This document shows, one piece after another, positions 1 through 64,000 of a stretch of 64,000 bases of DNA. Made by a program: the position numbers and the translations under genes. A model generated the notes under the pieces. That model saw only the letters and a list, made by a program, of their open reading frames with translations, was not told the origin of the DNA and ran no database searches. The stretch is taken from the NCBI GenBank assembly GCA_010015585.1, contig ML975182.1, one strand, 5' to 3'. Position 1 is the first letter of the stretch. Every line of letters begins with the position of its first letter. The stretch comes from Eremomyces bilateralis CBS 781.70 (Eukaryota).

Positions 1-88
1 ATCACGAGCGTAGCGAGTTACTTAAGTGGTATTGGTAGAATCAAAAACTTTTTATTGCCCTCTCATTGGCTAGACAGGGGTTCGCGAA

Positions 89-127
89 AGGAAACCACGT
101 GATTTATGAGAGGAAACCACGTGATTT
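89..127 (+). repeat. Direct repeat AGGAAACCACGTGATTT x2 in the Helitron 5' region
   Basis: Identical 17-mers at 89-105 and 111-127. Confidence 0.8.
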
Positions 128-291
128 CGATGCTTTTTACTGTTTACTTTCTGTCGCTCTCTTTCCTCTCCACCACTCTTCCCACATGGGCCTCGCAGGG
201 AGGCCTAACGGGCGTAGGGATACCAATCAATCAATCTACTTCTTATTCCTGATCTACCACTTACTTATCCTTCTATTATTACGCCTCCGAC

Positions 292-3200
292 ATGTCATCT
301 TCTGGAGACGCCGGTGGTAGAGTATGCTCGAATTGTAGGTCCTGGAGGGTTGATAAGGAGTTTACTTCGAAGCGTCGCCGACTACTGGTCAAGAAGTGCT
401 GGCGATGTCGTTACGGCCACGATCATGGTGATGCTGTAGGTAGAGTGAATGATTCGAATACGTTCAAGCTGACATCATTAGACCCCCTATCTTCGACCCG
501 CCGCTACGTCTACGCGAGACGCCTCGTCCTCGCAACCAACCGACACTGAGGACGATAGGTCTTGGAGGCGGGAGGCTTCCCTATTCCACCGTGCCGGAAT
601 ACATAGCCAAGACGATGGGGATAGAGCCGCTGCTCGCAGGGAGTATAATGCTATGTCACGGGCTCATCGCGCTGCTACTCGTCTACACCGTAATGTCCAG
701 CCGCTACCAACGTTCGGGGATTATCTCCAACGACGGAGGCTATCACCTTCACATCAACCGCAATCAGGTCAAGGTGCTCCTGATGATGGCGACAACGGGT
801 TTAGGCGTCTAAGTCCGATCTCCTTGGCCGGGTTATCCCAAATTCAGGGCGATGAGCAACCCCGTACACGTCATCAGGAAGATGAGCAACGCGATCGTAC
901 ACGTCAACGGACAGATGAGCAAAGCGATCGTACACGTCAACGGAGAGATGAGCAACGCAATCGTACACGTCAACAGCGAGATGATGGTCGTACAGAAGCA
1001 CTTCAGCGCGGAGATGTTCGCCTCGATCCCCAGTCCCGGGATTTCAACATCCAGGATGCCAATCTTTCCGAGCAGGATTGGGGATACGTTAAGGCCTTCC
1101 ACCAGGAGATGGCTAGTTTGAACCTTGAGCACTGCGCCCAATGTGACGAAAAATGGTTTGATATGCGTCTCGTGGATGGTATATGTCATCGATGTAGGAT
1201 CGACGATAGGAAACGAGGCGATTTACCACCGCTGTATTCCGCAGAGAATCATTTAAATCCTGGTCTGGGCCCGTCGCATCACAATCTTCCTGAGTTATCT
1301 CAAGTAGAGGAGCTCCTTATCGCCCGTGTCCATTGTGCTGTGGAGGTTCGAAAGGTTAACGGTCTTCAGTACCGTTATACAGGACATATCATCAACTTCA
1401 TGAGAGACGTGGGGCGCGTATACAATCGACTACCTCTCCTTCCGAAAGACCTTGAGATCGTTGTCCTTCGCCCTGCGAATTGGGATCAGGATCCCCGTAT
1501 GCAGCGCCAGTTTCGACGCGACTACCGTGTTCGCCGTACTGTCATCGAGCAGTGGCTAACCCATCTCAAGGTTCACCCCCCTAGATATCTGTCGTGAGCA
1601 GTTGCTAACCCATCTAAAGGTTTACCACCCCGGATATCGCGATGTCGTCGTCGACCCTAGCCGCGTGCAGCATCTTCCTATTGATGATAGTATTATGGAA
1701 GAGGTCGGCGTCCAGACTATTGAGGAAGAAGAGCTAGGAGGCGGCGATGACGATACGGGAGACGAGGTAGATTACGTCGCCGTAGTCCCGGATCTCCTCC
1801 AACCCCAGACGGAGATGGAGCAACTTCGGCAGCATGTCGATGATGCTCATGAACGTCGACGTGAGCATCTGACGATGCCTGAGTTTAGATTGACTCCTCT
1901 ATCTGAGTTTAACCACTCTCAGGCTCTTCTAAGCCTGGCGTTCCCAAGCTGCTTCCCCTGCGGTATTGGGGACTTCGTTCATCCCCGTCTCCGTAAGGTA
2001 GAGTATCGTGAATATATTAAGCATCTGATGAGGTTCCACGATGGTCGCTTTGCGAAACATCCGCGCCTACGGTATGTCCTTTTTAACACTCTTTTCCGGA
2101 AACAGGTCAGTACCCGTGCATCTTACTTCGTTCGTCAACGTCCTGAGCATAATGATCTATCTCTTGAGGAACTCCGTGCTGCTTTTGCGGATGACTCTCC
2201 TGAAGCCCAGGCCCTTCTGAACTCTATTATCCGTTTTTCAGGGAGTCTACGCGGCACGCGGCCCTATTGGATTGGGCGTGGTAAGCAGCTTGAAGCTACC
2301 GTGCAATGGTTTGGGTCTCCCGACATCTTTTTAACGCTGTCGGCCGCCGATTACCACTGGGATGATCTACAGCGTCATTTACCTCAATATGAGGAGTGGC
2401 GTAATGGATCTCCAGCGGAGCGGATCTCAATCTCACGCCGGAACCTCCGAGACTATCCCCATATCGCCGCCTTCCTCTTTCATCGGCGCCGTGAGGCTCT
2501 CTACAAGAATTTAGTAGATCCTAAGTTTAACATCCGCGATCAATGGGGCCGATACGAGTGGCAGGGTCGCGGCTCGTCGCACTCACATTTCCTCCTCTGG
2601 CTAGACCGTGCCTGCCCTAACAGCGAGCTTGATCGTATCCCTACGGAGGATCTCCCTGCCGCCCTTGAGAAATTTGCGCAGTTCTGGGGCGGTCACATCA
2701 CGGCGTTAAACCCCGAACCTTCCCGTCGGGTGCGACCAGAGGATGAGCGGAGTGCTATCGCGCTAAGTCCCCACACCCAGGAGAATATACTGGCCCATTA
2801 CTCGGCTATCATCAACCGTGTACAGAGGCACCACTGCAGTGATGCGTACTGCCTCCGTACGAATAAACGCACTGACCGGAAGGAGTGTCGTTTCTACGCC
2901 CCATGGCGGATCCGGGATGTGCCTGTGGTTACGAAGGATGAAGGCAACCCTAGGTTCTTTAACTTTCGCGGTATCCGGAACGATGATCGGTTAAATCACA
3001 GCAACCCTGCCCTTATCACAGCCTGGCTTGCGAATATCGATATCACGCCCTGTACAGGGAGTCGAGCAGTATTAGCGTATCTTGGAAAGTACTGCTCAAA
3101 ACCAGAGAAGAAGACGGCCACCTTCCACGATATCCTAAAACATCTCCTAACGATCGTTCCCGAACATACGCGCCGGCCATTCCTTTCGCTGACCACGAAG

Positions 3201-5555
3201 ATTATGAATCGTCTAATTGGTGAGCGGGATTGGTCAGCCCAGGAGGTTTCCCATATTCTTCTTGATCTCCCCCTCCAAGTCTCTTCACGCGTGGTGATTT
3301 CCGTCGATTGTCGCCCGGAGGTGGAGCAGCCCCAAGGAATTGAAATCCAGGACGATGGGACTATCCAGAGCGGCCTCTCCCCTCTTCAAAAGTATAAGCA
3401 AAGACCTGAAGCGTTTAACGACATTTCCTATCTTGAGTTTCTACGTTGCTATGAATTCGCACGGGTTAACTCAATTCGGAAGAGAGGAGAAGGGAAGGAG
3501 CGGGCGTTAAATTACTTCCCCCGATATTCATCGGTCGGCGATACCCGCGAAGACTGGTGTCGCGTTAAACTGATGCTACATCACCCCTTCCGCCGTATGG
3601 ATGATCTCCTCCGGCCCGAGCTTGATGGTCTGCTTTTTGCGTCGTATTCTGAGGTGTATTCCGCGTCTTGCGTGAATGGTCAGCATAACCATCCGGTGGA
3701 TCATTACGACCCTATTGTTCTTGCGGACGAGGATGAGTTTGAAGAAGGCGCCAATGAGGAGGAGGATCAGCAAGGGAGCTGGGATGAGCTCGCCGGTCAA
3801 CTGCCTGGTCGCGATAGAACCGTTCTAGAGGACCCAGATGCCCTTGGTCAACGACCTCTTGACCGTGAGTACGATTGGGCGTCCCATGTCGGGAAGTATG
3901 AGATTACGAAGGAGTGGTGGGCCACTGCAAAGGCCCAGTATCCCTATATTCATGAAGCTGTTCCCTTCGCACCTGATACCGTTGAAAAGCTGAACGCTAA
4001 ACAACGTATAACATACGATATCCTGACGACCCACTTCGCACACGTTATTGCGACAGGCACTCCTGGGCCTCAGCTTCTGATTAACGTTGATGGCGAGGCG
4101 GGTACAGGGAAGTCTTTTGTTATTCAGCTGATCTCCTCGCATCTCCAGGAGGCAGCTTCACGGCATAGATTACCGAACCCTGTTCTTCGTGCTGCGCCTA
4201 CGGGCGTCGCAGCTCACAGTCTCTCCGCGTCGACACTACATACTCTTTTCCGTCTTCCTGTCCAGAATATCAATTCTCTCGATCCCCTCCGGCCGGCTGC
4301 TCTTCAAGCCGCTCAGGCCACCTTCCGGGGTATACGGTACCTGATTATCGATGAAAAATCTATGATCGGCCTTCGCCAGCTCTCCCATATTGACCGTCGT
4401 TGCCGCGAGATCTTTCCTGGCGTAGACAAGTCTTTCGGTGGTCTCTGTATTCTCCTCTGTGGCGACTTCTTCCAGCTTCCTCCGGTCTTGGCAACTGCTC
4501 TTTATAACCAGAAGAGTCATCTAAATCTAGATGAACGGCATGGGCGTAGTATCTACTACCAATTCGAGCGAACGATCAAACTTGATGAAGTCGTGCGGCA
4601 GCAGGGTAATGACGTTGAGTCGATTCAGTTCCGCCAGGCTCTCGATCACCTGCGGATAGGCTCCGCAACTCGTGACGACTGGACACTGCTTAGTACACGA
4701 GTACAGGCCATGCTTCCGTCTGAGGAGGTAGCATCGTTTGGGGACACTCTCCGTATCTTTGGTAAGAAAGCGCCGGTCGCCGTGTATAACTACTGTCGTT
4801 TACGCGATCTCCGTTCTCCTGTTATGATATGTCGAGCTATTCACGAAGGAGGGGCGAAGGCAGAAAAAGTTCCGACTAATGAGGCAGGAAACCTCCATTC
4901 GGAGATTCCGATGGCGTTGGGAACCCGTATTATGTTGACAGAGAATCTCTGGACCGAACGAGGCCTGGTGAACGGTGCGATGGGAACAGTGCGTGATATT
5001 AGCTGGCAGGCTGGTGCTGATATCCATAAGGATCCTCCTTCCGTACTCCTCGTTCAATTCGATCGGTATGATGGACCGACGTTGGACGTAGGCGGCATTG
5101 GCTTGGTCCCAATCCTCCTATCACGCCGCGAGTTCTATATCGAGAATACTTCCTGCTCACGTTCACAGTTCCCGTTGACCATCGCCTATGCCATCACAAC
5201 GCATAAGTCGCAGGGAATGACTCTAGAACGGGCTGTGCTGGACATTTCGGAGCGGGAGTTCGCGCCTGGCCTGACCTATGTGGCAGTCTCCCGTGTGAAA
5301 AGCCTTAGAGGGATCATGTTTGAGGCTCCATTCGACTTGCAGGATTTGAACCCTCGCACGGAGAGCGAGACGATGAAGTTCCGGAAGGAGGATGCGCAGA
5401 GGAGGGAGAACCAGCATATCACGGCAGAGGTTTGTTTACATTATTTGAATCAATCGCGCGGTGTTGACATAGTGTAGGATATCCGACGGGCAGTCGGATC
5501 GTCATCCTCAATTCCGCTTTCTTCGCAGGCGGCACTGTTAGGACGGAGTTCATAG
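292..5555 (+). CDS. Helitron RepHel transposase (Zn finger, DUF6570-like region, HUH Rep, PIF1 helicase), four exons
   Basis: Exons 292-435, 482-1570, 1620-5429 and 5478-5555 join in frame via introns 436-481 (GTAGGT..GCTGAC..TAG), 1571-1619 (GTTCAC..GCTAAC..AAG) and 5430-5477 (GTTTGT..GTTGAC..TAG). Motifs: CxxC pairs, EWQGRGSSHSH (HUH), YLGKYCSK (Y2), GEAGTGKS (Walker A), IIDEKSMIG, GDFFQLPPV, AYAITTHKSQGMTL, YVAVSRV. Confidence 0.9.
851..985 (+). repeat. Coding minisatellite, 33-bp unit, about 4 copies (DEQRDRTRQRx)
   Basis: GATGAGCAA..CGATCGTACACGTCAACGG repeats, giving an 11-aa repeat in the RepHel N-terminus. Confidence 0.9.
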
Positions 5556-6047
5556 CTGGGTGGCGTGGATGCGGAGGATTTCCGGAAGGCGGAGAGTGAA
5601 TGCTGTAAGCAAGGTAGTTATGTGGCGCGAGATCAGGATCAAAACATCACTGTACGATCAGACGATCAGATGAGAAAAGGGGATCATTTGATTTCCTAAT
5701 TAGGAAGTATGCACTCGTCGCGAAGATGCTGTTTTTGAGCGATTCAACTATTTCCGTGTTTCCTCCCCATGATTAGGAATACCTTGATTAATAATCCTAC
5801 GGGGGGTGATGCTATACTCTAGGATGGGAGAGATCACGTGCTAGCTGCGCTCGTGATGATTTGGGGCAGAAAGGTTGCCTTTATGCACCACTGGCCTATT
5901 TTTAGAAATCTGCCAGAACGGCCAATGTCTACCCACTGGCAGGTTCAGAAGCTACAGGTTCCTACTGTGTATAGTCATGTTGCCAAGTCACGATGTGTGA
6001 CTTCGCTTAATAGCTTCAAATTCCAAACTGACCTCTCTTCTCTCTTA

Positions 6048-6465
6048 CCCATCCACCCTGTAACTACATACTAGCCACGTGACCTAGGAATACTGTGCTC
6101 TGATTAGTCTATTTCGAAAATCCCTACAGCGCGGGCACCCCACCACCTATTCCGGGCACCCCTACAACATATTCTAGGCATCCCCCATTACCTGTTTTGG
6201 GCACCTCCACCACCTATTTTAGGCCCTACAATCACCCATTTTGGATACCGTTTATTACTCCCGCCTCCGTTTTGGGCACAGGTGCTAGAAAGGGTGGTTG
6301 GGAGTGCCCGAAAACGGATGATAGAGGGTGCCTAAAATGGGTGATGATGGGGGTCTAAAGTTAGTGGGGGGGAGTGTGCCTAAAATAGGTGGGGGAGGTG
6401 CCCAACAAGGGGAGTAGGGGTGCCCAGAACGGGTGGTGGGGGTGCCTAGAATGGGTGGTGGCAGT
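6048..6465 (-). mobile_element. Truncated, inverted copy of the foldback MITE at 13481-14054
   Basis: Reverse complement aligns to about 13595-14010. Internal ~20-bp repeats of type CCACCCATTTTAGGCACCC. Several differences are transitions. Confidence 0.85.
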
Positions 6466-6783
6466 GCCATTGTGATAACAATGAGGAGCAGAGAACCTGC
6501 CAGCGAGCGTTATTATCGGGTCCATCGATGGAGCAGAAAAAAACCTGCCGCAGGTTTGCCTAATTGGGCGAAATACGAGGTGGCGGTGCGCTAAAAAAGC
6601 CACATTTCGGGATGTGGACCTGCCGGCAGGTTTTCACCACTAAAAAGTAGACATACACCCATTCTGGCGCTAATATCGAACCTGCCATGAATCTGCTACG
6701 AATCTGCCACTATTTAAGTAGACAAAGCCACCTGCCAGCGCTATTATCGAACCTGCCGGCTTCGAGGTAGACAAGGCCTTAGT
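6466..6783. mobile_element. Short non-autonomous element 'A' with repeated ACCTGCC motifs
   Basis: 6466-6587 is an inverted copy of 13297-13418 and 6712-6783 an inverted copy of 12062-12133. It abuts the MULE transposase right after the DCTYKT motif. Confidence 0.75.
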
Positions 6784-7683
6784 CTTGTACGTACAATCTA
6801 AGATCAAGACATCATGGTGGTTTTGGAGTACTTCCAAGGACCGCCGGTGAGCGAAGAAAAGGTGAGTGATCCGCCTCGTTTCTGGGTCATATTGGTGGCT
6901 GGTGATTAGGTCGGTTCGCGTGCTAAGTTCCCGTAGAAGTGCTTGAATATAGGACTGTCCTTTCAAACGGTGGAGCTTCAAAAAGTCGCGTCGATTATAT
7001 ATATCTCTCCTGATCAAATCTGTGCCGGATTGGATGGCGTTATAGATCTGTTTTGGCGTACATCCAGCCATTGTCATCTTGTCAATTTCCTGCTTCTGTT
7101 CCACAGTCAATTTGAAGTGGCTGCGGTGAGCTGATGCCGAGGAGACAACGTTATGGTTATGCCCTAAAACCACGGTATGAATAACCCAACGCCGCGTATC
7201 ACGGTCGAGTTTGGTCTTAACCGCCCATCCACAGCCGGTTTTCGAGCTTCCAGTCTTGCGGAATAAGGACGGGATTTTGAGAGGCTTTCCGGACCGATCG
7301 CACTCGAACCAGGCACGATTCTTCTCATCCCAGTACTTATCGGTAAAGGTCTTACCTTTACGGATACCGAAACGCCGATCACGCGTGTATTGGAGGAGAT
7401 ATTGGTAGGCATCGTCGATATCCTTTCAGCCTTGATCAGGCTGGACCGGTGGGGCGGAAAGATTGATATAGTCCTCCTGTATCGTATTTAGGAAGTCGTT
7501 GAAGAAGGAGTCAGGTAAGTCCTCTATATCTTGGTCGATCTCATCGCTAATCTCCTCATCTGCAGTCGCAAAGCTCTCCTCCATATCACTGTCTCCAGCC
7601 TCACTTCCCTCCTCATTTCCACCAAAATCTGACGAATCGAGATACGGGACTAGGCCTAACGAATTAGTTGGGCGGAGAGCCAT
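6781..7683 (-). pseudogene. Mutator/MULE (FAR1-like) transposase, 5' half
   Basis: One frame from 7683 with a single premature TGA at 7426-7428. FAR1-like FECDRSG..GC..HNH, then HLFFAH..DVLILDCTYKT, where it is truncated. Confidence 0.85.
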
Positions 7684-7794
7684 ATTTAGGAATATGGGGT
7701 CACGGATAGGAAACCGGAGGACCCCGAAAAACAGAGAGTCAGAGACATTCTGATCTCTGACAGTTGATATTTAATACTTCTATATCACCATTTC

Positions 7795-7982
7795 TGTTAT
7801 GGGTTGAAACCCTTGGTTGGCTCAGGCTGAGAGCCTAAGCCTGATTAGGTTAAGGGTAAATCAGAGTCCAACCTCTCCGATGTAAACAAGAAAGCTTCCC
7901 TTTGTTGTTCTCTTCTTTAGCTTAATCTAGAATATCTTTGGCTACGTGTATGTTGTGTGCATCCAGCTACCGTGCCGTAACA
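7795..7982. mobile_element. Solo LTR, 188 bp, without TSD
   Basis: TGTTA...TAACA termini. Nearly identical to 38057-38244. Flanks ATTTC and TTGCC do not match. Confidence 0.9.
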
Positions 7983-10226
7983 TTGCCAAGCAGTCTATAG
8001 AGGGGATCGAGCCACAGTAACAGACACTGTAATAGAGACAGGTGAAGATGAATAAGATAGAGTAGGGGAAGGTATAGGAGCAGGTGCAGGGATCGACACA
8101 GATATAGAAGTAGTTATAGTGTTCGTAACTAGTGTAGATGTAGGAATTAACACGGCGACAGAGGTGTTTAGGTGTCGTAAGACCTCAGCAAGTGTTTGAC
8201 CCTGAGATTAAGGAGGAGGTTGAAATCGAGGAAGAGAAGCCGGTGCACGTCGTTCAAAATCTTATGGATCTCGACGAGTTATAGCATTCGTAGCTAGTGC
8301 AGATGTAGGAATTGACACGGCGACAGAGGTGTTTACGTGTCGTAAGACCTCAGCAAGTGTTTGACCCTAGGGTTGGGGAGGAGGCTGAAATTGAGGGATA
8401 GAAGGTGGCATACGTCGTTCAAAAGCTAATGGATCTCGACGAGTTGATGCCTCGTTCTTCCTCGGTGCACCTCTTGTTTGAGCAGGAAGCGGCTCTAGGA
8501 TAGATTAATATGGCCTTGGAGAGAGACTCATTAACAGTCCTTGCTTACGTTGATAGCGCCAATGATCGTCGTAGTCGTTTAGTCGTAACGTCGATCCAGA
8601 ATTCATCATATCTCATAGCGTATGATGACATGGAAGACCGTTTATGGCATCAAAGAGGCCAGAACAGGGATGTCCGCTGCGACGTTGCGTCTGCTCCTTC
8701 TGGCGCAGCAGATCCTGTTGTCTAATGCGTTCGATTGCCGGTGGCGTAAGAATGTCATGAATGCCAGGAGGTAGTAACGGCATTGACTCTAGTCTATGCT
8801 CGAATTTAACGCTGTGTTTAGAAGAAGCAATCTTTTTCTTATACTTGTTGTATTGACTCTTAACCATCTGCTCAATCCTTCTAACAACACGCAGCAAGTC
8901 GCCTCTTGAAGTCATAAGGTAGTCCTTTAATACCTTATATATTCCTTCAACAGGAGAGGTTGTAATGGTATTGTAGTGTCGATACTGAGACGTCCAAGCA
9001 GCTGCCCACTCAGTGCGTGGGTTCCACTGATTTTTGCGTAAGTATTGGCAAAGCTCTGGCTGGTCAGCATAGTCTTTAAGTAACTCGTCCCACTTCAACT
9101 CAAACGTAAGTAGTCCTTTTGCGTAGACAAGCTGCTCTAGTTAGTTCTATGAAAGACTTATAAGAGGCCATTAGCGAGGAGCATACCTGACTCCAACGTT
9201 TCATAAATTGACCCCGTTGGTCGGTGATTCTTTGCTTCTCCTCTTTTGTCGCGCCATCAGCGTCTCGCCAGGTCTTTTGAGCCTTTGTTTGCACATTCTT
9301 ATTGATATGCCATACGCACAGGAGTTGTGGAACACCTGGAAACAGAGTGCGAGCTGCCAGTTCACCGCATCCTCTTGATCGCTAATGAACACGCGTGGCT
9401 ACGGTGTCCCGGTCTTGAGGAGGAAGTTCGAGATCGCCCAATGGTAATCTTCTTCTTTCTCGCTGTGGAGGAAGCAGAACCCTGCAGAGAAGAAGGTCTG
9501 CAGATTGGTGCAGCCGAGTATGTGCAACAGTGGGAGTTTGTACTGGTTGGTTCGGTACGTACAGTCTATCAATAGGATATCGGGATTCGCAAGCAGTAGC
9601 TCGATCTGCTTCTGGTGGGCAAAGAAGAGACCTTGTACGTGATTATCCGCGTCCTTCTTAACAGTAAAGACCCATTCCGGCGTAGATAAGTCATCTAGTA
9701 ATGTCTCAATCGGACTCCTCCCATTCAAGTGCTTCTCTCTAATTGCCTTCCTCTCGCTGCGGATATCGGTGGCAGAGACTAGCGTTTCCGGGTCCTCCTT
9801 TTAAATAGCAGCCATTATCTGCATCGGCCGCACCCCGGCATGTTTCATTGATTCAATTATGTCTTTCTGTACTGATGTACGCCTGCGATAGACATTATGC
9901 GCACTAGGGTTAAGTGATCGGGGGTGGTTGTGATGCTTGTGTAGCACATCTAGCTTCCACTGGTCGTCATTTTTATACTTGAATATGACAAGCTTAAAAT
10001 TACACCCTATTGTGCATGTGCTTGTGCTTATAATCCTTGCTCTTGACTGATAGTTTCCGGATCGATCACAGTGATAGTAATATCGCGTCTTTATAACAGA
10101 ATCTTGAGGTTTGCTCCGTTTGAGTATAAAGCCGTAACCATGCTGCATACCATGGATCTTGAGAGCGTTGTAGGCTTCTTCATAGGATACGTGAAGACCA
10201 TCTGGAGGAGGGGCGATATCCTCCAT
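7983..10226 (-). pseudogene. Second MULE transposase, degenerate
   Basis: ORF pieces YYHCDRSG..GC..HNH, GLFFAH..LLIDCTYRTNQYKLPL, FISDQE, TTSPVEG..LK, and SWIM-like CSG..GLPCHH, broken by stops and frameshifts. Confidence 0.9.
8122..8446. repeat. 165-bp tandem duplication in the MULE 3' region
   Basis: TTCGTAACTAGTG at 8122 versus TTCGTAGCTAGTG at 8287; many differences are transitions. Confidence 0.85.
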
Positions 10227-10439
10227 GCTAAGGTCTATGAGAGAAGGAATAGATTGAACACTGATAACTAATTGATATTTGTCCCTAGGCGAAGACGAAG
10301 GAAATTACGCGCTAGGCCCAGTTGAGCGATTAATTTCCACCATTACTAGCGGGGAGGAAAAATCTCTCAGGGATGAAAACCCCACAATACGGGAGGAAAT
10401 ATCTCACCAGCCAAATCTTTATAAATCACTTTGAAGCTA

Positions 10440-10637
10440 GTCCTAATGAAGTAGTTTACCGATTTACCGATTTCGCCGATATTGACAAAATTTAACGGAT
10501 AAAATATCCGTGTAATAGAAAGGTTGCCGATATGAATCGGTGAATCGTATCCGCAAACCCGAAAGGTTGACGATATCGGATCCGTGCCGATATCGTACCT
10601 GCAAAATCGGGAAATCCGCCAATCGGGAACAGCCCTA
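10440..10637 (-). mobile_element. hAT-like terminal fragment
   Basis: Minus strand begins TAGGGCTG followed by many CCGAT/ATCGG subterminal motifs. No convincing partner TIR or TSD. Confidence 0.5.
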
Positions 10638-10731
10638 ACCATGGGAGTCGGTCAGTGGGTTATATGGGGCCCGAAGACCTTACGGCACTTCGTTCCTCCA
10701 GGCACATACGTTCCTCCAGGCACAGCCTCGA

Positions 10732-11676
10732 TTAGCCAGCCTGCTCGTTGGGTATCTGTGTGTTCACATCTATGTCTTCACAACCATCCCTGGCCTCAAG
10801 CTCAGCAGGTTGAGGGCCTCTTATCCTCTGTCCAAGCTTAGTAGCTTGAGGCCCTATTATTCCCAGCTCGTGTACTGGTAGGTGTTGACTTATAGGCGTC
10901 AAACCTCTCTTTTGCTTTTCCAATTTCCTCTTATCTACCGCTTGTTGCCAGGCCATACGAGCGATTGCTCCTAGAGCTATTGCTAATCCAATTCCGAGAC
11001 TGATACCTACGCCCAGTGTAGCAGTGTTGCTACACTTTTCCGGTGCGTATGAACCTCCACTAGGTGCCGGGCTTGAGTTGGAAGTACTGTCAGAAGTAGG
11101 GTAGGTATTGTTTCCCGCGTTTCCAATAGTTTTTATTTCGCTTAAGAAAAGCCGGCCGATGTCTCCATCCGTTATAAGGAGTGAACGGTTTTGGCAACAG
11201 CTTTCTTTATCGCTAGGGTCTCTGCAGCACCAAACTCCTCGTTTACATGGCTCAATAGCGTATCCCATGGCTCTTTTCCCAAACACAGGTGCAACTATGG
11301 TTTAGTTGTTAATATCACACTTTGGCTAACTTAGTGCGGATGATGCACCTTAATTGATTGGTGTTCTCTTACCAGGATTACAGAAGCTTGGACACTCTGG
11401 AGATTTGCCTGTAGGATCGGTACACCCATTCTGAAAAACCAGACCTGGATAGGTATAGCGTATAGGTTGACAGAGGCCAGTTGTACGGCATACATCAGGT
11501 CCGATCTGGGCCGTTGCACAGCATGCACTGTACTTTGCCGAAGGGTCGCAAGGCTGCATGTTGATAGGGTCGCGGGGTTGTCCATTGGCGCCAAAACATT
11601 CTCCATTCACAGATGTGATAACCACAAAGGGTGATATCGATAAGAGGCGCAGGAGGATATTTAGAGGTTTAAACAT
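10732..11676 (-). CDS. Cys-rich type-I membrane protein (signal peptide, CC motifs, Ser-rich stalk, single TM), one intron
   Basis: MFKPLNILL.. signal, ECF..PC..SACC..C..GLC..GCTDP..CPSFC, GTAAGA donor near 11372, then PC..WCC..SCC and TM LGVGISLGIGLAIALGAIA. Confidence 0.75.
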
Positions 11677-12061
11677 TCTGTTGGTTATTATAGTACTAAC
11701 CAGGGAGAACTGAATAATCACAGTTTATATTGGCTAGCTAATATCAGACCAAACGAAAGATAAAGAAGAAGGAAATGAGGAAGAGAAGGCGGAACACCCT
11801 CCTTAAATAGTGCTTAACTTGCTTGTGCAACCTCGCGTAGCCTCTTAACCGTTATACGACATATTTCAGTTTTGGTCAAGCTGCAAGTGTTACGATCATA
11901 TTTGTTGGTTTTAGATTACCCTACTTCATACTGAACAACCAATCATGTTACACTAGACTTACCTTGTCACAGGATACACCAGTTTGCCTATGTTATAATC
12001 CTGACTCTACTTGTGGTATTTGAACCACCAATCGGGTTACGTCAAGAGTCGCACAGTGACC

Positions 12062-12133
12062 ACTAAGGCCTTGTCTACCTGAAGGCCGGCAGGTTCGATA
12101 ATAGCGCTGGTAGGTGGCTTTTTCTACTTAAAT
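12062..12133. mobile_element. Element 'A' second copy, left part
   Basis: Inverted match to 6712-6783. Confidence 0.75.
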
Positions 12134-12279
12134 ACAGTTAGACCTCGTTATAAGAATACGGGTATATAGGAATATCGGGTTACAGGAATAGGTTTCGCCA
12201 GATTTTCGTCAAAAACCTAGTATATTGCTCGTTATAAGAATTATAAGAATATTCCAATCTTAAAAGTCAATATTCTTAT
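12134..12279 (+). mobile_element. pogo/Tigger-like MITE, left arm
   Basis: TA-CAGTTAGACCTCGTTATAAGAAT start resembles pogo-type TIRs. The inverted arm (AATATTCTTAT) is cut by the LTR at 12280. Confidence 0.55.
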
Positions 12280-13296
12280 TGTGATGGAGTGGACTTCCAC
12301 CATGCACACAAGTCACCAGATTTGGGTCACGGGACTTACCACTTCATCACTTGTAGACTTTACAACCTCCTGTTGACGTAGACGTAGATTCTTCCCTCTT
12401 CATAGATGAATCTAACTTGTTACGTTACTACCTTGATTTTACATCATCCAGTATCAATCCGTGACACTATTCATCTATCTTCCCTGTGGAGATCCAGACA
12501 AATCTTCATCCGGAATATATCTCGAATCGATTCGTTGTATCGCTAGCCGACGTTTATCCGGAAGCTCCGATCGACGTTAATCCGGAAGCTCCGATCGACG
12601 TTACAACCAATACCCGAACTTCATACGTTCCTGGTAACCAATAGCCATCCATCAAGAAAGAACCGAATACGAATGATGTCGGACCAATCCGACGTCGACT
12701 ACGCCACTGCGGCTGGTGGCACCCAACAAACCACTCAAAGCACACTGCTCAACCCGAAATGAGCAAGCCAAGGGCGTTCATGCGACAACCCCATGTCCCG
12801 TCCAGAGCTAAGACGCAATCGATGGCCGCGGGGGTACAGTACCCCTCGCTGAAGAAGAATGAAAGATTTGCTCTCCTGCCTATCCTAGACGAACATACCA
12901 ATGACACGTCGGGAGTGCAAATCTACGAAGAACCACCGCCTCCCCCTGACTACTCGAGGTCTGAAGACAGCCCGCCTTACTACCTGAGCGTGGACGTGGA
13001 GCCAATCCAAGACACCCTCACACAGGAAGACTTCATCCTCCTATGTCAGAAGAGTCCTCAGAAGTGGTTCGATGCAGTGGCCAACACTGCCTTCCGCGCC
13101 TCTGCGTGACCCACAGGATGGAATTTGGACAATGGCAATGATGACGCATCGGGAGATCAGTAAGGTCTATAGAGAGCTCTTCGAGCAGGACGTAGCAGCC
13201 TTTGATTGGGCAAGTCTCCTGAGACGCGCGTGGGGATTCCGTGTTCGCACATCTAGATCCGGCGCGCCTCAGGGTAGGCCCGTTCCCGGTCAACGG
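12280..13296 (+). mobile_element. 5' part of a Ty3/gypsy-like LTR retrotransposon: LTR 12280-12466, leader and possible gag start
   Basis: TGTGATGGA...TCCGTGACA termini (187 bp). ATTCATCTAT (12469-12478) is complementary to ATAGATGAAT (12402-12411). 24-bp tandem repeat at about 12548-12602. ORF 12759-13109 is truncated. Confidence 0.65.
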
Positions 13297-13418
13297 ACCG
13301 CCACCTCGTATTTCGCCCAATTAGGCAAACCTGCGGCAGGTTTTTTTCTGCTCCATCGATGGACCCGATAATAACGCTCGCTGGCAGGTTCTCTGCTCCT
13401 CATTGTTATCACAATGGC
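13297..13418. mobile_element. Element 'A' second copy, right part
   Basis: Inverted identity with 6466-6587 over about 122 bp. Confidence 0.85.
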
Positions 13419-13480
13419 CCCTCTACATCGTCCAAACCACCATCGCTGATCGGATCTACGCTACCGCCGCCGTATACGGC

Positions 13481-14054
13481 AAGGGAGATACTGCATCTAC
13501 ATCCCAACCTGCCCTGCAACTACATCCCAGCCACGTGGCCTAGGAATACTGTGCTCTAATTGATCTATATCGAAAGTTCCTATAGCGCGGGCACCTGTAC
13601 CACCCATTCTAGGCACCCTTACCACCCGTTTTGGGCACCCCTACCACCCTTGTTGGACACCTCCACCACCTATTTTAGGCACTCCCCCCACCGACTTTAG
13701 ACCCCCATCGTCACCCATTTTAGGCACCCTCTATCATCCGTTTTCGGGCACTCCCAACCACCCGTTCTAGCGCCTGTGCCCAAAACGGGAGCCGGGAGTA
13801 ATAAACGGTATCCAAAATGGGTGATAGCAGGGCCTAGAATAGGTAGTGGAGGTGCCTAAAACAGGTGATGGGGGATGCCCAGAATATGTTGTAAGGGTGC
13901 CCGGAATAGGTGGTGGGGGTGCCCGCGCTGTAGTGATTTTCGAAGTAGACTAATCAGAGCACAGTATTCCTAGGTCACGTGGCTGGGATGTAGCTACAGG
14001 GCGGATTGGGATGTAGATGTAGTGTTTTAGGGATGTAGATGCAGCATCTCCCTT
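13481..14054. mobile_element. Foldback/MITE with long TIRs and internal ~20-bp repeats
   Basis: AAGGGAGATACTGCATCTACATCCC...GGGATGTAGATGCAGCATCTCCCTT ends. The arms also share GCCACGTG.CCTAGGAATACTGTGCTCT. Confidence 0.85.
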
Positions 14055-14348
14055 ATTTGATATTCAAGTTAATGTTTTGCAAGTTATTAGGACTTCAGCA
14101 ATAGCTTCCATTCCCTCAAATACCCTTCCTTCAAATTGTAAGTCAGTTGCACTGCCTACTCAGGCGACTATGTCCAAGCCACACTACTGTAGGTGAAGCG
14201 TGTCAGCTACCTTAAGTACAAGGCTTCAGTCGCACAGTTCTATAAACTAAGTTGTTTCGATTCTGTATTCCATATATTTCATACACAGAGAACAGAGTCA
14301 AGAGTGGGTGCCAACTCAAAGCTTCTGCACATTTTATCGAACACGGAA

Positions 14349-17174
14349 ATGGCCAAACTGTGCACTCTATGTGCGGCAGCTCATGCCAACTTCCTGCGAA
14401 GACGCTCGAGATATTCCGATGAGGAAACAGTGTTTTATTCCTGGCTCCGAAAAAGAAGCACGTCTCGCTGTCCGCTTTGTTGGTTATTTCGGAAGACCAC
14501 CTGGACATCCACGCCGGTGGTCTTATCACCCTGGCTAACCTTACGGGACGATGCAGAGCTACTTGTGAATTTAGAAATGGATGATTTGGCATGCATGCTA
14601 GGCTTCAGGTCTGATGCCGTTCAATATCGGGAAAAAGAATATGGTGAGAGCTCAGCTGAAAGCCTGGTGGGGGTCTTCGTAGATTGGTCTCGAATGAGCG
14701 AAGCGGACGAAACCTACGGGTTTATGAGGATGAGCGATAAGGTTGTAAACTTTCAACTTCTTCTCGAATGGTTACAGGAGTGTGACGAATGTTTCCCCGA
14801 GGCAAATGCACGGCAAATCCTGGATGACATGAATCGCAGGGCAACCGTGCCGCTCAATCTAATCGATTGCCATTCTCGCAAGGTAATAGAAGGGGACTGG
14901 TCCAGCAGATTTGCTGCATTAAGTTACGTTTGTAAGTGTCATATGCGCTACAGCAACTTCTTTATGAAGCCATCTGAATCACGACTGACAGAGTCAATAG
15001 GGGGCGAACCGCAGCAAAAGTCCGACCCTGGTGCATCTCGAGCAGTTGTGCCATATGGGTTGCCTGAACTGCTTCCTAAAGTTGTCGAGGATGCAATAAC
15101 AGTTATATTGAAAATGGGACTTCAGTTTCTTTGGGTTGACAGGTATTGTGTGGAAACCGATGCGACTGTTAAGCATCAGCAAATTGCTGCGATGGACCAA
15201 ATCTACTCGGGCGCAGTCTTCACAATTGTTGCGGCGGTAGGCCAAAGCGGCGATGAAGGTCTCCACGGGATTTCCGAGGTCCGAAAGGAAGCGCCATACG
15301 GCGTCGACGTTGGTCGATTTTCATACATTCAGATCAAAAGTGACCCATTGAAGAGGTTCCAGTGTTCCAAATATCAACAAAGAGGATGGTACGTCACTGT
15401 TTCAACCCTCTAAATGGCTACTTACATGCTTCTAGGACATATCAGGAATTCATCCTTTCCAGTCACTGCTTCATATTCGAGGCAGATCAAGTCGTTTTCT
15501 TGTGTCGAAACCGGGGCATCACCAAATACGAATTGAAGACTTTGCCATGCCCCTCGATAGCTCTGGATAGGAAGCATGTCGCCAATCACGATACTCCTAT
15601 CTTTGACCACCGTCTTCTCTCCTACGTCGTTTCCAGGGACCAGCAACAGCCATCTCTTGAACCATGGATGCATGCAACATTTCGCAAGTCGCCCAGGGCC
15701 CAGAAACTTCCGCCTCTTGAACCATGGATCCATTCAGCATTTCGCGAGGTGACAGAACCACCAAGCGAGACTGATGATCCAAACTCAGATGACAATATGA
15801 GTTATGGAGTCGATCACCAGGATGAATATGATATGGAGCTTAGAATGGAAGAGGATATTAGAGATGAGTACTGTCGCGGGCCAGGTCAACTGGACGAGGA
15901 TAACGTGATGGTAAATGCGTTGGATAGGGAGAACATATTCTGGAAGAAGAGGCTGGACGAGTACACGGAAGAACGTGGGACGATTCTACGGGAACAAGAA
16001 TTTGAAGAAGTACGGGCGCTTGAAGAGAAACGCATCAAAGAGCAGAAGCGGATTCATGATGAAAGTCGGGTCCAGAAGGAGCTCCGACAAAGGGAACTAT
16101 ATGAAGCCCAACAAGAGCAGGAGTGGGAACAAATGGATGAAGATATGAGGCAAGCGGAGATCCGAATTGAAGCACCTTTGTCGGGGGACGAGGCATGGGA
16201 TGAAATGTCGAGCGAGAACGAGCCCGAAGCGGGATCCGAATCCTGGCCGAGGGAGCGAAAACCAAAACTAGAGGAGTCCAAGGTTGCTTTTGTGCTCTCC
16301 GTTTTCGAACCATACATCAGGAACTACTCTTCTCGACAGCTCACGTACAGCTCCGACGCCCTTGCCGCGATCCTATCAATCCTACAGTTGTTTTCGAGTG
16401 CGGTCGCCGAATTCCGTACCTACTATGGAGTTCCATTTTACTATGGCACACCTCAGTCCAAGCCCCGTCTGCCTCTCTGTCCAAATCGCACTTATGTCCT
16501 GAACCTCGCCACAGGACTATGCTGGAGCCATGGGAATAGAGACCTGAAAGCTATAGTACGTCGAAATCCGCGATTCCCAAGCTGGAGCTGGCTAGGCTGG
16601 GAGGGACGGATTTCTGGGTGGCTGCCGGACCTATCCAAATCATTCATCCTTGCCTCTGATTCTATCTTCCAAAGAGATATAGATTTTAGCAATTCTGACG
16701 CTGAGCTCGAGCAGAGATCCTTGGGACGGATAGCACCCCCCAAGTTAAGCATTCAAGCAAGTTGTTGGTCCCTCACATTCCGCTGGGGCAGAAACGACAA
16801 GTCTCTCTTTCCAGATCCAAATCCAGGATATCTCGATGCCACTCAGCTGATCTCAAGGGCAGATTCGGATAGTTTTGATCAAGGTTACTACATGGAAAAC
16901 CCAGACAATCCTCTCCAGGAAGCGCGATTGGAATTATCTTGGTGCTCCATTCCGGGCCAGGACCTTCACGCTCGCCTTTGCCGTGAGAATTGGATTGGAG
17001 TGCCCCCTGGCTTCTAAGAGAAACAACAAGCAGACACCGGACGACATATATATGCTGGTCGTTGGGAGAATCTATCCAGAACATGGCGATCTGGAACGTA
17101 TTGGCATTATTGTGATACCGCAGTCCTTTCTGTATGGCCAGATACCACAGAAGCGACAGTTTTGGTTGGGTTGA
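14349..17174 (+). CDS. HET-domain (heterokaryon incompatibility, TIR-related) protein with a frameshift near the C-terminus
   Basis: LNLIDC, FAALSYVW|G, LPKVVEDAI, LWVDRYCV, MDQIYSGA, RGW|TYQE, YSSRQLT, FPSWSWLGW. Introns 14932-15000 and 15389-15435. An extra C in 17003-17007 shifts off the ..ERIG..WLG tail. Confidence 0.85.
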
Positions 17175-18255
17175 AAAGATTCCAATGGTACTTTCGCCGA
17201 TTCCCTAAGTCATGGGCTTCGCTCTCACGCAGAATCGAGGCGCAGCGAATATTTCCACATTTTCAGGGCGCATGGTCGATTGGTTGCCTTGATCCAGGCG
17301 CGACGGGCCGAGAAAGAATAGCGGGGAAACTATCTTCCTGTGCCCTCAGTTCAAGTTCATGAGGCTGCGCTGGTATATGAACTTGACATTCGACAAGTCA
17401 TGATACCAATGACCAGATACAAACCAGTTTCACCGCACGAGAATGATACAATCCCGACCCCCTGGGCGGCTAGGCCACATGGCATGTCTGTATTCAGCTT
17501 GCAGGGTTCCGACCGGCGCGAATGGGACTAAAACCGAATCAGAAGGAGTTTCCGCAGATCCTCGGCGAGATGAGACGAGACGATGATGACGCAGTTGATC
17601 TGAACAGTTGACGCCCACAGGGACGCGACATGGCCGTCCATGACCGAATCAGGACAATTACATCGTCTCAAAGCCTGGAAGTTGTCGCCCTTAGCCAACA
17701 TCCTCGCCCTCTGGGCCGAAGATAGAAACCTCTCAGCTGACTCGTATTATTATCTCATCAGGTTGGATCACCCTCGTTTTGAATCCTCCTCGTTGTGAAG
17801 CTCACGGCCTTGCCGGTCAATCAGCCTTTCTACTATTCAGTTGTCAGTCGTTCCCCGCGTTCTTATACTCTGCTATTGCTTTTTTATACGCACGTCCTCT
17901 CTTATTCTTCATCCATCTCCCTCCTTTACTCGTTTGACGACTCACACGAGCATAAACTCGAGTCGATTGCTGTAAGATACCACCGCTGACATACAAGAGC
18001 CTGCGATTCATTGGACGCCATCGCAAGCCCATTTTGGGAGCTTGCAGCTTGCAGCCATCCAGCTGGACGCTGCATACTTCACCATCTCATTGTCACTGGA
18101 TTTTGTTGTCCAACTCCGCCAATCTGCTCCTCTGCCTTGCGCAAGGTTACCAACCATTCCCCCACTTCACCAGTCTTGATAAACCATCCTACACTCTCAT
18201 TGTTCCATCCAACCCATCCTCATGTAAATCATCAACAACAAAGCCCCATCTCACC

Positions 18256-20845
18256 ATGGCCTACTACGACAGCGGCATCAACATGGGGCCAGACCAGCAT
18301 ACATATCCCCCTAAATCAGGACACGACTATTCGCCCGAGTACCCTCCCGCTTCCGACACTTCGCACCATTACGCCTCGCCCTCCGCGTCCTACGTCCCGT
18401 CCTCTGAGCTTGGCGGTCGTCCGCGTGCCTTGTCCAACATCGCTCCCGACGCTTCCATGCCTCCTCCTCCATCACCTCCAGTGCAATCGCAAAGACAGGT
18501 TCCGCCGCTCCAGCCACTACACCAACAGCCCGGATCAAGTCCCGCACAGCAGCCTATATACGATGCTGTTAATCATGTCTTCGACAATGCTGCTCGGTCG
18601 AACCAGCTCCCGAACGACATTATCTCCCAGATCGCGGAGCAGGTGCGCACCCAGGTCATTGACAGTTTGAAATCCGAAGGACTGGCGTATCAGCCTCCGA
18701 ATAGCACTCAACCGTCATTTCCTTCGCAGCAGGTCCCGCTAGCACATCAGCAACAGTCATTTAATCCTCGCACCAGAACTAACCCATCCCCGCCATCTTT
18801 CACACCTCGAACGACCGTCTATACTCCACCGTCCCCACACGGCCACGGTCAGTTCCCCAGTGGTTCAGTTACCCCAGAACCCCCAGCGCACGACCCACAT
18901 TTTTATAGCCACAAGGAAGATGCTTCGCCACCCAAGCGAGAAGAATCGCAAGTGAAGAAGGAGGATCTTTCGGAAATATATGGTGAGCGAACAGCATCTT
19001 CCGTTGAAAATTCTTGGTCCAGTCAGAATCGTCCGGAGAAACCGCAGCGAGTAATGACAAATGAGGAGGAGACGACACTGGAGAAGATCTGGCAGCCCTT
19101 TTTCGATTTGGATGGAAATCCAACGGCAAGACTGGGCCAGTTCCTAAGGGGAATTGCGCTTCACATCGTATGTACCAACCGATTCGGGAGAAGGATCAGA
19201 TTAGCCAACCGCATTTGTAGATTGAGGACTACAAACCAAAGAAGAGTCTTGTCATCACGCCAGCCAAGATGCAACGCTTCTACGAAGAAGTGAAGGTCAC
19301 AGACGAAATATATCCTTGGAACAGTAAGCCCAATCGATCGATTACCGTGGGAATATCGACATGCTCATGCCCAGGACAGCTATCTTTGGCAAGCTCAGCA
19401 ATTCTGCGGTTTGCAAAATTTATCGCCACCTCCACTGCCAGCACCACCTCGTTCAAGAATCATACGGCGATGTTCCTTTCATTCCCGCGCTCACCCCAGA
19501 CGGCTTCCAGACCTGGATGACGCTCATGATTCAAGGACACGTTGAACTGGAATTTGCACGACTTGCGAAAGTCCTTGTCGCATTTCCTATCGGCAATGCC
19601 GATGACCGCAAAGAGCGATTTCCAAAGGAACTCTCTCGGCGCCTACTTCCAAAAGTCGATAATATGCATGCCAAGCAGCGCTGCGTCGCTGCCATCTCCA
19701 CTGACCCGCTTGTGACTGTCCGTGATTCCGTCTCATTCCCCCCACCGCCGCCCACTCAACCGCCTTCAAGCTACGACGCCGCACAAGATCGCACACACCT
19801 CGGTTCCCAATCCTCTACAACCTCTAGCATACCTCCGCATGAGCCTAGTGCCCCGCCCTCCCGAACCCATGTAAAAGAAGACCATAAGGACACTCCTCCA
19901 GTATCCTTCAAGGAGCGCGAACGAAAACCCTACGTGGCCAAAGAAGGCCTGGGGAAAATCTACAACGACCCCGCGCTCTCCAACCATATTACCCAGCCAT
20001 ATAACTACACCGGTTCTACCCAACCGCCAACTAACCACCATCCTCCTCCCTCAACCGCCATCTCCATCCCTCAACCATCATCAGCCACGCAAGCACCCAA
20101 CCCATCATCCACTCGTGCCCGCCGCTCGGACTCTACGGCAAAATCCTACACCCCCTCCACCGCGCCCATCGGCATCCCCCTATCGACCGCCACCTCTGGT
20201 TCTAGCGCACGTGATGTCTCGATGAGTGCAACGGAGAACGACTGGTATGGCACCTCACCGATGACGGGGTTGGGGGCAGAGTACAGCGGGCGATATCGCC
20301 CCGGGAGTGCCTCGAAGCCAGGAGGTGGGGAATCGGCGTGGCCTAGCAGCCCGGGGTCGAGCTATCCGGGAGGTGGTGCCACTACAAGGGATAAGGCGAG
20401 GTTGAGCGTTGGGGGAGGTGCAGGATCGATGCCTGGGGCCGTAACGGGGGCGTATACGCGAAGCGAGGGGACGGTGCATGATATCCCGGCGGGGTACTAC
20501 CAGAGTAATTTGTATGCAGAGGAGGGAAGGGCAGATGAGGTAGATGGGATGAGAGTGGGCATGACTACGGAGGAGAGGTGGAGTGCACGGGAGAGGGAAG
20601 ACGAAAGGGAGCGAGATAGACGCGACTATGCACAATGTGTGGCTGAAGAGGAGGGAAGATATCCGGTTGATAGGTATGAAAAACCGGGGAAGTACGAGGA
20701 TGGTGGGTATGCCTGGGCGAAGGAGCGCGAGAGAGATTGGGATAGGGGTCGGGAAAGGGACAGTTACAGGGAGAGGGAGAGGACTAGGGAAAGAGAGCGA
20801 GATAGGAGCGGTGGATATTACGATGACCGACGCAAGTATTACTGA
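18256..20845 (+). CDS. Pro-rich fungal protein with a conserved central domain (DUF7514-type) and an RD/RE-rich tail
   Basis: EETTLEKIWQPFFD..PTARLGQFLRGIALHI, CQHHLVQ..IPALTPDGFQTWM, NADDRKERFPKELSRRL. Introns about 19168-19220 and 19324-19379. Confidence 0.75.
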
Positions 20846-21237
20846 GTTCCCTCGGTCGTGTGGGCGCTGGCTCCTCCCTTTCGTACATCTATTTCTCTAT
20901 CTGGTTCCGGGACCCCGGTTCATGTATCTGTAGAACTTTTTGACGGTTTCTTTCATAGCTATAGACTGTTTTATGTCTTTCATTCGAGATACCAAGGCTT
21001 TTGGAGTGGGAGGATATTTGCTGAGATGAATTGTGCGAAGATAGCAATGTGGTATTATCTAAATAATCATGCAAAGCGCCAATATTCCGCCTATGCATAC
21101 AACCTTGGACGTGACTTCATAACGAGGATATAAAACGCCACTGTAGACCACCAACGCTGAGCCACCAGTTCAAATATAAAACCCCGCAACAAATGTCCCC
21201 TACGCCACCTGTCACTTCACCCCCGCCTCCCGAAAAC

Positions 21238-23279
21238 TCACTCATCACCTGCCTGATCTCCATCATCCACCCAACCATCCTCTCCAGCATTACCCTCCCC
21301 AGCTCCCCCTTTCGCCGCGTCAGCTCTCCCCTCACCCGCCCCCACTCCTTTCCACGGATCGGACATACTCCTCTTGCCCCTCCTCGGCGTCATCCCTCCC
21401 CGTCTCCCCCACCTCCTTCCAAGCATTGGCCTCCCGCCCACGCTACCTGGTCCACCACGCGGATGCGGACCAAACGGCAGAGAGAAAGGAAAGCTACCCG
21501 GTGGACCGCCACCCCCGAAGTCTGGATCGAGGCCCATGCCCATGCCCATTCCCATCATCGGGTGTCCAAACATGTTGCCGAGTCCCCAGGGGGGCATGCT
21601 GGAGGAGGGATCGTGTCCAGGGTCAGGGTGGATTCCTGGTTGGCCAGGGGTGTGCGGGGGCGGCTGGCCCTGGGTCGGGTAGGGTTGGGGAGGCGGTTGG
21701 TTAGGGTGGCCGAATAAAGGGTGTTGCTGCGTCGAGGGGTCGTATGGGGGAGGGAACGGATGCGGTGGATGTGCTTGAGGTGGAGGTGCTTGGGCACCTG
21801 CACGAGAGGAGCGGGATGGAGGACGCGGGAAGGGTGGGTATGGCGGTGGTGGAATTGGAGGGATCTTGTCTCCGGGTTTTGTGGACTGTCGCGGCGGCGG
21901 TCGTTTCTTTTCATCTTTCGGGGACGCATGTTGGGAGGGGGGTTGCGGCTTGGATTTGGAGGATTTCTTGCCGTTGCCGTTGTAGTTGCGTTTGCGGTTC
22001 GGTCGATCTAAGACGATGTTAGTTAGTTATGGATATTGGCGGGTAGATAGACACCGACGTGACGGGGCTGTCAAGCAGGAGGCTAGATATCATGATCGAA
22101 GTCCTCACCAGGATCGCCCAGCCCGCCTCCTCCAAAGTCATCCAAATCATTCAACCCGTTGCGTCCGCCGCGCATGAACGCGTCCGGATCATCCATCTCC
22201 AGCCCCACTCCGCCCCGGCCTCCAAATCCAAATCTCCCTCCCCCCTGACCTCGCCCACCACCAGGGCCAGACCGCCCGAACCGCTGTCGTCGCCCGAACG
22301 GGTGCTCCATACCCATATTCATACCACCGCCTTGCATTCCCGAGTCGTCGCCGAACATATCATCCCACCCACCTCCTCCATCACGTAGGCCGCCCATTCG
22401 ACCGCCCATGCCGCCCATGCCACCCATACCGCCCATCCCCGCCCCAGTCATGCGCCTTCTACCAGAGGACATTCGATTCACCCCTGGCCATGACCCTCCC
22501 ATAGCCATATCTTCCTCCCCGCCACCGTCCAAGTCCCCAAAATCACCACCACCACCACCACCACCTACTCCTCTCCGTCGCCCGCGCTGCCTTCCCCCAA
22601 ACGGGTTCGGTCCCTCTCGTACCTCCCTTTGGAGCCCATTAACCCGCTTCCCCAGCCCCTTAACCTTCCGCTCCAACCGCTCGATCGGCTCCGTATCGTC
22701 CGCGCCGCCTCGCAACTTAGTATTCCTCCCGCTCCATCCCCCATTTCCATTGCCGCCTCCGCATCCGCCTCCGTTGTCTCGGGTGGAACCAAAGCGACTC
22801 CGGCCACCGCCGCCATGCCCGCGGGGACATCCGCCCGGCCCCAACTCGAACTCGAAGTCGTCGTCGCCGATCCTCCCGGTGCCGGTCACCCGATCTTTGC
22901 AGCCGCATTTCTCTTTGCATCCACAGGCGCAGTCATGGCCGCACTCGCATTCGCCGTCCTTGCAGCCGCCACAGTCGGCGGAGCCTCCGCCTCCGCCTCG
23001 TAGTCCCATTCTCCTCCTACCACGACTGCCTCCTCCGCCGTCGTATATACCGTCTGCTCCACACGTACATGGGTTAGAGTATGCCGCGGGGGCTGACCGG
23101 TATCGTGGTCTGCGGGGAGGATAGGTGTATGGGCCGTAGGGATCGTAGACCGGGTCGTAATAGTGTCGACTGCCAGTGTACTGGTATCGGTAGGGCTCGC
23201 GAGGCGTTGGTGGAGGGGAGGGGTAGCGGCGGAAGGTTGTGGTGGGCTTCGAGGGAGTGCGGGAGTAAGGGATGCCCAT
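21238..23279 (-). CDS. Gly/Pro/Met-rich low-complexity protein with a Cys cluster and LRGG/RGG motifs
   Basis: A phase-1 intron 22008-22108 (GTGAGG..ACTAAC..TAG) joins ORF 22083-23498 in frame to the frame ending at 21238. Start codon uncertain. Confidence 0.6.
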
Positions 23280-24399
23280 TGGGCGAGCGTAGGGTTTGCG
23301 ACGGGGAACAGCTGTGGATGGCTGAGAAGGAATAGCGAATACTACAGCGCGTTTGAGCGTGTCATCTGGGGCTGGGGTGATTGAATAAGATGCAATCAAA
23401 GGCCACGTCTGATTAGAATGAGATGAAGAAGGGAAATGACTTGCATTTTCATTGTCATTTAGAAAACGGAAGCTGCCTGCCGTTTTATTGGACTCCACTC
23501 GTGTCTGCAGGTCGACGATTGTTTGTGCATAGTAGCATGTGTTCGGCTTGAGTTAGGTGCAATTGTTTGCTCGATGCTTGTAGGCGTCGGGTTGAACTGG
23601 GATATTAGGCCGCTTGGTCTAGGATCTAGACGGCTCTGTACCACTCGAGTGTGAAATCCAGTTGGCCCTCCTATTGGGGATATTAACCTCGAAGTGTCGC
23701 ATGTCCGGCGTCTTTCATACCGACTGTCTTTAATCTTATGTTGCCAGGAAAGGAGGAATAATTCTACGGCGTAAATATTTCCTTTCCGGACCAGTGAGCT
23801 GCCTCGTTTAGGCGCCTCAATGCTGCCACGTCCATGCTCTTTCTCTCAGTTCGCAGTCTCTTCGCTTATGCACGGTCGTTTGTTGTTGCGCCAGAGATTC
23901 AAATTTCGATTCTAGTTCAGATGACGATCTGTAGCTCTAACGTGTCGGGTCGACTGTGTATCTATGCTGGCCCAGGAAGTTGAAGGTAAGGTTGGCAATG
24001 GTGGAGAGGTGTCGCGATCATAAGCAACGATAATCAAAGGAGTTTGGCGCAGCGCGAATATTTGCCAAGCATCAAAACGCATGTCGTGACAACCGAATCG
24101 ACTTTTTCCGACAGATTAATATTGAAACAAGCGACTAAACGGCGATAAAGGCGATAGATAAATGATATTAACACCAAGCAGACTGGACGCCAATGGGACG
24201 AGTATTGAGCGATGAGATGGAAGAATAATGAAAGCAACTGCATCAGTACAACCACTTTGTTCAAGGACAGGATTTATCTCTAGACACAATGACTCAGCTC
24301 GTGTTTCCTACAGATATTCAAGGGCCAGTGCATAACTGGTTGCCCAACCGCGCACGTCGAGGGCTGCTTGATAGGACTCGGTGAGTTTGGCAGCACACT

Positions 24400-25584
24400 T
24401 TCCTGGCAATCGTTTGGATCTCTCGCGGATTTCGATATCGAAAATATATCAACAATTCATGATACAGGATCTGAATCCCACTTGGAACCGAAAGGTGAGA
24501 GATAATGCTTGGAGCTCAGAGCTGTCTGTACGTTCGAATTCCGAAGTCCATGACTACGGAGGAACGGCGTGTCTTCCAGGTTGTACCACAAGAACTACGG
24601 GTTTCATCGCATCCAACTGATGCGTCTAGAACACCGCATTTGGGAACATTCGAGAGTTCATATGCCCAAAGTTGAGCTGCCAACATAGGATTTGAAGGAT
24701 GGTTGTTGACATGGACTGACGTTGAAGAGGAGCTAAGGACGGGTTTGACCCACAATTCCTTTCGATTTCTAGTCTCCCCACACAAGGATTTTGTTCCGCC
24801 TTTCAAATTTCATGAACTCTCTCAGGTCCCCAATCCCGAGTCCATCACTCTCAGATTGGGATCTGGGCCTTCCTCAATCTTTTGTGATTATGAAAAGGAC
24901 TCCATGTCTTACCATGCCTGTGTCGAAGCTCAAAGTTAGACATCCCGGATAGCTAATGGCGAATACAAAAGCCACTCTCGCTCCTTGCTAGATGTGGTCC
25001 GAAAGCTTCCCGTTGACCCTCCCATCACACCAGGCATTTGGCAGCTGTGCATTCCATCGATGCCTGAGCTATAGCTTGCCTTATTCCTCGTTTGGACAAC
25101 CTGATACGATGTGCTTGTTCTCGAGGAACCAAGGAAGGTAAATGCGCCTATTATTTGAGGATATGTCGAGATGATGTTCTCCACGGGGTGACACTCGATG
25201 TCCAATCGTCGAGCTGCTCGGTTGAAACCATCAGATGATTCTGAAGTCCAACGTAGAGGCCCAGAAAATTGGACTCGGTCGCTGTACGACAGCGGTTGAA
25301 TCTATAGTCTTCCTTGGTTTGGGGGTCGCTTGGAAGTATTTCCTTCCCAACCGCGACTTCTAGGGTCTTTGCGGCTGTCATCGTGTGGCCAGGGCACGAC
25401 TTTTCTCTTGCGCATCTTGCACTACGGTACCAGGGCTTAGTACTTTCATAATAGGAGCACTTCCAGGACACTTCCATCGGTTTATGGTAGCAAATGCAAT
25501 AGCCAACAATGCCCCCTCCGGCAGAACCCTGGGTGGTGCAGGGGTCCTGATCACTGGGCAATGAAAGATAGATTTGGTATGCAA
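24400..25584 (-). pseudogene. Degenerate MYND-finger-associated fungal gene
   Basis: Eroded Cys motifs (..WYRSARC), PSDPQTKEDYRFNRC..FLGLYVGL and later SVVMDFG, spread over several frames with stops. Confidence 0.55.
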
Positions 25585-26174
25585 CTTAAGTTCCCTCTAT
25601 ATTGTTGCCTTTCTCTCGCTGTGTAAGTTGAAGTGCAGTAGTAATTGTTTTTTATTTGATAGCAAGCTGCATGTGTGGGGAGAGTTGTGTACATAAATTG
25701 TGTTGTGAGTGAGTGATACACCTGGAAACGGTAATTCTGTGGAGGTGCGATATTAATGGAGATCTGATTGGTTGATTGATGGCGAATGATGCGCTATTCC
25801 AGATAAAGACTAGTGCTAGTCGGTTGAAGCGAACCACACACAAATTGACTTCTCCAACTCTCACACATCACGAAACTTCAACCACCGCCGAACCATCCAC
25901 CCATCAACCGAGAGAGCATTGCATTGGTGTCGTTTGCGAATAGGTGAGTACTATCTACCAATTCCCTATTCATATCAGGTCTTCGATTGCAGTTGTCTGC
26001 CAATTCTCCGCCTCGAAACGATTCTGGACCCGGCAGGCGACGAGCAAACGAACCACATACTGCACCGATCCTCCTTCGATATCGTCTCCGTCACATCGAA
26101 ACCACATTCTGGACCATTACAGGGACGAAACGCTGACTTTGTTTATGATATAGCCTACTACATCAACCGCAATC

Positions 26175-26889
26175 ATGGGGTTTGTTCCAAACCGTCTCCT
26201 TCCTCCAACCCACCACCCGCTAACCTCCTCCCAGTATCTCACGAGACTCGCGCCATAAGCGCTCCGCCACCGGCGCCAAGCGTGCGCACTACCGCAAGAA
26301 GAGGTATGCATAACCCGATCGCTCCGTCAACCATGTCTGACATGGCTGTAGAGCTTTCGAGAAAGGTCGTCAACCGGCCAACACTCGCATCGGAGCGAAG
26401 CGCATACATCTCGTCCGCACCCGCGGCGGCAACCGCAAGTTCCGCGCCCTCCGCATCGACTCTGGCAACTTCTCCTGGGGCTCTGAGGGCATCGCCCGCA
26501 AGACCCGTGTCATCGTTGTCGCCTACCACCCGTCCAACAACGAGCTCGTCCGCACCAACACCCTGACCCGCTCGGCTGTCGTGCAGATCGACGCAGCGCC
26601 GTTCCGCCAGTGGTACGAGGCGCACTACGGCGCCAACCTGGGCCGGAGAAAGCAGCAGCAGGCCAAGGGGGGCGAGGTCGAGGAGAAGAAGAAGGAGAGC
26701 CGCGCCCTACAAGAGAAGCACGCCGAGCGACAGAAGACCGCCAAGGTGGAGTCGGCGTTGGAGAGGCAGTTCGAGGCCGGTCGGCTGTACGCCGTGGTGG
26801 CGTCACGGCCGGGCCAGAGCGGTCGTTGCGACGGATACATCCTGGAAGGGGAGGAGCTGGCTTTCTACCAGCGTGCCATCAGGAAGTAG
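26175..26889 (+). CDS. RPS8: 40S ribosomal protein S8 (eS8)
   Basis: MG|ISRDSRHKRSATGAKRAHYRKKR|AFEKGRQPANTRIG..RPGQSGRCDGYILEGEELAFY. Introns 26180-26234 and about 26304-26351, plus a probable 5'-UTR intron at 25944-26153. Confidence 0.97.
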
Positions 26890-27137
26890 GGGATGTTATG
26901 ATCTAGTCTCGGCGAAAATTCATGGTGCTGGGTTGCATCCGGAAAACTGGTGTATCGTTCAACTGCTGCATAGGGCGTTACCAATCATAAGAGCGTCAAA
27001 ATTCCAAAGACGTGCTCAATTCAAAACGGGCTGCATCCAGAATACATGTGACGTCGACATTTCTCATATTGTATCAAGAAAATGGTGCCTCATTCATAGT
27101 GTCATAGATCCGAGACGGAATGAATTCTATCTACTCC

Positions 27138-28541
27138 TCACACCTCCGCCTTCTCTTTCTCCTTCCTTTTCATCAAGTTCTTCGCCGTCTTAAACACCCC
27201 TCCGGTCGCCGCTCCACACGCCGCGCACGCCGGCGACTTCTTAAACCGCTCCAACGCGCACTTCTCGCAGAAATAATGCCCACACTTCGTCACCACGGGA
27301 TTCGAATACCCCTTTTTACAAATAAAGCACGCGAACGGGATCTCCTCCTTCTTCTCCCCCTCCTTCTCCTCCTTCTCCTTCTCCACCCCCCCCTTCTTCC
27401 GATTCCGCTCCACTTCCCACTCCTTGTCCAGCGCCCAACCCGCCTTATAGTCCTCGCGCGCGTGCAGGTACTTGCAGTTGTCGCCGTAGCCACAGAAGCC
27501 GGTCTGCTTGTAGTCCTTGCAGACGTCCGGGGCGAAGTCGATGTACGTCGTCATGCGGACGTTGGAGGAGGATTTGGTGGGGCCAACTTGCCGGGCGGAT
27601 TTGGTGGCTTCGTCGTTGGCGGTGGGTTGTGGGCCGGAGGGGGCGGTAGTTTGTGAGGGTGCTTGAAGGCCGGGGGAGATGCGTTTGGGGGCGGGGAGGG
27701 AGCGAGGGGAGGGTGATCGCTTGCGCTTGACGACGCGTTCGGGAGAGGTAGATGGGCTGCGTGCGCGAGGGGTGGGTGGGGAGGATGTACGGCTAGGGGA
27801 ACGGGCGTCGTCGTCGTCTCTCATATCGACGTCGGAGTCGGAGTGTAACTGGTCCGCGACCTTGCTTTCCCGCGGCTCTAGCTTTCCGTCGTCTTCCAGC
27901 ATGGTTCGGGTAGGCAGCTTCCACAGCGCGGTTCCGCACACGCGGTCTTTGCTGAGGAGGTCGTCGATGAACTGGTCCATATACGTCAAGATGAACCCGT
28001 CCTTGAGCCGTCGCTTCAGTTTACGATAGTCTTCGAGTCGCGGTTCGAGGGTGGAGTAGATTTCGACCGGATCCCATGCGAGCCGGATGTAGAAAGCAGC
28101 CAGCGCACGGAGGTATTTGAAGTCATTCCGACTTCCTAGTCGACCATTATGCGAATCCCCGTTGGCCGGCTTCGAATCTCCATTCCCCATCTCCGCATCA
28201 TCGCCATTCACACTCTTCTCATCCTCCTCCTCCGTCCAGTCCAAGTACTCCTTAACGACCGCTTTCGACGGCTGCAATTGCAGCATCTTGAACAGCAAGC
28301 ATAGGAACGGCGTCGGCCGCCCAAAATCACTATACGTCCCGCCAATGTACGTGAGCTCGGCGGCGCGGTCGCATAACGTCGCCTCGTTCAGCCCGAAGCA
28401 TTGCTCTTTCCAGTAGTAGGATTCCGTGATCCGGTCCCGCACACCGGTTTCGATCAGGGTCGCGGGATTTTTGCCGCGGAGGAGAGGGCCGCTGTAGCCT
28501 CGATTGTCGAGGAGTGCTGCTGCGTCGGCGCGATGCGCCAT
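27138..28541 (-). CDS. PRP38-CWC24: Prp38-Cwc24 fusion protein (PRP38 domain, RS/SP-rich linker, CCCH zinc finger, RING), 467 aa
   Basis: N-terminal RITESYYWKEQCFGLNEATLCDRA..PTPFLCLLFKMLQLQP..FKYLRALAAFYIRL. C-terminal DFAPDVCKDYKQTGFCGYGDNCKYLHAREDYKAGW and IPFACFIC..VVTKCGHYFCEKCAL..CAAC, in one uninterrupted frame. Confidence 0.9.
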   Translation of the reverse strand: MAHRADAAALLDNRGYSGPLLRGKNPATLIETGVRDRITESYYWKEQCFGLNEATLCDRAAELTYIGGTYSDFGRPTPFLCLLFKMLQLQPSKAVVKEYLDWTEEEDEKSVNGDDAEMGNGDSKPANGDSHNGRLGSRNDFKYLRALAAFYIRLAWDPVEIYSTLEPRLEDYRKLKRRLKDGFILTYMDQFIDDLLSKDRVCGTALWKLPTRTMLEDDGKLEPRESKVADQLHSDSDVDMRDDDDARSPSRTSSPPTPRARSPSTSPERVVKRKRSPSPRSLPAPKRISPGLQAPSQTTAPSGPQPTANDEATKSARQVGPTKSSSNVRMTTYIDFAPDVCKDYKQTGFCGYGDNCKYLHAREDYKAGWALDKEWEVERNRKKGGVEKEKEEKEGEKKEEIPFACFICKKGYSNPVVTKCGHYFCEKCALERFKKSPACAACGAATGGVFKTAKNLMKRKEKEKAEV

Positions 28542-29000
28542 CTTGAAGGGAGATGAGCTTGTCGCGGGCGGCGATGGACTTGTGGATTGACGAGGTTGAG
28601 TTGTGGGCTCCACGGAAGTGTCTCCGCTAGTCAAAAACCTTCGGGTATGTTCACTTCTTCAATCTCGGATTCTTGGATCTGAAAAGATCTGAATCATCGT
28701 GTCTCTTCCTTAAGCTACTCCATGCAAAACGGCCAGGTCCCAACTGTGGCGAATGCTGAGAAATGTTGGTGCACCGCCACTTCTCGAATCTGCCAGATCC
28801 CGGCTCATTGATATCCTCTAATTGGCTGGATGCCATCACCATAGCACCAGAACGCAAACAAACAGTTGACCAGCGTCATCAATGGTATTAATTACTGATG
28901 GGAAAAGCGACATCTTACACTTTGTGGATAGCATGATTTACAAGACGATATGACGATATAATGACCCATCTTACCCTTCTTGAATACAATTAAACGCAAA

Positions 29001-30376
29001 ATGGCTAGAATACTGCTCACGAGCGGACAGGTTTCCGTAGCACTGAGCTCTGGCGTCGGTAAGTAGACGAGTCCAAGAGACTCAACCACGAACAATAGAC
29101 CAGCCATTGACCACAGCACAGTCGTAATCTTCACCATCCTCCTCTTCCTAAGCGGCTACGTCCTCCAACAACAAACTGTCCGCTCCCTCCGCCACGCCAT
29201 CCGGCCGCCCCTCCCACCCCCTCCTCCCTCCCTCCCCCTCCAAGAACTCTCCACCCAAAACCCGCTCGCCAAATCTGCCCGCCTCCCCGGCACCGTCGTC
29301 AGCAAAGAAGCCGTGCAAGCCCACCTCGCCGCTGCCAGTGCCAGCCAGGCGATCGACTGGAAGCGGCGCGCCCATGTCCAACTCGTGCGCAGTCATGAGG
29401 AGGTCTGCGGCGCGGTCATGGTGTTCGCGGACTTATATCGGCTAAGGAGCCAGGGGAGCAGGGCGTTGGTGTTCCCGGCAGCGTGGGCGACGGCGTGGGG
29501 AGATGAGTGGGGGTATGAGACGAATCCGGAGGCGGAGCGGACGAGGCGGTTGCTGAAGAAGGCGGCGAGAAGGTATAAGGTGCATTTGGTACCGATGAAG
29601 GCGATTGAAGAGGGTGGTGATGGTATGTCGCATTTCTGCGCTTAGTGTGGTTCGACATGGTGCTGAACGTTTCCCCTATAGATTCGCTTCCCTCGTCATA
29701 TTCGTATGCAAGCCTATTCTCCTTGGATTGGTACGACAGGATACTGGCGCTCCCGCGACCCGGCGTCGTCCTCGATGCTGTTCCCCTAGACGTTCTCCTC
29801 GCGTTCGGTACCCCAGAGAGCCTGGCAACATCCGCTGCGGCGGAAGTACAATTCGACATTTCTCCTCAGAGCGAGATGACCCTGATCCGACCGTCGAAGG
29901 AGGAGTTCAGCCGGATCATGGATATCCGGGATGCGGATCAACTATCCGAGACGTCATTATTTAGCGAAGCTTTTCCTTCCCCCGAGAAGCTTTCGGCATT
30001 TGGAAACGCGGAGGTGGCGCTCATGGCGACGACAGGGAGCCTAAAGGAATATAGTATCCGGAAACAGGATCCCCCGGTGCCGGAAGATAACGTGCCTGGC
30101 TCGCCATCAGGGGAGCAACTGGTGGTGCAAGAGACCGCGGGACAGTCCGGTGCATTCAACGCCACGGAATTCATGCAGAATACTGCCTTTGTTCGCATCA
30201 TGGACGCTGGACTGCCGGGCCCTGAGTACGATGTGCCCCGGACCGAGATGCTCAAGGCGAAGCCATGGGGAGAAGCGGGGATGGTGTGGGAGTCGATGTA
30301 CGAGCGATTTCGTGCCCATCGGATGGATGTATGTGGGTTGGAGTTGGAGATGGTGCCGGAGAAAGAGGAATTGTAA
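29001..30376 (+). CDS. Type-II membrane, glycosyltransferase family 8-like protein
   Basis: MARILLTSGQVSVALSSG|VVIFTILLFLSGYVLQQQT, HVQLV..VCGAVMVFADL, SLPSSYSYASLFSL..YDRIL. Introns about 29059-29120 and 29623-29681. Divergent from the Prp38 fusion. Confidence 0.7.
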
Positions 30377-31550
30377 CATGTATTGGTATGTGTGGATATT
30401 TGGTTGTTTTGGGTATAGAATGGGTTCGATTTTCACGACTTCAATATATTATATGAACTTGGATGGGCTGCTGTGTCGTGTGAAATGGAAATGGCCGATG
30501 GGTCGGGACGGCCTTTGCTAGGGGTCGGGGTTTACTACTGGAGAACCGCGTTCACGTACATACCAAATTACGCGTTGGTCCGTATCCCGTAGGCCATGTT
30601 CACGCATCAACATACATGTTACATAGATAGGTACCCCCCCCCCTCCCTGAGTTCCTGGGGCTCTTAGGGGCAGAGGGTTGGGGTATGTCTTAGTAAGACA
30701 CGAATAACATGTTGTGGTGCACTGCAACACATTATTGCATGTGGATATTTTCAAGATAAGTACGTTTGATGGCAGGACAAGGCCAGGCGTTCAACTACCG
30801 GACGGTTCTCCATACTCGGTTCACTTCTTTCCTAGCCGAACTACCAAGAGTCAACCCAATAAAGACACAAGTTCTCCCGATATGTCGGCATTTGTTGGAC
30901 GCGAAGATACCTTGTATCGTTAGTATCATCCTGGTATTTTCCTCGACTTCCAGAGTCCAGTACCGGGATGCACTGGTATACAAGTATCCTTCCAAGAATC
31001 CAAGATCAGCTTTCGAGTCCTTGGAAACCCAGGTCCAGCGAATCAATTGGTTGATGTCAAACGAAGTCGTATCCAATGAGATCCAAAAGCCTGGATTTCA
31101 CCGATGCTGTGATGCAAGCCAGGGCAAGCTGCAGGGCGAACTACCAGTGGTTGCTCCTCTCTGCTAAGTCCTACAGTATCCATAACCGGGTGGCTAAGCA
31201 AGGCGAACTTGCATCAGGGCAGATTTGCCTTTTGATACCCCTCCAACGGTTCTCGTGATCGGATCATGAATGATCGCTTCTTAATTGCCTCGCGAGGCGC
31301 GCTCTTCTAAATAGTTCATGCTTGTCTTTCCTTTTGATGTCCTTAGGCGTTGATGGTTTTCAGTCCTGTCGTTCGTTTCCCTACCTCAATGTAACCCCTC
31401 TCGTACAATTGGGAACCAGATGTCTATCTGAACCTATTTTTTTTATCAAGCGCTCCTTTCCTTGCGAAAAGACGTCAAAAATTGAACAAGGCTGTCTCTA
31501 AGAAACGTGTTTAGTCCTTCGGTTACACTGTGACTCTTTCCTTCCAAATT

Positions 31551-33610
31551 ATGGCGCACAAGACATCCAAGTCCAAGCATTCGTCGAGACATCACCATGG
31601 AAAGAAATCCAAGTCGAGTACACAATCTAAGTCGAGGGCAACGGCAGCAACAGCAACTCCGATTCTTCACCACACCCAGTCAATCCGTCTACAACCGCAG
31701 CCGAGTCTACCAGTTCTACCGATCCGAACCGCATCGACACCGAAGTCACCACCTCCTTGCTATCATTCCACACAAGCAGGCTATCCTCGGGCAGTAAATC
31801 TCCCCCAACGCTACCCTCCTACCCATCCGCCGGCACCCCACTGGGCATCAACAACGAATCTAGCAATGTTACGTCCTCAGACTCACCCACCAGTTCGTCA
31901 GGGCCATCGTCCTCCAGATCAAAGAAAGGTCAAATGGTCAGACCGACTACACCTGCCCTCCACTGTGGCGAGGCCGCTCCACGCCGCATCTGCGTCCGTA
32001 AGCAATCTACAGGACACTGTACGGGGTCTGAATGATGGCGCGAATGATGTATTGAACCAGCGAGGGGCGGGGTATGTGGGACGAGCGGCGGGGATATATG
32101 AGCTATGTGCACAGTATCTCGACGATATCATCACGCAAATCGATGGGGAGGTCTTGGGTACTGAAACTGGACGACCAACGAATACTCAAACAGCGTATCA
32201 TCCAAATCCGCAGTGGCAGCAATCGATGCCATATCTTCCACCACCACCGCAACCATACGCTCCTGCAGCCCCCCCACACTTGAATCACACCCTCCAACCC
32301 TTCGCCGAACCAGCCCTCCCACTCCCCACCTCCACCTACTTCTCAAAAGTCTGGTTGTACTCCAACTCCCGCCTCCCACCGCATCTCCCACCCCTGAAAC
32401 TCTACCTCCCAACCTATCCCCTCCTCACCCTCGCGGCCCGCCACAGCCTGCTCGCCTACTCCCCACCCCCACCCTCCAACATCAGCACGTCCCCATCCAC
32501 CACCACCCTCACTAGTCCTGCCGCTGCCCCCTACCTAAAATCTTTCATCCTCCGCACCGTCCCTGTCTCCACGTCCCCGCACACCCACACCGTCATCCTC
32601 TCCATCCGCGGTAGCGCCTCCTTCACCGACTGGTCTATCAACCTCCACACCACCCCGCAACCCCCTCTCCCCCTCCTCGACGACCCGGGCAACCTCACCC
32701 ACGGCGGCTTCCTCGCCGTCGCCGTCGCCATGCTCCCCTGCGTTGCCCGCCATCTCACCACCCTCCTCGACGGCATCCTCGCCGCGGACCTGTCCCGTCA
32801 GCGCGACGGCCGCCACCGTCCCCCAAAAATCACCCTCCTCCTCACCGGCCACTCTGCCGGCGGCGCCATCGCCTCCCTCCTCTACGCCCACCTAGGAACC
32901 ACCACCCCCGCCTGCACCTCTCCCCTCCGCACCCTCCGCTCCCGCTTCCGCCGCATCCACTGCATCACCTTCGGCGCCCCGCCCATCACCCTCCTCCCGC
33001 TTCGCAAGCCGTCACCTCCTCCCGCAAACGGGCGCGACGACACGGCCGCATCGAACCCCGACTGGCGCTCCTCCCTCTTCTTCTCCTTCGTCAACGAGGG
33101 CGACCCCGTCGCACGCGCCGATCCCGCCGTTGTCCGCTCGCTGCTGAAGCTGTACGCATCATCACCACCGCCGCAGACGATGGCGGCGGCGGGGTCGGCG
33201 CCGCGGTGGGAGGTGCCGCCAGGGATGCTGAGCTGCGCGGGGCGGATCGTGCTGTTGCGGGGGTATCATCCGCAGAAGGGTGGAAGGGCGAAGAAGGGGA
33301 GGCGGGTGGGAAAGGTGGGTGGGAAGATGGGGGGGAAGAAGACGGGGCTGGNNNNNNNNNNNNNNNNNNNNNNNNNNNNNNNNNNNNNNNNNNNNNNNNN
33401 NNNNNNGGGGAGGGAAGTTTGGCGAGGGGGATGGGATTGGGGTTAGGTGGGGCGGGGGATGGTGGGAGGGAGGAGGAGATACCGGCGGCGTTTGTGGTGG
33501 ATGATGGAATGTTGAGGACAGCGGTGTTTGGGGATCCGATGGCGCATCAGATGCGGGTTTACGTGCGTAGGGTGGAGGGGTTGGCGATGCGGGCAGTGAT
33601 GGGAGGGTAA
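31551..33610 (+). CDS. Class-3 lipase (alpha/beta hydrolase) spanning an assembly gap
   Basis: LSIRGS..DWSIN, THGGFL, LLLTGHSAGG (GxSxG), CITFGAPP, FVNEGDPV, FGDPMAH. N-run at 33352-33406. Confidence 0.85.
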
Positions 33611-34170
33611 GGTACGAGGAGCCGGCCGATTCCTATTATTTTGAGCATAATAGCGATCTGGGGTTAACGAGCAATGATACCCATTTGATTCTCTTATGAA
33701 AATAGATCGAGAGAATCGGGATATCGTGAGAAACGGCGAATGCAGCACGTCAACGCGGCTGCGAAACAATATTTATTGCACATAATAATCCATGGATACC
33801 CGTCTAAACATACAAGGCATATCATTTCCCCGTGCTCGTGCCGTTGCCGACCGCATTAAGAGGCTCAATTTCCCAACCAGCTCCAGCCCTCCCAATCCCG
33901 CCGTCCGCCATACACGCGTTGCCCAAAAACACCACCACTCGCCAAGTGGCCGTCCACACGGCGCATGCATGATTCGGTCCCCTCTATTGCCGGCGACCTG
34001 CGCACCGGGCCGGTCGGCGGCGATCGCGTCAAGATCCGTCCCGGTCGTGGATGTATGTGAAATGATGAGATATTAGGTTGGCGATACGATGCGCAAGATA
34101 TCCAAGATAGGTCCGCAATTCGGCCGATAAGACCGGATGTTCCTCCGCGTCTGACACCAAGTCTGTCCAT

Positions 34171-35780
34171 CTAAAAGTCGACGAACAAGCGACCGTGCCT
34201 AATTGCCATCGATTAGCCATATATCTCGATGGGAATTATGCGTCACTTACTGATCGTCGCCCCCCGCCCCATACGGCTCCGTCTCCTCCGCATACTTATC
34301 AAACTGGCTCGAATCTCCCATGCCCGCCTTCACAGGTGGTACGTACGGCGCATCGATATCCTTCTTCGCGAGCCGCTCCCACGTGACCTCCGCGAACCAG
34401 GGATGCGTCATAACGTCCTTGCTGCCGCCATGCAGGTTGCCGAGCCGCTTCGTCAGGTCCGGCGTGATGAGCTTCTGCAGCAGGTCCTGCGCGTCCGGAT
34501 GGATGTACGGCGGGTACTTAACGCGTCCTTTGAGGATGTTCTCGTAGATCTTCATGGGCGAGCCGCCGTCCCAGAAGGGGGTGAAGCCGCAGAGCATCTC
34601 GAAGATGAGGATGCCGAGGGACCACCTAGGTTTGTGAGCATTATGATTCGATAGGGTGGATGAGAGGTGGGGGGCTTACCAGTCGACAGACTTGTTGTAC
34701 CCTTTTGAAGCGACGACTTCGGGGGCAAGGTAGTCGGGCGTTCCGCAAAGAGTCCACGTGATGTCAGGCACCTCCTTCGCGAAGCCGAAATCGGTGATTT
34801 TCAGATGGCCGTGGCGGTCAAGGAGCAAATTTTCGGGCTTCAGGTCGCGGTAGATGATGTTCATGGAGTGCAGGTAGTCCAGTGCCAATGTGACTTCCGC
34901 TGCATAGAATTTAGCTACGGGATTGGGGAATCGCTATTGTTGTGGTCAGTATACTATTGTTCTCAAGGTCCTTATAGGAAACCCGATCTCTTACCTGCGA
35001 CTTTCTCAGCAAGCTGAACAGCTCTCCACCTTCCACGAAATCCATGACCATGTATAGATTCCGCGCATCCTGAAAGGTGCCCCACAGCGTGATCAAGAAC
35101 GGATGCTTAACCCGCTGCAGCATTCTCCGCTCGTCATTCGTATGCTCCACCTGCTTCATCTTCACCACCTGCGCCTTCTTCAAGACCTTGATCGCATAGA
35201 AGCGCTGGTTATGTTTCGACTTGACCAGGTGCACCCGACCAAAGCTTCCCGTCCCCAGTGTCCGCTGGAGGTCGAAGTCGTCGAGGGTGTACTTCCCTTT
35301 GGTAGATCGCATCGTCTGGTTCGGTGTCTGCCCGCCTGCGAGACCCGGTATTAGGATGCCGCCATTTGCTGGAGTGGAGTTTATGGATGTCTGTTGCGGG
35401 GTGAGGGTCTGTTGGGACTCGGAGTCCTTATTAAGGAGGTTTTGAATGCTCGGGGAATTCTGATGGCTCGATGGATGCGGCCCTGGCGGGGAAGGCTGTT
35501 GGAGTGCGGACGCCATCTCTCCCCCTTTTTGAGGTTGACTGTCCGCGGAGGTGGCAGCGGTTGTGGTCGACTGGTTCGTGCCGGACGCTTCGGTCGATTG
35601 ACTGGGCTGGGCAGACGACGCGGTCGCGGACGGATGGGACTCTTCAGGTTTGAACCGGTTGAAGACCGCTGCGATGGGAGAGGTAAGGGTGTCCTTTGTC
35701 GGGGACGACGGAGTTTCCAGGTCCTTGGAACCCGAAGTATCCTTCGTCCGCTTTTTCTTGAGGAAGTGCAGATTAGGCAT
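34171..35780 (-). CDS. PKAC1: cAMP-dependent protein kinase catalytic subunit
   Basis: [54 protein letters not shown]-terminal ..LFVDF stop. Three introns. Confidence 0.96.
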
Positions 35781-37747
35781 GAAGAGGGGAGGAAGGGATC
35801 TTTTTCGACACGGCGTTTGGGACCGTATGCTGGGCGGAATTTTGTGGTGAATGAACGTTTCGCAACCGTGAATGTGTCTTGCTGTGTCTCAGGTTCTAGT
35901 GTCTTGTCCAGTTTCGGCCGGCAGAATGGGATCGGACTCCGCACGCAGACAAGGTATTCGTATAGCGATGACGAAGTAGTGATTCAAGATCTTAGCGTCG
36001 AATACGTGAGGATTGAATAGACTCGATATCAAAGTATGAGTCGTGAGTCGTGAAGCCGTCGAATTCGACTCTTGCCGTTGCGCGAAACAATGCGGCTCAA
36101 GCTGAAGCTACCTGATCGACGCAACGCCGGAGCTAGATCAGCATGTAGCAAGCCGCCAGAGGTCGCAACGGACCCAGAGGAAGCTCGGAATCCGGGGTAA
36201 TTGGGGATAAACTCTGAGGATCGTTGAAAAGGGCGAGTAGTGGGAGAATGATACGATGGCCTGCAACGTGGGGTCTGGGGCTTCGAAGCTGGACTGGGGG
36301 GGCGAGGAATGTGCGTCTCGTACAACGGATGTGCGAGAGGGATTCCTGGCATGGATTGGGCAGAAGGGAAGCTGTAGGTTCAACGGAAGAGGCCAATTGA
36401 GTCGACTACGGAGAGTGGGATATGGTATACGATGGAGAGGGTCGGATGTCAAGCAAGATGTCATCAATGGGGGAGAAATGAAGTGATGACGATTAGATTT
36501 AGGGGAGGGAAGAGGAGGAGGGGAGGAGAGAGGCTGGAGATGGAGGAGAGGGTGAGATGTCTGGGTGAGGCTGTGGGGGACAGCTGGAGTGCTGGAGTGG
36601 AGGAGTGGAGGGAGGGAAAGTCCAGAGAGGATGGTGACGGAGCGAGGGGAGACATGCGGAAGACGGAATTGTGTGACAGCTGGGAGTTGGGAGGTGGGAG
36701 CTCTGGGAATTGACGCCTTGACGCCTTTACTCATGCCTTACTGCCTCAGGTCCTTAGCAGTAGGCCAGTACATGTAGCTAGCTGACACAGCGCAGGCACT
36801 CCCCAGCTTCCGAGTTCCGACATCGTGAGGCCTTTGCTGGTTCACTTCCGCTAAACCTAAACAGGAACAGTGAGCTTCGGAGTTCAGACCGTATTCCATA
36901 CTCATCCGCTTAAGGTATACATCATATTTCTATCCAGTCCTATCACTGATGTCAGTATGAAGGTGGCCCTTCCACTACCGTGCCTGATATCTCAGATGTA
37001 AAACACGAGGACTCGGGAAGTATCTTGCAGCAAAGACACCGATCCAAACAGATGAGACGAAGGAAGCGGGGTTAGACCGTAGCTATATATAGAGCGGGAT
37101 ACCAGATTTGATATTACTTGCCGGCGCATTATTTATACACCACCAAGTCCGCGATAATAATATCCACCCTCACCGTCCTGCAAGTCATCAATAGCGGAAG
37201 GAGTCTGCTCCACATGGCTGCTCTCAATCCGGCACGGCAACAGGCGATATGCGACGCCCCTCTTGGGCTTGAACGTATCGCAGGGTCGGATCCTCCGCGG
37301 AGTAGAGCCCCATTCGGATGCAAGCTGTCATCCGACGAGCAGCTCGACCTGATCGATCGCAGATCGCACCGTATATCCCGCCCCCATGAACAATGATATA
37401 GGTCAATCGAAGCTGGTTAAGGACAGTACAATCCCGGTTTGATATCTTCAGTCTCATGTTCAGTTCTTGCTTCTCCTTCATTATCGTCCTTATTGAGTTA
37501 ATTTCATCCTATAATAGATATCTCTTTTAAACAATCTGACGGCAGATTGACCTCCGTTTTGCGCGGTTTGTGACGCCGTTTTTGGAGGTAAATCTGGTAC
37601 GCCCTGACGCCAATCAGAACTCCCCTTATTACTCCCCGACATGGATCTGAGCCATGCCCCACCAACTTTAATTATTTTCTCGATCCCGTCGGCCGTTCTC
37701 TCGCCCAATTATACGCCCCCGATGTTCTCAGTTCCGCCATTCTACAC

Positions 37748-38282
37748 TTACTTGTAGTAATGCTTCGATGCAATCACGTTGCCATCCTTGTCTAGTTCGA
37801 ACGCGGAGTAGTGTTGGGTTGGATCATTTGTGCTTGGATGCTCCGCTTCCCTAAAACGGTATGAGAGAAAGATTCCGCATTTCATACATAAGACTCACTT
37901 CATCGCAACCTTGGCCGTCTCTGGTTTCAAATCGTCCTTATACTTCTCGGCGACCTCAACGAACTCGTCCTGGGTGCTCTGGTGAAGAAAGGGACGTTCC
38001 CAGACGTCCGTCTTAGTGACGTATGCGACGGCGATCGCCTTCCCCTTAGTTGTGGTTGTTATGGGTTGAAACCCTTGGTTGGCTCAGGCTGAGAGCCTAA
38101 GCCTGATTAGGTTAAGGGTAAATCAGAGTCCAACCTCTCCGATGTAAACAAGAAAGCTTCCCTTTCTTGTTCTCTTCTTTAGCTTAATCTAGAATATCTT
38201 TGGCTACGTGTATGTTGTGTGCATCCAGCTACCGTGCCGTAACAGTGGTCATAGTATTGATGAGTTGGCTGGCTCTGTACAT
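37748..38282 (-). pseudogene. Small (~97 aa) protein gene interrupted by a solo LTR
   Basis: Removing the LTR, one TSD copy and intron 37851-37898 gives the open frame MYRASQLINTMTTTKGKAIAVAYV..EAEHPSTNDPTQHYSAFELDKDGNVIASKHYYK. Confidence 0.75.
38057..38244. mobile_element. Solo LTR, 188 bp, with 5-bp TSD GTGGT
   Basis: GTGGT-TGTTATGG...CCGTAACA-GTGGT. Same family as 7795-7982. Confidence 0.95.
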
Positions 38283-39193
38283 TTTACCTCGGGATGCCGA
38301 AGAGAAGGTTGAGGTGGGTTAGGGAGCCAATGAAGGTATGGTTCGGATCAAATGTGATGCTGTGTCGGCGTTGCAAAGGGTGATTCGGATTTGAGAGAAG
38401 GAATGTCGAATTAGAGCCAGACCAGATCTATTTATGCTCATAAAAGGCTATGAAACGCAAGAGCCACAGCGCCCTTAGATGTGTCACGGTAGGCGCTGCC
38501 GCGATACTATACAGCGACGCATGCCTTACAGACTTCAGTAGGCGCTAGGGGCGCGGTTAAGAAGGACTAGGGTAGTAGAGTCGTAGGGACGCAAAGTGCC
38601 GATCATCTCCCACTGATGTCCAGTGGAGGCTGTTGCTAAGATTGAAACATAAACTTATAACCCATGCTTAGCCGTGAGCATCAATGCATCAGCAGACAGA
38701 GCCGTTGCAGTCGATGCCAGCAACCCAAGGCAGACATTCGCAAGCGAGAACAATTATTTTTTTGCCAGGCAGAAGCCCAAGGGGCAAGGTCAAGACGTCA
38801 AGTTAGGAATTGAGCCAAGAACCCAACACTTAATACAGTCTTGCCCGCCCGTGCTAAACGAAGGCCCGTGATTGGGCCTTCGCCTGGGACCCGCTGGGGG
38901 CTTAATGGGCACAGCGGGGTACGTAAGAGCCCAAGCGAAGCCCCCAACCCATTGGCTTTCATTTAGCGGGCGGTTAGTCAAGATTTCATCTTAAGCGCTT
39001 CGACAGCATCAGGATATCGCATACCACTCTCTTCAGACGACGATTCGTGATCTATATATAATTGATTGTCTAATTGGCTAGATCTTGCATGTGATGCCAA
39101 TTCCGGCCAAGTCACTCCGCAAGATCCCCTTATCGCATCCTGTTACGAGAGCACCAAGGCTTCCAGCAAAGCTGGCCAGCCGTTATCAACAGC

Positions 39194-40341
39194 ATGCTCC
39201 GAACGAGTGTCAAGATGGCATCTACCTCTAGTGAATTGGTTGGTGCTGCTGGAGGTCGCTATTTCTCTAAAGAATTGATCCAAGAGAGACCGCACCTGGG
39301 TCGCGTCTGGTTGGCAACGTCCGAGCATCCATTTCACTCACGTCATTCAACACATGAACTAATGATATTTCAGATCCGGGCATGATAAATTTGTCTTGAA
39401 GGATATTCCCAAAGATATATTCTCAGGCTTCAATGAGAACATACGGCCTAGACTTCGCGAAAATCCATACATTCGGTTACCGTCGGACACCATCCTAGAT
39501 CAGCGCATATTTGTATACAGATACCTGACCGACGACTTCCTGAGCCTTGTCAGAAAACAAATCCCGATGCAAGCCAGGAAGCAAATCCTTAAGGCTAGTT
39601 TACGAGGGATTGCCGAATTGCACGACCGAGATATCGTCCATTTAGGTAATCTAAGCAACTTTTTGCTTTCTACGAGGTCATTACGCGGAGCTAATCATTC
39701 TTAGATATCAAGCCTGACAATATCATGGCCAACTGCCGCCACGTCGGTCAAGAGACCATAGTCGAACAGGTGCAGATCACTGACGTCGAAAATACGGCCT
39801 ATCTCCCTAAAGGCAGGTGCATTAAAGGGATGTTGGCTGGCAATGACAATTGGCGCAGTCCAGAGGCGCATTTCAAAGGCGAGCTCAACAAACCGTCTGA
39901 CATATTCTCTTTCGGAGCCGTGGTAAGTGTATTGAATTAGATGGGGGCCCTTCTCGCTGACTTACTTAGTGCATCTACGCTGTGCTAGGGCGTGTTATAT
40001 TCGGGCCTGATGGTGATTTCCAAAAACATCAAGCGCAGGGCGCACTGCCCGCTCTTATTCGCTTGCAGCGTCAAGTTTCGTATTTTGGGGACCGGGAAGG
40101 ATTGAATGGGCTCATGAAGCACGTTGGCGATGAGGAAGTCAATTGCCAGGTCCTGCGAATGCTTTGGGAAGAGCGGGCCGCAGACTACATCCCGTACGAA
40201 CCGTTTTCGAATTGGTCAGATGTTGACGACGCGGAGCTCAAAGATCTCATGCAAGGAATGATGAATCTGGACCCTACGAAGCGAATCACGGCGCGTCAGG
40301 CGTTAGAACACCCCTGGTTTGCAGGATTCGAGGTTAACTAG
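39194..40341 (+). CDS. Compact Ser/Thr kinase-like protein, three introns
   Basis: [68 protein letters not shown]. Confidence 0.85.
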
Positions 40342-40789
40342 ATATTGGAAACTCATGATCTTTATAACACTTGACATCCTCGTGAAGCGATGCGATACCC
40401 TCGCTATCGGAGGCCGATCTCCGTCTTCCTCGCCTTCGCACGCAACGATGGCGTAGCTTCCGACACGGATCTCCTTCCCATCATTTAATTCAGGCCAGCT
40501 GGAGCATGGGGTTATGGCCAGGACAGCAGTACTTACAATAGATCGGTTCGCATACCTGAGGCTGCATGAAAATGGCGATGGCAATTGGAAGGTAACGCGG
40601 AAGACCTAGGACAAACAAGTAAGCTGCCATCGATTGACTAATATGTGCGATGATCACGTTTCCAAAAAGGGTATCCCATATGAGAAAGCTGAAATCGTTG
40701 CTTAGAATTGAAAGCAAAGTATCGCAATTATCGTATGTAACGAAACTTAAATAAAGAATCTGAACACTTGTTAGGGGTATTGACCCATA

Positions 40790-41515
40790 CTAATTTGAGA
40801 AATCGCAGCAATGGCGCTCCAGAGACTATAGGGGCTCAATCCGAAAACAGCAAGACAGATCTTTACGGCGACAATCACACCGACCACCGACTATGGGGCT
40901 CAGATATGGTTCCCAGGCTCTGCAAGAACAGTGGCCCGCCACATCGAGAGAGCCACTAAACTGGGTGCGAGCGTAATTACGGCCATATTTAGATCGGCAG
41001 CAATCGAGGTCGCAACCGCCGAGGCAGGAGTCGAAACAGTCTAGGAAAGACTCCACGAACTTACCAGAAAGCACTAGATCAAGATACATAAAAACCCGCA
41101 AAACCACCACGGATGGAGACTTATTAAGCGCCTTTTTAAAGCAAAGACACATAGATCCCCACTCGAAGCCACAGCCCAGCTATTCCAATATATATCAAAC
41201 TAGAATCGCTTAAGAAGACAGCAGCATTCGTCAAGCCGCCGTAGTAAGACCCACCAAGCGTCATCATCGAAGAAGAAGCGGCCGCAATAACAAGGGCAGC
41301 CCAGCTAGACCTAAGAACCATCTTCACAGACGGATCGTATAGAAACGGCCTTACCGGTATCGGAATCCACGCACCAAACATCCCAGGACTCGAGAAATCC
41401 AGCATAAAAGGGTTTACACCGAATACAGACGCCCTCCAAGCGGAGCTAATAGCCATCTCGGAAGCCACCTCGGAAGCAACCGCCAAGATCCCAGCGATAA
41501 GCAGGAACCTCGACC
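40790..41515 (+). mobile_element. LINE (Tad1-like) relic, RT C-terminus plus RNase H
   Basis: TIFTDGS..TGIGI..QAELIAISEA RNase H motifs with upstream AAIEVATAEAG; several stops. Confidence 0.7.
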
Positions 41516-44500
41516 AATGTCATATTCTATCAGCATGTCGACACCAGTAGACGGCTCGCCGTTCTGTCCAGAGGGCGGAATTTCGTCACTCTCTATCGCT
41601 TGTGACGAACTCGAATCACGGTCTCTATCCGCGGCCGGTGTGCTACCGACTTCCGGCTGGGAGCCCGCACTCAATAATGCGTTAAGAGTAGGCAGCTCAT
41701 CTTCGGAATTAGCGTCCGATTTGCTATCTTCGAAGAATATAGCTACATCTAAAGAGAGATTAGTTAGTATATAGTCCTCTTCTGAAGCTGTTCGCGCAGT
41801 ATCTCTAGTAACTCACCCGTACAGCTTTCTATAGATGCCTCGTAGGCTGATTCCTACGCGGGCTTTGACTCGGTTAAGCCTTCGCCCTTCAGAATGTTAT
41901 CAATATCGGTCTATAGGTCGTTAGAAGAGATGCCAAGAGTGGTATCAGCTCCGCATCAGCTTTTTAGCATCCGACGCTCGGGTTGCTGGCTCTTTAGCAG
42001 GCCAGATTAATTGTAAAAGTTATCGGGCTAGTGATATTGCGATTAAGCATCGAAAGAATAAAGGGCTGTAGTGACCGCCATGTCCGCTTTAGCGCAGATT
42101 TCACTGCAGAATACGTGTGATCCTTTAAAAGTGAAAGAGTCGATGACCTTTGAGATGTGGGAGGAGGGAATCGTGGGACTTTATGCGGTAAGACGGACTC
42201 TCCTTGTTCGACTCTGCTCTCCCGTGAGGGAATAACAGGTCAGCTCACTCTCGCCGCTCCACCGAATTGGATCGTATAAGAGGAGTAAGCGTGGAGGGGC
42301 CGAAACCATTCGTTCAACCAGAGGGGCAGCAGCAGCATGAAATCACCTCCTCCGCCCTGGACACCCTCCTGACGCGGCTGACGCGGTCTTCCAGATGGAA
42401 GAATCGAGCGGACTGTCACAGGTGCAGCGGAGACAAACCAATCAAGCATGATATCGCTCATCTGCCGGATGGAAAAAGCCTCAGCTGACGTGGCTCGTTC
42501 CCGATCCTGGATTAGACTATTATAGCCTTCGAATAAGGCATGCCATCTGCCCTCGTTTCGTAAAGGATCGCGCGTTTCAGGCAGGCAGCGCAGATGCGCC
42601 TCGTCCGTACAGCAATGTGCTGCATGAATCTGCTGTGCCTCGGAGCTTACAGTGTGCAGCTTCCAGGGGCGGATCGAAAAATGGCGGCTCAGTCTTGGAC
42701 CGGAACGAAAGCCTCCTTCGCGCAAATCCACCATTCTAAGGTATTCCACCGGAAGATCCCCTCATGAGGTTGCTTAAACCCATAAACAGCGACGCATAAA
42801 TTGGCTCGTATTCGGTCATATACACTCTCTCTCATAAAACTCAGTCCGAAAATCGCGAGTGATGGCAGTGCGGCCTCTCGGGGGTGGAACCGTGGTAATA
42901 TGCTGCATCATGTGTCTGGTGACAGCACCATCGCTCCATAACGTCTCAGTTTTTGAGCAAGTCCCTCCGCCCCTTTCACTCCCTTGCATTCCGGCCATCC
43001 CTATCTCCTCGACCGCTCCAGCGACTGCCCGAGACGCGGGCTCGAGCTGTAGCGGGCTGAGCAGGCTAAGTGAGATGAGCAGGTTTCTTGGAGATCCTTC
43101 GGGATCGCCGAGTGTCAGATAGATTTCCAACTCACCAACCACTTCCGGGAAGTCAAGGGGCTAAAGAGGGAAGCGTAACATGTGTGTGCCTCTCGCCGTC
43201 TCGCCTTCTCGCCCTATCGTGGCCCTCCTTGTGCATAAACGCGATCGCCATTGCTTGCCTCGCCTTGCTTTTCCTCCCCCTCCCCCACCTCATCCAGACC
43301 GGCTCAGCCCACGAGTCCGGCAATGCCACGTAGGCAGCAAAAGGGACGAAAAAATAATACAGGGATCCAAGATCTTCATGTACCGTGGACCTTGTGACCG
43401 ACTTCCATGACTCGGATTGAGGATAACGGTGGACTAAGGCGCTGGAGTCGGCGTGGCCGAACGGGATCAACGGCCCCAATGCCGGAGGCCGCGAGGGCTA
43501 CTCGAGCTCGCGAGCAAGGCATAAGCGAGATATTCGGCCGCCTGTTGGACTTGAGCAGGGCCGTGGAGAGCGAGGAGGTTGGATTCGGATTCGGGGAGAC
43601 AGTCAAGTCTTTCTCTAGAGAGGGAGAGAAACGGTGTCAATGGAAACGGGAGGCGTGCCTGGTAAACCAGGTAGACGAGCTCCTCGAAGACGAAATGACC
43701 AGTAAAAGAGACCCTAGCGCCGTGTGGACAGAGTGAAATACTTGGAACGGCGATAAGGAGGAGTGGGGCTGCAAGCGAATGCAGCGAAAGCAGAGAAACA
43801 GGGCGGAGCGAAGGAGGGAAGCCGAAGGGCAACCAGGGAGCGAGGGATGATGAGCGGCCGTGGATCTCTCGGTCGCTGCAGTAGTTGAGGGGTTTGGGTT
43901 AAAGGAACGGCAACAGCCAAGAATGAAATAAAACGGCAGAAGAAGGAATGGTGGGATGCGCGTTTTATATGTGAGATCGAAGTAGGCGGACCGGCCAGAA
44001 CAGGCGGGAAATCTTCGGACAATGGGCATCGGCCAATGAGCGTGCACGGTGGGCAAGCCGGCCATTCTGGCGGTCGACATGCCGGCGTCTCTTTTACTAT
44101 AATATTGTCAAAGACGAAAGTATATCGAGTTTCTGATATGTTGTCTAACAAGTGATGCCTACTACTCTCAATTCATAATGCAGCTCAATGATCTATATAT
44201 CCCGCAAGAACCCCTCTTAAACTACACATCTTGCAATTGAAATCACATCCATCTCCCTTTTAACGGCTGTGTATAAATTGTACTCGTGCACCCCATTGTC
44301 TTTAAACCAGCTCTATCCAGTACCAGGAGTCGATCATGTCCTTCCATCAATCAAGCCCTCAATAGTGCTATTTATCTGCATGATGCCAATTTCGATATGT
44401 TCCAGCTCTCGCTCTATGTCATACTACCTACTCTTTAGATATTCAAACCCACCACTAGCTATATACGTATCACCGTCGCTTATGAGCGGTAAATAACCCA

Positions 44501-45222
44501 GCACCCACTGCCCCATTGCTCGATCGACCCCCAAACCCTCCCAAGGGGTAGTATTTCAACCTCGATAATGCGTTGCCTGCGAGTAATTTGTTTACCACGC
44601 GACTGGGGGCTTCGAACTTATAGATCTCATTGAAGAGGTCATTCCAATCCCCATTAATATCATTTGGTCTGAAAATCTTCATCTGTCTATGCCGATACTT
44701 ACATCCGCGAATCGCTGTGACCTCTTTTCCTTCAGCTTTCACATGTATTTCTGCCTTACCCACTCCTTTGTGCATCCATCCATCAACGCCTAAAAGCAAC
44801 GAAAAGTACCGCCGTGACAATGTGGTACCGAAGTTGCCTCCAAAAATGGAGGATTTTGACTGCATTTCCGGCAGGTCTTCCGTTTAGTCGAAAACATTTT
44901 GATTTCATTATCGCGCGGGTCCTGAACCTGCCTGTTATAGCCTGTAATTAATGCCAACACCTTGCACAGAACCTGGCGTCCGTTTTTGGATTTCCAACTT
45001 TGGGTTTTCAGTTCGTCCAGCTTCAGACTTTGGAGATTTGGATTTTGACAGTAATTCCCATTTAAATCCAAAGCGCCTACGCTGAGGTAAGCCCATGCAG
45101 AGCTTAATAATTAACATAGCACCATTTAAAATTTAATAGCGTTCATAAGCGTTGCCACTCTCGCCACTTTCGAAAAGATATAAAGCGACGTCAACCAAGA
45201 CGGAGGTGGGTGGGGTGGAGGT

Positions 45223-48200
45223 CTAGGGAAATTCAAAGTCGAATACCATAACCGTCACCCTGCCAGAGCGGCATCCCAAAGCAACAACATTGCCGTGAAT
45301 GTCAACGCAGCATTGCCGATATTCGGAAGGAAGCCAAAGCATGGCTTTCGTGCCCCAGCTTACCCATTGCTCCTTCAAAAAAATTGCGTGTGGGGAATTC
45401 GGTTGAGAAATAGCTGAGTCATAGGAAGAAGATGCAACAAATAGATGTCCCCTATCAGTCCGGAGGAATCTCCCATCATCAGAGTACGAAAGGGTTTTAG
45501 CAATGGCATCGACTGTGAGCGTCTGGAGAGCCGCTCCTGACCCGGCGTCCCAGAGCCGGACCGTCTCGTCGTGGGAGCCCGATGCGATCACTTTGCCGTC
45601 GGGCGAGAAGGCCACGGCGCTGACCGCGTGGCTATGTCCGTCGAGCGTCTGGAGGGCCGCTCCTGACCCGGCGTCCCAGAGCCGGACCGTCCTGTCGTAG
45701 GAGCCCGATGCGATCACTTTGCCGTCGAGCGAGAAGGCCACGGCGCTGACCGCGCGGCTATGGCCGTCGAGCGTCTGGAGGGCCGCTCCTGACCCGGCGT
45801 CCCAGAGCCGGACCGTCCTGTCGTGGGAGCCCGATGCGATCACTTTGCCGTCGGGCGAGAAGGCCACGGCGCTGACCGCGTTGCTATGGCCGTCGAGCGT
45901 CTGGAGGGCCGCTCCTGACCCGGCGTCCCAGAGCCGGACCGTCTCGTCGTAGGAGCCCGACGCGATCACTTTGCCGTCGGGCGAGAAGGCCACGGCGTTG
46001 ACCGCGTTGCTATGTCCATCGAGCGTCTGGAGTAGAGCACTCCAATATTTCTCGACGTTAGGCAAATTTTGCATCCATCGAGGTACCCAGTCTTTAAACT
46101 GCCTCTTCACTATACTCGTCGTAGGTGTAAATATCAACGCACTAGAGTAGATCTGGAGGGGAGCGCGCTCCATCACTTGCTGATTATATAGTGTAAATCG
46201 TTTGGCATCATGAATAAACTCGGAGAGACGCGGACAGTCATATGCCTGACAAAAATTAAGCTGAAAGATTCGTGTAATTCTGGTGGCTTATTTACCAGGG
46301 CAAAGGTCTCTAATAAGGTGACCGCATGGATCCCCTCAGAGACTCTTCGCATCCAGCTCAGCGCCTCAAGCCAGTATAACAGATGCACCTGTAGGAATTC
46401 ATGGACTTGGTCGTTGTCCTGAAGTTGAGTATTACTCTTCTGAAGGTGCTGGACCCAGTAGAGACATGCATATTGAACCTCTGGAGTAAGATATTGCTCC
46501 ACTCGATGGCTTGGTACGTCAGCTATGAGTACTCCTGGAGCTTCTATCCCACAGATATCCTGCTTAAGAGTGGTCGACATTAGCTGTATACAGCTCGTAG
46601 CTAAGGCCCCATGTACTTGCTTCTCGTTCACCCAGAAGTTTGAATCACTACATCTCTTCTTGTCAAGGAGGAAGTCGCGAAATGAGGGGTGGTGTAGTCG
46701 AAGCGGGCGACGTCGGTCCTCTGGAATGTCTAGTATTGCATGAAGGTCGTCTAACGTCTGGTCAATGTCCTTGGTTGGAAGGCGGATAAGCCTGCCTAGG
46801 GAAGGGGAAGAGAGTGGGGAGAGGAGTAGAACTATACTCCCAAGAATTTGTCTCAGCATTCCGTACAACTCTTCTTTCTCCTCATCCGAATAGTCTAGGG
46901 AAACGGAACACCTGAGAACAGTAATGTAAATTCCGTTGAGGTGCTTCTCTGGTGCCGTAGCATCATTGCTACGGCCGTCAAGAATTGTAGCCAGTCTCTT
47001 TTCTGTAAATCGTCTCCCATCACGGATGAACCGATATGCTGTTGCCGCCCAGATGAATAGGCCACTTGCATTCTGAACCAGACGTCTAATGTTATCTCCG
47101 CTGGGCCAGTCAGCGCCTAGAGAGCGTTCCTGCCCGATAAGTCTTAGATTGTCTTTTAGGAAAATAGTGATGTCGTGGTCCACAACTGGTGGTGAAATGT
47201 TGTGGAGGATGAAGTCCTGATATTCCGCATCTGGTATTTGACGGAACCCATATCGGATCGGAATCTCAGGTCTGCTTGTTAAAAAGATTCGTAGTCGGGC
47301 ATTCGTTAGCGATCTTATCTCGGTTAAAAGTTGTAGAATGATCCGGATGTTGACATCCTCAGCACACTCATCGAGAGCATCAATGACTAGAATATATGAG
47401 GATCGGGAGTCTTTGCCGTCCAGCTTTAAAAACGGACCGACGACGAGATGGTTCCATTGATCGCGAAGGGACTGGTCAGCAATATCGCTGCGCTCTGTAA
47501 TAGCGTTATAGATATGTTGATAGAGAGCAGGAACGTTTCTTGCAAGCTGTACTGCAATGCTTGTTACGAATTTGCCAGCATGACCAACGTCTCCACCACC
47601 TCTTGAGAAGAAAAAGCTGGCCCCAAGACGGACTGAGTCGAAACATCTGCGCGCAACAGTACGAGCAATCGTAGACTTTCCCGTCCCATCTAGGCCGTTC
47701 AACCAGAAGATGCACCGTTCATCCTGTCCGTCAGCCCAGTTGAATATTTCTTCCAGAATATTGACACGGGTATTCGGGAGGCATGTAGGCTCGTGTTGTT
47801 TTTGAAATGAATTGAATGGTGCTTCAGCGGAGAATGGCAGGCGATCGAGTTCGTTCTCTGAGCCCTTCTCTGCTATTAGCCTCCTTCTCTTTGGGTTCGG
47901 ACTCTCGGACGTAGATTCACGATCTTACTCTACAGTTAGCATAGATCTATCCCTAGCCTTTGTAATATCGAATATCACTTACGAAATCGGCCAGTCAATT
48001 GTCCTGCTGCTAGCGGCTCGGGGTCTTCCAGCAGTCGCTGCAGGTAGGGCACAAGATCTGAATACTGTGGGCCGAATTGTAATCGCACGAGAGGCTTGAG
48101 GTTAAGAGGATCGCCGGTCCGGACCAATAGACAATGTCGATTGGGGATATTTTTTTGGTCCTTGCACGCCCATTCCAAGAGTGCGCCGAAGTTTGGGTCC

Positions 48201-48898
48201 TCTAATCCAGATCCGCAGCCAACAAACAAAATAGTGTGGGTGTTCCAGAGCGCTCTCAGCACGGTCTTAATCTCTGAGTATTGGACCTTCTCGTAGTCCG
48301 TAGCGTCCAAGATGACATCCGAAGGGTCGTGGTAGCTGCCGTGTACATGAAGAATTCCGCGAAGATCTCGACTTTGGAACTTCAGGAGGTCGTCGTGATG
48401 TGACCGGCTGATGCGAGGCAATCTGCAGTAGCCTTCTTCAAAAAGATCATCATAGTTCGTTGTGAGAAGCATCGCTCCTCTGTCGTGGAGAGATTTCAAC
48501 ACATCTAGCGCAGCAGGATGCCTCACTTCCTTGGAAAGATCTCCAAATACAGCTTTTAGCCAAGTAGGCCATTGATGAGCCTGGTCCAAGAAAAACTTGA
48601 GTATGCGTGCTGCTTCTAACAGATCCTCGGGATGGGAATCAAGTATTTCGCGTGCGTGACTTAGCCTGTAGTGGTTCCTGTCAATTTGGCCATCTGCGAC
48701 AACATAGTCCAGACCATGTCGTATCAAGCCGAACCAGGACAACTGAGCGAGTGTTTCTCCAGACTGAGTTGCTGTTGCGCTCAGTGTCACCCCCGCGCCA
48801 ATGACGATTACTAGCCTTTTGTCCTCCAAAGCCGTTCTGATCTGGGCAAAGCGTTGGTTATCAATTCTCGTAGCTTCTGCGGAGGTTCGACTCTTCAT
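45223..48898 (-). CDS. Fungal NLR: SIR2-like domain, NACHT, WD40 repeats (about 1188 aa)
   Basis: Exons 48898-47983, 47923-46296 and 46245-45223 (3567 nt) are in frame. SIR2 motifs IGAGVT, LTTNYD, LHVHGS, LFVGCG..EDPNF. NACHT motifs CLPNTR, WLNGLDGTGKST, ASFFF, LVIDALDEC, FLTSRP, SGLFIWA, HHPSFRDFL. HET-E-like APLQIYSSAL linker and WD40 repeats. Confidence 0.9.
45517..46032 (-). repeat. Four near-identical 126-bp WD40 units
   Basis: GAGCGTCTGGAG recurs at 45517, 45643, 45769, 45895 and 46021. Confidence 0.95.
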
Positions 48899-49905
48899 GA
48901 GAACGTGTTAGTGGTGTGTTCTTAGGTAACCCAGTCAGACTTACTGAGGTTGCTCCACTCATACTTCAAGTTGGAAGTCGGTAGAGTCGGCGCGATGCCT
49001 GCGAGACGGAATCCATAGGATGTGAAGGAAAGTAGTTATACTAAGAGACTACTTAGTCTCGCTCGAATAGGCATTCACAGGGGGTAAAGAGAATGGCATG
49101 ACCAGTATAACACCTAAGGCATGCGAGAGTGCGGAGATACAAAGATGAAGGAATGGTTTAGCAGAGAGCAGTAACATCGTCGTATCTCAGCCTTGCTGCG
49201 CTCCAGCGAGGCGGCTGGTGTGCAGGTGTCCCATTCACAGGCAACTGCATTTGCTGCCGTGCCATTGGCCAGTCTGGTGGCGGTGCTCCTTTCAGAATTA
49301 AGTATGCGCAGCATGATTAGCAATTTCGTCAAAGGAGTGAGCAGGCACTTCACGAGCAAGGTGAGAGAACTTAGTACCGCTGTGAAGCAAGAGTATTTAC
49401 AGAATATAAACAGATCCGCTAGATGTTGCGAGTCATAGGGCTTTCAAGCCTTTCTTCGACAAGACACCTGGTAGAAAAATTGTAAGCGATGCTCCGTAAA
49501 GGCGGAATGGACAGTTGACTTTGTAGAAATTTTAGTCTGATACGAACGCCAAATGCTCCAGACGAAGCCAATCACTAATATGTCGATGGTATACTACGTA
49601 GTAAGGGACGAATGAATGACGGCGTTTGCTTACCATAGTACGGACGTGTAGCAACAAATATGAATAAAAGAGAACCCCTCACTCACATGCCTCTAATCTG
49701 ATCGTGTCACAGAATATCTGTTTCTTGGCGTTTCCCCACGGCTTCATTCCGTATTCGATTCTATACCCCTATTCTTTCCCTTTTTAAAGAAAAGATCACC
49801 ATTGTAAATCATATAAAATAGCTGCAGGAACAGCCTGTTTTCGTAGGATCCGGCTCTTCAGGATCAAGTTCAATCTAAAGTACTGACTAACTACTGATAA
49901 CTAGT

Positions 49906-51200
49906 TAAGCCAAGAGTCTGGGCACAGACCCCAGTCTCAGCTGATATCTCTACACCCACCACTTACTTGGACAATCAATAACTTTACCAAAATGAGGTCT
50001 TTTGGCACAGAAATTAGTGGTAATCGAAGGCCTAATAAGGAGTTATCAGTCTCTCAAAGAGCTGGGATTATTCAGGCTGTTGAAGATGGTAAACCAAAGA
50101 CTGAAATCGCGCGCAACTTTCGCGTCTCTCGACGCGCGGTGTATGGGACTATGGAGAGGTGGGAAGAACACAAAACCACCGTATCCTTACCCCGTGAAGG
50201 GGGTCCCCATAAGTTATCACGCTCTGACGAACGGCATATCGTTCAAATCGTGCGTCGATTTCCTCAAATGGAGTACGGAGAGCTCCTCGCAGGTATTTCG
50301 TACCTCCGCGTTTCTAGGAAGATCATCTACCGAACCCTTAAGAAATATCACCTTACGAAATGGCGAGCGAAGAAGAGGCCTCACCTGAAGCCCCATCACG
50401 CAAAAGACCGCCTCCGGTTTGCCCACGAATTCCTTAAATTCGACTTCTCCCGGCCCCACTCCACGGACGAGTGCTCGTATGAGAAAGGGGCGGGCGGTAA
50501 GCAGGTATGGGTATGGCGCCTGTACCACGAGGCATATGATCCGCAAATGGTAGAGCCTAAGACCTCTGGCAAGGCCATTTCACAGATGATATGGGGCTCA
50601 ATCTCGCGTGATGGGAGGTCAGACCTGGTGATCATGGACCGCGACGAAACCTCCGCAAGACAGGGCTATTCCGCGAAATCCTACATCGCTACGTTAGAGG
50701 CGGGACTTCTCCCTACGTATGAACCCGGGGATGTTGTTATGCAGGATAACGCAAGGATCCATACGGCCAAAATCACCCAAGAATGGCTGGAGACGCACGG
50801 CATTTGGGTCATCGATTGGCCGGCCAATTCCCCAGACATCAACCCCATCGAACACATGTGGCATCTGTTGAAAACCATGGTCCTAGAGCTCCACCCTGAA
50901 TTGAAAGACGATGGGCGCCTCGGAGGAGGCACGGGAGGCCATGAATGCGGCGTTAAAGGAGGCGTGGTGGGCGATCCCGCAGGAGACGATCCGAGAGCTG
51001 ATCGACTCAATTCCGCGACGTCTACAGGCGGTAAGCAAGGCAAAAGGGTGGCATACCAAATATTAGATATTTCCCAATTAAGAAATCAAAAAAGTAGACT
51101 GAATTTGCATTTGTATGTGTTTTCAGCGTATCTCAAGATACGGTGTATGGCGATCAGATTTGGTGATTTTCGGGGGTGTGCACAGACACATGTCTACTTA
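49906..51200 (+). mobile_element. Tc1/mariner DD34E element with a frameshifted transposase (49992-51066)
   Basis: HTH region, TDE, QDNA-x-SPDINPIE with 34 residues between D and E. The family C-terminus ..AKGWHTKY lies in another frame after about 50905. Imperfect TIRs (GTCTGGGCACA / TGTGCACAGAC) with TA ends. Confidence 0.9.
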
Positions 51201-51343
51201 TTGTAGCAACAATTGAATACCGCCCCTGAGACTAAATTACCTGGATATATTAGATTCACTAGGCACTGGATCGAGTTTCTGCGGTAATATTGATTCATGG
51301 GTATCATTCATTCAAGCGGGAGACATATACTCTCTAAAGCTCA

Positions 51344-54145
51344 TCAAGCCCTCCAATTCTGGACTAAACCATGCAACCGATCAATCACGACCGGCATAAA
51401 CGCATTCACACTATCCTGAATCAAGGCATCAAAGTGCCGAATCGCCTCCTCCTCCGTCAACTCCAAATGAAACCGCTCCTGGATCTTCAGCACCGCCTTA
51501 TCCGGCTCGATGCGGATGTCCGGGATGTTCGCCTCGCTCATCAGCGCGAACAGGTTCAGGATCAGGTTCGCGCTCTTGCGCAGCGTCGTGTACGCTGTGA
51601 AGCAGTGCTGCAGGAACTGCTGGTAGTACTGGTGCTGTGCGCCGCCCATCCCATCGACCATCTCCCGCGGGAGCTTCATGAGCGGGGCGAACGGCTTCGG
51701 GTCGCGGCCGAGGATGTAGCCGAAGTCCGCGTGGAAGAAGTGCCCGGTGGGGGCGAGGAGGAGGTTGTCGAGGTGACGATCGCCGACGCCGAGGATGTAG
51801 GTGATAACGCAGTAGCCGGCGCAGGACTTGACGTAGGTGTCCATGGCGAGGGGGCGGACGCCGAGGGGGGCGCGGTCGTCGGGGTTGTTGGCGCGGAGGT
51901 AGGCGAGGATGGAGCGGTGGCGGGTGACGACGTTGGAGAGAGTCATGGAGGGGACGAATTGGACGGCGCCAGCGACGGTGGCGGTGGCAAGGATGCGGTA
52001 GGGGGAGAGTTTGAGGTCGAGGTTCTCCTTTTGGAGGAGGCGGTCCATGAGGGTGATGATTTGGATGACGAGCTGGTCTTGGCGGAGGTCGTCGCCGGTT
52101 TTGAAGAGGATGGGGTATTGGCGGCCGTCAGAGGTTTTGAAGTTGATGTAGAGAGGGAGGAGGCTGGATTTGAACACGCTACTGTCTTCGGGGTAGCATC
52201 CGACCACCGACACGGTTGGGTCCAAGGGGAGAGGTAACGGAGGATCGATCTGGACCATATCGTTTTTGGGGTCCGCGAGGAATTTTTTGAGGGTCTCGAC
52301 CTTTCGTATTCGGTCCTCCCGTGAGTTTCGAATGTCCTTCGATAATTTCGACAGGACCGCAACCAGCTCGCCTTGTCTCAGCAAGATCTTTCGTGTCGCC
52401 TGCCCCTGAGGGTGCTTCATGAGCTGTGTCATGAACTCATATTCCACTTTTGCGAATAGCCTTCTATGTTCTTGCTCTTGTTCAGGCGATCGGTCATCAC
52501 ACTCGACCATCAGGTACCAGTGGAGGTAATTGCCCAGCACGAAATTGTTCGCGGCTCTACTGACGAGGAATGAAGCCAACGATGAGTCCTGAGGCTCACT
52601 CCCATCTTCCGTTGGCTGTGCTAATGGCTCGAACTTCAGCGCTTGTACCAGTTGAAGGAGGTAGACCAAAAGATCTTCGTCATCCGACTTGCGCAGTCGA
52701 TCCACTGCGTATGCTCGCACGGCAGGATTATCGAATGTCGAGCCGAGCAGCTCCAACGCGTCATCCACATCAATCTCCGTCCATCGCGGCAGTATCTGAA
52801 CGGCTTGCTTCGACTCATTGGCGTCCGTCCACGAGACCGACTTCACGAACTTCGTAAGAGCTCGCTTATCGCGGGTAAGATGATGCCGGAACTTCCACAC
52901 CAGATCTTTCTCCTCCGCATTCAGCTCTTGCGTCGGACCGTACGACATGATCATGTTCAGTTCATCGCGAATCTTCGCGTTGGGCCGGAGGTCGCGATCA
53001 AGCAGGCCCGTCCGGTGACTTCGAACCAATCGTCGATGTTTGCTTTCGGGAGGATTATCTCTCGTCCCGACTTCGGGGTCGTAGATCCTTACCATCCGGC
53101 CGATCGCTGGGTCGCCCGCGTCACCGGAGTCGATCCCAGGCCCGACGGACACTTCGACGGGCGGTTTATGGGAGGGGAGGGAGCCAGAGCCGACACCTGC
53201 AATAGGGGGTGCCGGATACTCGTGATCGGTGAAGACCACGGGGTGATCGAACCGTGGGAATTCGATATACAGATAAAACAAGTCCTTCTCTCCACCCTTG
53301 TCCTTCTCGTCCGAATCGGGGCTTTGGAAGTTCCTTGCTTGTTTGAAGCTACTCCTCTGAAGCTTTTCAATCTGTCGAAATACAAGATGGTCCAGCCACT
53401 TGTTTTCCGGAATCTCGTTCATCTCGTGTTTCTTAACCAACGCCTCGAGCCGGCCCATCTCCGAGTCTTGTTCATAGCGGTGCGTGATCACTCCACCGTG
53501 GCTATTCGCTCGCGTTCGCCGATCCTGTCGCAGTTGATATGGGGTTGTGGTCTCGGACAATCCATCCGCTACGCGGTCCAAGTGTAACCGACATCGCTGC
53601 CTTCCTTTTTGTAGGGTATTATCTCGGTCGTAAAGGGGAATCGTCGTTCCACCGAAGGGAATGGCGTGGGAAGACCATTCGTCCGAGCCGACGGGCGATA
53701 GATCCCATACTGTGATGGCGAGCTGGGCAGAGAGTGGGATGGTCGAGTAGTCGATGGGGAGGGTGAGCCATTCGTCCCATCTTCGCGCGTGCTTAAAGAC
53801 CTTATATGGAGTCTGCACTGCGACGGTCAAAGGCTTACTATCTGCCCATAACTGCGCAGTCACATATAGCTCAGAATGTGGGCTGAAGCGGTGGTTAGCA
53901 ACCGCTCTCGGGAACTGGGTATGGTTTCGAACCTCTGGTTGGAGCCTCGATAGCGAAGTTCAGGCTGCCTCAAGAGGGTCGAATGCCGTAGCGGCTCATG
54001 AAGGCCTTCTAGGGTGTTGCTACCCTATATCAGTTCCTATTCCGACCTCGAAATTGGGGGATACGAACATCTTCACGCTCACGGGCAGCTCCAGAGAAGA
54101 GGAGCTGGCGAATGAGTACACCAGCGAAGGGTTTGAGTTGCTCAT
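51344..54145 (-). CDS. VPS34: Class III phosphatidylinositol 3-kinase Vps34
   Basis: C2 region (YSFASSSSLELPVSVK, QTPYK..RWDEWL), PIK helical region (YLLQLVQALKFE), kinase motifs FKTGDDLRQDQL, GVGDRHLDN, HADFG. Two 5' introns. Confidence 0.97.
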
Positions 54146-54354
54146 GGCAGTAGAGTCATTCCGATAGCATTCCGGAAAATATCCGGAGTCTTAAAGAACT
54201 ATCCGGTCAAAGTTAGGGTAGACATACGTATGGATGGCGAGGGATTGAGGTTGTTGACTGAATCCGCTCCGTGAGAAGACGTGAGAGTGGGGCGGAGCTG
54301 TCCCGAGCACTGTACCTCGCAACTCTGAACTCTCCGATGCCATACTATAAACTA

Positions 54355-54382
54355 TTACTGCGTAGTACGTACTACGTAGTAA
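54355..54382. promoter_or_regulatory. 28-bp near-perfect palindrome in the divergent VPS34/acyltransferase intergenic region
   Basis: TTACTGCGTAGTACGTACTACGTAGTAA with one mismatched pair. Function not shown. Confidence 0.35.
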
Positions 54383-54902
54383 GCTTAACTAAACTGGCCA
54401 CGCCTTGCCACGTGCTTTTAGTACAGATCGCGCTCTTCCTGAGCGGAGAACCCCCGATTGGCCACGACACCATTTTCCCCTGTTCTATTATGGTTTTGCG
54501 GCAGTTTTGTGCTCGTATTGAACAAGGGGAGTATCAAGTAACGATCAACGGTGCAATTTGGTTCGTTTGGTTGCGGCTTGCATGTGATGTGCCCCTTTTC
54601 AAACCCCATTAAGCTTGATCGGGCCTTCGACTTCGGATCGGTGCCACTGAGATACAGTTCCGATACAGCTCCGTTTAAATTAACCCTTAAGAAAGAAGGT
54701 ACGTAACGCTAGTCATCGTGCTTGTCACCATCGTCCTTTGGACTGCTATTTGACAATGTACTTGGTCTGAAATAAAGAAGCCCAAACAACTGTGGAGTCT
54801 TATCTGTCCTTCGCTTTCCATCGCCCTGCAAAGTATCCCTCCTTGCATCCACTGTCCATTCCTCTGAAGCAATCGCGTTGCCTTCAATCGAATGTCTTCT
54901 CA

Positions 54903-56354
54903 ATGCCCACCGACGATAGCACCCTAGAAAAGGGAGCCGCCGACGATTTAATCTCCTCCAACGATCCCACCCAGTACGCATCCTTGGCCACATCCCGATT
55001 TCGATCCTTCCCGCGAAGCCTCGTCCCGACCTTTTCCCTGGGCGCCTCCCAAAATGACCCCAATCGCAAACTGGGACGGACGGCCTACCTCGACGGCCTC
55101 CGCGGATTCGCCGCCTTCCTCGTCTATTGGTCGCATCACCAGTCCTGGGGACACGATAAGGGGCACATCTACGAGAGCGGATACGGATACAATGGACAAC
55201 ATTACCTAGTCCAGCTGCCAGGCCTGCGCATGTTCTTCTCCGGTGGACATTTTGCGGTGGCAGTCTTCTTCGTGATCTCGGGCTACGTCCTCTCCGCGAA
55301 GCCGCTCACGCTCATCGCGTCGAAGGAGTACGTGAAACTCGAGGAATATCTCGCGTCCGCGGTGTTTCGACGCTGGACGCGGCTCTATCTACCGATCATT
55401 GTCACGTCGCTGCTGTTTGCGACATGGTGGCATGTGTTCGGGACGCGGGTGTTCAAGCCGGTGCCGACGTACGTGGGTGAGTTTCAGACATGGCTCCAGG
55501 CGTTCATCCACCTGTCGTGGGACTGGCGACTGAGCACGCATATGTGGTTTCGCTACAACTTTCATATGTGGACGATCCCGGTCGAGTATCGCGGGTCGTT
55601 GTACGTCTACACATCCCTGATCGCATTTTCACGCGCGTCGAAAAACATGCGGCTGCTCTGTACTATCTTTTCGATCATCTATACCTTGTTGATCATCGAT
55701 GGCTGGTACTTGAGTTTGTTCGTGGCCGGCATGCTCCTTTGCGACCTCGACCAACTGGCCGCGCAGGATCGTCTCCCTGCAATCTTCGACCGTGTGCGGC
55801 CATATCAGACTCGACTCCTGTGGGCAATGTTCGTCATCAGCGTGTTCCTCAGCGGCGTTCCCGCCGAGGAAAAAACCCTCGCCGACAACCCCGGCTGGTA
55901 CTATCTCTCCTACCTCGTCCCCGACGGACTCAAGAGCACGAACCCCGATTCCAAATGGTTCTTCCATTTCTGGGCCGCCACGTTCATGGTGGTCTGCTGC
56001 CGACGGTTTTCCTGGCTGAAAACCTTCTTCGAAGCCCCCTTTAACCAGTATCTGGGTCGAGTGTCTTATGCCTTGTATCTGGTCCACGGTCCGGTCCTCT
56101 GGATCCTGGCCGATCCGGTGTACGCGTTGTTGGGGTGGTCGATCCCGACGACGCGAGAAAACCCGCCCCAATGGGGCAGTCTCGTGCCGGCGGTTAACCT
56201 CGGACCGCTGGGACTGGAGTTCAATTTTTTGTTGGGTCATTTGGTGATCTTGCCGATGACGTTGTGGGTTGCAGAACTATGCACTCGAGGTGTAGATGAG
56301 CCAAGTGTACGGGCCTCACATTGGCTATACAAACGTTTTATTGGGACGCCCTAA
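54903..56354 (+). CDS. Acyltransferase family 3 (multi-TM O-acyltransferase, CHIP3-like)
   Basis: TAYLDGLRGFAAFLVY..H, GGHFAVAVFFVISGYVLS, FRRWTRLYLP, HMWTIPVEYRGS, YLGRVSYALYLVHGP. Confidence 0.9.
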   Translation: MPTDDSTLEKGAADDLISSNDPTQYASLATSRFRSFPRSLVPTFSLGASQNDPNRKLGRTAYLDGLRGFAAFLVYWSHHQSWGHDKGHIYESGYGYNGQHYLVQLPGLRMFFSGGHFAVAVFFVISGYVLSAKPLTLIASKEYVKLEEYLASAVFRRWTRLYLPIIVTSLLFATWWHVFGTRVFKPVPTYVGEFQTWLQAFIHLSWDWRLSTHMWFRYNFHMWTIPVEYRGSLYVYTSLIAFSRASKNMRLLCTIFSIIYTLLIIDGWYLSLFVAGMLLCDLDQLAAQDRLPAIFDRVRPYQTRLLWAMFVISVFLSGVPAEEKTLADNPGWYYLSYLVPDGLKSTNPDSKWFFHFWAATFMVVCCRRFSWLKTFFEAPFNQYLGRVSYALYLVHGPVLWILADPVYALLGWSIPTTRENPPQWGSLVPAVNLGPLGLEFNFLLGHLVILPMTLWVAELCTRGVDEPSVRASHWLYKRFIGTP

Positions 56355-57184
56355 CGGGATCTGTACATGGGAAACAATTGATCATCGATCTGGCCAGGAG
56401 TCAAGAACGGTGCCTTCTAGTTACTGAGCAATGGCATATATGTGCCAAAGCATTACGTCTCGACATACATGATAGACTTGCAAGACCGGGTCTATCAGCG
56501 ATGTGCATATAGATGGATGGCGTAAGGTATTTGAAGGAATTGGATAGAGGAATTGGATAGCAAGTTATGTATGAACGTTAATCCACAATTTTGAGACGGG
56601 GTTCTGTTCCAGCTTGCTCTTGTTGTATTTTCTATTGACATGCATGCATCATGCATCATGCATCATGATTAAGGGAGAGATGTAGAAAGGGTGGGTGGAA
56701 AAGAGGGGGAGGAATGGGGGGAGGAGCGGATATACAAACAAACATGACTCGCTAGCTGCCTGCTGCCAATCATCTGTCGCGATGGTCCAAGCGCAGCGCG
56801 TCTCCAGAAAGTGACAGAAACTACTCCATAGACAGTGAGAAAGGCAGAAACCATGTAATTATGATGTATCACATCAGCAAACGCCAACTCCCCACGCCTT
56901 GATGCGCGTCGCGACTTGCACCCAATTCTCCATCCGTGAGCTGCAGTCCGCAAAGTCCCCCCTATCACGCCTCTATTCTCTAATATCAGGAAATACACAG
57001 TGAATTCACTCATCATATGGGCTCTGTGTTGTTTGGCTCTTAATATTCTATCGTGCTATTCACTCAGCCGTCTCTTATCGTCTCCTATACCCATCTTGTC
57101 GCGACTGGAAATTCATCGCCGCAGAACTGCATCGTCGCAGAACTGCCTCGCTGCATAAAGCCTCGCGACCAACCATCGGCAAGT

Positions 57185-58698
57185 ATGGCGCAGCTAAATA
57201 CCGCAGCGTCTCCAGGTCAGTGATTTACCGTCTCTTTGTTTGACGTCTTTATCCTTCCAGCACTGACCGATCCACCTAATAGATTCCGTAGCATCTCGTC
57301 GATATCTCAGCCTATCCGTGCTGTCCGATAAGGAGAACGCCCCTCAGGCAAGGAAAAACCGCTCTAAAGGAAAAGCTCCGATGGAGAGGCCCACCACCGA
57401 GAGATCCGTGGATACTAGATCTCCGAAGCGAAGGCGACTAGAAGAGGTCGACCCAAATGCCCGGCATCGTGCGCGCGAAGAGGACAACGAAGTCTATGAT
57501 CCCAACCAAAATGAAGAGGAGCGACGGCGGATCCGCCTGGGAATGCGGGCCGTCGAACGCGAAGTTAAGGGTATGGTAAAGTATGCCGCGACTACCAGGG
57601 CCCCTCATTGACACACACTCCAGACCGCCATCAAGAGCTGATGCAGCCCGACAACACGGAGATCAACGGCCTGCTCGAACGCCAGAATGTATGCATGGAC
57701 AGTGTCCGCCAGACTGCGGATGCCACGATCGACTCGCGCATCCTCCACGGCATCGGCGACCTGATCCACAAGAAAACGACGGCCATGACCCTTGGGGACT
57801 CCTCCACGGGGGTCGACGTCGACGAGTTTGTGTCGAAATGCATCTCCTTCATGCGTCTCGGTGGCGCGGGTAATGGGGACGATCGACCCGCGAACACACA
57901 AACCCAGCGACGGCGGGCGCGGCGAAACGTCGATGAGGATGAGGACGACGAAGATGGCGACGGCGATGCCTGCGCATGGGACGTCTTCGGCGAGCAGGCC
58001 TGCTTCCCTAGCAACCGGCGTCCCGCCGTATCAGGATTCCTTCTAGGCCCGCTCTCAGTCCAGAAACGCGTCCGACAGTCGCAGCGGCGGGTGGGGTTAC
58101 GGCGCGACACGCAGGGTCCAGTGACGAAGCCGAAGGAGATCACGCGGGAAGATCTGGAGCAGACGGAAAGCAACGACACGCCGTCGCTGTGCAAGAAGAT
58201 CCGCGATCTGCTCGTCAAAGAGTACGACGCCCGGCGGGCAAGGATCACACCGTACGAGGACCAGCTAGAAGACATGGACGAGGAAGAGGCGGAGACGGTG
58301 TTCAAGAACGCCGGGCTTGCCAACGACTGGAACATGTCGCTGTTTCAATTCGCCATCAATCCCTCGTCGTTCGGACAGACGGTGGAGAACCTCTTCTACA
58401 TCAGCTTCATGGTCAAGGACGGCGGCGCCGCGCTAGGGCAGGATGAGAATGGGTTTCCCACGATCCGTACGTCCTCGCTCCATCTGCATGCTCGAATGCA
58501 GGTTCGCTAACGTTACCAGGGTATGAAAATCCGCCCGACGCGGCGAAGAGGCGGGAGCAGGAGTTGCAGAGGAATCAGGCTATCTTCAGCCTCGACTGGG
58601 CGACGTGGGAGAAACTCATTAAGCTGTTCAACATTCGCACGCCGATGATTCCGCATCGTGAATACGATACCTCCGCTGTCCGTGGTTGGTATGGGTAA
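57185..58698 (+). CDS. NSE4: Smc5/6 kleisin subunit Nse4
   Basis: YDPNQ..RR, ATIDSR, GVDVDEFVSKC, FLLGPLSV, FAINPSSFGQTVENLFYISF, QAIFSLD..MIPHR. Three introns. Confidence 0.92.
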
Positions 58699-59108
58699 TC
58701 TGTTGATCTGGAGGCTCGTCCATCAGCTCTTCACTGTGCATTCTGTGCTTGAATACATTCTACAGAGGCGAAGGCGTTCAGTAAGGGGTGTCTCACTGGA
58801 ACTATGTTCAACGGGCTATTAGAGGGAAACGGTTAACGGCCATGTAGAGGCGTTTTGTTTTATTAGTTTCAGCTATTGTCATCCTAGCTGCCAGCCGCGA
58901 ACATCAACGGCTGTTGTAATACATTGCATTATTGTATCCTGATCGAAACCGGATCATCTGCGATTATATGTCCTGGCTCGCAGTATCTATCCTTTGTACC
59001 AAGCCGTCCAATAGCCTGCTCAAACAGGCACAGAATCGGCTTCTGGACAATCTAAGAAGCTCTCAGTCCAGACTCCAGTATCCAGACACCAATTTCAAAG
59101 GCACAAAC

Positions 59109-60458
59109 CTATTCCTTCGGCCCATTGCAGTCCACACTGACAACCTCCCGCTTCCCCCCTGGATATATAACCAAAGCGGTCAACATCCCCCCCTTCACAC
59201 ATCCTGTGTCAAGCCCCACCGAGTAATCCTGCACATTCAACCCCCGTCTTGCATTATGCCCATAGACTGCAAAGAACCTATCAGAGGCAGGATGTATATG
59301 TTTCTGATGATGATTCCAGACCTGCAGACGCGTCAGTCCACGGCAGCTCTCTCACGTCGTACTTTGTCCCCTTACCTTGTCCCACGCTGTCCCCTCCGTC
59401 CCCTCGCTCGGTACTCGCGACCCCAGATCAATCGTCCGCATATTCATCGCCTGATACGGATCTTGCCGCTCCAGCGCTACCCCCGGCACCAACCCCGCAT
59501 GCACCACCACCACATGCCCTATCCCCTCTATATCCCCCACGTCAAGAATCACCGGACACCCCTCCAACCACTCCACCTGCCCCTGCGTCAACTCCCGCGC
59601 CAGCTTCCGATGCTTCTCCCCCGGCGCCTTCCCCCCCTCCGAGGCGCTCTCGACGTCCGCCAGCGCGCCCTTCCGCTTAAGCGCGGCGTACGCCAGCAGC
59701 ACGCGGTCGTCGTGGTTCCCGCGCACGCCCGAGGCGTCCAGCCGCCGCGCAAGGTCCACCACGCCGCCGGAGTCCGGACCCTTGAAGATCATGTCGCCCG
59801 CGAGCACGAGATGGTCGAACCCCTCCCGAAACTCCACTTTTCGTAGTAGCATCTCTAGCTCTTCCCGGCAGCCGTGCACGTCCCCCACGATCACCAACCG
59901 ATTATCCGCGCCTACCCCCTCCCCTTTCGCCTCCCCCCTCCCCGGCACCCACCGCCCCTCCAACCCCGCCACATTCCTCATCCCCTCTAACCTGACCGCT
60001 CCGTTCCCGCCGAAGTACTGCTCACTCCTTCTTACACTCTGCAGACTCCGATCCAGCGCCGTCGCCTCCGCCAGGTTCGGCCCGACCCACAGCGTCCACG
60101 CGACGCAGACTAATACCAGGAAGACGAGGCACGCGACCAGGCACCGTCGGGCGCGACGGGTGAGGCGCGCGCGGAGGAGGCGGAGGAGGAGCGGGAGCCA
60201 CGGAGGGGGCGCGTCGGAGAGGTCGGAGAGGAAGGAGGTGTAGTCTTCGTCGGCGAATTCGGCGGGGTTGAGGGCGGGATCGGCGAGGTGGTTATTGCGG
60301 GTTTGCCATTCGTTGGTTACGTAGTCGATGAGGGGGCGGCGGGAGGTGGTGCGAGGACCGGGAGGAGGGTGGTGACGGTGGTAGCGGATGGAGTCGCGGT
60401 TGCGGAGGGATTGTTCGTGGAGCTTTTCGCGGACAGCGGTGGGTTCGTTGGGAGGCAT
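59109..60458 (-). CDS. Membrane-anchored metallophosphoesterase, Ppn2/YNL217W-like
   Basis: TM segment, then VGDVHGC, AGDMIFKGPDS, VRGNHDD, VVHAGL, VYGHNA, GLDTGCVKGG. One intron at about 59322-59375. Confidence 0.85.
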
Positions 60459-63354
60459 GCGGTGGAGGTGGTGGTTGGGAGTTGGGGTGTTATATTGGAT
60501 TTCGTGTTGGACGGGTTACAGGTTCGAGATTAATTTGACGTCACCCATGGCTCTTTAATATGGCCTTAGGAGTGAATTAGGAGATGGTGGTGACTGGACT
60601 TTGGAGGTCATTATCGATAACGAGGAAGATAACGAGGAAGATAAATAGCTTAGGAGCTTGTAGTTCTGAATGACTGGATCTTAACAACAACTCTCTCCCT
60701 GCAGCTCATCCTCACAACATATATGTACTATCAAAAGCAATGGATACGGAATATGCTTGAAGATGATCCTTTTGGTCTATTAGTTATTGTTCCATACATA
60801 TCAGTATCAAAGGTGTCATTCACCAAGAATGCTACTCTACTTTCATGAGACGCTGTGATTCCCCAGAACTCCTATTATATAATAGCTGGTGAGCTTTCCT
60901 CCCCTTGAGATTTGGATAATTGCTCCACAACTGTGCAGCTGTTGAACGCAAAAGTACAATCTACTTGGGGTGGGCTGTATCACTGACGGATATCCAATAT
61001 CAGTAATTAGCGTAGCCAGTGCTAATTACCTCACTCTCTCGTTCGGACACAATGAATCACGCCTCATTAAACCTGGGAAAGGTATTATGTTCGAAGAAAT
61101 TGAGATTTTGATATGCGATGAGTTACCATCGAAGTACGAGCCTAATTACGGATGCCAAGTTGTTGGATGCTTCCATTGCAACTTGAAGAGCGCGCGTTGT
61201 AGCCTATTGCAGTTCATATTGATCCAATTTGCCCCTTTCAAACGTAGTGACATCCTTGAACCGAAGTTCTGTCTGCAAGTAAGCAACCAACTCGCCTCTA
61301 CCTATGTTCCTCACTACTTCCCTGGATGAGATTACCTCTCCCTCGCATTCCCATGACTGTTGAATCCTCAATAATCCGGACTGCTAAATGAATGGCTGGA
61401 GATCTTACCATTCACACGGCAATGATGCCACTGCTGCCAAAGGGATGCCAGTCCAATCAACACTTGGAGGGTGCCGTACGTGATGAGGATAATATTCTGA
61501 GCAGGGAGATGGTGAGCCATTGCTAGCAAAAAAATTGCAATGTTTGTGGATATGGCGGTTCTGAAGCAAAGAGGTGGGTTTTTGGAGAAACAACTTGAGC
61601 ACCTTTGAGTTTGGACTACTGGAAGAGGAATTCAAGAACTCACCCTCTATACTTATACTATCTTGATTTCTATTCCTCTGCGTAAATAACGGATGAGGTA
61701 GCGCTACACAATAGTACTTCTGTATGAGATTCCAAAGGATCGCACTAGAGCAGAAACAATTCGGTGAGAAAGGTAGCACTTGGTATCGTACTTGACTTGG
61801 GGGCGGGAACAAAGCCCATAATTGTATCCTCTGGAGGTTCAGCTGTACCAACAAAAGCAAGAGTACTTTTCGCGGATGACCTTACACATGATAAATGTAA
61901 CCAGTTCCGCCGAGTACGGACACGATTGGCAGGGCCTCGCTTGAGCCAACCATTGGTTCGATGACGAAGGGAGGCAGCGCCAGTAGACTTAATCATTCAA
62001 ATTATACTCCGTACTTTTGAAGTTTTAAGCGATGAATCAAGCTACCATTGTTCTCCCATCCCATGATTTCACCACCAATTACTTACTCCGCCACGTTGGA
62101 ACCGGTAAGGAGTAGGGAGTAAGGAGTATCAGTAAGGACTAAGGACTGAGGACGCTGAAGGACGCCAAAGGATCCATAGCATGGCGATTAGGGAGAGCTG
62201 AGAATCATGGAAATTGGAAACTCGCCAAGCGATTGTGTTTTGGTGCATCAGCAGCAGCCAGTAATCAGCATTCGCCATTCAGCAAGGTTGGGACTCTGAG
62301 AATGGAAAGCATCAGTTGTGGACTTGTGATTGTTATCATAGGCGGCTTAACTAGTCCTGTCACACGCGGTGGACAGAAATACTCGCATTGTCGAGGTCCA
62401 CCCGCGTCCACACAAAACCTGTAGGATTTAATGCATTCTACAAGTAATTAATACACATCATTTTAATATGACCCCATTCCGTGAAAACCCTCATAATCCA
62501 TCCAAAACATGGCGTAAATCGACGTATTTCATTATATCTAGACTCATAATATGTGACTGTATAGATGGTGATTTGGTGAGGAAGATCCCTGTATGTATTG
62601 GTGGTGAGTGCACTTCGGCAATGCGAGTATTTCTGTCCATCGCCTACCTGTCACTCACTCCTGCTGCTACCAACTTATCAGCTTCATGCTGTGTCCGCCT
62701 GATAACCCAAGCTTTTGCAGTTTGTGACATTCAGCCATCGGCAGTTGGGCTTTGGCACATTGCCTCGTTGCCTTCCAGGGCTTCCTTGGCCAACAATTGT
62801 ACGGATACGTTTGCCCTTTTTTGCTAGTAAAGGTGTATGGTGGCTCACAGTAATTAGCGCTGCCGTATTCATCACCGCCCTTCCCCACTGCCATCCAGAT
62901 GGGCGCCGGGTGTAAACACGGCCACCACGCTGCTATTTTTTAAGTGTTAACTCGTCGCCCTCTTGAATTTCGTTGTCCAGTAATCCATAAGTTCCCCAGC
63001 TTATGGTGGTTTTATCAGTATAGCTTTCGCCATCTCCTGACCGGATTTGCCAAAGCCCCCAGAGGGGATCAACGCTGGCCATGGACTATCCGCTGCCAGG
63101 CAGCAAGTTTCTGCCTCAGGATTATCCAAATTGGTTCTTGCCTCTTACTCCTCTACCTCCAAGCTCCCCCCATTCATCGAGTGTTATCTCAATTGGGACT
63201 CAAACGGGATCTGCAAGATGCTTGTGGCGGTGCAGGCATCTTCAGATGCCCGTCTGAGGACCATCTGCAGCACTTTGGTGGGCGCCCCGGCGCGTAAGTA
63301 AAAAGAGCGGATTTGGCCCCTATGGCTCACCAAACCCCACCAAAATTGGCGACG

Positions 63355-63520
63355 GTCGTGACGTTGTCAGGTTGTTTCTGCTCCTTCTGGCGCAGCAGAT
63401 CCTGTTGTCTAATGCGTTCAATTGCCGCTGGAGTAAGGATGTTATGAATTCCAGGAGGTAGGAATGGCATGGACTCTATCCTATGCTCGAATTTGATTTT
63501 GTGTTTGGCAGGAGCGATCT
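63355..63520 (-). mobile_element. MULE transposase fragment related to the 8-10 kb element
   Basis: CTGCTCCTTCTGGCGCAGCAGATCCTGTTGTCTAATGCGTTC is shared with 8691-8732, with diverged similarity extending to about 8830. Confidence 0.8.
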
Positions 63521-64000
63521 GTGCTAAGCCTCCTGGTCATATAACCTGTGAAATACTCCTGGACTTTCTGTGTTATCCAAGGTAGGATAACCAAAAACTC
63601 TCTTTATGCTTGTAATACAGAATACTTTTTCTACAATGAAACTAAATAGCTGGCGGTCTAGATGCTGCCCAAGTGATTTGACCCGTCGCTATTACTGGAG
63701 CTCCGCATATACACCAACCGCGTCATGCAATCTTTCTGGTGATAGTATTCCTTTCGATCAAGCATACAGTCGATCTCCATACCCTCAATACTATCCAACA
63801 GGACCGCATCAGGAGTGACCAGAATGACCAAGCTGCCCTATATAACACCGACATAAACCCTCCAATCAAACAATCAGACCGAATTCGTCAACTACCCAAG
63901 CGCTCGGCCTTGTGTGAATTCACCAGCGCCCTTCATGTCCAGTGTAAGGGAATGCAAGTCGAGCGATCATCTCTCCAACGTCGAAATTCATTCTCGTACT

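What the first reader, a model, noticed from the sequence alone, without database searches (positions are those of the whole stretch)
1547..1640. Helitron intron apparently created by a 49-bp tandem duplication of an AG|GT site
Seen: GAGCAGTGGCTAACCCATCTCAAG|GTT (1547) is repeated 49 bp later as GAGCAGTTGCTAACCCATCTAAAG|GTT (1596). Removing 1571-1619 (GT..GCTAAC..AAG) restores one frame (HLK-VYHPGYRD). The branch point is the duplicated W-L-T coding sequence. Known: this is the tandem-duplication model of intron gain at AGGT proto-splice sites, for which clear natural examples are scarce. The donor GTTCAC is weak, but GTT donors occur elsewhere here (RPS8 GTTTGT, VPS34 GTTCGT).
Basis: partly seen in the sequence, partly recalled or inferred. 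Interest (0 to 1): 0.78.

Follow-up and report, generated by a model that had tools for sequence, protein, structure and literature searches.

The report
Intron born from a tandem duplication
A fungal jumping gene (Helitron) carries a 49-base intron made entirely of a duplicated piece of its own coding sequence, and RNA-type data indicate the cell splices it out; this is a clear natural example of a known but rarely documented way of gaining introns.

Summary
Positions 1539-1638 are a 2.0-copy tandem repeat of period 49 (units of 50 and 49 nt, 42 of 50 columns identical). It scores 144 in TRF, against at most 61 in 100 dinucleotide shuffles.

It lies in the RepHel gene of a Helitron (DUF6570, Helitron_like_N and PIF1 domains). 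Contigs of one public run that behaves as RNA skip exactly 49 nt here. GT..AG fits only 1571-1619. The same run skips the gene's two other short introns. Two DNA runs show none of these skips.

Removing the three introns gives one 1706-aa frame. Keeping 1571-1619 gives a stop at 1595.

All 93 homologues that could be aligned across the site carry the motif once, with the same spacing as the spliced product. All 9 metagenome loci that cover the site encode it in one frame, without an intron.

The exon halves of the repeat keep the invariant W, H and G. The intron halves have lost them.

The main caveats are one contig in one run of guessed type, a very weak GTTCAC donor, and no close intron-less relative. 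It is a new member of a known kind.

The parts
292..435 (+). Exon 1 of the Helitron RepHel gene (ATG at 292; 48 codons)
   Evidence: ORF. The X2-only GT..AG joint 435>482 sets its 3' end. It is part of the single 1706-aa spliced frame.
436..481 (+). Intron 1 (46 nt; GTAGGT ... GCTGAC ... TTAG)
   Evidence: Skipped in 1 X2 contig and in 0 contigs of DNA runs X1 and X3. GC 0.39. No similarity to its flanks (best shifted identity 0.39).
482..1570 (+). Exon 2 (363 codons). It encodes the N-terminal region with DUF6570 and ends ...EQWLTHLK
   Evidence: Pfam DUF6570, E 2e-22. Homologues align up to its end.
1539..1588 (+). Tandem repeat unit 1 (50 nt). Its 5' part (1539-1570) is exon and its 3' part (1571-1588) is intron
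   Evidence: TRF and pairwise alignment.
1589..1637 (+). Tandem repeat unit 2 (49 nt). Its 5' part (1589-1619) is intron and its 3' part (1620-1637) is exon
   Evidence: TRF and pairwise alignment.
1571..1619 (+). Intron 2 (49 nt, phase 0; donor GTTCAC, acceptor AAAG). It consists entirely of duplicated coding sequence
   Evidence: X2 joint 1567>1617, skips 49, GT..AG at cut +3, 1 contig, at least 140 letters on each side, 6 ambiguous letters; 0 contigs in X1 and X3. GC 0.49, against 0.38-0.39 for introns 1 and 3. Shifted self-identity 0.76, against 0.33-0.39 for three other introns.
1604..1609 (+). Putative branch-point motif GCTAAC (branch A at 1608, 11 nt before the 3' AG). It derives from the duplicated W-L-T codons
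   Evidence: Sequence. The position resembles GCTGAC in intron 1 and TTGAC in intron 3. Its use as a branch point is inferred.
1595..1597 (+). In-frame TGA, reached if intron 2 is retained
   Evidence: ORF 482..1597. The intron-retained frame stops at codon 420.
1620..5429 (+). Exon 3 (1270 codons). It starts VYHPGYRD... and carries the Rep (Helitron_like_N) and PIF1 helicase domains
   Evidence: Pfam Helitron_like_N, E 1.7e-38, and PIF1, E 1.5e-22. The first in-frame ATG is only at 1695.
5430..5477 (+). Intron 3 (48 nt; GTTTGT ... TTGAC ... GTGTAG)
   Evidence: X2 joint 5427>5476 at cut +2, 3 contigs; 0 contigs in X1 and X3.
5478..5555 (+). Exon 4 (25 codons plus the TAG stop)
   Evidence: The spliced CDS stops at codon 1707.

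Best explanation
A coding segment of about 50 nt in a fungal Helitron RepHel gene was duplicated in tandem. The segment encoded ...TVIEQWLTHLK-VYHPGY.... It already held a CTAAC, a pyrimidine-rich stretch and an AAG|GT site. After the duplication the spliceosome uses the GT of the AG|GT site in unit 1 (1571) as donor. It uses the GCTAAC of unit 2 as branch point and the AG of the same site in unit 2 (1619) as acceptor. Exactly one repeat unit is therefore removed and the original reading frame and peptide are restored.

Shown here:
- the repeat;
- the exact 49-nt GT..AG skip in RNA-type contigs;
- the restored 1706-aa frame;
- a single-copy, intron-free motif in homologues;
- decay of the coding signal in the intronic halves only.

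Inferred:
- that the duplication itself created the intron in one step;
- which A is the branch point;
- that splicing is efficient;
- that the intron-bearing element went on to multiply.
For: 1. The repeat is real. TRF score is 144, against at most 61 in 100 shuffles.

2. The intron is 18 nt of unit 1 plus 31 nt of unit 2. No base of it lies outside the duplication.

3. Run X2 shows a 49-nt skip whose only canonical placement is 1571-1619. It also shows GT..AG skips at 436-481, 5430-5477 and 7515-7565. DNA runs X1 and X3 show 0 contigs with any of these four.

4. X2 behaves as RNA. Its 6824-letter contig lacks about 116 letters in 14932-15434, where an X3 contig is colinear. Its depth drops to 1-50 over 10.7-13.3 kb, where the DNA runs stay level.

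5. The two units share no exact run longer than 12 nt. A 31-mer assembly therefore cannot have collapsed them.

6. The spliced CDS is one 1706-aa frame. It aligns to the family profile as a single domain (score 2013) with no gap at the junction. Retaining the intron stops the frame at codon 420.

7. All 93 aligned homologues have one uninterrupted motif with the same spacing. W, L, L, H and Y are invariant, and P and G are at least 90% conserved, in 20 diverse homologues.

8. All 9 metagenome loci covering the site encode the motif in one frame.

9. The exon halves keep W, H and G. The intron halves carry W>L, H>P, G>R and a 1-nt deletion.

10. Exon 3 (3810 nt) would stay stop-free with P of 2e-4 or less at the 6-27% neutral divergence implied by the intronic halves. 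The conserved segment 1620-1694 has no in-frame ATG before it.

11. A paralogue about 18% diverged in the DNA runs spans 1299-1901 with a net length difference of 2. It therefore also carries the duplication.
Against: The RNA evidence is one contig in one run. The run's RNA nature is a guess of the index plus my inference, and contigs cannot give splicing efficiency.

The donor GTTCAC matches the U2 consensus only at GT, with AAG on the exon side. It lacks the +3 purine, +5 G and +6 T.

X2 also has one X2-only non-canonical joint (5291>5340, CG..TG). So not every X2-specific joint is an intron.

A junction between two direct repeats is the kind of product that reverse-transcriptase template switching can imitate.

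No relative closer than about 49% protein identity was found. The unduplicated immediate ancestor is therefore missing, and polarity rests on distant homologues and on the intron's own content.

Table 8 does not list a DNA contig covering 1539-1638 at high identity. Only a diverged paralogue is listed there.
Confidence: 0.8

Rival explanations
1. The duplication is only a frameshifting lesion and is not spliced. The 49-nt skip in run X2 would come from a transcript (or DNA) of another genomic copy or allele that never had the duplication.
For: There is only one contig in one run from a different sample and study than the DNA runs. An unduplicated copy would give the same junction sequence. The donor GTTCAC is very weak. 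X2 has at least one run-specific non-canonical joint (5291>5340).
Against: No X1 or X3 DNA contig shows the skip, although deletion variants such as 483>5171 and 4982>5254 appear in all three runs. A paralogue about 18% diverged still carries the duplication, so an unduplicated lineage would have to be older still. The same run skips the two other Helitron introns and an intron at 7515-7565. Both frames remain open and conserved despite about 16% divergence between the units, and 1620-1694 is conserved without a start codon.
Confidence: 0.1
2. The junction is a library artefact. Reverse transcriptase or PCR switched template between the two 84%-identical direct repeats and deleted one unit in the cDNA.
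For: Direct repeats flank the junction, with 6 letters shared exactly. Hellsten et al. (PMC3265369, passages read) state that the duplicated nature of their construct made standard RT-PCR unable to tell spliced from unspliced RNA.
Against: The skipping contig runs at least 140 letters on both sides without a break. Its depth (627) makes up most of X2's summed depth in that bin (742). This suggests, but does not prove, that it is the main form. Of the seven possible placements of the joint, one is an exact GT..AG with a CTAAC 11 nt upstream. The selection argument requires the two frames to be joined in vivo.
Confidence: 0.05
3. An older intron already lay at this position, and its likeness to the flanking exons arose secondarily, for example by gene conversion or chance.
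For: The site is a phase-0 AG|G position, a common intron site. No close relative is available to date the gain.
Against: All 49 nt of the intron align to the flanking exons in register, at a shift equal to the intron length. Its GC content is exon-like (0.49, against 0.38-0.39 for the neighbouring introns). All 9 homologous loci lack an intron here.
Confidence: 0.03

Closest known systems
[quoted passage not shown] 2011, PMC3265369; passages read)
   Same: A duplicated AG|GT site supplies the donor and the acceptor. One unit is removed and the peptide is unchanged. Branch point and pyrimidine stretch also come from coding sequence.
   Different: In the vertebrate case the intron is said to be over 420 million years old and the model was re-enacted with a construct, spliced at 6-16%. 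Here the intron still aligns to both flanking exons at 84% identity. It is only 49 nt, a fungal short intron. The donor is far from consensus. The host gene is a transposon's.
[quoted passage not shown] I know these only as described in PMC4974935 (passages read); the original paper was not read.
   Same: These are fungal. A short exonic segment containing AGGT is tandemly duplicated, and ESTs show an intron spanning duplicates.
   Different: There the units are 24 bp, in several copies, and the intron spans two or four of them, in host genes. Here there is a single 49/50-nt duplication, and the intron equals exactly one unit, in a Helitron.
Potato RdRp intron (Ma, Lan and Niu 2016, PMC4974935; abstract and passages read)
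   Same: An intron gained by tandem duplication with an identified source sequence.
   Different: In potato the duplication spans an existing intron-exon boundary, so most signals are inherited from a parental intron. Here all signals come from coding sequence, as in the classical model.
Neurospora tetrasperma intron NCU09740T0-2 (Sun et al. 2015, PMC4317165; abstract and one passage read)
   Same: A filamentous ascomycete in which the intron is similar to the adjacent exon, read by the authors as a tandem-duplication gain.
   Different: That intron matches the exon over 614 bp at 100% identity, so it is very recent. Here the repeat is 49 nt, 84% identical, and shared by diverged transposon copies.
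Fungal autonomous Helitrons encoding DUF6570 + Rep + PIF1 helicase proteins (homologues from Fonsecaea, Fusarium, Metarhizium, Talaromyces and others)
   Same: The same domain order, with a full-length alignment over profile positions 15-1480.
   Different: The best identity is only 49%. Homologous loci encode the junction motif in one uninterrupted frame.

Membership tests
Intron gained by tandem duplication of an AG|GT exon segment (Rogers model) | The intron plus one flanking exon segment form a tandem repeat of exonic sequence | tested here: met
   TRF reports 1539-1638, period 49, 2.0 copies, score 144; 0 of 100 shuffles reach it.
Intron gained by tandem duplication of an AG|GT exon segment (Rogers model) | Donor GT and acceptor AG lie at the same AG|GT site of the two units, so intron length equals repeat period | tested here: met
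   AAG|GTT occurs at 1568-1573 and at 1617-1622. The intron 1571-1619 is 49 nt and the period is 49.
Intron gained by tandem duplication of an AG|GT exon segment (Rogers model) | The segment is removed from RNA | tested here: met
   One X2 contig skips 49 nt with GT..AG, and 0 contigs do so in DNA runs X1 and X3. Caveats: contig-level evidence only, and the run's RNA nature is inferred.
Intron gained by tandem duplication of an AG|GT exon segment (Rogers model) | The spliced message restores the unduplicated peptide | tested here: met
   The spliced frame has the same motif and spacing as 93 of 93 aligned homologues. It aligns as a single profile domain with no gap at the junction.
Intron gained by tandem duplication of an AG|GT exon segment (Rogers model) | Relatives lack an intron at this position (polarity of the change) | tested here: met
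   All 9 metagenome loci covering the site encode it in one frame. These are distant relatives only, about 50% protein identity or less. Close relatives were not found.
U2-type spliceosomal intron | GT-AG ends with a branch-point motif shortly before the acceptor | tested here: met
   The intron is GT...AG, with GCTAAC 11 nt before the AG. The spacing is like that of the RNA-supported introns 1 and 3.
U2-type spliceosomal intron | Donor close to the consensus (A/C)AG|GT(A/G)AGT, as quoted in PMC3265369 | tested here: not met
   The donor is AAG|GTTCAC. Only the exon side and the GT match. It works like a U2 intron, but with an unusual donor.
Autonomous Helitron | RepHel protein: Rep (HUH) domain followed by a PIF1-like helicase | tested here: met
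   Helitron_like_N at E 1.7e-38, PIF1 at E 1.5e-22 and DUF6570 at E 2e-22. The spliced frame is intact at 1706 aa.
Autonomous Helitron | Defined termini (5' and 3' end motifs and a 3' hairpin) and an insertion site | tested here: inconclusive
   The ends were not defined. Another repeat starts near 6048. A 17-nt inverted match links 1-17 with 5841-5857. Many contigs break off at 216.
Autonomous Helitron | Several copies in the genome | tested here: met
   Summed contig depth over 1-6000 is about ten times that of single-copy bins in X1 and X3. Diverged and internally deleted variants are present. Depth is only a rough guide to copy number.

The most novel reading that the evidence does not exclude
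One duplication of about 50 nt of transposase coding sequence created, in a single step, an intron that is spliced as the main form, although its donor (GTTCAC) shares only GT with the consensus. The intron-bearing Helitron then multiplied and diverged, so a transposon copied a newborn intron around the genome. This would be a natural minimal system for asking how little 5' splice-site information a short fungal intron needs when the branch point and acceptor are strong.
Probability: 0.4. Interest if true: 0.7.

Novelty: new member of a known kind. Interest (0 to 1): 0.6.

Why it matters
The source sequence of a gained intron can rarely be identified (PMC4974935, passages read). The classical AGGT tandem-duplication model rests on a handful of natural cases. 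Here every base of the intron can still be traced to the flanking exons. All three core signals (donor, branch point, acceptor) can be seen to come from codons. The two halves of each repeat unit show opposite fates: coding kept in one, coding decayed in the other.

Three further points add interest:
- The event is in a multi-copy transposon, so many copies could be compared to date it.
- The donor is far from consensus, which bears on how short fungal introns are recognised.
- It shows how an out-of-frame duplication can be rescued by splicing. An in-frame 60-nt duplication elsewhere in the window stayed coding instead.

Tried and rejected
- **Whole genome:** none is held for this window, so other genomic copies could not be read directly.
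- **Second copy in the window:** blastn of 1-6000 against the whole window found none.
- **Run index:** no RNA holder is listed. The best candidate, X2, is marked 'RNA? (a guess)'.
- **Earlier findings of the scan:** nothing by sequence or by the word Helitron.
- **Closer relatives:** the long-protein search gave at best 49% identity. The search with the exon-2 frame among proteins of 204-650 aa gave only 4 hits at 44-53%. No same-species gene model and no unduplicated close relative were found.
- **Metagenome loci:** a strict motif pattern found only 6 loci. tblastn with a homologue segment raised this to 9. tblastn gave no match over this part of the protein in the other 67 of 76 loci.
- **Alternative donor:** GTGAGC at 1594 with the acceptor at 1619 would give a 26-nt intron in the wrong frame, and the RNA joint does not fit it. 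Rejected.
- **Two separate proteins without splicing:** rejected, because the conserved segment 1620-1694 has no in-frame ATG before 1695.
- **Assembly collapse of the repeat:** rejected, because the units share at most 12 consecutive identical bases.
- **Introns 1 and 3 and the intron at 7515-7565:** tested for the same origin. None is similar to its flanks.
- **Helitron ends:** not resolved.
- **Literature:** the listing for 'intron gain' + 'Helitron' (29 papers, 12 listed) showed none on an intron gained inside a Helitron gene, judging by titles and abstract starts only.

Full report
**Observation**

They are 49 nt apart and each ends in AAG|GTT. Tandem Repeats Finder reports 1539-1638 as a repeat of period 49, 2.0 copies, 84% matches, score 144.

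A global alignment of unit 1 (1539-1588, 50 nt) with unit 2 (1589-1637, 49 nt) gives 42 matches, 7 mismatches and one single-base gap. In 100 dinucleotide-preserving shuffles of the window, the best score for any repeat of period 20 or more was 61. None of the 100 reached 144.

**What the gene is**

The repeat lies between two long + strand frames: 482..1597 and 1560..5477.
- The first frame carries DUF6570 (E 2e-22).
- The second carries Helitron_like_N (E 1.7e-38) and a PIF1-like helicase (E 1.5e-22).

A search with the first 500 residues of the second frame gave 198 proteins at E of 0.001 or better. Of the best 120 listed, those that a source names are from filamentous ascomycetes and have this domain set. 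The best identity is 49%.

This is therefore the RepHel gene of a Helitron. No second copy lies in the window. In two DNA runs the summed contig depth over 1-6000 is about ten times that of the single-copy bins beyond 14 kb, and diverged and internally deleted variants are laid on it. This points to a multi-copy family, though depth is only a rough guide.

**RNA evidence**

No genome is held for the window, so I used public runs. X1 and X3 are marked DNA and come from one sample. X2 is marked 'RNA? (a guess)' and comes from another sample and study.

Contigs were laid on 1-20000 at 80% likeness. X2 alone shows four short GT..AG skips:

| Joint reported | Skip | Intron placed at | X2 contigs |
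|---|---|---|---|
| 435>482 | 46 nt | 436-481 | 1 |
| 1567>1617 | 49 nt (GT..AG at cut +3) | 1571-1619 | 1 (at least 140 letters on each side, 6 ambiguous letters) |
| 5427>5476 | 48 nt (cut +2) | 5430-5477 | 3 |
| 7511>7563 | 51 nt (cut +3) | 7515-7565 | 1 |

X1 and X3 have 0 contigs with any of these. They do share with X2 the larger deletion-type joints 483>5171 and 4982>5254.

X2 behaves as RNA in two further ways.
- Its 6824-letter contig lacks about 116 letters within 14932-15434, where an X3 contig is colinear with the window.
- Its depth falls to 1-50 over 10.7-13.3 kb, where the DNA runs stay level.

Of the seven possible placements of the 49-nt joint, only 1571-1619 has canonical ends. 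The two units share no exact run longer than 12 nt, so a 31-mer assembler cannot have collapsed them.

One result goes against a simple reading. X2 also has an X2-only non-canonical joint, 5291>5340 (CG..TG). Not every X2-specific joint is therefore an intron.

**The spliced product**

Joining 292-435, 482-1570, 1620-5429 and 5478-5555 gives one frame of 1706 codons. It aligns to a profile of 20 homologues as a single domain (score 2013, profile positions 15-1480) with no gap at the junction after residue 411. If 1571-1619 is kept, the frame stops at codon 420, the TGA at 1595.

**Homologues**

Of the 120 listed homologues, 93 gave a blastp alignment to the exon-2 frame that reaches the site. 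The other 27 were dropped because their alignments stop short of it or are absent.

All 93 show the motif once and uninterrupted. The motif is RVRR, five residues, W-L (W-I in one), two residues, L, three residues, H-P-G-Y or close variants. The spacing is the same as in the spliced product (...EQWLTHLK followed by VYHPGYRD...). In an alignment of 20 diverse homologues, W, L, L, H and Y of this motif are invariant and P and G are at least 90% conserved.

At the DNA level, a metagenome scan returned 76 loci. tblastn with a homologue segment found 9 loci that cover the site: L001, L002, L003, L005, L006, L007, L010, L012 and L040. All 9 encode the motif in one frame, so none has an intron there. 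L040 has a stop 14 codons further on and looks decayed. tblastn gave no match over this part of the protein in the other 67 loci. All these relatives are distant. No relative closer than about 49-53% identity was found.

**Asymmetric decay and composition**

- The exonic half of unit 1 keeps the invariant W (TGG). Its intronic counterpart in unit 2 reads TTG (L) and has a 1-nt deletion upstream.
- The exonic half of unit 2 keeps H-P-G-Y. Its intronic counterpart in unit 1 reads P-P-R-Y.

Changes that destroy conserved residues therefore lie only in the halves that are spliced out.

The GC content of intron 2 is 0.49, close to the exons (0.53). Introns 1 and 3 have 0.39 and 0.38. Only intron 2 resembles its flanks: shifted identity is 0.76, against 0.33-0.39 for introns 1 and 3 and the intron at 7515-7565.

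**Selection argument (inference)**

The intronic halves differ from their exonic counterparts by 7 substitutions in 49 nt. That corresponds to roughly 6-27% neutral divergence since the duplication. At that divergence the 3810-nt exon 3 would have stayed free of stops with a probability of 2e-4 or less. Exon 3 has therefore been translated since the duplication.

Its first 25 codons (1620-1694) carry conserved residues but have no in-frame ATG before 1695. They can only be translated if joined to exon 2.

In the DNA runs a paralogue about 18% diverged spans 1299-1901 with a net length difference of 2 letters. It carries the duplication too. The gain is therefore older than the split of these copies.

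**Mechanism**

The ancestral coding sequence already held, within about 20 nt, a CTAAC (codons L-T), a pyrimidine-rich stretch and AAG|GT (codons K-V). A tandem duplication of about 50 nt placed a second such block 49-50 nt downstream.

Splicing from the GT of the first AG|GT to the AG of the second removes exactly one unit, whatever its length, and leaves the peptide unchanged. Homologous loci use other codons at these places. The CTAAC and the AG|GT are thus particular to this lineage.

The donor AAG|GTTCAC matches the consensus quoted by Hellsten et al. only on the exon side and at GT. The Helitron's intron 3 shows that a GTT donor (GTTTGT) is used in this organism.

**Rivals**

- The skip could come from an unduplicated copy in the strain behind X2 (about 0.1).
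- It could come from template switching between the direct repeats during library making (about 0.05).
- An older intron could have come to resemble the exons secondarily (about 0.03).

The evidence for and against each is given in the Rival explanations section. None of them explains why both frames and the start-less conserved segment have been kept.

**Comparison with what is known**

This is the model of Rogers (1989), as described in PMC4974935 (abstract and passages read) and in PMC3265369 (passages read). Documented natural cases named there:
- vertebrate ATP2A1, where a re-enacted construct was spliced at 6-16%;
- two fission-yeast genes with 24-bp AGGT repeats (known to me only through PMC4974935);
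- a variant case in potato.

Sun et al. report one Neurospora tetrasperma intron identical to 614 bp of the adjacent exon (PMC4317165, abstract and one passage read).

The present case fits the classical model on every feature tested. It differs in four ways: the host gene is a multi-copy Helitron's, the intron is only 49 nt, it still aligns to both flanks, and its donor is weak.

A search for 'intron gain' with 'Helitron' gave 29 papers. None of the 12 listed is about such a case, judging by titles and abstract starts.

**Verdict**

It is a new member of a known kind. Interest is moderate to good, because clean natural examples are few and this one can be tested directly.

Noticed in passing
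window 863-984: A 33-nt tandem repeat (3.7 copies, 88% matches) lies inside exon 2 of the same gene. It is in frame and encodes repeated acidic/basic 11-residue units (..DEQRDRTRQR..). So in-frame repeats are kept as coding sequence in this gene.
   Followed up: partly
window 15633-15745: A 60-nt tandem duplication (1.9 copies, 83% matches, score 163) lies inside a long + strand frame (15344-17017). It is in frame and encodes two ..LEPW.H..FR.. units. An X2 contig covers it without a skip. This contrasts with the out-of-frame 49/50-nt duplication, which survives as an intron.
   Followed up: partly
window 6048-6783 and 12062-14009: A repeated element holds two inverted arrays of a 22-nt unit (6133-6218 and 6388-6468). 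It recurs in opposite orientation at 12062-14009, in pieces at 92-99% identity. The two inverted copies bracket about 5.3 kb. The Helitron therefore probably ends before about 6048.
   Followed up: partly
window 1-17 and 5841-5857; also 216: A 17-nt inverted match (88%) links the very first bases of the window to 5841-5857. It may be a terminal inverted repeat that runs off the window, or it may be chance. Many DNA and RNA contigs break off just after 216, which follows a GC-rich hairpin (GGCCTC..GAGGCC). That looks like the end of another repeated element.
   Followed up: no
window 7338-10672: A very high-copy repeat. Summed contig depth in the DNA runs reaches about 70 times the single-copy level. 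It shows many variants and includes a 165-nt tandem repeat at 8112-8445.
   Followed up: no
window 7515-7565: A 51-nt GTAAGT...GCTAAT...CTGCAG intron on the + strand is skipped in one X2 contig. It lies in a stretch whose obvious open frame runs on the - strand, so the spliced transcript may be antisense or read-through.
   Followed up: no
window 45517-46032: A 126-nt tandem repeat, 4.1 copies, 95% matches, TRF score 920. It is the strongest tandem repeat in the window. 126 is a multiple of 3, so it may encode a protein repeat.
   Followed up: no
window 5291-5340: A 48-nt skip seen only in X2, with non-canonical ends (CG..TG). It is on the same contig as the deletion joint 4982>5254. It is unexplained: a variant copy, or an alignment effect at 80% likeness.
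   Followed up: no

Follow-up and report, generated by a model that had tools for sequence, protein, structure and literature searches.

Can a single gene provide two proteins that the spliceosome takes up at successive stages of its activation, and what would then become of the exchange between them? The question is raised by a locus in which, according to a sequence-only reading, one reading frame is a fusion of Prp38 with Cwc24/RNF113, two proteins that are otherwise made separately. The window (the whole stretch of DNA that was analysed, 64 kb in length) was searched for open reading frames. In this listing, positions 27138..28541 (-) make up a single ATG-to-stop frame of 467 amino acids, and both of its parts find matches in Pfam and in the PDB, which confirms the proposed fusion. 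The features of the locus are the following.

26862..28655, minus strand: transcribed unit, given as the extent of a contig from sequencing run X3 (contig cover, not single molecules)
28542..28655, minus strand: 5' UTR of 114 nt, without an upstream ATG; start context aagATGg
27138..28541, minus strand: fused coding sequence, 467 codons and a TGA stop, intron-free (ORF listing, Pfam, PDB matches and contig cover)
27888..28481, minus strand: PRP38 domain, residues 21-218 (Pfam PF03371 and match to 5f5t)
28125..28235, minus strand: acidic and Gly-rich insertion in the PRP38 domain, residues 103-139 (37 residues), with low pLDDT and no joint
27552..27836, minus strand: S/P/R/K-rich linker, predicted to be disordered, residues 236-330, with the conserved core RSPSRTSSPPTP..RVVKRKRSPSP
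27708..27737, minus strand: junction zone, residues 269-278, where BLASTP alignments with Prp38 and with Cwc24 meet
27462..27527, minus strand: CCCH zinc finger, residues 339-360 (Pfam and ligand check)
27210..27332, minus strand: C3HC4 RING finger, residues 404-444 (Pfam and ligand check; pLDDT 81-89)
26862..27137, minus strand: 3' UTR of 276 nt, which meets the 3' end of the convergent eS8 gene

The amino-terminal part is a Prp38 protein by every measure applied. Pfam PF03371 matches residues 21-218 with 201.9 bits (cut-off 22.4; E 8.9e-60), over positions 3-172 of the 173 of the profile. In a PDB sequence search, residues 2-229 match Chaetomium Prp38 (5f5t, E 2.9e-62), and a further Prp38 structure, 4rza, is also found (E 3.9e-43). 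Aspartate D189 aligns with D145 of human Prp38 (counted by hand on the PDB-match alignment, the residue then being checked), and the human D145A substitution abolished the interaction of hsPrp38 with scSpp381, Spp381 being the yeast orthologue of MFAP1 (excerpt of PMC5364666). Membership of the PRP38 family thus rests on a score above the Pfam cut-off, on the match to solved structures together with the helical fold, and on the aspartate of the MFAP1/Spp381 contact. The insertion at residues 103-139 is coding sequence, not an intron: a comparable one is found in the Prp38 of Trichodelitschia, and it recurs with in-frame indels in P0002, a second fused protein described below.

The carboxyl-terminal part is equally recognizable. 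It carries a zf-CCCH match at residues 339-360 (33.3 bits, cut-off 20.5) with all four ligands kept (C341, C350, C356 and H360, spaced C-x8-C-x5-C-x3-H), followed by a C3HC4 RING at residues 404-444 (32.1 bits, cut-off 27), in which the eight ligands C405, C408, C420, H422, C425, C428, C439 and C442 are all present. Residues 304-465 align with residues 165-322 of the human RNF113A chain (5z56_M, E 1.7e-48), and residues 312-464 with residues 115-258 of the yeast Cwc24 chain (5gm6_a, E 3.1e-40). The C3H finger, the C3HC4 RING downstream of it and the whole of the core that is visible in Bact structures are therefore those of Cwc24/RNF113A; the conserved N-terminal region of that family, with its FKKR motif, is absent. 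The two parts of the ORF differ in third-position GC, at 0.72 for Prp38 and 0.85 for Cwc24, in a small sample. An internal stop or splice joint was looked for in 27138..28541, in the ORF listing and in the run contigs, and none was found. The layout that had been read from the letters, a full PRP38 domain, an RS/SP-rich linker, a CCCH finger and a RING with neither stop nor intron, is thus borne out by Pfam, by the ORF listing and by the contigs.

The reality of the locus was judged by comparing contigs from four runs, X1, X2, X3 and X4, with positions 22000-34000 of the window (12 kb). X1 and X2 are DNA-type runs of one sample, possibly the very source of the assembly, and hence are not independent of it. 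X3 belongs to another sample and another study than X1 and X2 and is labelled 'RNA?'; X4 bears another organism label. The 12-kb stretch displays seven splice-like joints (five GT..AG, one CT..AC and one GT..AT), all in X3 contigs, and none was found over 22000-34000 in the contigs of X1, X2 or X4. Since all seven are confined to X3 and lie in neighbouring genes, we infer that X3 holds processed RNA. One X3 contig (record 17; 1807 nt, of which 1794 are aligned) covers 26862..28655 with no difference, no gap and no joint. Its loose end at 28655 is Illumina adapter, which fits a transcript 5' end at that position. DNA contigs of X1 (18,993 nt) and X2 (3,422 nt) cross 27550-27900, the interval over which misassembly had been singled out for a check, and there, too, the number of differences is zero in all three runs. 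The whole fused ORF is thus transcribed unspliced; this is contig evidence, compatible with internal starts or poly(A) sites.

The same comparison provided a view of the flanking genes. On the 3' side lies the convergent gene for ribosomal protein eS8 (25894-26862, plus strand), with three spliced introns at 25940-26149, 26179-26233 and 26302-26349 (small cut offsets). In the first of these, beside the main GT..AG form, a single minor X3 contig has a joint from 25943 to 26147 with GT..AT borders, which may reflect alternative splicing of that intron or a splicing error. Further on, 22586-24689 (minus strand) is a transcribed gene with one intron of 50 nt (23670-23719), and in its Gly/Cys-rich product CxC and CGC motifs follow one another in a metallothionein-like manner. 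A short GC-rich element at 22402-22439 has further matches in other long contigs, those of X4 as well as X1-X3, and resembles either a short dispersed repeat or a conserved motif coding for Gly/Pro. On the 5' side, the divergent gene 28901-30926 (plus strand; introns 29058-29120 and 29622-29680) encodes about 420 amino acids with an N-terminal hydrophobic segment. Only about 250 nt separate the start of its transcript contig from the fused gene's 5' end, and a bidirectional promoter region is therefore probably shared. Beyond it, 31432-33243 (plus strand) is a transcribed, intron-free gene whose Pro-rich product contains GHSAGG, a motif that would be typical of class 3 lipases. Contigs of X1 break at 33351-33407, and an X2 contig has a 5-nt deletion at 33402, within a G-rich low-complexity run; this is likely an assembly-unstable spot.

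Is the fusion peculiar to one genome? A HMMER search of 1.84 billion (1.84e9) cluster representatives returned 3394 hits; among the best 150, only one protein, P0002, matches both halves, and the others cover either the query up to about residue 300 or the query from about residue 216 on. A lineage-restricted fusion, as had been supposed, is therefore what the search found. Word-indexed searches agree: with the full-length query at 90% clustering, both domain sets occur in 2 of the 120 proteins listed, namely the query and P0002, and the same two were recovered (again 2 of 120 listed) with residues 236-467. Among proteins of fewer than 256 residues, none of the 120 listed has both domain sets. 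Among the listed word-indexed matches, unfused proteins reach at most 67% identity to either half, and no description of a Prp38-Cwc24/RNF113 fusion was found in the open-access literature searched. From these searches the fusion appears to be very rare, with one other organism known to share the arrangement; it is a new domain architecture made from two well-known families.

P0002 is a protein of 462 amino acids encoded on another organism's contig. It has the same architecture and is 80% identical over the full length, the identities being 87/102 and 88/96 in the Prp38 core, 35/40 in the zinc finger (residues 331-370) and 45/50 in the RING. Its linker is as informative as its domains. Indeed, 75 of 102 linker columns are identical, the core at residues 247-280 is conserved in 33 of 35, and the frame is kept through three gap events. 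The conservation of the linker core between the two proteins is at least equal to that of the Prp38 core, the finger and the RING. This second sequence matters for the following reason. When the 95 GC-rich codons of the linker were shuffled by mononucleotides, 4692 of 20000 shuffles were also open, so that the openness of the linker, seen in one genome alone, has no statistical significance. The fused frame is more than chance because P0002 keeps it through the linker gaps.

An AlphaFold2 model built on an alignment of 45 rows has a mean pLDDT of 68.4, unevenly distributed. Block means are mostly 79-95 in the Prp38 part, falling to 47-68 in the 103-139 insertion and to 50-59 around residues 171-190; they are 70-78 in the CCCH finger and 81-89 in the RING. 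Residues 247-270 and 272-338 have values below 50. The protein is thus predicted to consist of two confidently folded modules joined by a disordered tether of about 90 residues. Set beside an extended RS domain, this linker, of about 30-90 residues, is short and has more Ser-Pro than Arg-Ser; with the RS tails of the two nearest Prp38s it scores above its shuffles (see below).

Where within the linker one parent ends and the other begins was approached by BLASTP. The alignment with Prp38 of Trichodelitschia (P0080) reaches query residue 278, and that with Cwc24 of Lineolata (P0176), a stand-alone protein that is 52% identical to the fused Cwc24 part over 208 columns, begins at query residue 269, which corresponds to residue 42 of P0176 (RVVKRKR against RVKRRR). 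As judged from these alignments, the two proteins are joined nearly end to end, Prp38 contributing a short acidic and RS/SP tail and Cwc24 lacking its first 41 residues or so. The sequence-only reading had the N-terminal region of Cwc24 missing. This holds for the first ~41 residues, including the FKKR motif, which is present in all nine aligned stand-alone Cwc24 proteins; it does not hold for the rest, which is kept from residue 42 onwards. The basic and acidic C-terminal tail of stand-alone Cwc24 proteins is also gone from the fusion. In shuffle tests, the linker scored above shuffles with three of five Prp38 RS tails (0, 3 and 11 of 2000), two of which belong to the nearest Prp38s (P0080, 0/2000; P0023, 3/2000). 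With Cwc24 N-termini the best result was 31 of 2000, and eight of nine comparisons were not significant. These tests favour a Prp38-tail ancestry for the first part of the linker, and RVVKRKR might mark the start of a Cwc24 N-terminal remnant. Because the linker is of low complexity, a zone (residues 269-278) is given here and not a firm breakpoint.

Both halves find their relatives in the same class of fungi. In quick maximum-likelihood trees, the Prp38 half falls inside the Dothideomycetes, next to Microthyrium and Trichodelitschia (SH-aLRT 96), and the Cwc24 core next to Lineolata, also a Dothideomycete (SH-aLRT 91 with core columns, 92 with all columns). Both stand on long stems. That of the Prp38 half measures 0.85 against a median end branch of 0.31 (about 2.7-fold), and that of the Cwc24 core 0.83 changes per column against a median of 0.14; the latter stem was 1.84 before restriction to the core columns, a value inflated by low-complexity columns. 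On these trees both halves look vertically inherited, which fits a local fusion. How the two genes came together was examined at 80 metagenome loci encoding fungal Cwc24 relatives (980,688 nt in total; at 52 of them the upstream sequence is 3 kb or longer). When the Prp38 half was used as a tblastn query, no hit was obtained in the 980,688 nt; a PRP38 gene was thus found beside CWC24 at none of the 80 other fungal loci. This speaks against the tandem arrangement being widespread, and is silent on the immediate ancestors. The suggestion that the fusion arose by deletion between neighbouring genes finds no support in this result: a simple deletion between long-standing neighbours is not supported, though an adjacency restricted to the lineage may have existed. 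When positions 15000-42000 of the window were compared with these 80 loci by tblastx, matches beyond the gene itself were scattered and of no use for synteny, and no second copy of a PRP38 or CWC24 gene was found within the 64-kb window.

What such a protein might do is best considered against what is known of its two parents. In the human B complex, PRP38 sits on the U6/5'ss helix and bridges two domains of PRP8 (excerpt of PMC10943123). In yeast, according to excerpts of PMC11850228, the B-complex proteins depart after NTC arrival in 85% of 117 events, their release taking place 'by an unknown mechanism', and Prp38 bearing a C-terminal SNAP tag supports splicing in extract. Cwc24 arrives with the NTC or shortly after it, and its crosslinks map to G1 and U2 at the 5' splice site. 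The zinc finger of Cwc24 is essential and its RING dispensable in yeast, where residues 1-137 bind the C-terminal domain of Brr2, and a protein without residues 1-127 leaves cells viable with more than 10-fold more protein being needed (excerpts of PMC6821175). In yeast, the Cwc24 N-terminus raises the affinity of the protein for the spliceosome. In human, RNF113A is recruited in the transition from pre-Bact to Bact-I, once PRP38 has gone, and binds the 5'SS (excerpt of PMC11283556); the excerpt of PMC13332222 has it absent from a stalled pre-Bact state that still contains PRP38.

Compared with Prp38/PRPF38A of known structure (5f5t, 4rza, 5o9z), the fused protein has the full alpha-helical domain and, in D189, the counterpart of human D145; with the nearest Dothideomycete Prp38s it also shares an acidic tail followed by an RS/SP-rich one. 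Unlike them, it has no stop after this tail, in which the RS stretch is short, and runs on into Cwc24. Human PRPF38A, too, has a core followed by an Arg/Ser-rich low-complexity region (excerpt of PMC5364666), but the region is only about 30-90 residues long here, is rich in Ser-Pro, and links a second folded module. With Cwc24/Cwf24/RNF113A it has in common the finger, the C3HC4 RING and the segment preceding the finger, that is, the part visible by cryo-EM; it differs in that Prp38 takes the place of the free N-terminus, some 41 residues and the C-terminal tail having been lost. A further point of comparison is the non-covalent Prp38-Snu23-MFAP1/Spp381 subcomplex of B-complex proteins, in which Prp38 arrives with a zinc-finger protein, Snu23, that sits on the U6/5'ss helix (excerpts of PMC10943123 and PMC11850228). 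In the fusion Prp38 is joined to a different, 5' splice-site-binding zinc finger; this tie is a covalent one, and it is made with a factor of the following assembly stage and not of the B stage.

The locus is a real gene, transcribed and free of introns, that belongs to a Dothideomycete-like filamentous fungus. That it encodes one bifunctional spliceosome protein whose Prp38 module pre-loads the Cwc24 finger beside the U6/5' splice-site helix we consider somewhat more probable than not, the mechanism being an inference. With its Prp38 module docked against this helix, where solved B complexes place Prp38, the protein would join the spliceosome at the B stage. In this way the Prp38 module would take over the recruiting job of the lost, Brr2-binding N-terminus of Cwc24, and the flexible tether of about 90 residues would hold the CCCH finger at high local concentration near its later site. 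When the Prp38 site is dismantled in activation, the finger could cap the 5' splice-site GU at once, and the Prp2 step would release the entire protein. A B-specific factor would thereby give way to a Bact factor through an intramolecular swap, a rewired B-to-Bact hand-off such as the sequence-only reading had suggested. One point speaks against such a scheme: Prp38 normally leaves before Bact, so that being tethered for good might do harm if the linker did not permit undocking.

Other accounts of the locus have to be weighed against this one. That two genes were wrongly joined in assembly or annotation, or that an intron or a frameshift was overlooked, is extremely unlikely. It is true that X1 and X2, as possible source data of the assembly, offer no independent check, but X3 spans the junction with no difference and comes from another sample and study, P0002 of another organism is fused identically, and the ORF is without a GT..AG joint, whereas the neighbouring genes display theirs. 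The more serious doubt concerns the role of the gene. Stand-alone PRP38 and CWC24 elsewhere might do the essential work, the fusion being an extra chimeric copy and a fast-evolving accessory or regulatory variant. The long stems of both halves would also fit a relaxed extra copy, and so would the loss of the Cwc24 N-terminal motif and of the acidic C-terminal tail; the absence of introns, where three of the four neighbouring transcribed genes have one to three, fits a chimera derived from a retrocopy; and with PRP38 and CWC24 adjacent at none of the 80 other loci, read-through of adjacent originals is not evident. We nevertheless regard an extra copy as rather unlikely, given that the in-frame fusion is kept in two organisms whose proteins differ by 20%, that the finger and the RING are so largely identical in P0002 (35/40 and 45/50) with every metal ligand kept, that the locus is transcribed, and that the 67% ceiling on identity to unfused proteins among the listed matches speaks against a recent duplicate. 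A bolder reading is that the lineage obtains both essential factors from the fused gene alone, so that its spliceosome would run with a B-specific protein in covalent linkage with a Bact-specific one; we propose this tentatively, short of favouring it.

It may also be asked whether one locus yields two proteins, Prp38 and Cwc24 being made separately through an internal transcript, through initiation at Met240 or Met329, or through cleavage of the linker. Met240 does lie ahead of the whole Cwc24-like part, both methionines are conserved in P0002, the long linker, being predicted as disordered, would be accessible to proteases, and internal transcript starts would escape the contig data. This account is nonetheless doubtful, and distinctly less credible than that of an extra copy: the Prp38 part is not followed by an in-frame stop, so that any full-length mRNA codes for the fusion; the X3 contigs have no end, adapter-tagged end or joint within 27138-28541; and a mere cleavage spacer would give no obvious reason for 33 of 35 positions of the linker core to be conserved.

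During its activation the spliceosome exchanges dozens of proteins, and what enforces the fixed order of these swaps is an open question. A natural protein that ties the outgoing Prp38, on the U6/5'ss helix, to the incoming Cwc24, at the 5' splice-site GU, amounts to a ready-made experiment on this point. Gene fusions often indicate a functional link between the partners, and this one also links Prp38 and Cwc24 functionally. If stand-alone copies exist, the gene would be a minor lineage-specific chimera. If it is the sole copy, Prp38 needs only to undock, its physical departure not being required, and bringing the Cwc24 finger to the 5' splice site can be hard-wired to the step before it. The fusion also offers a stable handle with which to trap or image the B-to-Bact transition in a fungal system.
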